NCBI GenBank assembly: GCA_951406725.2
Contig: OX597825.1
Span: 35,092,001 to 35,156,000, forward strand
Direction of reading: 5' to 3'
DNA length: 64,000 nt
Origin: Octopus vulgaris
Taxonomy: Eukaryota
The notes beneath the pieces are model-generated. The model was not told the origin of the DNA. It was given only the letters and a program-made list of their open reading frames with translations, and made no database searches. Position numbers and translations under genes: made by a program. Shown here piece by piece: positions 1-64,000 of this stretch (position 1 is the first letter of the stretch; each line of letters starts with the position of its first letter).

Positions 1-1715
1 CAAGTAGATTCTAAACCAAACTATATCAGTCATGGAAAAATTTTGTGAAACTGTAATCAATTGGATTGATGAACAAGTGACATTTGCCAAATTTAGTGCT
101 GTTATAAAAAAACACTAAAACATTGAAAGGTTTTGGACTGGACAACATTCCAGGAGAGAACATGACGGTGGCATGGTGATTAATCACTACATCAAAGATG
201 CATTGAATCAGGGATTGCATGGAATAATAGTATACACCTGAGTATATACCGTAACATCTATAAAACAAAGGAGACAAATCTGTTTTGCTAACTGTGGATA
301 AATAGCACTCTTTTCATTGCTGGGTAGTCTTTACTAAGATTTATTCAAAATACTGATTCCATCAGTGCCAGGAAACATCACACAAGAGGCACAATACAGC
401 TTTCAAAGGAACTGGAGCACAATCAGCAGATTCTTTGTTACAAAACAACTTAAAGAAGAATACAGAAACCAACATTAGGATCTGTTTATTGCATGGGCGT
501 TTGTGAATCTGTGTAAAGTGTTTGATGCTGTAAACAGGCAAATTCTGTGGAATGTTCATAGAAAGTTTGGCTGCCCACCTAAATCCATGAATCTTCTCTG
601 CCAGTTGAATGCAGAGACAAGGTCCAATATGTTATTGGAGGGCAGAAATTTGTGCCCTTAAATTGCAGAAATAGGTGCCAGAAAAGTTATGAACTATCCT
701 CTATATTGTTTAATCTCTTCCTTGTCTTGTTACCACACAGTTAACTGATGAACAGAAAGGGAGACAAAAGACACAATTAACATTATTTCTCAACAGGGAC
801 CTTTTCAACATCAGAAAGCTTAACAGGTCATTGAATTACAGTGTACTGATGACTGTGCTGTATAGCTTGTACTCTTGATGCACACAGTTTCATCCATCAT
901 TTGAGCTCATGAAAGAAAGCTTATTAATGTCCAGAAAATTGAGATCATCTTTCATTGATGTACTCTGCTGCTATTTCTCCTCCTACTTTTTCAGTACATC
1001 AGTTACAAGACATGCTTTCTCAATTCAAATGTTTATGTAACAACATTCAAATTAGTACATGCAGGACAAAGATACTCTAAACAGTCTTAGAAAGACCTCT
1101 TTATCTTCTGGAAGGCTCGGATAGAGAGTCTTTCTTAGCAATCATCCCAGTCTCTATACAAAGCCTATGCTTATACTGTCCTGTATGGGTGTAAAATATG
1201 GACCATAGATTGCTAGCAGATTAGAATGCTGGAAACTGCTATCAACCAGTGTTTCTGGAAGTTCCTTTTAGTTACTGGCCAAAATAGGATTTCATACAGA
1301 AATTCTCCATTGAACGAACACAAACAATATTACATCTACACTATACAGACATTAACTGAGATGGTTTGACCTTGTAGTATGCATTTCTGACTTGAATCTC
1401 TCCAGTATCATCCATGGTCATGACTAATGCCTAGATAGAAGACCAAATAAGTGGTTCGTTGAAGAGAAGCAACATAAAATTTTAAGGGTGGAAAAGACAC
1501 CACTTAACCTTCCCAAACTTTGGTGGTCTCATTAATGGAGGGTACTTGGAAATATGGAAGATAAACTTATTCAGCACAACCAGGATAAGCAGGAAAGATA
1601 AGTACTACCAGGACAGAGTTACACCTGGAGCTGCCAACCAAATATCTACGTGTCCATTCTGTGACCAAAGCTGTACATCAGAGACAGGATGTACAGGCAT
1701 TGATAGGATCCACTA
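1..1715 (+). mobile_element. Decayed RTE/BovB-like LINE ORF2 remnant (RT domain to C-terminus)
   Basis: Frameshifted RT-like motifs read by eye: GLDNIP (~136), KVFDAVNRQILW (~515-550), a degenerate xDDC catalytic region (~845), QLRWF (~1355) and a C-terminal CPFCDQSCTS knuckle (~1650). Many stops. Confidence 0.75.
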
Positions 1716-1997
1716 AAGAATTGGCCATCATCATATTGAAATTTACATACATAAATCTACCAAAATCAACAAATGAAAAAAATTACATAACTCCAATGAA
1801 TAAAACGTGTTCTTATTATAGAAGTAAAAATATTTTTAATAGTATATCTCTAAATAAAGCTAAATCAAAAAGAAACAACCCACCAAATACATAGGTTCAA
1901 GCCATATGTAAAATACAACCCCCATAGATAATATTAGTTATAATGATAAAAAAATGAACACTAATGTTACATACAAAGTCGAGAAGCATTCAAAGGC

Positions 1998-2035
<38 letters not shown>

Positions 2036-2611
2036 AATTAGTATTTATTGTAAAAACTCTTTCATGCTAACAATAATAGAACATGCATTCCAGCATGCAA
2101 CACAAGAAAAACAAAGTAGATAATGTATTTGCATATCTATCGATATGTGTGTGTGCTTGTATGTATGTATCTATCTGAGTGCATTTGTATGTATGTATGT
2201 ATGTATGTATGTGTGTGTGTGTGTGTGAGATAGAGAAGGAGAGAGAGAGAGAGATAGAGAGAGAGAAAGATAACATAAATTTAGAAAAAAATTTGCAATA
2301 GAAATAACTACATGAAAGTGATAAAGAGGGAAAAAAAGGGGGAAGAAGAGAAGGGATTTCCCTGTCTTTTTCCATTTCTTTATCATTCTCACATACAACA
2401 GATAGTGAAATGAAGGAGAAGATATAGAGAGTAAGAAACGGCTTTGTTGTATCTCTGAAGGGTCATTATGCCAATAATAAACTTATGCACTGGTTCTATT
2501 TCATTTCTTTATTATTATTATTATTGCTAAGTACCAGTGACATTCTGGGGTCGATGTAATCAACTAGTCCCCTCCCACAAAATTTCAGGCCTTGTGCTTA
2601 TGAAAGTAAGG

Positions 2612-2656
<45 letters not shown>

Positions 2657-2669
2657 GTTGTTGTTATTA

Positions 2670-2980
2670 GTCAATTGGTTAATAATTTAACCAATTAGCT
2701 AATTAATTAGTTGATTAATTCTTTGGTTACTCAATCATTCAATCTATCAGCTAAGTCTGTCAAAGTCTTTTTATTGCCATTCCAGACCTCGTCCATGACC
2801 CCCCCTCCAGGTTTGTTTTAGTTTTATTTGTCACTGCGACAGAAAGACCTGAAATAGCGGGGGCATGTCATTAATGAGGTCATAAATGGCAATGAAAGGA
2901 CTTTGACAAACCACGCTGGTTGATTGGTTAACCATAGGATTAACCAAACAAACAAATAGTTAACTGGTTAAATGATTGAC
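2670..2980. mobile_element. Foldback MITE-like element, possibly Tourist/PIF-Harbinger type
   Basis: Long imperfect inverted arms: gtcaat...tttaacca vs tggttaaatgattgac, and tgtcaaagtc...attgccatt...gacctc...catgac...ccccc vs ggggg...gtcat...gaggtc...aatggcaat...gactttgaca. TTA lies on both flanks (2667-2669, 2981-2983). Confidence 0.7.
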
Positions 2981-3679
2981 TTATAAGAATAAAAGAAGTG
3001 AAAGACAACCAGTGTGTGTGTGTTTATTATTGGCACAATGATCCTCCTTTGAGACAACAAAATATGTTTCAATGTATGAGTTCACATCAAGAATCTTGCA
3101 AACCAAATACAAAAACGAAATAAATGGTTGATTAGTAGAAAGATATAACATAAGTAAGAAGAAAAATGAGCAAGACATAGAATAGGGAAGCATTATTTTT
3201 GCCAGTATCATTCCTGTTAGTATTATTATTGTTAGCAGTAATAATATCAACAGTAGAAGTATTGGTGTTAATTGTAGTAATGTTAGCAATATTAAGAATA
3301 AGGAGAAAAACAAGGAAAAAACATGAATGACTGATTCCAAAGTATTGATGAACAAGCAATATATTTGTTAGAAAAAGGAAAAAAACCAAGATCAGAGTAG
3401 TAAAACATGTCAAAATCAAAGCATGCAAGCAAGCAAGCTGTTTAAACCAAGCCCCTCGAGTTAATAGTTAAATTTCAACTGGGTTAAATGAATTAAGAAA
3501 CCAAAGAAAAATAAAGACAATAAACGCAAAAAAACAGCCTTATGTTGAAGTAAAAGTGGTACAAACCTGAGAGATGCATGAGATGAGCTTGACTGCACTG
3601 ATGCCGACCTGAATACAATACAACCTGAATAGTGTGGGAGAGACTACTGTGATATTTGACTTTGCCAAACACATTGATA

Positions 3680-4125
3680 AGAAAGAGAATGACGTGGACA
3701 ATAGCAGACAATGACAACACACAGAGCAGAGACAATGACGGAGAAGAGGTGACAGTGATAAGGAAAATATGACGGTGATAGAGAAAGAAATGATTGTGAC
3801 ATGGACAATATAAGATGAGAAGACAATGAAAGAGTGTAAATGACATTAGAAACAGCTGATGATAAGAGATAGAGAGGACATGACAAAAGGAATGAAAAGA
3901 TGATAATATTAGAAAAGTGATGACAGTAACACAGAAGAGACAACAATAAAGAAGAGATGGCAAAAGAGAAGGAAATGATGGTGACAGGTTTTGAAGAGAC
4001 ACTGATAGGGAGGAAACAATATTTACAAGGAACAGATGACATTGATAGGAAACAGATGACAAAGACGGAATAGACAACAATGAGAGCAGACAGACAGTTG
4101 GCAGTAATAGAGATAATGGCAGGGT
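3680..4125. repeat. Degenerate purine-rich minisatellite (GACAATGA/GTGACAG/AGAGA-like units)
   Basis: Recurrent gacaatga, gtgacag and agagac motifs. Explains the spurious Ser/Leu-rich minus-strand ORFs. Confidence 0.6.
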
Positions 4126-4689
4126 TCTGGTAATTGTTGTTGAGTAAATTCCATCAGCCCTATTTCAGGAAACTTACACCATGAAATAGAGTTATCTTTT
4201 TGAAAAGACTAATAAAAACGCACTGACCAAGCAAATCACTTCATCTAGTAATTCCGTTTCGTTTGAACATTTTTTTTTCTATTCAACCAATATTTTTATT
4301 GCAATCAATCTGTCTTTATTTGATTTGGTCAATAATGTCATAAGGTTCATAATAGGAGACATGTCATGTGTGATTCCTCAGTTCAGAGAAAAATGTGGTT
4401 GCTATGTTAAATAAGTCGAGTGTAGAGATAAATAGTTAAATAGTCAATCACTGAGACTATGACAGTATGATGTAGTGATGGCAGGCGATAAAAAAAAAAT
4501 TGAAATTTGTTTCTTTCATAAAATACAAGTTTTAGTTTATGTTTATCACACACACACGCACAGTCAGCGAAAGAGTCTGTTCTGTGTTTTAAGCATTTGT
4601 AAGGATATCATGAAATACAAACATACCATACTGATGTAGTTTAATAAATAACTTTCTTTCATACACACATTTCATCAATCTTATTTTTC

Positions 4690-4881
4690 CCCACGCCATG
4701 ATAGATCGTTAGCCACTACACACATTTTTTTCCCTCCTTGTTTTTTTCTGTGTCCATTTCTGTTGAAGAGCGTAGGCTTGAAACATAAAAGACTTTTTCT
4801 ATTCCTGAGCTTTATACTAATACATCTGTTTGTTTTGCACACCACCTGTCTTCGTCTTTTGTTTTTTTCATAAACTCTCCC
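4690..4881 (+). mobile_element. Penelope-like pseudo-LTR fragment with hammerhead-like motif, ending at (TA)n
   Basis: Homologous to the 3' end of the GIY-YIG element at 54653-54860 (reverse strand). Contains tttCTGTTGAaGAGCgtagGCTtGAAAcatAaaag at 4757-4790. Confidence 0.8.
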
Positions 4882-4912
<31 letters not shown>

Positions 4913-5429
4913 GTTATGCTATAATATTTAATGAAGAGTATTTAATGGTGAGAAAAATTTAGCAATGTTTTGACAGTAACAGTGTCACAAAAACAATCGT
5001 AATATGAGATTTTTTTAATATCTATATACATATCTCCATGTTTATTTTTAAGTAAAGTTGTTTATGAAAACAGCCAAACATTAAACTGAGGGATAAAGTG
5101 AAACTCTTCAATATATTCAATTTAACAAGGAAAATGCTCATTGTGACCTCAAAGTTTTGGCTTACTAGCCATCATCAGTCTGTGGATGGATAATAGGTTG
5201 AAATGTCAAAGTTTCTGTCAATCTTCCCTTCTAAAAATTAATATATCATCATCACTTAGCATCTGTTTTTGATAAATATAGAATATCCATAATCACAGTT
5301 AGTTGCATTCAGGAATCCATTTAGAAAGTGTAACAATGGTTGTTTCTGACAGGGTCCAGTGAATGAGGTGCCAGACGACTTTATATCCATGGTCTTCTCA
5401 GGAAGAGTGGGTGGAGAAGCTGGACGTTT

Positions 5430-5831
<402 letters not shown>

Positions 5832-6210
5832 GTCAATTAAAAAGACAAAAGAAAACTCAATCAAATGTGAGGATGTAGCACAAGCAATGTATTAATATGA
5901 CATTCAAAGGGTAGTTGTCTTACATTTCGAGCATAGCTCTTCATTGGAAACAGGAAAAATAAGAAAGTTTAATGGGAAAAAGGAAGGAGGAAAACAATTA
6001 TCAACCAACAGTCCATGGGCTGTTGTATTTCTGAAGCGAGGAAGAGAAAGTGCTTTCTGGGACAGGAGAGTGTGAAGATGGTTGGCATGTGTGTGTGTGT
6101 GCGTGTGTGTGGCAGTAACTGCGTGTGTGTGTGCATGGTAGCATGTGATGGTAACTGTGTGTGTGTGTGCATGTGTGGTGTGTGTATGTAGCAGTGTGTG
6201 TGGTATTAAC
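5832..6210 (-). mobile_element. Related Penelope-like pseudo-LTR with degenerate hammerhead, tail-to-tail with the 5430 copy
   Basis: Minus strand 5951-5917 reads gttt-CCAATGA-a-GAGC-tat-GCTC-GAAA-tg-TA-agac. Same layout as the 54653 element: CA-rich tract, then motif, then T-rich tail into (TA)n. Confidence 0.6.
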
Positions 6211-6960
6211 TGTGTTTACTTTGAATTTAATCTGTTTTGGATTGCCTTTATAATGATGTTGTTAGCATATATTTTCAGATATAGGATATTAATTTGACTG
6301 GTCGTGTATTCTATTTTCTGTATCAAAATATGCTGGCACAGTAGAAACGATTATCAGTAATGTATGGTGTAATCACCAATTAAAGATGTGATTTTCTCCA
6401 TTCTTATTCTTGTCTTATACTCCAAGTTTCTTGAAATTCTTCTGAACAATATTTGGATTTATTTGTCATATATGAAGAATTTCCTAGAATGTTTTTTTTA
6501 CTTGCATTTGTTGCTATCTGATTGTTTGATGTAGTTAACCAAATTCATTTAACACTGAGTGCATTATAGATATGTTCAGCCAGAGGAGCATGATGTAACA
6601 CATCTGTTTGCCAATAAAAAACACGTGTAAAACAGCTGAAGTGAACCACAATCCATCTGTTGTTATTTGTTTATCTGGCACCTAACTTAGAACATGTAAT
6701 TCATTTGTATATAGAATCTACAGACAGTGGTACAATAAGTGCAGTGAGCGTACCCATGGGTGACCTTGATGATTAATTGTGTATTTAGTCAATCATTTGT
6801 GAATGTATGCATAACTGGAGTAAAAGTCCGTGTTTACTTTAGTAAGTATGTATTTGTCCTTAAATACTGTTTGTACATGATACGATTACAACTGACTTGA
6901 CCTTGGTGCTTTCACTATTTAAGTACCTGATTCTCTTGCGTCTGGGAAATTTTATACATA

Positions 6961-7176
6961 TTCTTTTATTCTTTTACTTGTTTCAGCCATTTGGCTGTGG
7001 CCATGCTGGAACACTGCCTTAAAGGGTTTTTAGACGAAGAAATTGACTTATTCTTTGTAAGCCTAGTACTTATTCTATTGGTCTCTTTTGTCAGACTGCT
7101 AAGTTACATGGACATAAACATACTAACATCAGTTGCCAAGCAACAGTGGGAGACAAACAGATACATACACACATAA

Positions 7177-7207
<31 letters not shown>

Positions 7208-7365
7208 CAATGAGCTTCTTTCAGTTTCCATCTACCAAATCCACTCACAAGGTTTTGGTTGGCCCAAGGCTATTGTAAAAGACACCTACCCAAGGTGTCA
7301 CACTGTGGGACTGAACCTGGAACTATGTGGTTGAAAAGTAGGTTTCTTACCACACAGCCACACCT
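6961..7365 (-). mobile_element. SINE family B (tRNA-derived, CORE-like, octopus OR-type)
   Basis: Diverged reverse-complement copy of the 22791-23203 element. Confidence 0.9.
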
Positions 7366-8999
7366 GTATATATACATATATGAGGTACTGCACAGTGGGA
7401 TTAAACAGGAAGCCACACAATTGCTTAGCGAAATTCTGAATCATGCAGCCATACATGTGTTCATGTCCATACCTACACTTAACATTGACATATGAAATAG
7501 TTCAGAATATTCACTTGTGGGAAAACATATGCACTGGAGACAAATCTTAATATATTCATTGACAAAATATTCAAATACATTGATTGGTGAAATATATGAA
7601 TATATCCCTTACTGGTATTTATATTTTCAGAAAACTTAATTATTTTGTGCAGATCTATTTATAGATCAGTTAAGCAAAGGCTATAACTTTTCCTAAAAAG
7701 ATTCATTTGGAGATCGTGTCATCATTTGATGGAATTCAAGTAATCTAAAGCATTAAGTATCCATGGAAAGCTAATATTGTCGATATAATTATTAAGCAAT
7801 GATCATGAAGATAATGGTAACAGTCTGATACTGATGTTAATTTTGTTGAGTTGGTGATAGCAATGTCAAAATTAGAACTGAAAAATGCACATGCTCAAAA
7901 GGGTTGCAGAATATCATGATAAACTTTAAAAAGTATGGGTCTAGCATTGTTGCAATAAAATACTGGAATCACTATATGTTGTACATTTTGTGGCATCTTA
8001 AAACAAAAAGAGACTCGTGTGTGAATTATGATGGCATGATAATAATTAAACAGAGTTCTTAATGCTCTCAGTTCAAATCACACGAAAATTAACTTTACCT
8101 TTCATCTTTCTGGAGTTGATAAAGTAAATATTTGCCAACTAGTTGGTCGATATAAACAACTCTACTTAACTTGTTGTTTGTGGCCTTGTATCTATGTTAA
8201 AAATCATTAATTATAATTATCATTTGGGAAGTGTGTGACAAAATTGGTTACACATGGATAATTTGAGGTGTATTATCATGTCATTTAATTTTGTGTTCAA
8301 ATGCTGCTAAAGTTACATTAACTGCATAAATACTTGCAAAGTACAAATGTTGAATAAATTCACATGCTTCTTACCTCAAAATATGAGGTCATATAAAAAA
8401 TTTAGAATTTATTCATTATAATATTATCATCACCCTGGTCATCATTGTCTTTTAATTGTTGTGCTATCATTATATATATAATAATTGTTTTGCATTCTAA
8501 AAAGATTCCTTGATTTTCTTTCACACACACACACATAGGTTGATAGATAGACAGATATATAGCAGTATGAATTCTCACATTTCTTAGATTTTTAAATACA
8601 ATTCTGAAGCTATTCAATATCATTTACCAATTGTTAGCATACAGAATAAAATACATTGTAGCATTGCTTCCAGCTCTTTAGACTCTGTGTTCAAATTCCG
8701 TCAAGGTCAATTTTGCTTTTCATCTTTGCAGGATTGATGAAATAAAAGTTACAGTCAATATGTACTGGAGTTGATGTAATCAATGGAATTATTGTATTAT
8801 TTGTCTACAAGATTTGTTTTACTTGAGTTGGTTCAAGTCTTTCCCTCACTGAGCTATTATTTTGTTTGATGTCCGAGGAATTAGATTCATTATTTTCTTT
8901 AGGTATACACCTGCTCATCTTTTCTTAAGTTCTTTGTCTCTGATTGTACCTTTCTTGGTCTGTAATGAATGTGTATGTGAGTGATATATATATATATAT

Positions 9000-9033
<34 letters not shown>

Positions 9034-9169
9034 TCTGTATGATTATATCTTCTTGTCTTGAAATCATGTGATAGCTGTAAGTGAGAGTCACTGTCGTATA
9101 AGCAGTCATACATTCCTAATATTCTGTAAAAACATGTCTGACCTTGGGCAAACATTACCTTGCTAAGAA

Positions 9170-9262
9170 ACATATAAGACTTGGTAACAGAAAGGACATC
9201 TAGCCATAGAAAAACCTACAGCAACAAATTCTGTCCAACCCATGCAGGCATGATGATGATTA
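9170..9262 (+). mobile_element. SINE family D fragment (Meta-domain-like) with (GAT)n tail
   Basis: ttggtaacagaaaggacatctagccatagaaaa...gtccaacccatgc...gatgatgat matches the 13908 copy in reverse. Confidence 0.6.
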
Positions 9263-9500
9263 TTATAAATGTGACATTTTTTACAACCACCACTGATTGT
9301 TTTGGATGTAAATTATTTTTGGCACAGTAATATTCTTCAATAATTTCATTGCTTCCATCATTACAGTTGTATTTAGTTTTCTATTAAATACTATAAAATT
9401 TCTATCTTAGCACTTGCATTTGTTGTCATTTGAATAATTGCATATGTCATCATTGCTATTTTATATCATATATACATTTGCTCCCCATTTGCATCTCTTC

Positions 9501-9561
<61 letters not shown>

Positions 9562-10117
9562 GTGTATGTGTGTGTATACATATATATATATATATATCTC
9601 CTTATTATCCCACTTTTTGTTTTACTTGTTTTATTAGAAATTTATAGAAATAGATAAACTCTTCGGAAATGTCTGCTTTCCCTGGTCTAGTTTTATTATA
9701 GTCAGATTGGTTTCTTCTCTTCCTTTCTTCACGATTTTTGAGAATATTCATTTAGCAGTGAAGTCTTGTGTTTATCTTTTAACACGTTCCACCTGGTGCT
9801 ATTCATTTATTTAAGATAATGTATATTTAAATGTTTGTTACCTCTTTTATTCAATTGTTCCACTACTACGTCTACTGCTACCACTACCATCACCATCACC
9901 TATGTTTCTTGATTGAATAACTTACCCGTTTCAGTATATACAACAATGAAATTTGTATGATATCACTAAGTACCAATGCGGGAATGTAAGCGCCTGAGTT
10001 AATGGTAAGAGAGAAGAAGTAATATTTCATTGATTTAGCTATTTGCAACTTGGAAATGTTAGAAATTCTTCAATGTAATCTTTAAATCATTCATCACAGT
10101 GACAATAACATTCTAAT

Positions 10118-10175
<58 letters not shown>

Positions 10176-10536
10176 ATATTTACTATTGAGAATACCTGTC
10201 AAAACAATGTATCCACAACACATCCACAAGCAAGAAAATTATTAATGAGCATTAGTGGTTAGACTGAAGTGAATGGAGTTCAACAAAGATTTGAAACCAG
10301 ATCACAGTTTTAGTCTGCAAAAATAGCATATAGCCTGCAATGTGTCTATTCTAGAAATAACCAGTGCTGCAAGAAGTAAATTCCCTGGGAATAAACTTGA
10401 CGATCCAGTTTTGATATTCACATAAAGTTACTTTATTTCATTTCAACAACAATTCTCATTTATAAATCATAAAGTATTACTGTTTCATTTCCATATATAA
10501 CATATATATATATATATATATATATATGGGGTGAAA

Positions 10537-10845
10537 GAGTCAGCATGGGCTAGTGGTTAGAGCAGTGGACTCGCGTTCGAGGGATCGCTGGTTTGAATCT
10601 CAGACTGGGTGATGTGTGTTTATGAGCAAAACACCTAAGCTCCATGCAGCTGTGACAGAAGGTAACGGTGAACTTCTGCTGACTCTTTTGTCACAACTTT
10701 CTCTCATTGTTTCCTCCTGCATCTAACAGCTCACTTACAATGGGCCAGCATCCATTCAGGTAGGGAAATTATACACTAAAGAAACTGGAAAACCAGCCCT
10801 TATGAGCCAGGTGTGGCTCGAGAAGGAACAAACAACAAAACAAAC
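10537..10845 (+). mobile_element. SINE family C (tRNA head), diverged copy
   Basis: A-box tgggctagtggttag, B-box ggtttgaatctc and gagcaaaacacctaagctcca are shared with the 29550, 41707 and 27255 copies. Confidence 0.8.
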
Positions 10846-10866
10846 GCATATATATATATATGCATG

Positions 10867-10909
<43 letters not shown>

Positions 10910-10957
10910 GCATATATATATATATGCGTTTGTTTTGTTGTTTGTTCCTTCTCGAGC

Positions 10958-10961
<4 letters not shown>
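10812..10961. repeat. Near-perfect inverted duplication centred on a (TA)n tract
   Basis: tgtggctcgagaaggaacaaacaacaaaacaaacgcat...tgcatgta is mirrored by tacatgca...atgcgtttgttttgttgtttgttccttctcgagccaca. Confidence 0.95.
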
Positions 10962-11008
<47 letters not shown>

Positions 11009-11069
11009 ACTCATGTCAATATGGAAAGCATAAATACCTATATATATGAGTGAATAAGATGCTCTACCC

Positions 11070-12330
11070 ATAAAGGATGAAGCAGAGAAGATGCTAAAAC
11101 TATAGGACTATCTCTCTGAACTCTCATGTCAGTAAAGTCATGAAACAAATAGTCTGGAGGATGCTAATTACATTCCTTGAAGAGAATGACATGCTGACTG
11201 ACAGCCAGCATGGTTTTTGACCAGGTAGAAGCTGCCTGGTACAGCTTTTACAGCACTACTCAAAAACTCAAATGGGAACCTGATATATCTTGCCTTTGCA
11301 AAAGTCTTTCATAAAGTCAATATGTCACAAGTCACATGATCTTGGCACTGTAGGGAAACTTGGAGAGTGACTACACAGCTTTCTAAAAGATAGAAAACAA
11401 GTAGAAGTAACCAATGGAGCTACCCCTAAGGAAATGCAAATGAGTGGTGTTCCACAGGGCACTATCTTAGGGCCACTGCTATTCATAGTGACCCTCTCAG
11501 ACATGCCCTCAGCTGATCAGATAGACACCTTTGCCAGCTGTGAAGATGATACAAAAGTCTCTCAGGATACAGAACTCTGGAGATGTAGTATACTGGCAGC
11601 AGAAGCTGTATGCAATATACAGATAGGCTGAGAACAATAATTTGCAGTTTAATGCTGGAAAATTCCAAGCCCTGTGCTACCAGTACACGAAAATGAATGA
11701 AATACAGACAGGATACACTGGCCCAGGTGGAACTGCAATCACTGAATCAAGACCAGTGTGACCTGGGTATTGACTTGAGTAATGATGCATCTTTCCAAAT
11801 GCATATTGCTGAGTTGACAATAAAATGCAGATGACTTCCTGGATGGGTTTTTAGAACTTTCAGAATGAGAGAAGAGAAAACCATGATGGTCACCTGAAGA
11901 ACATATGTACTCAACTACTATAGTCTCTGCAGTGTAAACTAAATGGTGGAACTTGAAGCAATCCACTGAAGCTACACAAAGAAGATTATCTCAATGCAAC
12001 TTGTCAGCTACTGGGAAAGGCTGACAAAAGTTATGGTTCTACTCCCTAGAATGAAGATGGGTAAGATATGCTTTGATACACATCTGGAAAATAAATACTG
12101 GAAATACTTGGGCCAAACTTAGGCATTGGAAGTTAAGAACAGGGTACCACTGCATGGTGCCAAAAATTCCAACATTGCCATCAGGAGACAGAACCAGACA
12201 CTGCAACAGCTTGGGTTTCAAGGGCTCACAACTTTTCAATATCATCTGCAAAAGCCTAGGAGACCTACATAGTGTGGATGTAGGTATCTTCAAAACAACT
12301 GGATCTTCTCTCCCTGCAGCAGGGAACACA
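11070..12330 (+). mobile_element. Decayed CR1-clade LINE ORF2 (reverse transcriptase)
   Basis: NYRTISL, DSQHGF..GRSC, SGVPQGTILGPLLF, EDDTKV (FADDTK-like), NNLQFNAGKFQ and SYWERL motifs. Frameshifted. Confidence 0.92.
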
Positions 12331-12539
12331 AATAAGGGCAGCAATATTAGCCTTTCTCTACTCGTTACTTTTGAAGTTTTCTTTGGAGTCAGATGTCAGT
12401 TTAGCTGGAAAGAAGCAATGCAGTTATTAATCAATGCATGCAAGATTTCACAGCTCCAGCATCACTCCTTTACAGCTTATACTCAGATGTGTGTGTGTGT
12501 GTTTTTGTATATATTTATATACACATATTACTGCTCCTA

Positions 12540-13117
12540 AATTGTCATCACAGAGCATCAAACTGGTGGTGGAACTTGTGTCAATCTAGCACCACTACAC
12601 AAAGAAGATTGACTCAGTGAAATGGACAAACTACTGGGAGAGGCTAAAGGAACCAAAGGTCTATTTCCTGGAGAGAAGGCATGAAAGACATGAAGTGATA
12701 TACATATGATGGAAGATCCTGAAAGTTCTAGCAACCAATTTTGGAACTGAAAGCTATACAAACCACTTAACTGCATGGCAATGCATAGTACCAGAGACCC
12801 TGTCTTCTCCATCTTGAATAAGGACCTAGTATTGCAACAACTTGGGTTTTAAGGATCCACAACTATTCACCATTCTGCCAGACAACCTCAGAGAATTGCG
12901 AGGTGTAGATGTGAAGGTCTTTAAAGAGCATCTACACAAATTTATAGCTGAGATGCTAGATGAACTGTACTACAACAGGAAACACAAAAAGGAGCAGTTC
13001 TGTCCAACTTGCTACTTCACCAGAAACAGTACAGAAATAAAAAATCCAAACACACTGAAAGGCAGTGCTCTAGTATGGCCTCAGCCTCTGGCTGAAACCA
13101 GTAAAAAGATAAAAGAT
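12540..13117 (+). mobile_element. Second CR1-clade LINE 3' fragment including 3' UTR
   Basis: Repeats the C-terminal segment (LGFKDPQLFTILPDNLRELRGVDVKVFK...DE...SNLLLHQ) seen at 12200-12300, followed by a hairpin-bearing tail at 13058-13117. Confidence 0.85.
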
Positions 13118-13907
13118 ATATATACATCTATGTATGTATATGAAAGGTGGGATGTAAAGCCGAGAGTAGTTATTATTTAAGAGGAACAATCAGTTGGCAG
13201 TCCTTTACTAACTTGTCTATTTGTTGTATTTGTTATTTAGCCCAAAGAACTGCACAGATTCAGCAGACACAAAAATCAAAGACATTTTACGCATAATTGT
13301 CATGTATTTTGTTTTATAGACATAATGTAATTTGGGCTACATTATCTAATTTGCTTTTCAGCTTAAAAAAAATGTAGTGTGATAAAGCCAATAAAGTCAT
13401 TGATAAATTGGAAAGGCAACAGGAGCAAAGGAAATGCTAGCAGAAGCATTAAAAAAGCTTCTACAGCCTAGATTGAATAACATGTCTTAGGTAATGTGTG
13501 TATGTGTGTGTGTGTGTGTGTGTGTATGCACACAAACCAACTTAGATGAAATAATCTCTCTTTGTCTCATTATCAAAGAAACTAAAAGCTCAGAATTGCA
13601 CTCCTAAAATACTCATTAAAAAGTCATCAAATATATAAATACATCAATAAAAAAAATGAAGAACTAAGTCAATTAAGTCAATTGTAAAGTGATTTTTGAC
13701 CAGAAACAAGAATTTTGGAAGAACTACTGAACCTAAGAACAATATGTGTAAGAGATTTAAACATAAACCATGATGCTTACATATGTTTTATATGGTAGAT
13801 GAAAATATGTAAAGGTACTCGAATGTATAATTTGAGATATGTGATAAAGAATTTCAAATCATTACAAAACTATACTGAAGCAGCAGGGAGTGATCTGACT
13901 CCCACCC

Positions 13908-14070
13908 CCATCATCATTATCATCATTCTCACCATTTAACATTTGTTTTTCATGCTAGTATGGGTTAGGTGGTTCAAGAGGAGCTGATGAGTTAGAGGCC
14001 TGTGTCAAGTTCCAATGCCTACTTTGGCATGGTTTCTACAGTTAGATGTCTTTCCTAATACCAATCAGAA
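13908..14070 (-). mobile_element. SINE family D (Meta-domain-like), diverged
   Basis: (CAT)n tail, tttaac...catgctagtatgggtt, and ggtttctacagttagatgtctttcctaataccaa. A similar fragment lies at ~15755-15900. Confidence 0.6.
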
Positions 14071-14217
14071 TTGCCGATTGCTTTTACGTGGTACCGTACT
14101 AGAGAGGCTACCAAGTAATTCACAGGGTACCTCAACAGAGAAGTAGTAGTATTGAGAGAAGTGGCTTTATGTTAGTCAGGTGGTGAGGGGTTAAGGTACA
14201 TTAGAAGGACAGAAATA

Positions 14218-14451
14218 AAGGTGGCGAGTTGGCAGAAACGTTAGCACACTCGGTGAAATGCTTAGCTGTATTTCGTCTGCCGTTATATTCTGAGTTCAAA
14301 TTCTGCCGAGGTTGACTTTGCCTTTCATCCTTTTGGGGGGATCGATAAATTAAGTACCAGTTACTGGAGTCGCTCTAATTGACTTAATCCCTTTGTCTGT
14401 CCTTGTTTGTCCCCTCTATGTTTAGCCCCTTGCAGGCAATAAAGAAATAAG
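14218..14451 (+). mobile_element. SINE family A (tRNA head, Nin/Deu-like central domain)
   Basis: ggcgag(c/t)tggcagaaacgttagc head, gagttcaaattc B-box, and tttgcctttcatcct...gataaattaagtaccag core. Many copies in the window. Confidence 0.92.
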
Positions 14452-14639
14452 AAATAAATGTCTTGTTGTAAGGGAAGCAAAGCTGCGTACAATTCTCAAG
14501 CTCATTTAACCTATAAACTGCAGACCTTCAGAAAAGTAGATAACTTGTCAGGTATGTTCTGCAGGAGGTATGGATAGCAACAACCTAACATAGGCTGATT
14601 ATTCTGCCTTTATTAGCTGTTGGGAGATATGACCTTGTA

Positions 14640-15203
14640 ACTAAAGTAAATGACAAATGAAAGTTCTGTGAAATGGAAATAATTGTAAAGCAACACGAGT
14701 AATGCTAATCCGGAAAAAACAGCCAAATAAGAAATCAAAAAGAGGATTGAGATATCTAGAAAAGTAGTTTGAATGATGTCAAATATATGAACATAAAAAA
14801 GTGCTAATATTGAAAATGGAGAAAATATTATTAAAATGGTATGTATGGTCCACTCAATTATATGATTCTGAAAGATAGCCATTGAAATAGTATTATGGAA
14901 TTGATTAGAATCCCCTCAAATGTGGTAGTACTTTAGAGTATATTATACTTAAAATAGAAAAAAAAAAAGATTTATTAGACATCATCAAAGATAAAAAAAA
15001 AACCTGAAATATTTCGGACATTCAATTAGAAAAAAAAAAAAATGAAAGGCAAATAGAAAGAGAAAACCAAAGTATTATGTGGCTGGATGATATCAAGACA
15101 CAGATATACTTAAAATACAGAGAATGTATAGGGACAACACAAAGGAGATGGCGATAAATGGTATTCAACCTACAGATTTTCAGTAATGCCTGATGATGAT
15201 GAA
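14640..15203 (+). mobile_element. Highly decayed RTE-like LINE 3' end
   Basis: LKYFGHSIRK-like motif (~15004), WLDDIK-like segment, and a (GAT)n terminus. Confidence 0.55.
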
Positions 15204-15479
15204 GTTGTGTTTTGAAGAAGATTTTACCTCAATTTCTAGCAGGCTGAGCGACCACCTGGATGCTTCCTCATCTATCAGTGTTGTGCAATTGTTGGTTGTT
15301 GTCAGAAACTTCCAATTCATCTGACATTTTTTTTTGTCGTATAATTTTTTTGGTATACATCAGTATGCATAGTCTTTGCAATCCCTATAAGACTGGTAAG
15401 ATTGATGCAACTAATGTTCCTCATGGTACAGGAGGTAAAGAAAACAAGATTTGCTGGCAAGGATGATGTTTTGGGAGGA

Positions 15480-16470
15480 AGTGTTAGGCGCTGTGGTTAG
15501 TGCAGGGCTTCTCAGGTTGAAGCAATATGAGTGATGAGAGAAATGAGTGAGTAGGGAAGAGCAAAGAAAGACTACGGTACCAGTGGAAAAGATAGAGAAG
15601 AGACAGCACAACTGTGAACCAGAGATTGAAGAGTGTTGATGAGTCAGGTGGCCTATCTTTGGATGTGGTCTAGGATGTGTGCATAGCAGCAGTACCAGCC
15701 TGGGTGTAGGACGTGCATTCTATTATGGGTCTCACTTAAGCATTGTAAAGCTCAGCATCGTTTTAAAATCTACTTTTCCATGCTTGCATTCATCAAATGG
15801 AATTTGTCAAAGCAGATTTTCTTTGGCTGGGTGCCCTTCCTATTTCCAAGTGAGGTAGTATTTTCCACATGGCCAGACATGTTTCTGCAGAATATTAGAA
15901 GTCAATCACATGATATCAAGACAAGGAGACAAACCCCAGCCTCCTGAACACATGATGGACTGTCTTTAGTTTCTACCTAGCAGATCCACTTAGCCAAAGT
16001 AGTAGACACTTGCCTAAGGTGCCATGGAGTAAGACTGAACCTCAAATCATGCATTTGGAAAGCAAATTACTAAACCATACAACCATGTTTATGCCCATAA
16101 AGTGTTGGCTGTTATTGGCAGGCGAGCAGGATGAAGCATTCTCTGTCTCTGGAGAGCAAGGCCAATCATTGGGAAACAATCTTTGCTATATTGAGGATAT
16201 ACATTTATCAGGAAAGATCTTCACTGATGAGGAAGCTCAGGATTTGTAGCAATGGGTTATTTGGAGATTTAAGAAGCATTAAGCCACGGACATAAAACTT
16301 GTAATCTCATTAATCCCTAATTTTCAAGGCACCAGTTGCAATTGATTGGTTTGGATGTTCCCAGGATAGGCAACAGATTTAAAGGTATTTGGTGGATTCT
16401 ATGGATATTGAACTGTGTCTTGCTCTTCAGATTGGTGAAAGGGTAGGAAATACAATGTTAGTAAAAGGTC
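15480..16470 (-). mobile_element. Decayed L2/Crack-like LINE 3' region interrupted by SINE fragments (~15755-16100)
   Basis: Minus strand reads LYNA*VRPIIECTSYTQAGTAA, then ILDHIQR, resembling the YKAQVRP.MEY...WAG motif. Confidence 0.6.
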
Positions 16471-16830
16471 AATGATGAAGCTATATTTGTAGTCACTTGA
16501 TTTGCTAGAAATATCAGCCAAATCATTGGTAAAATTATATAGAACCATCTCAAATAAGGGAAAGGTGCATTAGATAACATAGTTTTAGACATCTCTAAAT
16601 GACAGAATGGTCACAGATGTTTTAGTTATAAATCAGAACTGATTTGCAGATGGGTGGGAGTGAAGATCAAACAACAAGAAACCGATGCTACTTTTTTTGT
16701 TTGCTCAACTTCCTGGTAGAAATAGTAGCTAAAACTCCCTCAAATCATATCCACATTACCTTCTTAAATAAAGGTAGTACACACGAAATAACTATTTCCT
16801 CCTCCTCATCATCATAATCATTTAATGTCC

Positions 16831-16870
<40 letters not shown>

Positions 16871-17414
16871 CGTATTTTAGTGCTGGTAGATGGTAATGGT
16901 GATGATGAATAAAACATATATTGAGATGAAGGATACGAGTTGGTCTGAAGGGGCCGAGTTAGCTTAGCAAAAACTAGCCAGCTGTCTGTAACAAGGGATA
17001 TTGTAGTACACCATATGTAGTAATATTGTTCAGATAGACAGGACACCTTGATAGAATTCGGTATAAAGAAAATGCAGTTTGTTGGTTCACATGATAATGT
17101 GCATTGATAAAACCAAAACTCAAACGATGGCTAGATTCACAATTTTAAAATAGAAAAACAAGGTTGTGTATTATTTCTTTTTTCTACATATTGCAATCTA
17201 TGATTTTATTTCTTATGCTTACATCGGCTGGAATGCTGGCATGAATTGCTTCGAAGCATGCCAATAACGAATAATCAAAATCAACACCACCATGTATAAT
17301 TCAAGATGAAAGTCTATTCCATGAAGTCAACCAACCATTATAATATAGCCAAACTATCTATAAAATTTGAACGCAACAACCATTCATAATAATACGCTAG
17401 AGAGAATTATAGGA

Positions 17415-17456
<42 letters not shown>

Positions 17457-18130
17457 GTATGTATACATTTATGTGTATGTGCATAGGTATATATATATAT
17501 ATATGTAAATACATATACATATATATATATAGGCATATCTATATATATGTGCGTGTGTGTGCCTATGCGTGCGTACGTGTGTGTGTGTATAACTATGTTC
17601 AATACACATATCTATAATTATATACACAACTATAGAAATATAGTGTCGTATGCACGCACATCTTAGATCAAAGAACTCATCCAAACAAGAAATGTTTCGC
17701 ATGGTAAACAAGAAAGTAACAGCTGTTCTGCAGAATATTTATTGTACCATTCTCTCAAGCACCACTACGGACCAACCGCCAACGGTCATTTAAGCTATAA
17801 GTAATATTGTTCTTTTGTATTCTTTCGCTTGGCTTATATTCCTTTCCTGACTGTTTAGTAGAATAGTTTATGTTATCATTTCTGGTTAGAAATAAATATT
17901 TATTCTTTAGTTACATTATTATAGAATGTAAAGAGTAGGCTGAAAGTTTGAAAGCAGTTCAAATTTAGTATCTAAAAAATATTGGAATGTTGGTCCCACC
18001 CATGACAGCATCGAAGGCGGACGTTAAATGATGATGATGATGTACATATCCATCGTTCACTTTAATATATATATATATATGCATATATATACTTATAGAC
18101 ACACATATATGTACATATACATACATTGTT

Positions 18131-18516
18131 TTCTTCTTTTACTTGTTCCAGTCATTAGAATGTGGCCATACATGAGCACCTCCTTTAGTCGAACAAATCA
18201 ACCCCAGGATTTATTCTTTGTAAGCCTAGTACTTATTCTACTGGGCTTTTTTTGCTGAACTACTAAGTTAAGGGACATAAACACACCAACACTGGTTGTC
18301 AAGCGATGGTGGAGGGACAAACACAGAAACACAAACACACACACATATATATATATATATATGACAGGCTTCTTTCAGTTTCCGCCTACCAAATCTCACA
18401 AGGCTTTGGTCGGCCCGAGGCTATAGTAGAAGACACTTGCTCAAGGTGACATGCAGTCGGACTGAACCCGGAATCATGTGGCTGGCAAGCAAGCTTCTTT
18501 CCACACAGCCACTCCA
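18131..18516 (-). mobile_element. SINE family B
   Basis: Full-length reverse-complement match to 22791-23203. Confidence 0.92.
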
Positions 18517-18524
18517 TATAAACA

Positions 18525-19420
18525 CAGATCCCACCAAAAAATGTATACACACTTCGAGAAAAGAAAAATTGTAGAAGTATTTAGAAAAAATTATTCAGAC
18601 ATCACGGGATAAATACAAGTTGCTTTTAACTTCTAGAATTACAAGAGCTGCCCAAAGTTTTGGCCAATAACTTTCAGACACTTATATGTACGTCGAACTG
18701 TTGATTGGGCAATGTTAGCCAGTGTCCAGTGGGATTACTGCACATGCTGTTTCAATTTCTTCCTGAAGGGCCGTAAGCGTAGCCAGTTTTCTGATACATA
18801 ACATCATTTAGGGTGCCCCTTAAGTAAAAGTTTGCCATAGTTAAATCAAGAGAATGTGCAAATAACTCAACTGCTCCTTTTCGTCCTATCCAGTGTCCTT
18901 GCAAATTCGCATCCAAGTAAGCTCACACATCTCAGCAGCAGTGTAGCGTTACGCCATCTTGTTGAAAAAAATTCCTCATTTCCATAAGTTGCATGTATAG
19001 CAGGTAAAATGGATGTATGTAGCACGTCCAAACATGCTTGACCAGTAACAGTATCTTCAAACAAGGTCTTATTAAACCTCTTGGTGACACTCCACATTAG
19101 ACACAGAACTCTGGTAAATTGACTGCTCTGACCACAAACAAGCAAGGATTTTCTGGTGCCAGGAAACACAATTAAGTTGGTTCACTGTTCCATTTCGTTT
19201 CATTTATACCTCATCAGACTACACAGTCGTCTCACATATTCATCCTAAGCTACCATGTGTTGAAAGCACTCACAAAAGTCAATTCTTCGATGAGGATTAC
19301 CATCTTTAATTACATATATTAACCTTGGGATGTAAACTTTCTACTTAGCTTTTTCTTGTCTCATGTGCACCTGCAACTCTAGATGGTAGGCCTTATTACT
19401 TATGCATGAAGTAGCAAGGG
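18525..19420 (-). mobile_element. Tc1/mariner-superfamily transposase pseudogene (WIGR...SPDLTP.DF type)
   Basis: Minus strand shows VWSDEV, frameshifted FQQDGVT, GHWIGRKGAVELFAHSLDLT..NFYL.G and LQEEIETACAVIPLDT. A TIR-like caccaaaaaatgtatacacact lies at ~18532. Confidence 0.88.
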
Positions 19421-19804
19421 AAAGTACTTATAAATAATGCAGAAATAATAACAATTTATAGTGACACATATACGGGGTCTCAAGAAGATCGTTGTTACTA
19501 TTCCTTTTGCATTACTTAAAAGTGTGTTTGCATGCTACCGCAACCATTAAAGTAATAAAGTATGTTTCTAAACCAGTTTGAATTTGGTTGGAGAAGTGGC
19601 TGGAAGTGTAAACATTTCTGAGTAAGAGAAGGCTACTGGACAGACATAAATAAATTACTGCTCTATACTTTTGTATTGAGTTATACTCTTCTGGATCGTT
19701 ACTTAACAACAGATATCAGTTGTGTATTAAGTTGACACAGACACACACATGTATATAGGTTTTATACACATATGTTTATAAACATACATGCATATATGTA
19801 TGCC

Positions 19805-19827
19805 TATATATAAGTGAGTATATTCAT

Positions 19828-19890
<63 letters not shown>

Positions 19891-20132
19891 CACATATATA
19901 TATATATACACATATATATATATACACATACATATATATACACATACATATATATATATACACATACATATATATATATACACATACATATATATATATA
20001 TACACACATATATATATATACATATATATATACATATATATATATACACACATATATATATATACACACATATATATATATCTACACATATATATATATA
20101 TACACATATATATATATATATACACATATATA
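19805..20132. repeat. Compound (TA)n/(CA)n microsatellite with ~18-20 bp higher-order period
   Basis: Repeated tatatatatacacatac units. Confidence 0.95.
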
Positions 20133-20477
20133 GTGATAAAAGTAAATAATTTCTATAAAGGCTTTAAAAAAACCCCAATTATTTACTGGTAGAATTCGGT
20201 ATGTAAATATAGCCGATTACCGGCAGGAACTTCTGTAAAGTTCAGTATATATATTGTATATAAGAAGAAGGGACAGGCAAAACAGGTTGCTTGACCGCAT
20301 ACCGAGAAAATAGAAATAGCAGTCAAGAATGCTTATTTCTATCAAAGTTGGACTCCGGGCATGACAGACCCTGTAATTCACATATGCAAAACAGAAGGAA
20401 TAGATAACGAATACGAAGTCTGGCGGTTATCTGTGAACATCATGTTTATATATATATACACACATATATATATATAT

Positions 20478-20511
<34 letters not shown>

Positions 20512-20585
20512 ATGATTGATTGATTGATGGACATATAGTGGTACGTAAGCCGACTCAGGAAATCTCTAGTGAGACTTTTTATTGA

Positions 20586-20629
20586 TGTACCTGAAGAAAC
20601 CTAGAACGGGTCGAAACATGTGTTGTACA
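20586..20629 (+). ncRNA. Minimal type I hammerhead ribozyme motif (Penelope-type)
   Basis: Stem I UGUAC/GUACA; core CUGAAGA; stem II ACCU/GGGU with an A.C mismatch at its base; GAAA; 2-bp stem III with palindromic ACAUGU; GUU cleavage triplet. Confidence 0.75.
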
Positions 20630-21171
20630 CAACAAAATCTATTACACATTCCATCTATTTTGCTAATACTGTTACCCCAACCGCCACTACGAAGTTCCTG
20701 CAATAAATCTATGGATAACAACAGGTAATCGAAACTGTGCCGGTGCTTTACTCATCATCCATTTATACATTTTGTACAATTTCTCCATTATAAATATATA
20801 TATATATATATATATAACAAAAATTTTATAAGAAAGACTGATGCCGAGTAGGTGATATACTGTCGATGAAATGCCACACTGATGAGTCTAAAAGACAATA
20901 TTTGTTCTGACAAATGTCTCAAACGCTACTTAAAAGACTCTTTTCAACTATAATTACTATACTGAATTAGCATAATACAGAGGTGTGTGTGTATTATGTG
21001 TGTTATTTATAGTATCAGTGTGTGTGTGTGTTTAGGTATGTATTCGTTTGGACACTTTGTTGCTCTGTTTAAAACTAACGAATATGAATCGATTAATAGA
21101 TTTTCTATCCAGATTTTAATTTTCATTTCTCAATTCATTATTTCACATAAACATGTGAAAAATATACCTAA

Positions 21172-21294
<123 letters not shown>

Positions 21295-22006
21295 AAAGCT
21301 GTCTATCTGTCTGTTTAATAGATAGGAAATATACAGAGTTGACATAAAATGCTTTTATGTTTCTTCTTCACCAACGGTTACTGTTTAACCTCAGGTCAAA
21401 GCCACGGGGTATGTCTCTGATCAATGTATTGCATCTATGATTGTGTGTGATTTTCTTTCTTGCATAAAGTATTTATGATAAGATTACTCAATAAGTCTGG
21501 TCAGTTTTAAATCTGTACTGTGATCTGATTAAACTTTGACTGCAATGTCGTAGAATGTGTAACTATTTAAATGATTCCTTAATTGGTGTAAGGTAAGTGG
21601 CCAGAAAAAAAGAGGAGAGAGGAAATTGGAATTTTGTGTTCACATCGGTGCCTCTAATGATGGTATTGACTTATATCTCAGATGAACACTGGAGTGTTGA
21701 CGTGACCCACCGGGGTTATAATACGACAGTTTGTCACTTACAGAGAGAAACAAGGAAATTGATATAGTCACACACTCGTTCTCTGACATACGAATACCAA
21801 CTTCAGAGGGATATAATTGTGTGCAATTTTCTATCTCAATTTTTCTACATGTAGTATGCCTTTTGACGCTATACATGTTACCAATGCACTATTTTACAAT
21901 GTTGTAAATGTTGTCCATTGCATATATTGATAATTGCATCAGACTATTTTGGTCTATGTCTTGAGAATTTCTGTACGATTATATATATATATATATATAT
22001 ATATAT

Positions 22007-22250
22007 TACTCTTTTACTTGTTTCAGTCATTTGACTGCAGCCATGCTGGAGCACCGCCTTTAGTAGAGCAAATCGACCCAGGACTTATTCTTTGTAAGCC
22101 TAGTACTTATTCTACCGGTCTCTTTTGCCGAACCGCTAAGTTATGGGGATGTAAACACACCAGCATCGATGTGGGGGTGGGGCAAACACAAACACATACA
22201 CACACACACATATATACATACATATATATGACGGGCTTCTCTCAGTTTCC
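22007..22250 (-). mobile_element. SINE family B, 5'-truncated
   Basis: Reverse complement of the 3' half of 22791-23203. Confidence 0.9.
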
Positions 22251-22790
22251 GGCTGAATTCAATTCGTCTCCAGTCGAAAGACGCCTGTTGTTATGTCCTG
22301 TTATTATTATTATTTTTTAAAAATATTATTTTTGTATTTATATTCGTGTAACATCGTCCGTTTTTCCGTCCTTGTTTCGTATACATTTGAAGCTTTTTTC
22401 CAAGGATTCTAATGCTCTTAGCCTAGTTTTTCCTTGGGGCAGGCCAGATTGGCGCAATCTCAAGATTAATCAGCTGAAATTGCGAGGATGATCCGGTTCT
22501 TGACTGAAGATTAAAGGCTTCGAATGACCCGTCCGTGTTTTTTTGTATCGTCTATCTGGATGTTTTGCGTTCTTGACCCATTTTGTATATATATATATAT
22601 ATGCGTGCATTCAAAATTAAGTTTGGCAAATATATTATGAAATTATATATCTACAACGTTATTACATGTCCTGCGATCATTATAACCAAGGAGGCCTCTA
22701 ACAAGAAATTTCACCAAAAGCATGAATTTTATTTACAAAACACCCTCATAACATAATAAAGAACATATGGTGATCTAAAATATTATTTAT

Positions 22791-22962
22791 AGGAGTAGGA
22801 GTGGCTGTGGCGTAAGTAGCTTGCTTACGAATCACATGGTTCCGGTTTCAGTCCCACTGCGTGGCACCTTGGGCAAGTGTCTTCTACTATAGCCTCGGGC
22901 CGACCAAAGCCTTGTGAGTGGATTTGGTAGACGGAAACTGAAAGAAGCCCTTCGTATATATG

Positions 22963-22995
<33 letters not shown>

Positions 22996-23203
22996 ATATG
23001 TTTGTGTGTCTGTGTTTGTCCCCTCAACATCGCTTGACAACCGATGCTGGTGAGTTTACGTCCCCGTAACTTAGCGGTTCGGCATAAGAAAACTGATAGA
23101 ATAAGTACTAGGCTTACAAAGAATAAGTTCTGGGTTCGATTTGCTCGACTAAAGGCAGTGCTCCAGTATGGCCGCAGTCAAATGACTGAAACAAGTAAAA
23201 GAG
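22791..23203 (+). mobile_element. SINE family B, full length (tRNA-derived, CORE-like, internal microsatellite, LINE-like tail)
   Basis: A-box gtggctgtg...taag, B-box ggtt(t)cagtccc, CORE-like caccttgggcaagtg, and tail ggcagtgctccagtatggccgcagtcaaatgactgaaacaagtaaaag. Confidence 0.93.
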
Positions 23204-24412
23204 TATATGCCGAGCGCCTTAATATGCACACCTATTTTTTTTTAACATTTGGAATGCATTGTTGAATTTCTCACAGATCAATACATTTGTCAATTGCATA
23301 GAGATGTTTGACGAAATGGTCTAATTATGTAATAAGATGATGTAATACATTATTGAACAAATAATTAACTGTTCTACAGAAACTTTTGTAATATGCGAAC
23401 AATATCTCAATTCATATTCTTTTATCACACACAAACATACACACATATATGCACTACAGCACTCACTTGCAAGAGAGTATGACATGGCACCATGGACATA
23501 CTTTCACCAGTAGTTTTGGGTGCCCACGCAGTCACAAGCAGGCCCTCACACTCTCACTTCTCCCATGCGTTACTCATCAGAACATCCATGATGTTTCAGT
23601 TAGAAAGAGAGAGAAAAAGAGAGAGGACTGTACTAGAATCAGGTCCTTATTACATGGTACTTATTACATATGTTTTAACTGAATGTACTAGAGCAATGTG
23701 AAACATAGTGCCTTGCTCTATAAAGACACAACTTTGACCAGGATTCGAAACCAGAATCTTATGATTGTGAATCCAATACTAGGCCGTGCTTCTTCAGTAT
23801 ATACGTTTGTGAGTTATAAATGGAGGCATGTTTAGCAACTCTAGTCCCATTGAAACGACTAAGCATTTCATAGTACTGACTGCTTACGTACGCATGCACG
23901 CACACTCACACACATTCAGAATTAAATTAGAGATTCGGTAACAAAGTCTTAAATTACATAATCTTTACACGTGTTCCACTAATGTATGTGATGCGGTAAT
24001 TGTTGCAAAGACGGTTGCATAATCACCCTATAATATTAGATCATCAGAAGAAAGCATTAATTTACACCACTGTTGATCACCGACGGCAGTTGGTAGACAG
24101 ATACAAGCTGAGAGCAACTTTTACAGCCGTCTTTGTAATAATTACAGCATAGTATACTATGGTAGTATAGGCAAGTGAAATACGTATAAATATGTAATTT
24201 ATGATGCTATATTAAAAAAATTGTTACCGTATCTCGAGTTTTGTTCAGAATCTGAACTATATACTCTGTAATCTATGCAAATGTATATAACAGCAAACGA
24301 AAATCGGCGGACAAATTGTTTAATATTTCATTAAAAGTTGGGCATACATGGATTTACATGGAGTTCTAAGCAAAGGTTATCTGTTAAACTATCTTATTCG
24401 AAGTAGCGACTT

Positions 24413-24473
<61 letters not shown>

Positions 24474-26140
24474 CACGTAGGTTTGTGTGTATACATATGT
24501 TTCAGAATATAAAGATATTGAGCTAGAATACATAAAGTCACAAGTTTATTTTATGTACTGTGATTTTATTCATTCAGTTTCATTGTTAGCGGTGATGATG
24601 TTGATGATGTAGTCATTGTCGTCATCGTCGATGTCCTACTTGACCCCCACGAAAGATCTGTACCTGAATAAATGGGGTTATTTACTCAACAACAAGGAAA
24701 CAAGAGGTAATTCTGAAACCAAAATGAATGGCATCAAAACAAAGAGCAAAGCTGTAACTACGAGTTCGTAGAGTACTTTAGATTACAAACCAACGAGTGA
24801 TTCTTACGTGCTCACTCTACCTGCTAGAAATATCAACCTAAATTCTATTGTCTTACGTCTGAAGTGCACACCAGTTAATATATCTTTAGAACTTGGAGTC
24901 CTCACGAGTGGAATGCCTTATAAGTTTATTCGGTCTGGGATTAAACACTAATAACAATGGCAAAGATATGAATGGCAATGACATCGCCAAGAATAACTAA
25001 AGTTTTCACCGATTTTCTTCTTTTATTATGGTTGGGTCGGGTTTAGTTTAATTGTGACTTCAGCCCTCGTTTTAATGACGATTAAATTTGTATGGCTCGC
25101 ACTAGGAATGATATGAAACTGTCTTTATTGCTCTGGAAAAAAAAATCGAGTTAACGTTGAACTCCTCACACTACTTCCCTCCCACTACATGAACAAATAA
25201 ACATTTGAATGGATATATTCTGCATATTGTTATTTGTTTTACATTTAGGTATTTAAACATGCGTTCACATGAATACATAAAAATTTAAGTGGGGATGGGA
25301 AACATTTAAAACATGTGCATAATAGTGCAATATATATATGTTTTGACAAGCATATGAATCTATAAAATATGTTTTCATATATAATGATTATAATAAATAA
25401 TCATTACCTACAGAAGCAGTATCAAAACCAAAAGTTAATCTTTATATCCAACTCAACGTGGATGTTTTGTTAGAATGCCGAATATCACGTTCTAATAATG
25501 ATTTTAAATGTAAAGCATCAAGAACCATGTATATGAATGATTTAACTGTGTATCTCGCAGTGAATATAACTGTAAATAATAGTTTACGCCATACTGGGTT
25601 AAAACCTCTTGGCTGGAAAAAAGACGGACTGCTACCTGCAGGGCTCGAACTAGACATCTTGTGTAACTACGAAACATGTACCATCAACTGCAGCAAAGAA
25701 ATCTTCTGTCTTTCTTCCATTAACGTATGTTTTAATCTCACAAACAACAAAGTAAGTTTGTTTACATTTAGACTACAAATGTAGAAGCCTTGAGAAATAC
25801 GTAAGTTATTTAACACAGTATCTCGAAGCATATGATACTGTTATAAATGATTATTAACTAAATACATTACAGCCTTTTATTTATAGCTTTATTTACTGCG
25901 AGATACACTATTAGATATAGCATGGTTATATATATGTAATACATTCAGAGTATTCGTTTTGCCCCAATACATACCTCGCTCTCGCAAATGCCTGGGGTTC
26001 GTGTCCGGACCTTCGAGCTGTTAAAACACGGTTTCCGCTGGTCGGTTCAATTTCAGTGCTACAAAAAAGTTTCCAGAGCAAAAGAATGTATGCTTTAATA
26101 AATAGAGAAAACAAGAAATGGAAATAGATATTAGGTTTAC

Positions 26141-26171
<31 letters not shown>

Positions 26172-26265
26172 AATGTATATGCGAGCGAGTAGACAAAAGA
26201 AAGAAAAGAGCACTCAACACATTTAGGAGTTACATGTATTATTTAAAACAGTTTGATTCAGCACC

Positions 26266-26677
26266 ATGTAACTTAACAGTTCGGCAAAAAAGACCGATAG
26301 AATAAGTACTAAGCTTACAAAAAATATGTCCTGGGGTCGAATTGTTCGACTAAAGGTGGTGCTCCTGCATGGCCACAGTCAAATGACTGAAACAAATAAA
26401 CGAATAAAAGAAATATACATACATATATACATAATACATACATACATGCATACATGTATACATACATACAAACAATTTTTTCTTTTTATTCATTTCAGTC
26501 ATTGGACTGCACCATGCTAGGGTATCATCTTGAAGGGTTTAGTCGGACGAATGCATCCTACTCATTATTTTTTCTCAAACCAAGTAATTATTCTATCGGT
26601 CTCTTATTCCGAACTGCTGAGTTATAGAGAGGTAGACATACCGGCACCGGTTGTCAAGGGGTGGTGGGGGACAAACA
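26266..26677. mobile_element. Two partial SINE B copies in tail-to-tail inverted orientation (26266-26411 +, 26482-26677 -)
   Basis: Both match the 3' half of SINE B and are separated by a (TACA)n tract. Confidence 0.8.
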
Positions 26678-26684
26678 TATATTC

Positions 26685-26865
26685 ATGATCGAAATACGAG
26701 AGTAGAAAAAACAGTCAACAACTGATGATGGGTCATTCTTTGTGTTGTTTGTCTTGTTTTCCATTTGTGTCTTTCGTTGTTCGAAAAAATAGTTCATATT
26801 CCATGCACTACTCCGTATTTTTTGTTGTACACATTTCGTGACGTCCTGTGCCCATATATGCATAT
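26685..26865 (+). mobile_element. Short repeat with hammerhead-like half motifs ending at (TA)n (family shared with 44606-44810)
   Basis: GAAA...GAGTA...acaaCTGATGA..., ttcgttgttcgaaaaaa and gtcctgt(g/a)cccatatatgcat are shared between the two copies. Confidence 0.65.
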
Positions 26866-26900
26866 ATATGTATAAATATAAGTATGTACAAATACGTATG

Positions 26901-26950
<50 letters not shown>

Positions 26951-26958
<8 letters not shown>

Positions 26959-27252
26959 ATCACGTGACCGACCAGACCATCAGATGTTTTACACATCGCT
27001 GGTCACAATGCGTTCGCATTGTTTTAGCCTTCGAATGACGCCACCCCGCTGGCTAAGCGAGCAGGCCAACAGAAGAAAGAGAGAGAGAAAGAGAGGTGAA
27101 AGAGTACAGTAGGGATCACCACCCCCTGCCGGAGCCTCGTGGAGCTTTTAGGTGTTTTCGCTCAATAAACACTCACAACGCCCGGTCTGGGAATCGAAAC
27201 CGCCATCCTACGACCGCGAGTCCGCTGCCCTAACCACTAGGCCATTGCGCCT

Positions 27253-27255
<3 letters not shown>
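26951..27255 (-). mobile_element. SINE family C
   Basis: tggaggcgcaatggcc tRNA-like head on the minus strand; tail ends in cacgtgatcacgtga next to (TA)n. Confidence 0.92.
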
Positions 27256-27298
<43 letters not shown>

Positions 27299-29549
27299 TA
27301 TTTATATGATATATATATATATAGGTAGTGCTCCAGCATGGTCACAGTCAAATGATTGAAACAAGTAAAAGAATAAAAGAATAATATACATACATATATA
27401 TACATATATATATATATTTACATGCACACACACAACGGGCTTCTTTCAGTTTCCGTCTACCGTATACGCTCAAGGTACCACGCTGTGGGACTGAAACTGG
27501 AACCATGTGGTTGAGAAGTAAACTTCTTACCACTCACAAATGCACTGATTGATACACAACCAGAGAAACAAATACGCATAAGCAGCCACATAAATACAGA
27601 CTCTAATGAACGCACACATAATATAATTTCCGTAGCTAGAAATCTAACCTATTTAAATATTTCGCTTCACGGAAATATGGATAATCTGGATTTAAATATC
27701 TTACGATCAAATATCATAAACAACAGTTTAATCGATTATATTCAGTTAATATCTGATACACTTTGTCAGTATTGATTTGTATCGGCTTTTACAACCCTTT
27801 GGGACTATTTACCGGTATTTAAAAAGTAATTAAATTTTTTAGAAAGAAGTGTTTAAAATTTCACAGCTTTGCAATCATAAAACTATATAAAATAGATGCA
27901 GATTTCTGTCTAATATTAGCAGACATATTGCCTTGGTTATTCTTGCTCTGTTATAAATGTGAGCCGAGAGGCTGGGCTGATTACAGCTTGAACGTTTTTG
28001 ATCATAGTACTTATTGAGTAGTGAGGTATTATTTAAATATATTTTTTTGAATATATTTTGCTGGCTTAATCGAAATATAAAAGGGAGTGAAGATGATCTT
28101 TTGAGAGACCCACTGAGACTAGTGTGTAAAAGAAGCTAGGCACCAGATTCGAATCTGCTGGAGGTTTCCAAACTCCATGTGGTTATGTTAAACAGGACGA
28201 TAGAGAAAATCTGTTGCAAGGTTTGAAACTGAATCGACGAACTGCAAAGTTAAAATCACAGCTTAGTAACCCCTTTTTCATGTAAGCGGCCGAGTAATGA
28301 ATGAATCAGCAATCAAACATCACAAGAAGTATCTTTCTAGAAGCCTATAGAACGTCCCTGTACAAGACTTATAAATAGATATGTTTTTAGTACCAACTTT
28401 GCAGAGTCACAGACGATCGGGCGGAATGCGTCTCCACTCTCGCTAGGCCATGTTTCATTTAATACGTCTCATTTCTTACTTCACTGTATAGCAGCCCACT
28501 GCTCAGCTCCACATACTCTTTTGCTGTTTTCAATAGTCGTTATCGCGGCTCTTACTCAACCTTGATATGCTGTTATAGTTGGCCGATATGAACTCAACAT
28601 GTATAATTTCTCCTGTCTTGGCAGCTTAATTACAGAGCCTTTTTAAATCAACTATTTGTAAGAGCTACAGAATTGTTCTTTCCACTGTGTAAACTTTGCT
28701 ATGGCAATTTCTAATTCATGACCAACTTGAAAATCACTTGTGCGGTAAAACAGAATTCTGTTGATTGTTCACGAGCATTGTGCATTCAAACACAGCCTAA
28801 TTCCAACTTGACTACTAGCATCTCATATCTTTCTTTCTTTGTCTCTTCTGATAACCAGCCACAACGACTACACTGCGTGACAAATTTATATGCTAACCAC
28901 ATACTAACTATAATACTAGCTATATGCTACATAATAAACTATAATATTGACTAAAGAAAAGGCAAAGTTCGTCCGACTGATTCTACGCAGTTTTCATTTA
29001 TGTAATTTCACACACAGGCAAGTTGGTAGATCTGATGAGCCATGCAGTGGGATCGAACCTGGAGCCACAAGACTACGAAGCGAACTTTTTAACCATACCT
29101 TCACCAGGTTATCTTTTTTTTTTGAACAATTCATTAACCCCATGTTTAGAAATGAAATATTACAATATTTACATCAACACCATATTTTGATCAGTTTGCT
29201 CTCCAGTCACCTTCAGATGTTTTACTTCTGAATGTGTTCATAATACAAGACTGGATTCAGCCTAGAAGTCTTTGCATCATTTATTAACGTTATCTCTACA
29301 GATATTCTATAGAAATTATAAGCAGCATTGATTTTTGTTACGATGTTCTGTATCCGAAACGTCAGCTATAAACAAACAATAAGATCGAAGATGAAAAAGG
29401 GGTAATGGACGTATTTGCCATATTTCGGGAGTTTTGCTACTTCATCAGCACCCACCCAACCCCATAATCATCCACAAACACATTGTTTAAACAGCCACTA
29501 AATACAGCGGTGTTATGCTATTGGATATATAGAGTTTACTTTTAAACTG

Positions 29550-30065
29550 TGGAGGCGCAATGGCCCAATGGTAGGGCAGCGGTCTCACGGTCGTAGGATC
29601 ACGTTTTCGAATCCCAGACCGAGTATTGTGAGTGTTTATTGAGCGAAAACACCTAAAGCTCCACGAGGCTCCGGCAGGGGGTGGTGGTGAACCCTGCTGT
29701 ACTCTTTCACCACAACTTTCTATCACTCTTTCTTCCTGTTTCTTTGTACCTGTATTTCAAAGGGGCCAGCCTTGTCACACTCTGTGTCACGCTGAATCTC
29801 CTCGAGAACTACGTTAAGGGTACATGTGTCTGTGGAGTGCTCTGCCACTTGCACGTTAATAAATGAGCTGCGACGTCACTGGTGCCCCAAGCTGTATCGG
29901 CATATGCCTTTCCCTTGGATAACATCGGTGGCGTGGAGAGGAGAGACTGGTATGCGTGGGCGACTGCTGGTCTTCCATAAACAACCTTGCCCAGACTTGT
30001 GCCTCGGAGGGTAACTTTCTAGGTGCAATCCCATGGTCATTCATGACCGAAGGGGTCACAAAAAA
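29550..30065 (+). mobile_element. SINE family C, long-tail variant
   Basis: Same head as 41707 and 27255 but a different ~330 bp 3' part, ending in hairpin ggtcat-tc-atgacc and an A-rich tail. Confidence 0.9.
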
Positions 30066-31614
30066 AACCAACTTCTAAACTGAAGGCAATTACGCTCTTA
30101 CCTGCAAAGCCACCAACACACATATCTATATTTTGAATCCAGTGTGGTACTGTCGCCAGTATGCTTTGTCATCAATGTTGTGGTGGTTGCTTGTTGGTGT
30201 GTGTTGCATTGTTGATGACCATTGTCGTGTGGTCTAGCTGGCTGTGTGTAATAAACAAAGCATCTCACAAACTTTTAACGTGCTTATCACTGGACATAAT
30301 TCACTGTTGGCTGTCACAAAAGAAATATGCTGGTAATATAACTGCCAACTGGGAGGAGAAAACCACGCTGCTTTGTGAAAGGCTAGCTGTGACACACCGT
30401 GAATAAGTGCCTGAAGTCGTTTTTTGCTCGAGATGGTCTGTCAGCGTGCCAGTGGTGGTCTGGGTGTAGCAGTCTGCCTTCTGTGACTGACCAAGATGGT
30501 CTACACCAGGTCTGGCCAACTCGAATTACATTGCGAGCCACTTTAATCACAGAAAATGTTTTGAGGGTTGCGTGTATACTGACAGAAGTGAAAGCATTTT
30601 GCTTTTTCATGCTATTATTACAATAATGAATGAACGATCGTTGATTCAACATGAAATATTATCGTTGCAAAACAGTAGCATCTTTCTTTTTTTACTTTTC
30701 ATTACAATCTCTAATTTTTGAGAAACTGATTGAGCGATATATAGATCAACCATGTGAAACTGCGGTAGCTCACTCGCGATCCCCTAGCTGGATATCTTGT
30801 GGTTAGAGTTCGAATCCTTACAGTACTATTAAAATAAAAAAATTATAGTCAATCTGAGGTTCTTAACTCTTTTATGACTCCAGAGCCGAAAATACTCCCC
30901 ATCATGTGCCCATATTTACTTCTCCAAAATGTCGAAATTGTCATCACAAAACAGTTCTCTTATGTAAAAATATCAACCGAATGCCCCAGTCTAACAATAA
31001 AATGTCCATCTCAAAAGCTGTTCGCAATAGAGAATTTTTGATGCTTGAATAATTGAGAATTTCATCCCGATATTTCACATACAAGAAAGCATGGTAACAA
31101 GTTAAATCATGTACATCGGTGGGGTACAATAAGACAAATTCCTATCTGTTCTCATCACAGAACCTTCGAAATCATCGGTGATTCAATGCACGTATTTGAA
31201 TAAAGTGGACCGTTTACGCAACTATCTCCATTACTTATTTACTTGGCGATGTAGATCTGTGAGGAAGACGTGTAAAGCATTCTTCTTGGTTAGAAATATG
31301 AAGCCAGATGTTTTCACAATTATGACACAAGTCCGTCGTGCATATAGACCAAATCTTTTGTTAACTCATGGTGATCAAAGAAAATTTGGATTAACTTGAT
31401 CGGCTTTTCTTACTGCATGGTGTCAATTGCTGAGTAAGCACTTTCCCTTAATGTTCTTCTCAAGAAGACACCATTTAGAACAGTCTTTGGAATTTTCATA
31501 AGGTTCATCAGTTGGATGCTGATTTCTCATCGGTCATTTTATTGCCCTTGGACTTGACCTCATAAATGAAAATTATTAATGAAAAATACGCTGACAAAAT
31601 GGTGTTCTTATTGT

Positions 31615-32170
31615 TATCATGTTGTTTACTTGCAGATCAGTCCTGACTGTATAGACTTATATTCAGATGCATTCAAGACAACCTTCTTTTCTTGGCGTAT
31701 CTTGAACTACATTTCTAATACGCCTTTCTTTTGCATGAGAGATGGTGTGATTTGATAATCTCGTTGTCATTTGTAGTAAGAACAAACAAATGCGCAGAAC
31801 TCTCATGTTGTCTAATATAACTAGAATATAAGGTATATCTGGTTACTTAGTGCACTAGTTGTTGCTGATGCTTAGCACCAGGTTAAACCTTATCAAGTAA
31901 CCGTGTAATCACAGACATTTTAGTCATAAACTTAACACTCTTTTTAGACATAGCGTATTGGAACTTAAACAGCCAATGCACCTTTTTTTAAAGACTTTTA
32001 AAGATGTGATTAAAGAGAGTTGGTTGCTATTCCTAGCAGGAAGGACGACTACTTAGAGAAACCTAGTATAACATATAAGCTATTTTGTATCCTTGTGGCC
32101 ATCCTTTTTTAAGAATGCAATGTGTTGAGGGAGATTAGGTTGCTATTTTTTGCGAGTCGCCACGTATATC
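31615..32170 (+). repeat. Two to three tandem copies of an old dispersed repeat
   Basis: Motif gtgtgattt...gagatt(a/t)gg(t/c)tgctatt...tagcagg recurs three times here, and in reverse at ~16490-16790 and ~24805-24950. Confidence 0.6.
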
Positions 32171-33130
32171 TTCTTTACCTATACGGCTATGCGTTATTTT
32201 AACGGTTTAGCAATATTTTCTCGTTATTTTTATCTCTGGTAAGGGAGGAGTAATTTTCCGTTAATTTTATTTGGAATTCTTTTTTATCTTATTCTCTCAC
32301 AATGTTAAAATTCAATTTTCAGGAAGTTGAGTATTCTGAAAAATAGCTGAAACCACACACACATGCACATGACTATTCTTATTCTCAGAATATTTAACGT
32401 GAATGGCGCCATCATGTATAAAGCATGTGCTGGGCGAGAGCAGCTCGTCTTCATATTTCCGATTCCCTGTTGCAGCTATTAGTTACACTTCGCTGAACCC
32501 ACCGCACAAGAAAACTGTCTTATTTCCTTGTGGAGAGGACTATTCAAAGATACTCCTAGCTTGGTGATTATAGGGATTGACGTTGTAGGTTGTGGTAATC
32601 CAACGGTCTTGTTTCACGTTTCTCTTCGTCTTTTCAAACATATTCCTTATATCAGTATGATATCTAAAAAACAAAACCCAACAAAAAAACAAAAAATAAA
32701 GGCAATCCTATTGACAATTTTTCCTCTTCACCACCAATACCTGTAAATTTTGGTGCAACATTAATCCTGCATGTCACCTCATACCAATACAACAAATCGT
32801 CCATCTTATTTCTCTTAGTGACGCAAATCTTTTACACCTCCACTCTCAAACCCGTCTCTTTTGTCTAAGTTACACTCTATAGTTCAGATTTCTTTCTTTT
32901 TTTTTTTTAAATGAGGTACCTTTTCTTTCTATATCGTTCATCACTCCCGTCTAGATATCAGCAACAAACACTTCCAGTTCATCTGATGTTTATACTATTC
33001 TCTGGTCTCGTCCATCCACCAGTAGATGTTTGCTGTCTATTGATAACATATATATGATCCTAGATTCATATTTAGTTTTAACAATCAAAATTTATAATCT
33101 GAAAGCAAGTAGTTGTTTAGGTTTACTCAC

Positions 33131-33240
33131 CAAGTGATGACGACACTACGTCCATCATCTGACGTTTCTGACGGAACACGCTGCATTTTCCCAGCGTGCA
33201 TTGCGGCATGAACGTTTGTGTGATGAACCACTCTCATGCC
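33131..33240 (-). CDS. SLC8A: Probable second coding exon of the NCX gene (start of the large cytosolic loop): GMRVVHHTNVHAAMHAGKMQRVPSETSDDGRSVVIT
   Basis: Strong polypyrimidine tract plus ctcag acceptor, and a TG|gtgagt donor. The 110 nt are open in phase 0, matching the phase-0 donor at 62776. GC-richer, non-repetitive sequence. No homology check was possible. Confidence 0.7.
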
Positions 33241-35465
33241 CTGAGATGACAGAAACATGTGAATAAAGAAAAGAAAAGAGAAAATTAAAATTGTATTTAA
33301 TTCAACACTGCAAGGGAAATGCAATACGTTAATAGAAAAAAAGGTACTCATCTGGAAAATAACATCTTAGTAGAGAAGTAGATACGGTATAAAAAAAGAG
33401 ATGTGTAGGTGTAAAGAACAGCTATTCGTAAACGAAGTAGTTAGTGAAGATGTTAAGAAACAAAAGCCAAAGTAATGTATTGACTGATTACACAAAAGAT
33501 TTCGTTAACATTTCGCATTCGTGAACTTTAGTATCACTGTACATTAACAATACTGTAATGAGAGTTCCTTAATGCTAAAACAGAATGTAAATCAGAGAAT
33601 AGGTTAACTCTCAGTGTATCAAATCTGAAAATTATTTTCGATATCCGGTTGAATACATTTCAGCTCCTAGTTTCTTGGCAGCCTTGAGAAAAATGCAAAA
33701 AAAAAAAAAAAAAATCCCATACCACACCAATTGCTTTTAACTCTAAAAGCTAATGCATATGTGTAAAATATATATTATTTTGGAAATACATTTTCAAGAT
33801 CGAATTTGTTCCGATGCCACAAAGAAAAGTGGGTTTTAACACTTGGTGGGATTGGCCTTCATTGCATAAAGAATAAGTTGTTTCAAGGCTACAAATAAGG
33901 TTAAGCTTATTTGCAACAACACAGTTCATATTTTGTAGTTTACACTACCCGGTTGGATTAAAAATCCTATAACAACTCTGGTGGGTTTTAAATCAGAATG
34001 AAGAAACGGTTTTGTTATATTTCGCATATCTTATATAACTTTTATTAGTCTTAGTTTTAAATACAATAGGAGTAATGTGCTACGTCAAGTCATCAAGGCT
34101 GACATTGGTTAAACAATAATACAGTTCTCATATCCTCTCTAATCAAGGAACTTGATCTACAACAAGGCAATAAACTTTTCTTTGTTTCTTCTTAATCAAA
34201 GGGGTATGTCTGAAGTTAAATTTCACGTCTTGCACCCAGCACACAGCTTTGAAAGCATTATCAACTGGTACTTGTTGACTTAGACAACCACCAAACTTTC
34301 TCTGGACTCTTTGTTTTTGCTTTACTTTAAAAATAGCCGATATATTGATGAAAGTAAAGTTTCATGAAAGCTGTGTTTCAGCCAGTTTCACTTCCACTCT
34401 CATTTTATGAACATCAAGCAATCTTATTTTTATCAATAAGAAAATCATGAAGATGGCTGGCATTACAGAGCATCGTATTAAATCTATGAAGCTGCTTTAC
34501 TTGCTCATTCTTGATTCTCGTATTCAAATCTTATTGAGCTCAACTTTAGTTGATATCACTTCCGAGTCAATAAAATAAATAACAATGATCTACTGTGGTC
34601 GATCCAATTAACTATAATCTTTTGCCTACGAATTCGAATCTAACTTTGTGTGGAAAAAAATTAATATTTTGTTAATCAAAAGGTAAACCATCTCGATGTA
34701 CCTTTGATTTCTATTATATACTAGTTCTTTAACGTTTCTAAAGTGCCTTGGGAAAGTATAAACGACATGATATTCAAAATGCCACAAAATCTGGCATTAT
34801 TTATAATCTAAAAGAAATCAATAAAATAATAAATCCAGTGGTCATCCAAGTTATGTCAGTATCAGCGTAGTGATAGCTAAGAGAGAAGACACGAGTATAA
34901 CAGGGGTGAAAAATATGCGTTTAAAGTGTGTGTATTTGTGGTGTGTGTGAAGTAGATGAAAGTAAGTCGGTTATTGATGCCAACAGGGACTGTAAGTTTA
35001 AGAAATGGGTTTACTGTTGTTTATGATAAAGACAGGAAACGGAAATACCATAGTGTTATCTAAATCCCACAAATAATGAGATGTAGATTTGAGTAATTCG
35101 AAGAATTGATTTAATGGATAATAGGCCTGTGTGATTTGGTATTGTAACAAATATTCTCTTCAACAAATTTTCCCAACACCTTTGGAGGTGTATATAAAGA
35201 AGGTGTGGGGGTAATGTTCTATATATATATATATATATATATATAAGGTGTTGCAGTGCGAGCGAGAGTAGACAAAGGATATAAGTAGTATGACATAAAG
35301 GAATTGTAAAACAAAAGGTCGCCCAGATTGCGGCCAAATCTGAGTGAAGGGAATGGGGTTTCAGAAAACGTGGGAAGTAGTAGGGTTTGTTTGGAGGAGA
35401 CAAAAGTGTTGTAAGATGAAGTACAAAAGGAGTCCGTCAGCAGCAGCAACAACAGCAACAATAAT

Positions 35466-35672
35466 AATGGTTTTCAATTTTGCCACAAGGCCGGCAATTT
35501 CGGGGCAGGAGGATGAGTCGAATACATCGACCCCAGTACTCAATTGGTGCTTATTTTATCGACCGAGAAAGTCGACGTCGGCGGAATTTGAACTTAGAAC
35601 GTAAAGATGGAGGAAATGCCGCTAAGCATTTTGTTCGACATGTTAACGATTCTGCCAGGACACCACCTTAAT

Positions 35673-35719
<47 letters not shown>

Positions 35720-36160
35720 AGATTGAAATTATCATCATTATTATTATTAAATAATAATGATGATAATTTCAAACTTTTTGCCACAAGGGCAGCTTGGAAG
35801 AGGGGATTAAGTCGATTATATATTGATCCCAGTGCGTAACTGGTATTTATTTAATTGACCCCGAAAGGATGAAAGGCAAGTTGACCTTGGTGGAATGTGA
35901 ACTTAGAAGGTAGCGGTAGACGAAATACCTATTTCTTTACTACCCACAAGGGGCTAAACGCAGAGAGGACAAACAAGGACAGACAAACGGATTAAGTCGA
36001 TTACATCGACCCCAGTGCGTAACTGGTACTTAATTTATCGACCCCGAAAGGATGAAAGGCAAAGTCGACCTTGGCGGAATTTGAACTCAGAACGTAACGG
36101 CAGATGAAATACCGCTAAGCATTTCGCCGGGCGTGCTAACGTTTCTGCCAGCTCTCTACT

Positions 36161-36197
<37 letters not shown>

Positions 36198-36425
36198 TAA
36201 TAATAATAATGGTTTCAAATTTTTCCATCATGGCAGCAAGTTTGAGTGAGGGGATGAGTCGATTACATCGACCCCAGTGTTCAGCTGTTACTTATTTTAT
36301 CAACTCTGAAAGGATGAAAGATAAAGTCGACCTTGACGGAATTTGAACCCAGAAGTATCGTTGGGCGAAATACCGCCAAGCATTTTTTGTCTGGCGCGCT
36401 AACGATTCTGCCAGCTCGCCGCCTT
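35466..36425 (-). mobile_element. Cluster of about 4 SINE A copies separated by (AAT)n
   Basis: Repeated cgaccccgaaaggatgaaaggcaaagtcgac...gaatttgaact...ctgccag units. Confidence 0.92.
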
Positions 36426-36449
36426 AATAATAATAGTAGTAGTAGTAGC

Positions 36450-36481
<32 letters not shown>

Positions 36482-37499
36482 TAATAATAATAATAATGAT
36501 TTCATTTATTTGCCACAAGGGCCAAGAATTAGGGGGACAATACAAAGACAGACATAAAGTGTGGAGGTTTACATACAATAAAATGATAAAATAAAAGAAA
36601 GTTAGTATACACGGTATATACTAACGATGAAGGGACATAGCATACAAAAGTTTTTAAAAATGATGAAGACGATGATGAAATTGTGCTTAAAATAGGAAAG
36701 GCATAAATGTACACGAGTGGAATATATTTTTATTCCACATGCATATTTTACAACTCCACTCTATCTCTGCCTCCTTACGAAATTACTCATATAAAATTTA
36801 GAGAGAAAATAGCCCAGATCTAAATGTAACGTTGGACTCCAACAGAGTAGTTAATTTAAGATGATGCATTCTCGAAAGGAAGAAAACAAAAACATTGAGA
36901 AGAAAGATGCGCCAAGAAAACACAAGCAACGAATACAAAACAGGAAAAAATATTGGGAACATAAAGCATAGTGATAGGGCAAGCAAATAACGAAAACACT
37001 GTGAAGTCAAATCTTTACAACACTTGCAGAAAAGGGACCAGCAAAAACCGAATCTGAATAACAAAACTGATATTTGAATAAAAGGGAGTGTGAAGAAACT
37101 TGAAGAAAATGAAATTCTAAAGGTAGAAATCATGCATATAGTGATATAAATGCGAAAATAATTGAAGAATTGCAATAGTAAATGCTTCAACGAAAGTACC
37201 CCCCAAAGATAAAACTCAACGGTAAAATAACAAGAATAAAAATACCCGCAAACCTAGTCATCACTGATTCAATTAAAACAGATATAAATCTCAATATCAC
37301 TTTAGTAAATGAAATAATGCACGCAGTGACTACACTAGTTAAAAAAAGTGAATACTCCCTCAGATCAACTCATAAAGAAATTTCAAACTACAAACAAACA
37401 TGGAAAACAAGCAAACAGAAAAAGAAAGAAAATAAGAGAGAAACTACTCTTAATCCTTAATGAAATAATGAAACCATCAGCGTAATAAGAATGACATCA

Positions 37500-37691
37500 A
37501 GTTTTAACACAAGGCCAGCATTTTAGGTGAAGAATCCCCAGTGTTCAACTGGTACTTATTTTGTCGACCTCGAAAAGATGAGAAGCTAAGTTAGTTTTGA
37601 CGGGATCTAAACCCAGAACCTAAAAACCTCAAAAGAAATGTTATAAAGTATTTTGCTTGGCGTGCTAACGATTCTGTCAACTCACCGCCTC

Positions 37692-37724
<33 letters not shown>

Positions 37725-37965
37725 GACTTGTAAGCACGTGGAACTTCGTTATGCAACCATAATATACTATGAAGTATGTTTTTTGAGTCAACACCACGTC
37801 CTACTGCGTGGTGTTGACTGACAGTTTGGAGGAGGGGGTCAGTTGCTTACATTGACCCCAGTACTCAACCGGTTCTTTATTTATCTACCCGGAAAGAATG
37901 AAAGGCAAAGTCGACCTCGGTGGAATTTGAACTCAGAACGTAGTTACGCGCGAAATACCACTAAT
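37500..37965 (-). mobile_element. Two diverged SINE A copies
   Basis: Same core motifs as the 35466 cluster. Confidence 0.8.
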
Positions 37966-38627
37966 AATTAGCTGGGGATGAATGATAGGACGTCGAACCA
38001 AATGAAACAGGAATAACATATTGAATGACAATGTGGATAGAGTGTAACAAAGTACAACATTAGAAGAGAAACAAACCAATCCATTAACATAATTGAATTC
38101 AAAACCAAATTAACAAACCAAGTATAGTGATGTGGTATAGACACCCAGTGAATGCAATCATTATGTATTTTTTATTTTATGTCTTGTTTGTCTCTTGTCT
38201 TGATTATATATAAAAAATATTTTCACGAAGAAAAAGCATCGAGTGTATATAATAAATAAGAACGGAACATATATAACAAAGCAAAGTTAATCAAGTTAAA
38301 ACAAAACTAACATTACATCTAAATGCTATATATCAACCATGACCAACGCACAGACTCGCACCTGTCAGCTCCAACTTTATGATGAATGTAATAACGTTAG
38401 TTGAATGTGTTGAATGCTCCGAAGCGCAAGTAATTCGAGCGTTCATCAGAACAATCGAAATGCTTAAGCACACAAAAGTAATGGATCAAATAACAATATG
38501 TGGTAGGTTCACACCTATGCTACGCAGTCATAAAACATTTAAGTCATACTAACACAACGAAAGAAACTTGTGTAATTTAGAGAAGGGAAAAATGAATATG
38601 TAAAACAAACAGGTTAAAGAAAGAACT

Positions 38628-38842
38628 CAAATTTTGGCACAAGACTAGTAATTCTGAGTAGAAGAGCAAGTCGATTTCATCGACTCCGCCCCCGTGTTTG
38701 ACTGGTACTTACTTTATTGACTTCGAAAGCATGAAAAGCAAAGTCGATCTCAGCGGCTTTTGAACTCAGAACGTGAAGAGCCGGAAGAAATACGCTAAGT
38801 ATTTTGTCTGGCCTAGTAACGATTCTGCCAGCTTACCGCCCC
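38628..38842 (-). mobile_element. SINE family A
   Basis: Core and head motifs in reverse. Confidence 0.85.
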
Positions 38843-40995
38843 AAACAGATTAAACAATGAACGCAAATTGATAACGAAGTAACATAAAGGTTCCAGAAAA
38901 CGGAAACCACAGGTAAGAAAGTCTAAGCTTCCAAGAACCTGTAGAGATATGAAGTCCAACCGCGAAATTATCAGATTATGATCCTGAGTAAGGGTGTTGT
39001 AAATTTCATGTGAAAAAAAAAAGACCTTAAAAATCGAACCATGAGTATGAATAGCATTTACGTGAACAGAATCTGGAATGTCTTTGAGATTCGCACCCTC
39101 TTTCCCGTGTTAAGCAGTGTGGAGCTTAAATCGTAGCAGAGTGTTGTTAACACTCAAGCATAACAGATCTCGGCTCTCATCCAACAAATGAAGAAAAGTA
39201 CCTTATGCTGCAGCGGACTCGTGTCTGTGATCTTTCACTTTTCAGATAACAAATGGCCGAGCAAATGTTGTTAATTCACACATACTATTCTGATAACCAG
39301 TAAGGATTCGATACTTTATGAAAATAAAATCTGTTGTTAAACGTTTGCGAGTTTGCTTTGTTGTAATATAAGCAGCCAACCTGATTTTAAATTCAATTAA
39401 TGATAAAACATAAATCTTTCTCACAACTCGACCCCGCAAAAATGGCAACTCAACAAAGTCCTATGGTGACAAACCTCGCGGCATACCAATAAATGCTTCG
39501 CAACAGAAATCATCACACGCATAATATTCGAATCAATGTTGTAGAAAAAATATAACAGTAGAAATGCAACGTACGATCCTTGAAAATACAATGGAAATAG
39601 CATAATAGAACCCACTACACAAAGACAGATGTCATCATAACAAAATAGAACATTCACTAAGTTAAGATAGCAAAAACCTAAACTGAATATAATGACTAAG
39701 AAAAACTAGAAGTAAACAACTATATCCAACCCCAACGATATAATTATATTCCCTACCCATACATAATATTTAGAATAAAACACTCTCTCTCACATAACAA
39801 TCTAAGTAAAGTCAACAATGTAGAAAAACTAATGGAATCATTAATGGGAATAAAAGTGACTGTGACGAAATCATTAAATATAAACCAACAACCACACTTG
39901 TCGAGGCTACATGTAAACAGAGAGATATGGGAAAATACTGATAAAAAATAACAGTTTCCACCGATATTCCTTTCGCTGAAGTAAATACAGCTAAGTATCA
40001 GATTAAGTTATTTGTCAGAACAGTATCGAAGAAATCTAGTTTCGAACTTGAGGAGTATGGCATTCCTAACCAATACTCATAAAAAAGGAATAAGAATATT
40101 ATTGAAGATTGACGAAAAAGAGAAAAGATCTATCGTTACTCTCAGTGAAATAGAAAGGGAGAAAACAAAAATGCATAAAACTACAAAATATTAAGAAAAT
40201 ACAATATCTGAATTTAAAAAAAATGAGATCCTGAAAGAAAAAGTAAAATAATTGATACTAGGGAAGATATGCTAGAGAAAACGATTTGAAAAAAGCGATT
40301 GTTTGTTGAAACAGCAAGCTTACGTTTAAAATAAATGCGAAAAATTTTACCTGGTTACCAGTAAGACAGCCATGGGATTAGAATATATGCCATCAAGAAC
40401 AGAACTACAAACATTTTGGAAAAACTTGAAGATCAAAAATTTGCTGAATAATGATTAGAAAACACGAGAAAACTAATAGACATAGCCAACATAGCGTATT
40501 TAATACGGTAACGATAAATGCAACCAGGACCGCAAGGTACGAGAAAGTTACATGACTTGATAAAGTCTCCAATTTCTAAGTTAATTACTTAATTAGCACA
40601 AGGGAAGATTTAACAACAGCGTTTAACTAATTACTGCAAATGCCAAAATTAACATCTGGCAAGTTACTAGAGGGAAAAACAATATTAACCCTTCAAAATA
40701 GAAAAAATAAAACCCCCACGAACCTTGCAGATTACAGACTAACAATTATACCAATAATATCTACACTCTCCAACAGAATGTTACAGATTTGGAAAATATT
40801 TTATCAAAGGAACAGAAAGGGTATCTGATTGAGGTGCATAGATGTAAAGAATAATATTTCGTAAACCGAGAGGTTATAAAAGATATAGAAAAAAACAAAC
40901 AGAGAAACAAAAGTCAAAGAGGAGTATGGGATTTATTATCACAAAATCTTCGACTACGTGCAACATTCATGAAGTTTTAGTCATATTTTATAAAC

Positions 40996-41345
40996 AAAGA
41001 CGGCGAACTGCCAGAATAGCACGACGGGCAAAGTGCTTAGCGGTATTTCGTCTGCTGCTACGTTCTGAGTTCAAACTCCGCGAGGTCGACTTTGCCTTTC
41101 ATCCTTTCGGGGTCGATTAAATAAGTACCAGTTACGCACTGGGGTCGATGTAATCGACTTAATCCGTTTGTCTGTCCTTGTTTGTCCCCTCTGTGTTTGT
41201 CCCCTCTGTTTTTAGCCCCTTGTGGGTAGTAAAGAAATAGAAATAGGTATTTCATCCGTCTTTACGTTCCGAGTTCAATTTCCACCAAGGTGGACTTTGC
41301 TTTTCATCATTTCGGGGCCGATAAAATAAGTATTAGTTGACTACT
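40996..41345 (+). mobile_element. SINE A composite (SINE-in-SINE junction at ~41246)
   Basis: Body plus tail ...gggtagtaaagaaatag, then a restart at ggtatttc of a second body. Confidence 0.9.
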
Positions 41346-41662
41346 GCGGTCGATGAGAGAAAGATAGCCTTTCTTTTACCTTCCTCGCTCTCTTTCTCTC
41401 TTTTTCCCTCCCTAATACTGTCCCTCTGTCCTCCACGACTCTTTCTCTCTTCTTCCGGTACCACGTGACCCATGAACATTTAAACCTCTCTCGTCCTTTC
41501 TTCGCTTTGCCGTTGTCTAGGTCGGTCATGGTCCTTTGTGTTCCTACACCTTCCTATACAGTTTGTTTACCTCTTCCTTCGTATACACTCATATGTACAT
41601 ATACATACACTATATACATACATACATACATACATACATACATACATACATACATACATACA

Positions 41663-41693
<31 letters not shown>

Positions 41694-41706
41694 GTATGTG
41701 TATGTG

Positions 41707-41905
41707 TGGAGGCGCAATGGCCCAGTGGTCAGGGCAGCGGACTCGCGGTCGTAGGATCGCGGTTTCGATTCCCAGACCGAGCGTTGTGAGTGTTTATTGA
41801 GCGAAAACACCTAAAAAAGCCCCACGAGGCTCCGGCAGGGGGTGGTGATCCCTGCTGTACTCTTTCGCCGCAACTTCTCTCACTCTTTTTTCTGTTGGCC
41901 TGGTC
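41707..41905 (+). mobile_element. SINE family C, 3'-truncated
   Basis: tggaggcgcaatggcccagtggtcagggcagcggactcgcggtcgtaggatcgcggtttcgattccc head. Confidence 0.92.
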
Positions 41906-42789
41906 ATATATATATATAATTTAATCACGAATCTTATATATATATATTACTCATACGCACAAAAGTACGAATTACTAATTATAAAATGTTTAGATAAAAA
42001 CAAAACTAAAAAATGTAGTTAACAAAAGTCAAAGTACACATGAGGAAAATACAAGCAGAAGAAGATCGTTATGGTCAATAAAAGTTAACATCCAGCCAAA
42101 ACATGGCTCAACAGCTGTAGATCAAAGACAAAAATCGAAGCTCTGGTTTCCGAAGCACAAATTCAATGTTTAGACATTAAAAAAATGATTACCATTACAA
42201 AATAATAAAAGAGGGTTAACGGCAGCTGTAGGCTATAGGATGAATATGCAGACAACGAAGAGAAAACAGCGTTGCAGCTGCTCTGCTATCACAAAGACAA
42301 TATGTCGACAGATATAATCGAGTAAGTAGCTACTGCCATTGGATAAATACGCAGACATTTTAAACAACACTGAAAACAAATGTTATAAGCATATGACAAA
42401 TCCAATTGCGAGACAACCATTTCAAGTACAGTATTCTGAGTGTGTCTGTCCAGACAGACTACAAGATCAAAGTGAATCTTTCAGTCATAATAGAAAACAG
42501 AAAAGAAGCTTATTTGATCAACAAATAGTCAGAAAGAAAGTTAAAAATCGGGTTTTTTTTCGTTTTCTTTCAACAACAAATTGTAATCTAAAAATTTCGT
42601 TAAATTTTAATCTGAAATTTCATAGCATTCCGTTACATTGGTTTATTGTCACCATTTGCTTTTTTTTTTTTAATGTAATCATTGTTTTCTTTTATTGACA
42701 GTCCATGTGTTTTCGTTTCATTTCGGCTGTTATTTCTAGTGGCAGCTCGAAAGCAAGATCTGTGACTATGGTAAGATTATTATTACTCA

Positions 42790-42982
42790 AGACTAGACAA
42801 AATGCATAGCGGCATTTCGTCCTTCTTTACGTTTTTAGTTCAAATTCCGCCGAGGTCAACTTTGCTTTTAATCCTTTCGGGGTCGATAAAAATACGTAAC
42901 AATCGAGCACGGGGGTCAATGTGATCGACTGTCCCCCTTCCCGAAAATTGCTGCCTTTGTGCCTATAATAGAAAGGATTATA

Positions 42983-43035
<53 letters not shown>

Positions 43036-43438
43036 ACACTGTGAGCTAGCAAAATCGTTAGCGCGCCCCGGGTTATATGTTTAGCGGTATTTCGCCCGTC
43101 TTTACGTTCCGAGTTCAAATTCCGCCGAGGTCGACTTTGCCTTTCATCCCTTTGGAAATTGGTGTAATCGAATTATCTCCTTCCTCGAAATTGCTGGCCT
43201 TGTGCCAAAATTTGAAATCAATATTAGCGGCGGGTTGGCAAAATCGTTAGCAAGCCGGGAAAAATGCTTAGCGGCATTTCGTCCGTCTTCACGCTCTGAG
43301 TTCAAATTCCACTGAGGTCGACTTTGCCTTTCATCTTTCCTGGGCCGATGAAACAAATACCATTTAAATACTGGGGTAGGGATGTAATCGACTTATCCCC
43401 CTCCCCTGAAATTGTTGACCTTGTACCAAAATTTGAAA

Positions 43439-43505
<67 letters not shown>

Positions 43506-43723
43506 AGACAGTGAGCTGGCAGAATCGGTGGAACGACAGGCAAAATGCTTAGCGGCATTTCGTCCGTCTTTACGTTTTGAGTTCAAATTCTATCGAGATC
43601 GACCTTGCCTTTCACCCTTTCGGGGTCAATAAAATAAGTACCTGTTGATTACTGGGTTCGATGTAATTGATTTAACCGCTCACCCTACGAACTTGCTGGA
43701 CTTGTGTCAAAATTTGAAACGAA

Positions 43724-43725
<2 letters not shown>
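42790..43725 (+). mobile_element. Head-to-tail array of four SINE A copies with (ATT)n tails
   Basis: Four repeats of gagttcaaattc...gtcgactttgcctttcat...gtcgatgtaatcga...aaaatttgaaa. Confidence 0.92.
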
Positions 43726-43773
<48 letters not shown>

Positions 43774-44420
43774 TAATTCATGTCATCTTTGTTTTCTTTC
43801 ATTAAATTCATTAAAAAAGAGACTTTTGCTTTTGTTTATTGTGTTTTCGTTCATTAATTAAAAAAAAAAAAAGACTGCCCGCCTCCTTTTTGTTTGCTTT
43901 CATTAAATTCTTTATTTTTTAAAAAAATCTTATTCAATTATTACGCTTTCCTTTCTTCATTTTCAACGATACTTTGTTGTTGCCATGGCAGCAAACAATT
44001 TCGATTTCCACTTGTGATGACACCGGACTCATTTCATTGGCTAAAAATATGTAAATTTTAAATGTTTCTATCTTGTTTATTATTTATTTTTCTAAAAAAA
44101 AAAAAATGATTGAAATATTCGTCATGAGCATCCAAAACTACATCTGTGTGGAAAATTTGAAAACAATCCATTGAGAATTGAAAATTTTCAAGTGGTTGGA
44201 AGAAAACCTAAAAGATTCGAGAATGATACTAATAATAATTAGTGCTCCGAGTATGATTTAAAAAAATAACAGTAAAAATAGTAAAGAAGTAACTAGACCT
44301 CAACAACTTTCATACAACGATTCAACGAGGGAAAACGCAGTCAGTTGATTTGTTAAAAATTCCACCAAATACTCTAATCTTACCCTTACGTTATCAAATA
44401 TAACATGCACAACATACGCA

Positions 44421-44605
44421 TCTATTATATAAAATCCGTTCTGTCTGTCTGTGTGTGTGTCTTCTAGGATCTCGGGCATCCTCCATCCGATTGCGCTCAA
44501 ATTTGATATGTAGATACCGATGGTATCAGGGCGTGCATAAGTCTTGAAAAAATTACAAAAATCGATTCCAGGTGAGAATGCGATCGATAAAGCCGTGTGT
44601 ACGGC
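44421..44605 (+). mobile_element. Non-autonomous Helitron-like element
   Basis: A|TCTATTATATAAAA 5' end, (CTGT)n tract, ccgatt...aaatttg motif and 3' hairpin GCCGT-gtgt-ACGGC. The terminal CTRR is not seen. Confidence 0.7.
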
Positions 44606-44810
44606 GTCGCGTATTGTCCTTACCCTCGGAACGCGGAGTAGATGGAACAGGGGACAACTGATGAAGGGAATGCTCTTTATGTTGCATGTCTCATTTCTCT
44701 GTTTGTTTTTTCGTTGTTCGAAAAAAGTTCGTTTTCTATGTTTTTGCCTTTGTGTTTTCGTTTCTCATTGTGTCAATGTTTTTTTAATGTCCTGTACCCA
44801 TATATGCATG
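44606..44810 (+). mobile_element. Short repeat with hammerhead-like half motifs ending at (TA)n (family shared with 26685)
   Basis: ccctcGGAAcgcggaGTA...gacaaCTGATGAaggg, and the shared tail gtcctgtacccatatatgcat. Confidence 0.65.
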
Positions 44811-44893
44811 TATATATACATATATATGTAGGTATGTACATATATGTATATATATATGCATATATTTATATATATTACATACATATATATATA

Positions 44894-44944
<51 letters not shown>

Positions 44945-45550
44945 AAATATATTCATATATATGTGTATATATATATATTTATATATATGCGTAATGAATA
45001 AAAATTGTACAATAAAAGACAAAAGCACTCATAATTTAAACAGGTAAAGCCTGCCATTCTAGTTCTCTTTCATTATGTCAATGAGTCTAGTTACTATTTC
45101 AGAGGACTCCGACCTCCATTTCAGTTACATCTTCATCCTGGGGAGTGTGCCTCTCCTCACTCTAACTTTTAATCTTTTGAAAAGTCTTTTGCCGTTTCTT
45201 GCTTTCTGCACCTTCTCTGATAATTTCGAAATCTTCTTTGGTTCCATCATGTGACGTTGGGGTAGCACAGCTAATTAGGTAAAGGTAACGGTGCTTGATC
45301 GCTGGTTTCCGGAAGAAGTTTCTTATTCAGATATTGTGTATTGTTTCACATTCAAACGAAGTTGTTACACTGTAAAATAGCTGGAATGTTTTCATTTGGC
45401 AAAACGAGTGTATATATATTTGCTGCTATTATTCACATTTCCACTCAAGTTAGTTGAACTTGTTGTCAAAATATTAGTGTTCCCTTTTTATGATCTATAT
45501 TTTACAGTACACTAAATTCCTGATCTTTTTGTTTTTATTTGTAAAATACG

Positions 45551-47687
45551 GTACTTTCTTCATTTTGAATTTTCTTTTGAAATGCATAACTCAGAACTTT
45601 CCAAACCATTTTCCTTCTTTATATGGGTTACCTGAAGGAAGTTGATCGTCGTCCAAATATAAATATCACAGGCCTTATATTTCCCTTTGTCAACCATAAA
45701 ATCCAAGTTTCATGAATTGATCTCAATACGAGTAATTTTAATAGACGTTCTATTTCATTTGGTTGACCCTTTTGCTTCGAGAAACGGATTGGAAACATCT
45801 GACGCTGTCAGCAGCAAACAACATCAACAATAATAATAGCTATCTATGTATCATAATTAATGTATTCACATTGTCAATCGGCCAGTTACTACAGGACAGC
45901 ATTTGTCCTGAGACAGCATCTCTTACGGACTTGCTGTATTAAAGCACAAATATCAGAAAAGGCGAAAATTCGTCCCTTTCGCTCTGAATGTGAGTCTATG
46001 CATCTCTTTAATTTATTAGATTAATATTTCCCGAAGTAACATAAATATTTATAAGATATTTAAAAATAACAATGTAAAATATGTTTTACCTTGAACACAT
46101 ATTTTCGACACGGAATTAGCAAACATCAATAATAAAAATCTGAAAGCACATAACTACATCATTCTCTTCGTATGTGTTGCTGTATCTTGCGTATTTTGTC
46201 TTTTTTCCAAAGTCGATAGTCTTATATACGAGAGGATTTACAACTGGTAATCCTGTCTCTCAACATTATATCAGTTTAACTGCGAATCCTTTTAAGTTAA
46301 GATTCAGTTAACATTGATATTCATTCAGAAAAAAACCCCAAAGATCGCTTGGTACAAGTTTGCTAAAGCATATCTTTCTTGTTTTAACAAAGCTATCAGA
46401 CAACAAGATAATATGAAGATATCGCAGATTCCAAAGCTTGCAAACAAATGGTTGTATTCGGAATGAATGATCAATATTTTACTTTTGTGCTTATGTTTCA
46501 TTGCCACCATAAATCAAAATATTTGTGGTAATATTTTAGATATCTAATAATTGAACTTAGGTCAGCATTGCGATAATATTTCTTTTGCTAGAGGGCACAT
46601 GCATTCAGAGAGCATCTAACGTTGCAAATCAAAGTTTTCTGTTCAGTTAATTCTAAACAGCTTGCTTATGACCTTTGGACTGCCTTGTTTATTATTGTTC
46701 GGCGATTTGAACTTCGGACAGCCTCCTAATACAGTTGTCTTTTAACAGCAAATATACTGAATTAAAAATATATAGTCACGAACCCTGAGAAGGTGGACAG
46801 TGGATTGTTCTGTGTAACACTGTTGCATGGTTTTATACTTTTGATATAGATGTTGAGCGTATTACTCCACATAATATCAAATCCATATTTTTCTCTATTC
46901 TGTACACAAGCAAATATTATTATACATACATATATATATATGTATATATCTATTTTACTTGTTTCAGTCATTTGACTGCGGCCATGCTGGAGCACGCCTT
47001 TTAATCGAGCAACTCGACCCCGGGACTTAATCTTTTGTAAGCCCAGTACTTATTCTATCGGTGTCTTTTGTCGATCCGCTAAGTAACGGGGACATAAACA
47101 CACCAGCATCGGTTGTCAAGCAATGCTAGGGGGACAAACACAGACACAAAAACATACACGCACACACACATATATATATATTTATACGACGGGCTTCTTT
47201 CAGTTTCCGTCTACCAAATCCACTCACAAGGATTTGGACACTTGCCCAAGGTGCCACGCAGTGGGACTGAACCCGGAACCATGTGGCTGGTAAACAAGCT
47301 ACTTACCACACAGCCACTCCTGCGCCTATATATATATACACATATATATATAAATATATATACATAATAAATTAATGTTCCCTTATAAATTGTTAAAAGT
47401 CTTTCAGCCTCCTGCACTCTAGACATATTCACAAGCTTCCCGTTTAACTGCATTTTATTGTATCTTTCGGAAAATTATTCCTTTACTTGTTGCAGTCTTT
47501 GGATTAAGACAATGTCTTCATTGCTTTGGTCGATCAGTCGTCAGATCGACATCGGTACACATTCTACGTATCTGGATCTCTTTTCACATGATCAACTTCC
47601 TTCAGATAATCCACACAAAGAGGGAAAATTGTTTGGAAAGTTCTGAGTTATGCATTTCAAAAGAAGATTCAAAACGAAGAAAGTTAC
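45551..47687. repeat. Pair of ~97 bp inverted repeats about 2 kb apart (45551-45647 and 47590-47687)
   Basis: ctttcttcattttgaat...gaaatgcataactcagaactttccaaac...ctgaaggaagttgatc is reverse-complementary to the second arm, roughly 90% identical by eye. Confidence 0.9.
46953..47326 (-). mobile_element. SINE family B (internal deletion)
   Basis: Reverse-complement match to 22791-23203. Confidence 0.92.
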
Positions 47688-47875
47688 ATGAACATAAACT
47701 AACACTCACAAGGCACTAGCCTAAAGGACTGAACCCGAAACCACATAGTTACGAAGCGCAGGTCTTAACCACATGTCCATGATCGCACCTATAATGAAAC
47801 ACCACCACTACCACAACAATTGCTACTACAAGTGTTATTTTTGTTGTTGTTATTGTTCTTGTTGCTATTATTAAT

Positions 47876-48279
47876 AAGGCGGCGAGCTGGCAGAAACGTT
47901 AGCGCGCCGGGCGAAATGCGTAGCCGTATTTCGTCTGCCGTTACGTTCTGAGTTCAAATTCTGCCGAGGTAGACTTTGCCTTTCATCCTTTCGGGGTCGA
48001 TAAATTAAGTACCAGTTACGCACTGGGGTCGATATAATCGACTTAATCCGTTTGCCTGTCCTTGTTTGTCCTCTCTGTGTTTAGCCCCTCGTGGGTAGTA
48101 AAGAAATAGAAATAGGTATTTCGCCCGTTGCTACGTTCTGAGTTCGAATTCTACCGACGTCGACTTTGCCTTTCATCCTTTCGGAGTCAATAAAATAATT
48201 GCTGGTTGAGTATTGGGCTCGATTACATCGATCCATCCCCTCCCTCAAATTTCAGGCCCTAGCCTTTAGTAGAAAGGAT
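47876..48279 (+). mobile_element. SINE A composite
   Basis: Full head/body/tail followed by a second body restarting at ggtatttcg (~48115). Confidence 0.92.
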
Positions 48280-48354
48280 TCTTCTTCTTCTTCTTCTTCT
48301 TCTTCTTCTTCTTCTTCTTCTTCTTCTTCTTCTTCTTCTTCTTCTTCTTCTTCT
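48278..48354. repeat. (TTC)n microsatellite
   Basis: Direct reading of the sequence. Confidence 0.98.
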
Positions 48355-48668
48355 TTAAAACTACTGAGTTTCCTCGCTTCTTTATAATAATGGGCTACAT
48401 TGTCACGGGGGAGGTATAACAGATGAACTACAAGACAATACTCGTATACTAATATTTTTCATTAAATCATTAAAAACGTTAGGTGAGTGATTTGTACTTT
48501 AGCTTTTAATTTGGATTTTTATATGGTGAATATTTATTTGTTTTAAAATTTAAGGTTACATATAGTTTAAGGTTCTAAAAGAGACCTGATTGTGTATAAA
48601 TTTTTGCTAACTGCAAATTTTCGGTGTAGATTTCTTTAAATTCCACTAACTGTTAGGCGCTGATACAT

Positions 48669-48758
<90 letters not shown>

Positions 48759-48886
48759 GCACACACACACACACACGCACGCACACACACGTCTATAAAG
48801 CCATATATACATATATACCTTTTATAGAATTCAGACAGTATTGTAGGTTACCTTTCGCATACGAATATGTCTATGTAAACAATGCG

Positions 48887-48949
<63 letters not shown>

Positions 48950-49707
48950 GAGGCCCTCTTATAGGACACTTCTCCCTCCACACAACCACTTCAGAATCAG
49001 CAGAACTCTAAAGTGGATGAACAGGGATTCTCCAGGTTATGTGATCCACTTACCTCACAACATATGGTTTCCTACTAATCCTAATTTGAAACTCGTGCAA
49101 TTCTTGTAGACTACTCTGCCACACAAATCAACCCCTGACTGTTGACGTATGATGCTAACGAGAAAAAATATTTGGCTGGAAAGTCAACATGAATTCAACC
49201 GTTAAATAGGAAAGATATCATGTGCCAAACATATTAATTTGTTGAAAATGAGGCTGCGAAGGTCGGGAAACGACGGACATGGATTTAAGGAATCAGTTGT
49301 TTAAAACCAACAGTAAAACGCTAATAAGAAGATATGAAAAATGTCTAAAAAGAAAAGGATAAAACTTGAACATAGTCGTGTATTCAGCGAAACGTGCATA
49401 AAAGGCGTTCCCTAGACACTTATATATATATATATATACACACACACAGACACATATATATTGGTAAATTTGTATGTATGTATGTATGTATGTATGTATG
49501 TATGTATGTATGTGTGTGTGTATATATATATGTACACACACACACAACGCACACAAATATATGCACACACCTAGACATAAACACTCAATACAAAAGTCTT
49601 TAAGATAAAGCTTGTTGATAATATTGTCAGAATGAAAGGGAAAATCTTTTGCTTTATCAAACGAAATATACGTGCGTACATGCGTACGTACGTATATATA
49701 TATACAT

Positions 49708-49789
<82 letters not shown>

Positions 49790-52167
49790 CTACACAAAAG
49801 TACCTAACTCGAGTATCTTCTAACGATAAGCCCTGTTGATAATATTGTCAAAATGAAAGTTAAAAATGTGATGACTATCAGACGAAATATCACTTTCAAG
49901 AGTAGAAATCCAATAAATAACGAAAGGTTCATGTTCAGTGAGTAGAAGAGATTGCTGAGAGTTTAATTCCTTCTCTTATTTAAAGTTTGTGTCCGTCAAT
50001 AAGCTTTCGAAAGTTCTCTCTCTATTCTCAGATAATTAAAATAACTGTATTGCGTGAGAGATAAAACGAAAGCAGACTTTTTTCTTTTTTGGTAATATCT
50101 ATAATATCTAATACTATTCATTTCATTCATGATGTCTTTCAAAAGATGTTTGGGTGCTGTAAGCAGTCAAACTATTGGATGCAGAATTATTAGAAATCAA
50201 TGATTTGCCATCAGTACCACTCTATATCCATCAATAAGTCACAGGCCACGTCTCTTAGTAACTGGTGTCTTTTGTATAATTAATAAGTGCTTTGTTGGTT
50301 TCAGGTTGTTAGTTCAAGCTTCGAAGTTGATGTTGGCCTTCGTTAAAATTAATATAAATTGCGAGTTAGTTACAGGTGAAAGAAATTGGGTCCGTTACAT
50401 TTTGCTGGGTCCAGAGATTGATGGGAGACACCCTAACTCATGGCTTGCCACATCAGAAGGCAAAACATCAATAATATCAATAAGTTATTCTCAGACTGGA
50501 GACGCAGTCAAAATGCCTGCAACAAAGGAGACTTTTCTAAATGCAGCCAGTGGCTAGATGAAGATGTTTAACTTTGAGACGAATTTCGCTTGCCACGTGA
50601 GAAATTTATACACTCTCATCTGATTGATTTCAGCATAGTTTTCGTCACTTCAATTTTACTCAGAGGGCTTGGACATGATCAAGTTGTCACAAGACCGGGG
50701 AACTAACTTCTTAATCACATGACCATGTCAGCTTGTATAAAAAAATCACTGTTGATCGAATGGAGAAGTTTTTCCTAAATTGATTTCTAGCTTTAGCACA
50801 AAGTTACATGCAAGAGAAGAGAGTATACTTCTACTTTCAATCGAGCCTCAGTATTTCACTGGTACTTTTATTTTATTGATATTGAATTAAAAGTTTGTGG
50901 TTGTCTTTTCAATTTCTCTCCTGACAACATTTCTCTGAAGAAGAACCCTATCCGAAATATTGAATTTCCTATCCCACGCAGCCGTACACTTTTTTCTCTT
51001 TTTGTCGATTTTAGTAAATGATACAAGTCTTGTCGACACAAACCAACACCGGTCTCTTTGGAGCCAATTTGATCTTATTTGTGTGTGTGTGTGCATGCGC
51101 GAACGTATTTTATTTGTTTGCTGTGCCAAATTTTCGTTTCTTCTAATGAATAAATATAAAACCAGTCATAGTTTCCTATCCAAAGAAAAACGATGGCAGG
51201 TGAGGGTCTTTCAGAATCTCTTAATGCTGATAAAACAAGAATAAGTGTTCATTGTCTTCAACACAAAAATGCTGCCAACAAGAGACAGGTGACAGCCACA
51301 AAAATCTGTACTGAAGTATCCAGCACATAGTACTTTCAATAAATAGACACAAAAAAATGCAAAGAAATAAAGACCTGGATCTAGCTGCTGCATCAATGCT
51401 TTAGACAATGATTAATCTAGCCGTGTGCTGAGTGAACAATAGACAAAAATATACTGAATCTTTGTTGTTTATTTTTACATCAATTGTTTCATAGCACAAA
51501 TAATTGTGTTTACTGATCTGTCGAAAATATATTCCAGTATAGACAGTTGTCATGAACTCTCTCGGTAGAAAGCTTGCAACAATCCAGTGAAAAGATCTCA
51601 ACTCAAGAAAGAATATCAAATGGGTAAAATAAATAAAATAAGTGTATAAACCTCTTAGGAGTTACTACGTAAAATTTCGGTTAGATACGTAAATGATCGG
51701 TGACACGGTTAAATACTCAATGAAATGTTCGGGGAATATTTCCTGATTAAATGACGAATTCTCTGAATAATATTCTGACCTGTGTATAATTCAGGGCTTA
51801 CTTATTTTAAGGGGAAAATGAGACAGAGTAGCGTTTATGCCTTTCTTAAAATCATTTGTTCAGCAGCATAACTGATGAGAAATGGTTGTAAGCGTGTGAG
51901 AAACAGAAGTTTCTCACTTCTGGTCACTTCTGGGGTGTTACCATTTTTTCAGTGGAAATTCTAATGATATTAACTTAAAATTCGAACCAGTGAATGAGAG
52001 TCTACGTACTCACGCGACCTATTAAAGATATCAACAAATCTCCTCCATAAATAACATACCCAACTCTCTTTAAAAACAAAAGAATACACAATGGGTAGTG
52101 TATACTTGAATAACGACTCGGTATCTGTTGTTACAATTACGTAGCTTGGTCATGAAGAAAGGCATGT

Positions 52168-52232
<65 letters not shown>

Positions 52233-52240
<8 letters not shown>

Positions 52241-52370
52241 ACACGGATAAATACTCAATGAAATGTTCAGGGAATATTTCCTGATTAAATGACGAATTCT
52301 CTGAATAATATTCTGACTTGTGTATAATACCTGTGTATAATCATTGAGTATTTATCCGTGTCATCGATCA
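52233..52370. repeat. Short foldback embedded in (TA)n that duplicates 51694-51791
   Basis: Terminal inverted repeats atcggtgacacggataaatactcaatga / tcattgagtatttatccgtgtcatcgat. The first ~95 bp are near-identical to 51697-51790. Confidence 0.88.
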
Positions 52371-52392
52371 TATATATATATATATATATATA

Positions 52393-52622
52393 TTTCTTTA
52401 CTGCGTACAAGAGGCTAAACACAGAGGAGACAAACAAGAACAGACAAACGGATTAAGTCGATTACATCGATCCCAGTGGGAAACTGGTACTTCATTTATC
52501 GACCCCGAAAAGATGAAAGGCAAAGTCGACCTCGGCGGAATTTGAACTCAGAACGTAACGACGGACGAAATACGGCTACGCATTTCGCCCGGCGTGCTAA
52601 CGTTTCTGCCAGCTCGCCGTCT
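52393..52622 (-). mobile_element. SINE family A
   Basis: Full-length reverse copy. Confidence 0.92.
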
Positions 52623-53707
52623 TGTTGATATATATATGTACATCATTTTTTGTTATATTAATGCAGATTTTCATGCAATATAAGAAGAGTAAATTTTATA
52701 TAAAACGACGTATAATACAGGTGCAGGAGATCTCCATCAGAAATTCACATTAGGCCGCTATTTACACATCAACGCACATTCTTGTTACCATGTTGCCTCG
52801 GTATGTTTCATCATCTATCGCGCCGGGTTGAATATGTAGCTGTGACAACAGCTATAAGTTGAGAACGAACTCCACCAAGGATAGAATTCACTCTGGTCTT
52901 TTCGCGCTAAAATGAGCAGTATTTGTAAGCTCTGTTCACAGAAAATCCTAGTCATATTCTCAGACTATTACGTGAACGAAAACTGTTGATTGGACGGAAA
53001 ATATACTTGCACACATGATCAACTCGTGATTTCCATGCGACTAAACATTGGGTCAAATCCAGGTGTTATATAAGCTCCCTTCAAGTCGAGTTGTAGGGTA
53101 AACAAAGAAAACAGAAATGCGAAGAGTATATTTGACCAATACGAAGAAAGTTCACAGCACTGAAGTTGTTAATACTCATAGGAAAGACATGTGTTTCATA
53201 ATGTCCCTTCCCAATTTCCGTTAAAACGTAAGGATTTCACACTCGTCAAAACAGTTTATACAGTTAGCTCACGCCAAAGAGTAAAGGTTATATTTATTAC
53301 TTTGGTGAAACGAAAATGTGACTCGATTTTAGTTTCTGGTTATAGCAATTTCCCCGACTTATGTTGCTAATTTGATTTCCTATAAAAACACACAAATATC
53401 GCACCTCCACTCCATTTTATCAAAGGTGACAATAGGTTATACTCATCTATTGTTTGACTCCATGTCCTACAATTTGACGTGGAGATAATAACAGATTGCA
53501 TATACTTCGCATCTGTGTTAATTAGATAATTACTTTCTTAGAATTAAATCGATACTTCTTATGATCAATTGATTGCGAGATATTTCATTGTTTATGCCAA
53601 GATCAAATTCTAGTTTAATATTATGAATGAAATAACCTTTAATGATATTTTGAGTAATGAGGTTTGCAAATTGTCAGGAGTTCCTACACAACATCCTAGT
53701 TTACAAG

Positions 53708-53918
53708 TGATCGCGTACGTACGCCACCCCCTGTTAACTAGTGGTCTCGTATGTATAGAAAGTTCACTACGCGTATACATGAACAACTTTCTGCATTACC
53801 AGTAGTCTCGTATGTGCACGACGTCTTAGGGAGTCAGTCTCGTATGTACACACCTTGATGCCTTACATGTGGTTTCGTGCATACACAACCTCCTAGCATT
53901 ACCAATAGTCTCATCTGC
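53708..53918. repeat. Degenerate ~33-35 bp minisatellite with GTCTCGTATGT core
   Basis: Core or a close variant starts at 53744, 53805, 53837, 53872 and 53908. Confidence 0.6.
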
Positions 53919-53991
53919 TGAGAGAGAGAAAGGGAGAAAGAGACAGAGAGAAGATAATATATACATACATACACACACATATATATATATA

Positions 53992-54222
53992 CCGAAGTAA
54001 ACACATAAATGTGAAACAAGGTGGAAAAAAGAGTACTCAAATACCAGTGGTAGAGTAATATGCTTTATTTAAAGCACCAGGAAATTCTACAAAACTTGTT
54101 ACTCTGAGTTTCACGTTGCCGTTCATCGGACAGTTTTAGCAAAAACTGTCCGATGAACGGCAACGTGAAACTCAGAGTAATAGGTTTTGTAGAATTTTCT
54201 GCTGCTTTAAATAAAGTATATA
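53992..54222. mobile_element. Palindromic Penelope-type pseudo-LTR module with a hammerhead-like motif on each strand
   Basis: Inverted arms 54058-54137 and 54142-54222. Each reads aactgt-CCGATGA-ACG-gcaa-CGT-GAAA-ctcaga-GTA. Flanked by (TA)n on both sides. Confidence 0.8.
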
Positions 54223-54235
54223 TATATATGTATTT

Positions 54236-54637
54236 GAGCAGGTTTGGCTGTGTGGTAAGAAGCTTACTTCCCAATCACATGGTTCCGGGCTCAGTCCCAC
54301 TGCATGAGAACTTGGGCAAGTATCTTCTACTATAGCCTCGGGCCGATCAAGGCCTTGTGAGTGGTTTTGATAGACGTAAACTGAAAGAAGCTCTTCGTAT
54401 GTGTATATCTATCTATCTGTGCGTGTGTTTGCGTTTGTCCACCCCCATCACCACTTGACGACTAGTGTTGGTGTGTTTACTTTCCCGTAAATTAGCGGTT
54501 CAGCAAAAGTGTCCGTTAGAATAAATACTAGACATAAGAAATAAGTCCTGGGGTCAATTTGCTCGACCAAAATCCTTGAAGGCGTTGTCCCAGCATGGCC
54601 GCAGTCAAATAAATGCAACAAGTAAAAGAATAAAAGA
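54236..54637 (+). mobile_element. SINE family B
   Basis: Full-length copy. Confidence 0.92.
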
Positions 54638-54652
54638 ATATATATATATATA

Positions 54653-55968
54653 GTTGGAAAACAACAAACAAAAGACGAAGACGGATGTGTAAACAACAAA
54701 CAGATGTATTAGTTTAACACTCGAGAAATGAGAAAGTCTTTTACGTTTCGAGCCTACGCTCTTCAATAGAAATGAACACAGAAATAAACAGAGAGAGAGA
54801 AAAAAAAAAAAAAAAAGGTTTAGTGGCTAGCGATAAATAATGGCGAATGCCGGACAGAGGTGGTCAGATAGGGGAGCTAGGTAGAAGGGGAGATAATAAA
54901 GTAGTGGTGATCCAAAACGAAGGTGCGCGTGCGTCTGTATGTGAGAGCGTGTATGTGCGTGTAGATAGGGGCTGGTGACGTGTGCATGTGTAGGTGTGAG
55001 GATGATGGTGTGGATGCTTGGAAGTGGTCAGTCCTAGTTAGTGCGGGGTGGTGTGATGTGGTGTGGTGTGTTGGTGTGTGGTGTGTTGGTGTGTGGTGTG
55101 GAGTGGTGGTGTGTGGTGTGGTATGATGTGGTGTGGTGATGTTTGGTGTGGTGTGGTTGTGTGTGGTGTGGTGGTGTTGGGGTGTGGGGGGAGAGGGTAG
55201 GGTGTGGGTTGGGGTGAGGATGGGGTGCGATGGGATGTATAGGGGTGGTGCGGTTGGAATGTGTAGGGGTGGGGTAAAGAAAGAGGTGCTGACGATGAGG
55301 GTAGAGGGTGGTAGGGTGAAGGTGGGTAGGAGTGAAGAGAGGAAGTAGGTATCAGAGTAAGAGAGAAGAGGTGAGTGTGGGTGAAGGGAGGGAGTAGGTG
55401 TGCGAGGAAGAGAGGAGAGACGAGGGGGTTAGATGAAGAGGGGAGGAAAGTTGAGCTCATGTGGCGCAAAGGAGCGAAGAAAGAAGATTAATTCCTGTTC
55501 ACGCCGAAGACGGGAGTCCGGATGGCCCTTGTGCAAGGACAATCCGAACACAGATTGTAAAGAATGACCGGTAGAGCGGACATGGCGCGAGACCGGGGTG
55601 TCGTTGCCGAGTCTGATGTCTCGGAGGTGTTCCGCGAACTGGGCAGCCAAGCGGTGTCTCATTTGACTGATGTACAGAGAAGGACAGAGAGAGCAGGAGA
55701 TGCTAGAAGTGCAGGTGAAGAAGTCAGTGCTATGATAGGGTCGATGATGGGTGCCTGTGAAATGGTGGTGTTGGAGAGGTAAGGGGAGTGCAGCAGCATG
55801 GGTGGGAGCAAGGGAACGAGCCGGGTTGGGAGGTTGAGTTAGGGAAGAAACTGGACTAGGAGGTCACGTAGGTTGTGGGCTCGTTTGAAGGAGGGAAGGA
55901 GGCGGTTAGGGAATATGTGCGAAGTGGAGGGGTCGGACTGGAGTCGCCGGAAGGCTCGGAGAATAAAG
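54653..55968 (-). mobile_element. Penelope-like retroelement 3' portion (GIY-YIG endonuclease plus pseudo-LTR), probably Neptune-like
   Basis: Minus strand, frameshifted: RRLQSDPSTSHIFPNRLLPSFKRAHNLRDLLV, FPCSHPCC, FTCTSS.SCSLCP, RLAAQFAEHLRDIR..DTPVSRH..STGH, RLRREQELIFFLRSFAPHELN. Hammerhead-like motif at 54773-54738. The 3' end abuts (TA)n. Confidence 0.9.
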
Positions 55969-56067
55969 GTTGGGTCGATAAAATAAGTTCCAGTTAAACA
56001 CTGGTGTCGATCTAATCGACTTGTCCCCTACCCCGAAATTTCAGACCTTGTGCCTTTAGTAGAAAGG

Positions 56068-56142
<75 letters not shown>

Positions 56143-56144
<2 letters not shown>

Positions 56145-56530
56145 GGCGGCGAGCTGGCAGAATCGTTAGCACGCCGGGCGAAATGCTTAGCGGTATTTCG
56201 TCTGCCGTTACGTTCTGAGTTCAAATTCCGCCGAGGTCGACTTTGCCTTTCATCCTTTCGGGGTCGATGAATTATGTACCAGTTACGCACTGGGCCGATG
56301 TAATCGACTTAATCCGTTTGTCTGTCCTTGTTTGTCCCCTCTGTGTTTAGCCCCTCGTGGGTAGTAAAGAAATAGGTATTTCGCCTGTCGCCTCGTTCTG
56401 AATTCAAATTCCGTCGTGGTCAACTTTGCCTGTTGGGGTCGATAGAATAAGTACCAGTTGAACACTGGAGTCGATGTAATCGGTTCAAACCCTCCACCCA
56501 AATTGCTGTCCTTGTGGTAAAATTTGAAAT
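56143..56530 (+). mobile_element. SINE A composite (preceded by a partial copy at 55969-56070 and (ATT)n)
   Basis: Near-consensus first body, junction aaataggtatttcg at ~56371, diverged second body. Confidence 0.92.
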
Positions 56531-58183
56531 CATTATTATATTTCAATGCTTCAGTTATAGGCCAGAATGTATAAATACCATATTTTAATAATTTTTTGAC
56601 AATGTACAAAGTACAACAAAAATATTTTTGTTCGCTTAAAACAACTCCGCGAGTAAAGATGTCTGTGAATCATATCAATAGAGTATGATTTGATGAAGAT
56701 TTGTATGCTATTTCTTATTTCTTTATATTGATCCCAGACCTTGATGGGTTAGTTGTTTTATCGACCCCAAAGGGGTTGACATCGGCGGGATTTGAATCCA
56801 GAAAATAAAAAGCCGGAAGAAAAGCCGGTAAGTATTTTATCCGACATATTAAGGTTTCTCCCTTTAACTCATTCTCTAACACCAAGACAGCTCTCTCTAA
56901 TCAAGCATATCTTTGATCAACTGTGTTTCGACCGTAACTAGCAATTTCATTTTTTCCAGCCAGTATATTTAGAATTAAATTATCCAGGGTGTCCTTCATT
57001 TCTTTTTATCTGATCGGGCAATGGCCTGGAGACTCCGTTACTGACTCGAAAAATTGTCAATTATTACTGTTGGTAGAAATGATTAAAGTGATATATATAA
57101 ATATATTGGAAAGTCCCAGTCATCTTGTCTACCACCTCAAAATATCTCACTCCATTCTCCGTATGGAGTCACACTATCAATAAATGCTCAGTTGTTATTT
57201 ATAAAAAGTGCTTTAAAATAACAACACAATTTAAACATTAAAAGAAATCTATTTAAATATAAACGGATTAAAATGGAAAGAAGTCAGAAACACAAATACA
57301 TATTTGGAACTGGAAGAAATGTCATTCAGTCGTGTCAAGAAAGAAATATTCTATTAGCTAACTGGGAAAGTATTTATTCAATAACAGCGGTTCGGCATTA
57401 CTATGCACCAATGAGTAGCCAATATGTTAAAGAATTTTGAATGAACTGACAGGGCCAGGAAGTAATTTGTAAGCCATATATTACCCACTGGTAGTGAACA
57501 GTTGGTTCCTATATAAATGGAAAACCTAATTAGAGACGAATGCTTATAGTATTGCAGACATTATCGATTTTCTGGCTTTAGTAAATTTTGGATTTTGGAT
57601 GAGACCGTAATTCTTCTGCAATATGTAGCGGAATAGAATGAATAAAAATAAAATAAGAGAAAAACAAAAAAACAAACAAAAATAGCAAAGCGCTGACTGT
57701 TGGTGAAATCAACTGAATATATAGCTCTATTAGTGATATGTGTGTGTGTGTGTGTGGTTAGTCTTCTATGTCACCTTACTTCTTACTGTGAAATAATGCG
57801 AGGTGCTGAAATCAATGTGTATGTTACGGTAGCTTCTATTACTGTTGTCAAGGATGATGATGATGGTGGTGGTGGTGGTGGTGGTGGTGAGAACGAGGAT
57901 AACGATGACGACGATGATTATGGTAGGAACAACGGCAACGTTGACGCCCACTCATTGATTCTTTGGTGTTCTTTACATTATCATTAGACATGTGTCGTTG
58001 GCGATCCTCAAATTTTGTTCACCTCTGACTGTCCTATTATTTTGTAATAAAGGTGACCAGGAATCGAGACTTCTGAGAGGTCTTCCTTCTTGCTTCCTTT
58101 AATGAAGTGAAACAGTTTTGTGGATTTTGTGTCGGAAATGGAAAACCGTTTTGCTACTTACAGAAAAAAAAAATCATCATAAT

Positions 58184-58351
58184 GCAGACATGGTTGTTTG
58201 GTTAAGAAGCTCACTTTGCAACCACGTGGTTTTGGGTTCAGTCCCACCGCATAACACCATGGGCAAGTGTTTTCTACTGTAGTCCGGACCGACCGATACT
58301 TTATGAGTAAATTTGACAGTTGGAAACTGTACAGAAGTCCCTCATGTATAT

Positions 58352-58407
<56 letters not shown>

Positions 58408-58640
58408 TGTGTGTGTTTGTGTGTGTGTGTGTAGCTTTGCGATTGTGTTTGCCCACCCCTATCACTTGACTGTTGGTTTGTTTAAGTCCCCGTAACTAAA
58501 TAGTTTAACAAAAGAAACCGACAGAATAAAAACTAGTCTTTAAAATATAAGTACTGGGATCGATTTGTTTGACTAAACCTTTCAAAGTGATACCCCAGTA
58601 TGGCCGCAGTCAAATGATTGAATCAAGTAAAAGATAAAAA
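58184..58640 (+). mobile_element. SINE family B, diverged
   Basis: Head, CORE-like segment, internal (TG)n and conserved tail. Confidence 0.88.
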
Positions 58641-58815
58641 ATAGCAACTGTTGTGGTAGCAGAAAAGTGGGGAGATGTAGTGAGAGGGTAGGTGAGTACA
58701 CGTGACAGACAAACCAATTATTGCCGTCACCACCACTACCACCACCAACGACACAAATGGACGTGCAGGCGGCGCTAGTGGTAGCCGCAACACTATGGCG
58801 GGTAACCTGAAAAAA

Positions 58816-59052
58816 TACCTATTTCTTTATTACCCACTAGGGGCTAAACACAGAGGGGACAAACAAGGACAGACATAGGTATTAAGTCGATTACATCGAC
58901 CCCAGTGCGTAACTGGTACTTAATTTATCGACCCCGAAAGGATGAAAGGCAAAGTCGACCTCGGCGGAATTTGAACTCACAACGTAACGCAGACGAAATA
59001 CCGCTAAGCATTTCGCCCGGCGTGCTAACGTTTTCTGCCAGCTCGCCGCCTT
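58816..59052 (-). mobile_element. SINE family A
   Basis: Near-consensus reverse copy. Confidence 0.93.
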
Positions 59053-59356
59053 AAATACCGTTTCTCCTACTCTCACCACCAGGATTACTAGCGTCTCTCG
59101 TTCACAGTCTTGTGGCTGGCAACTGTGAGAACAGCATGCGAAACAACAGCACTGTAACCATAGCCACTGCGAAAGTCACGGCAAATAGCAGAAGAAGCAG
59201 CAACAACGACAAAACCAACACTGCAAAAGGAAACTACTCTGCTAGAACCATGAGGAGCCTAACCCTTTTGATATCAACCTAGTCATTGACACTTCTTGAC
59301 TTGGGTCAGTGATAAGGCTTTCAAATGGTTATTATGATGACCATACGGTAATGATA

Positions 59357-59391
59357 TCCATCCATCCATCCATCCATCCATCCATCCATCC

Positions 59392-59446
<55 letters not shown>

Positions 59447-59545
59447 CATCCATCCATCCATCCATCCATCCACCCACCAACCCACCCACAAACCCACCCA
59501 CCCACCCACCTACCTACCTACCTACCTACCTACCTACCTACCTAC

Positions 59546-59614
<69 letters not shown>

Positions 59615-59697
59615 CATCCATCAATCCACCCACCAACCCACCCTAAACCCACCTACCTACCTACCTACCTACCTACCTACCTACCTACCTACCTACC

Positions 59698-59744
<47 letters not shown>

Positions 59745-59785
59745 CATCCATCCATCCATCCATCCATCCATCCATCCATCCATCC

Positions 59786-59846
<61 letters not shown>
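59357..59846. repeat. Compound (ATCC)/(ATCT)/(ACCT) tetranucleotide microsatellite
   Basis: Alternating blocks, with an internal duplication marked by cacccaccaacccaccc at ~59471 and ~59627. Confidence 0.97.
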
Positions 59847-59847
<1 letters not shown>

Positions 59848-60459
59848 TTGCATGTGTCTGACCTCTTGTATTTATAGACAAGAAAGCATTCAATACAGCA
59901 AGGAAAGTTAGCGTATTTTAATTGAAGCTGGAGCTACTTAAAGCGATACTTAGAGATTTACGTTGACGATACGATTAAAGTTTGGATGTAGCGTGATAGA
60001 CACATCAGCAAAACTATACATACACTCATAGATATAGATTAATCGTCGAAATATAATTGGTTACCCGTTAGAAAATACGTTTCACAATTATTCAGTTGTT
60101 ACACACAGAACACACGATTCATTCTTCTATTCACATGAAAAAAAACTCGTGATATTTCAATGTTTTCAGAATCCAGTACCACAAGGATACTTGATAAAGT
60201 TTAATTTGTTTGGAATAGCAGATTTTTTTATTAAAATTTTTTTTTTGACGAAGATTGCCAAATTCATTATGTGGGCGATAAACTATTTCAGCCAATTGGT
60301 AGTTGGAAATTCAAAACAGGTTTCCCACCACCAAATCCAATAATATGTTATATTTCTCCGTGATACAAAGAGAGTGCCTGTTGTAGATATTAAGGAAAGC
60401 GGAAGTTTATTCTATAATGAACCAATCGATTTTTGGTGTCAATATTACCATGCGTTAAC

Positions 60460-60512
<53 letters not shown>

Positions 60513-60517
<5 letters not shown>

Positions 60518-61678
60518 CAGTTTTATTTCAAGATTTCTCGCCAATAGAGAAAGAGCCGGTTTCTAACCTAGATCAAGGACTCCTTTATTGGAACTTCAAC
60601 ATCAACAACAGGGTATATTTGTATGCTTGTATGTATGTCTGTATGTCTGTCTGTCTGTATGTATGTATGTATGTACATTTGTATGTTTTATTTTATGTTT
60701 GTATTCTCATGCATTTAGTTGCATATGTAGACATGCTCATATACATTTAAATGATAAACTTCTGGAAAGTTTTACAGATTTTTACGGTTCCAGTGATGGA
60801 TTGGATCTGTAGTCTTCGAATTAGATTTCTCCTTTCTGGTTTTGAGAAGCCTAGTTTCTCAAAATTATTATTTAGGCAGTGTGATACATATCCCAGGGCC
60901 CCAATAATTACAGGTATAAACCTGAACTTGTAATCTGGTTAGAGTAACTGCAGATTTCTCAATAGTTCAGCGTAGGTATTCTCTTTTTCACTGATCTTCA
61001 GCTTTACGTTAGCATGTACTGGATAGCTAATTTCTACAACTGTACACAGTTTCTCTTCTCTATCCAAATCATTATATCAGGTCTGCTGTGCCTACATTTT
61101 ATTGAGGTCTTCACTGGGACATTCCACCAATACTCCTTTTTATTATGAATGTCTATGGCGTCTACCATACTGTGAATTTTTATTTATTTGTCCTCAGGGT
61201 TATCCTTCCGACGGATTTCCTTACAGAGTGTCCTAACTACAACATCACGTCTCATCGGTAGATAACACCGTGATGACATTTTCGGACAAGTGCTTATGAT
61301 GTGGGTTATATCTTCGGATTTAACTCCAAAAAATTCGGCATCGGTTGTCACATTTTACTGATTTCCTGCATCTCTATCCTTTTTGTGCATTTATATGGTT
61401 GATATTTATTTCCTGTTTCTGGATTGCAGATGCATACCCTTCAAAGTGGAAGGTAATAATCCGGATGTTGGTCCATGATAAATTGCTTTGGTGATCAACG
61501 TTACTATCACCTCGGAGCTTTCTACTAACTTATCCATGCATAGTCTTCTGCTCATACAAGCTCATCCTTTTATCTGATGATACGTTGTGGTAGAGTTGTG
61601 TGACTTTCTTGGGCATGTATTCTAGGTTATCAGACAAGGAATGTTGCTCAAGGAGCTGCGTTCCAAGTTTTATGATGT
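60513..61678 (-). mobile_element. R4/Dong-like non-LTR retrotransposon 3' fragment (Zn knuckle, restriction-like endonuclease, 3' UTR)
   Basis: Minus strand: EGYASAIQKQEIN, CRIF...EDITHIISTCPKMS, RPDIMIW, EEKLCTVVEISYP...KISEKENTY and FIPVIIGALG. The 3' end abuts (TA)n at 60463-60512. Confidence 0.88.
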
Positions 61679-62607
61679 GATCAGCAACTTTTGGACCGTA
61701 GCTTGGGGAATGTGAGGACGTGCATTGTCGAGGAGCAAAATTAGGCCATCTCTCTTCACTAGTCTGGGTTGCTTCTTTTTAAAATTCTCATACATACATC
61801 AATTTCCTAGCAATACGATGTTCTGTTACCGTTTTTCCTTGTTGCAAAAATGAATAATGAGTAACTCCCTTCGCAGGCCACCATATAGTGACCATTAACT
61901 TTTGAGGGTGCAATGGTGGGTTTGGGTAGTGTTTAAGTGATTCTCTTGCATCTAATCATTGCCCTGTTCTCCTGCTGTTGTCAAAGAGTATCCATTTCTC
62001 ATCGCAGGTAATGATTTGATGCAAAAATGGTCTTTTTCCAGTCGTGAAAGCAATAAGGAGCACACTTCGAGCCGTCTGTTTTTTAAATCCCGTTCAGTTG
62101 ATGAGTAACAAACCTATCCGTTTTCTTGACCTTTCCAATGTTTTACAGGTGTCCAAGAACAGTTGTGCGAAATATTTGGAGTTTTGATGAAAATTTTCGA
62201 ACTTTTGTCCTCGGATTTTGTTGAACCAAAGGATTTAATCCATCATGTCGAATAACTTATTTTGGCCTACCTCTTTGTTTATTTTCAAGGCTATCATCTC
62301 CTGAGCGAAAGCTTTGGAACCATCTCTGAACAGTCCTGATGTCAACAAAACCATTACCAAAGGCCCGCTTGATATTCTATAGAGCTTCTGTGACAGAGTG
62401 ACTCAGTTTGTACTTATACCAGAAAATCACTCAACATAGTTTCGTTGTTAACATTTTCATAAGGTCTGTGTGTACGAATTTTGTATGCCGATTTTGTTGG
62501 GAAAGAAAAGAGTCAATATTAAATGCAAGGTATACATAATTGAGCTTTTAAATGACTGAAATAACAAGTAATTAAAAATGCGACATTTCATGTGAAACAA
62601 TCTAATA
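61679..62607 (-). mobile_element. Mariner (Mos1-like) transposase pseudogene with one TIR
   Basis: Minus strand: WFQSFRSGD, QIITCDEKWIL, KLMVTIWW, LILLLDNARPH. TIR-like tattagattgtttcacatgaaatgtcgc at 62607-62580. Confidence 0.9.
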
Positions 62608-62775
62608 CATTCTAATGTGTCTTTTCCTCATTTAAGCGATACGATTTGGCTGCTGGTTAATTAAAGAGCTTCACACAATGTGTGTATATATATATGGACA
62701 TTTAAATGCGTTCAAATTTGAACGGATTAAAAGAAATGACAGTGAGTGACGGTGAGTAAAAATAACAATACTTAC

Positions 62776-63519
62776 GACTGATGGAGGATCCTCAGTAATG
62801 ATTGTTGGTGATTGTTTCTTTCGTTTACATATCCACCAGCCGTTATCTTGTGCGTAGGCGTGGAGTACGAAGGCAGGGAAGTATAGGAATGTTACCCAGG
62901 CTTCCCAAATAGTTACAACTCCGGGAGAGATGAAAGCTGTTACGATATACATCCATATATAAGCCCATAGAGACCAGATAGACGTTGTAATAAATACTCC
63001 AAACGTTTTGATTTTCTTTACTTTGTTATTTGGTAAACTGGATATACAAACGGAGGTTATCATTAACAAATTGAAAGCAGCGCTACCTACAATGGTAAAA
63101 GTACCAAGGTTTTTCTCCCCGCTTTGGTCCCCAAGTCTTAAAACATTCTCTATTGTGGCCAATAATATCTCTGGAGCACTGCTTCCAAGAGCTAGAAGTG
63201 TAAGATTGGCGACAGTTTCGTTCCACACCATTACTTCTTTTGCAATTCTCTCCTGTCGCTCCTCATCCCACTTGTAGACTGTTTTCTTTTGGCTGGTAAT
63301 TACTTCAATACTACTCATGAACAAATCGGAGACAATAGCAATTCCTAAAAATATGTACAGCATGGCTATTATATAAATCACACCTCGTGTTGTATGAAGC
63401 CAAAGGTTTTCTCCTGGCACAAGAATCCAACTCGAACATCTGGTGTGGTTTTCTGGGATGTATTCCACTATATACCCGTAGGTATAGTTCTGTCTGAACT
63501 CCATTATTACTTCATTCAT
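62776..63519 (-). CDS. SLC8A: Sodium/calcium exchanger (NCX/SLC8-like), N-terminal transmembrane exon (TM1-5, alpha-1 repeat), 248 codons
   Basis: FMSSIEVITSQ, VWNETVANLTLLALGSSAPEILL, TIVGSAAFNLL and WEAWVTFLYFP are NCX hallmarks. Acceptor ttttcag|TC-ATG (exon starts 63521); donor GTC|gtaagt after 62776. Confidence 0.97.
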
Positions 63520-64000
63520 GACTGAAAACAGAATAATAAAAAGCTTTATTAGATTTATTTATTAAACTGAAATGTGGTGGCTCAAAAGAAAATAACAAAA
63601 ATCATACAGCTCTCTCACACAAAAAGCAAAGAACAACAATAAATCTCAGTGAAACTCCAAAAAGCAAGCAAAACAACGGGAAATAAAAATGTTCTCTGTC
63701 GTCTGAATGTATTTTGAAATATAGGAAAGGGATAAAAGAAAACGTTTAAAGCTTTTTTCTTCAAAATCTACCGAGTAACACGTGTAAAACCGCTACTCCT
63801 AGCTCACGCTTTTTTTCATTTCTGGCTCCCGTAGGAATGAACCACACGCTTTGCTTTTATATTACTATTATTGTTATCTTTTAAACATTATATATGTGTA
63901 TATGTGTCTGTGTGTTCTCTCACTCTCAAACATATACATTCATAATGCATGACTCATGCATATATGCTGAAATTTTAAAAAGTAGATGTAATGGTAGTAC

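What the first reader, a model, noticed from the sequence alone, without database searches (positions are those of the whole stretch)
54058..54222. Palindromic double hammerhead-like module with a CCGAUGA core
Seen: 80-bp inverted arms around a 4-nt spacer. Each strand encodes stem I (aacugu with acaaguu/auagguu), core CCGAUGA, stem II ACG-GCAA-CGU (GNRA loop), GAAA, stem III ACU/AGU and a GUA site. The arms differ at a few positions, so this is not a fresh artefact. The 5951 module has CCAAUGA, consistent with the same C4 variant. Known: Penelope insertions often have inverted LTR segments, and U4 is normally conserved. Inference: a U4C hammerhead lineage; one motif is sense in the NCX pre-mRNA but would be sequestered by the long hairpin.
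Basis: partly seen in the sequence, partly recalled or inferred. Interest (0 to 1): 0.7.

Follow-up and report, generated by a model that had tools for sequence, protein, structure and literature searches.

The report
Penelope stub with long-lived U4C hammerhead
This palindrome is two head-to-head stubs of the front end of a very common Penelope-type jumping gene, and its hammerhead-shaped RNA, predicted to cut itself, has C instead of the usual U at core position 4 in thousands of copies, a change that likely persisted through several waves of jumping before the youngest branch likely switched back.

Summary
The palindrome is real (80-bp arms, 5 mismatches) but is part of a 225-bp insertion (53992-54216) in (TA)n: two inverted, 5'-truncated copies of the leader of a Hydra-clade Penelope-like retroelement, one with an extra 71-nt tail. 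The genome holds about 10,000 such arms and an intact 727-aa RT/GIY-YIG copy. U4C is not a decayed copy: 35 of 68 sampled cores have C4, C4 copies carry their own ORF, and an older family (ORF about 70% identical) is C4 by consensus, whereas all 25 published Hydra-clade hammerheads have U4. The youngest intact subfamily has U4, likely a reversion. Arms pile up at one 5' point, often with an extra G, so the template was likely capped, uncut RNA; no excess of arms starts at the cut site. U4C is known from a viroid (reduced but sufficient activity). Cleavage is untested. In the Na/Ca-exchanger intron the motif is predicted to be locked in the hairpin. The 5951 module is a different family. Known kind, new variant.

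The parts
53992..54216 (.). Whole insertion: two inverted 5'-truncated copies of the leader (pLTR 3' part) of a Hydra-clade Penelope-like element
   Evidence: blastn to the full-length unit L057:5300-8900, 91-92%; same layout in 32 of 35 inverted pairs
53992..54062 (-). 71-nt 'tail': sequence that follows the pLTR end and runs towards the ORF start in full-length copies; present on this arm only
   Evidence: tail described in PMC11167929 and 10.1101/2021.04.23.441226
54063..54137 (-). Left arm, sense on the minus strand (sense in the host pre-mRNA); begins 8 nt before C3
54096..54133 (-). Type I hammerhead motif, minus strand: C3 54129, C4 54128, predicted cut after 54100; stem I reads ACAA instead of family ACAG
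54137..54216 (+). Right arm, begins 13 nt before C3 (4 nt short of the inferred RNA 5' end), ends at the pLTR end AAUAAAG; includes the 4-nt loop 54138-54141
54146..54183 (+). Type I hammerhead motif, plus strand: C3 54150, C4 54151, 2-bp stem II with GNRA loop, palindromic helix III 54170-54178, predicted cut after 54179; stem I reads AUAG instead of ACAG
53978..53991 (.). Left (TA)n target repeat
   Evidence: sequence
54217..54229 (.). Right (TA)n target repeat
   Evidence: sequence
62674..63558 (-). Host gene context: open frame with the alpha-1 repeat of a Na/Ca exchanger; the insertion lies downstream of it in the gene's direction
   Evidence: PF01699 E 3.5e-19; second PF01699 match at C12:35000672-35000815, minus

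Best explanation
The palindrome is a short head-to-head insertion of a Hydra-clade Penelope-like retroelement whose hammerhead motif has C at core position 4, a state that is likely ancestral in this lineage and likely tolerated by a slow, dimer- or protein-assisted ribozyme. Mechanism (inferred): a capped polymerase II transcript starts at the A 17 nt before C3, inside the upstream pLTR; the element's RT/GIY-YIG protein nicks both strands of a (TA)n repeat and starts two cDNAs from two fixed points on the RNA leader (pLTR end, +66, and tail end, 71 nt further); each cDNA runs back through the uncut hammerhead towards the cap; the two cDNA ends are joined by microhomology, giving an inverted pair with one tailed arm. 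The hammerhead fold is kept by selection in the master elements (core, stems, GNRA loop and helix III palindrome unchanged while the ORF diverged by about 30%), position 4 behaves as a tolerated site, and the youngest intact subfamily regained U4, plausibly by CpG deamination. This copy itself is likely inert: in the host pre-mRNA the antisense arm is made first and pairs the whole motif.
For: Shown: 9,970 exact matches to a 19-nt arm motif; full-length 3,365-bp unit with an intact 727-codon frame between two hammerheads with DKT, YRDDG and CxCx5C motifs as defined for Hydra; atlas neighbours at 0.99-0.96 carry HTH_animal, GIY-YIG or RVT_1 on part of their members. First 100 arms on contig C1: 65 insertions, 35 inverted pairs, 32 of 35 with one tailed and one tail-less arm, 14 of 14 full pairs agree at position 4; 35 of 68 full cores C4. 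C4 copies have their own ORF, 86-93% aa identical to the U4 one in L118, with C4 in all three of its pLTRs; consensus ORF segment 33 synonymous versus 19 non-synonymous codon changes of 233. Older family: 28 of 34 arms C4, 5 T4, 1 A, and 5 with A5, the symmetric pattern of CpG decay from CCG (counted by eye). Young U4 versus old family: 5 differences in the 38-nt motif, at positions 4, 7, the N of GNRA, the base 3' of stem II and the unpaired centre of helix III. 5' ends: 28 of 100 at -17..-12, 0 at -18..-30; non-genomic purine before the -17 A: 461 matches, G in 62 of the first 100 (counted by eye), 7 of 19 inspected G not explained by partner arm or flank, two insertions with G on both arms. 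Cut-site starts 51 versus 49 and 115 at neighbouring positions. Helix III: +2.1 kcal/mol as a hairpin, -7.4 as a dimer duplex. Literature: two RT start sites, both strands extended, uncut RNA as template, protein-assisted cleavage for PAc (PMC11167929); U4C lowers activity but allows viroid infectivity (PMC3088659).
Against: No cleavage data. The hammerhead fold is 3-5 kcal/mol above the monomer MFE for all four arms tested, U4 included. No double-sided compensatory change in the lineage. Conservation of the leader could reflect promoter or RT binding. The pile-up at -14..-16 can also come from the quasi-palindrome TTCTAGCAA, and 12 of 19 inspected G could be templated or are of unknown origin. 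The ORF tree has a long outgroup branch and one U4 copy (L058) groups with the C4 clade at 86% support, one more (L120) sits inside it, so the order of C4 and U4 is inferred mainly from the old family, not proven. The old-family sample was retrieved with a C4 query. No C4 copy with an unbroken ORF was found among 20 long candidates. The two exchanger matches were not shown to be one transcript.
Confidence: 0.72

Rival explanations
1. Same origin, but the C4 hammerhead is catalytically dead: the fold is kept only as a binding or start signal for the element's protein or as part of the internal promoter, and cleavage is dispensable for transposition.
For: No excess of arms starting at the cut site in U4-type (23 of 51) or C4-type (28 of 51) copies; PAc core mutants still insert in vitro (PMC11167929); Naiads thrive without hammerheads; stem II is only 2 bp, shorter than any of the 25 Hydra families tabulated; other core variants are common in this genome.
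Against: C3, G5, A6, G8, A9, G12-A14, A15.1-U16.1 and H17 stay unchanged across about 30% ORF divergence while free positions change; U4C is the known tolerated change; cut RNA fragments might simply be poor templates.
Confidence: 0.2
2. The short palindrome is itself a non-autonomous unit (MITE- or SINE-like) that was copied as a whole from one or a few master palindromes.
For: Recurrent junctions around CTAG: 10 of 35 pair spacings fall at 116-122.
Against: Spacings range from 41 to 4,243; junctions differ base by base; the same layout occurs in U4, C4/U7 and C4/C7 subfamilies with matching arms; arms grade into full-length ORF-bearing copies.
Confidence: 0.04
3. This copy has been co-opted by the host: the 80-bp hairpin in the exchanger intron acts as an editing substrate or small-RNA source, or gates a ribozyme that cuts the pre-mRNA.
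For: Very stable hairpin (-121.7 kcal/mol on the minus strand) in an intron; heavy A-to-I editing in cephalopods is recalled, not tested.
Against: One of thousands of like copies; both arms have changes in stem I; nothing locus-specific was seen; only contigs were available for reads.
Confidence: 0.04

Closest known systems
Hydra clade of C-terminal EN+ Penelope-like elements (Craig et al. 2021, PMC8557442 / 10.1101/2021.04.23.441226), incl. Hydra-2_aMil, Penelope-3_HM, Penelope-13_HM, Hydra-1_Obim
   Same: DKT, CxCx5C linker, C-terminal GIY-YIG region, (TA)n targets, hammerhead in the pLTR, inverted 5'-truncated copy, unpaired bases on both sides of stem II; stem I ctgt/acag and helix III actc-N-gagt with site A are the same as in Hydra-2_aMil.
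   Different: All 25 tabulated Hydra families have U4 and stem II of 3 bp or more; here C4 in about half the copies and 2 bp. Tail 71 nt against the 30-40 bp described for PLEs; unit 3.4 kb against mostly under 3 kb. Hydra-1_Obim has another hammerhead, so this is a different family.
[quoted passage not shown]
   Same: Type I, palindromic helix III predicted to work as a dimer, extra base after A9, opposite-strand pairs close together.
   Different: Their descriptor demands cuganga and stem II of at least 3 bp, so it would miss this motif; no G10.1-C11.1 pair here.
U4C hammerhead variant of a viroid (Ambros and Flores 1998, as cited in PMC3088659 and PMC4075628)
   Same: Same core substitution, reported to lower activity in vitro yet allow infectivity.
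   Different: There a variant of a viroid RNA; here the consensus of several retroelement subfamilies with thousands of genomic copies, in a type I motif with a weak helix III.
PAc (Poseidon from Anolis carolinensis; Frangieh et al. 2024, PMC11167929)
   Same: Two RT start sites bounding the tail, both strands of AT-rich DNA extended, uncut RNA as template.
   Different: Different clade; there the ORF starts inside the hammerhead, here the open frame starts about 157 nt after C3; nothing was reconstituted here.

Membership tests
Penelope-like elements (EN+) | Single ORF with RT and C-terminal GIY-YIG endonuclease | tested here: met
   727-codon open frame with RT motifs and a C-terminal VYRA..TYTG region, motif-for-motif like Hydra-1_Obim and Hydra-2_Amil by eye; atlas neighbours carry GIY-YIG, RVT_1, HTH_animal on part of their members. 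Pfam and PDB gave no direct hit.
Penelope-like elements (EN+) | pLTRs from partial tandems, inverted 5'-truncated copy, tail on one end | tested here: met
   L056, L057, L118; 32 of 35 pairs with one tailed arm
Hydra clade | DKG changed to DKT; CxCx5C linker; no CCHH in the endonuclease | tested here: met
Hydra clade | Insertion in (TA)n and hammerhead in the pLTR | tested here: met
Hydra clade | Placement inside the clade in an RT phylogeny | not tested
   Published proteins were seen only as cut text; no tree with them was built
Type I hammerhead ribozyme | Core C3 U4 G5 A6 N7 G8 A9, G12 A13 A14, A15.1-U16.1, H17 | tested here: not met
   All positions met except U4, which is C in both arms; U4 is met in 33 of 68 sampled family cores
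Type I hammerhead ribozyme | Three helices around the core | tested here: inconclusive
   Helices can be drawn and are conserved, but stem II is 2 bp, helix III is stable only as a dimer, the fold is not the MFE and no compensatory pair was seen
Type I hammerhead ribozyme | Site-specific self-cleavage after NUH | not testable with these tools
   Indirect test negative: 51 arm starts at the site against 49 and 115 next to it
Non-LTR retrozymes | Head-to-tail tandem non-coding units, each with a hammerhead | tested here: not met
   Copies are single or head-to-head and belong to a coding element; definition from 10.64898/2026.07.22.740005

The most novel reading that the evidence does not exclude
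A U4C hammerhead has been the working, selected form of a retroelement ribozyme through several amplification waves (about 30% ORF divergence, thousands of copies), arose separately in a second octopus family, and reverted to U4 in the youngest active subfamily; the subfamilies form a natural series for tuning cleavage rate against the need to keep a capped, uncut leader as RT template, and standard CUGANGA searches miss this whole class.
Probability: 0.4. Interest if true: 0.62.

Novelty: new variant of a known kind. Interest (0 to 1): 0.4.

Why it matters
What the hammerhead does for Penelope-like elements is an open question (stated). Here sister subfamilies differ at a core base, all transposed in the thousands, and an intact U4 master exists, so U4 and C4 leaders can be compared with one protein. 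The genomic stubs also record the template: likely capped, uncut, copied from two fixed starts. If C4 cleaves, descriptors need CYGANGA and 2-bp stem II; if it does not, the family shows that the fold can be kept without catalysis. For the host gene this copy is probably an ordinary intronic repeat.

Tried and rejected
Rfam: no hammerhead hit at the locus at E<=1; only sub-threshold miRNA hairpin matches. Pfam and PDB sequences: no hit for the 727-aa protein. First arm comparison was off by one base and redone. The C4 reference anchor failed and was fixed; divergences included tail columns and were redone (U4 3.6%, C4/U7 2.8%, C4/C7 7.3% over 56 columns; too few columns, and U4 is a mix of ages, so not used for dating). 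Exact-motif counts (1,357 C4 against 3,710 non-C) understate C4 because they miss the C7 subfamily. Cut-site footprint: none; of 30 candidates inspected the script called 18 truncated, about 15 by eye (my notebook's 19 was wrong). Sequencing runs: no RNA holder on record, only contigs; two lays cannot show starts, strand, editing or level. Splicing at the acceptor-like TTCCATTCTAG before stem I: no joint there in 4 runs of contigs, and longer stubs match the genomic upstream sequence; not supported. G-U bias of the arm mismatches on the + strand: too few to test. Two different templates for the two arms: ACAAG occurs in 8 of the first 100 arms of this sub-type, both arms in one insertion, weakly suggestive only. 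Ambros and Flores 1998 (PMC147498) is not held; known only through two citing papers. Literature searches: hammerhead+U4C gave 1 paper; octopus+Penelope+hammerhead 5; Penelope-like+cephalopod+transposable elements+palindrom 0; CCGAUGA/CCGANGA/CCGATGA/CYGANGA 14, none on this by listing (PMC13481778 uses CYGANGA 10 times and was not read); Penelope+untemplated+cap+inverted+twin priming 12, none on PLE caps by listing. One supplement file of PMC4209133 was not searchable, bioRxiv supplements are closed, and Repbase/Dfam were not available, so the family may already be catalogued.

Full report
Observation. The region 54058-54221 is an inverted repeat of 80 pairs with 5 mismatches around AGCA; it folds at -128 kcal/mol, z = -23.4. 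Each strand carries CCGAUGA-ACG-GCAA-CGU-GAAA-CUCAGAG-UA flanked by a possible stem I. Rfam does not report it. The feature is real and far beyond chance.

What it belongs to. A search of the own genome (G000, 2.8 Gb; an octopus according to earlier scan notes) with one arm gave 872 candidates, 40 scored, most with an inverted partner. A 19-nt motif from the 3' part of the arm has 9,970 exact matches. Aligned copies show the true ends: (TA)n, a 71-nt tail, the inverted arm, a variable junction, the second arm, (TA)n; in the window this is 53992-54216. Some copies are long: L057 holds a 3,365-bp unit with an unbroken 727-codon frame between two hammerheads. [quoted passage not shown]

Position 4. 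Exact 23-nt motifs give 1,357 C4 and 3,710 non-C, all T in the 100 listed. A position-ordered sample anchored downstream of the cut site (first 100 arms on contig C1) has 68 full cores: 35 C4 (24 CCGATGA, 10 CCGACGA, 1 CCAACGA) and 33 with T at position 4. The state is tied to other sites (T4 with A after stem II in 31 of 33, C4 with G, T or C in 34 of 35) and agrees between arms in 14 of 14 complete pairs, so these are subfamilies. Long C4 copies carry their own ORF; L118 covers residues 1-726 at 86-93% identity with frame breaks and has C4 in all three pLTRs. None of 20 long candidates had an unbroken frame. An older relative (L079, ORF 69-71% nucleotide identity) defines a family of 1,265 candidates, 40 scored; 28 of 34 of its aligned arms have C4, 5 have T4 and 5 have A5, as expected from CpG decay of CCG (counted by eye). 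All 25 Hydra families in File S2 of PMC8557442 have U4. The simplest reading is U4 in the clade ancestor, C4 early in this lineage, and U4 regained in the youngest intact subfamily; the ORF tree separates young U4 from C4 copies but has a weak root and two U4 copies on the C4 side, so the order is inferred.

Is the motif under selection? Between the young U4 and old C4 forms the 38-nt motif differs at 5 places: positions 4 and 7, the N of the GNRA loop, the base 3' of stem II and the centre of the helix III palindrome, which is unpaired in a dimer. None of the 30 paired, GNRA-defining or catalytic positions changed while the ORF changed at about 29% of bases (hand estimate of chance 0.71^30, about 3e-5; assumes independence). 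This fits selection on a hammerhead fold that tolerates C4, but promoter or protein-binding constraint could contribute, and no compensatory pair was seen. Helix III costs +2.1 kcal/mol as a hairpin and gives -7.4 as a duplex of two copies; the monomer hammerhead fold lies 3-5 kcal/mol above the MFE for U4 and C4 alike. PMC3088659 (passages and section 8) reports that U4C considerably lowers activity in vitro but permits viroid infectivity; PMC4075628 (first part of two) found no inactivating U4 mutants in a phage selection. PMC4209133 (parts 1-2 of 4 and one supplement file) found low, dimer-dependent activity for PLE hammerheads and used a descriptor that requires cuganga and a 3-bp stem II.

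How the palindrome forms. The 100 arms make 65 insertions; 35 are inverted pairs, and 32 of these have one tailed and one tail-less arm, with spacings from 41 to 4,243. 5' ends pile up at -17..-12 from C3 (28 of 100), none lie at -18..-30, 22 go further, 50 are spread over -10..+35. The -17 base is the A of an initiator-like CCATTC (consensus recalled) that is kept in the old family; an internal promoter is known for Penelope (passages of PMC2377424). Where the base before this A is a non-genomic purine (461 matches), it is G in 62 of the first 100; 7 of 19 inspected G are not explained by partner arm or flank and two insertions have it on both arms. This points to a copied cap. Arms that start exactly at the cut site number 51, against 49 and 115 at the neighbouring positions, about 15 of 30 inspected being true truncations, so the template was uncut in U4 and C4 subfamilies alike. 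With the PAc results (parts 1-2 of 4 of PMC11167929: two RT starts, both strands extended, uncut template, protein-assisted cleavage) the model is two cDNAs primed on opposite strands of (TA)n from the two starts and joined by microhomology. In this copy the + arm stops 4 nt and the - arm 9 nt short of the inferred RNA start, with one shared base.

Host context. A Na/Ca-exchanger alpha-1 exon lies at 62674-63558 on the minus strand and a second exchanger match lies 145 kb beyond the insertion on the same strand, so the insertion is probably intronic. In that pre-mRNA the antisense arm precedes the sense motif; predicted hammerhead pairs have probabilities below 1e-15. Each arm also has a change in stem I. 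Read data were contigs only and do not bear on expression or editing.

The 5951 module has a different stem II and helix III. Among 16 relatives in held loci 9 have C4 and 7 T4, so U4C probably arose at least twice in this genome's hammerhead-bearing repeats.

Novelty. Inverted pLTR stubs, tails, (TA)n targeting and Hydra hammerheads are published, and this scan has noted many such palindromes elsewhere in this genome (872 notes fit the look-up; none by sequence, by U4C words or near this place). U4C itself is known from a viroid. What I did not find in the searches listed under Tried and rejected is U4C as the long-lived consensus of a genomic retroelement lineage with a likely reversion. Verdict: new variant of a known kind; identity about 0.95, capped two-start mechanism about 0.75, active C4 ribozyme about 0.5; interest 0.4.

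Noticed in passing
window 54735-54773 (minus; core 54769-54763), 4763 and 5568 (plus): Another abundant hammerhead-shaped repeat with T at core position 6 (CTGT-C/T/A/G-GA, stem II GAGC-GTAG-GCTC, helix III ACGT); all 15 copies tallied in held loci have T6. An A6U core fixed in a family would be a stronger departure than U4C.
   Followed up: partly
window 5920-5951 (minus): Member of a second family with a 3-nt loop II; 9 of 16 relatives have C4 (CCGACGA common), 7 have T4.
   Followed up: partly
window 20585-20630 (plus): Canonical CTGAAGA type I hammerhead, Rfam RF00163 30.5 bits, below the 34-bit cut-off, with a palindromic helix III; a third family.
   Followed up: no
window 10807-10960: Short inverted repeat around a (TA)n/TGCA centre (arms AAGGAACAAACAAC... 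seen), possibly another tail-only Penelope stub pair.
   Followed up: no
window 54244-54640 and copies at 6953-7381, 18112-18511, 22780-23205, 46927-47354: Abundant SINE-like repeat right next to the insertion, 71-77% identical copies across the window; likely also (TA)n-associated.
   Followed up: no
L059:5391-6047, L127:2122-3911, L114:154-507, L199:1926-2391: Decayed ORF pieces 28-40% identical to the 727-aa protein: further, more distant Hydra-like families in this genome.
   Followed up: no
L057:1194-8900: Giant inverted structure of two complete U4 units around a 650-bp inverted centre, arms 99-100% identical; one arm has the intact frame, the other a single frame break: a very recent insertion.
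   Followed up: partly
window 11371-13177 (plus): Fragments that look like a decayed LINE reverse transcriptase (recalled motifs GVPQG..LGPLLF); no Pfam hit for the two frames scanned.
   Followed up: no
window 61600-62400 (minus): Broken frame resembling a mariner-type transposase just downstream of the exchanger exon (by eye, resemblance recalled).
   Followed up: no
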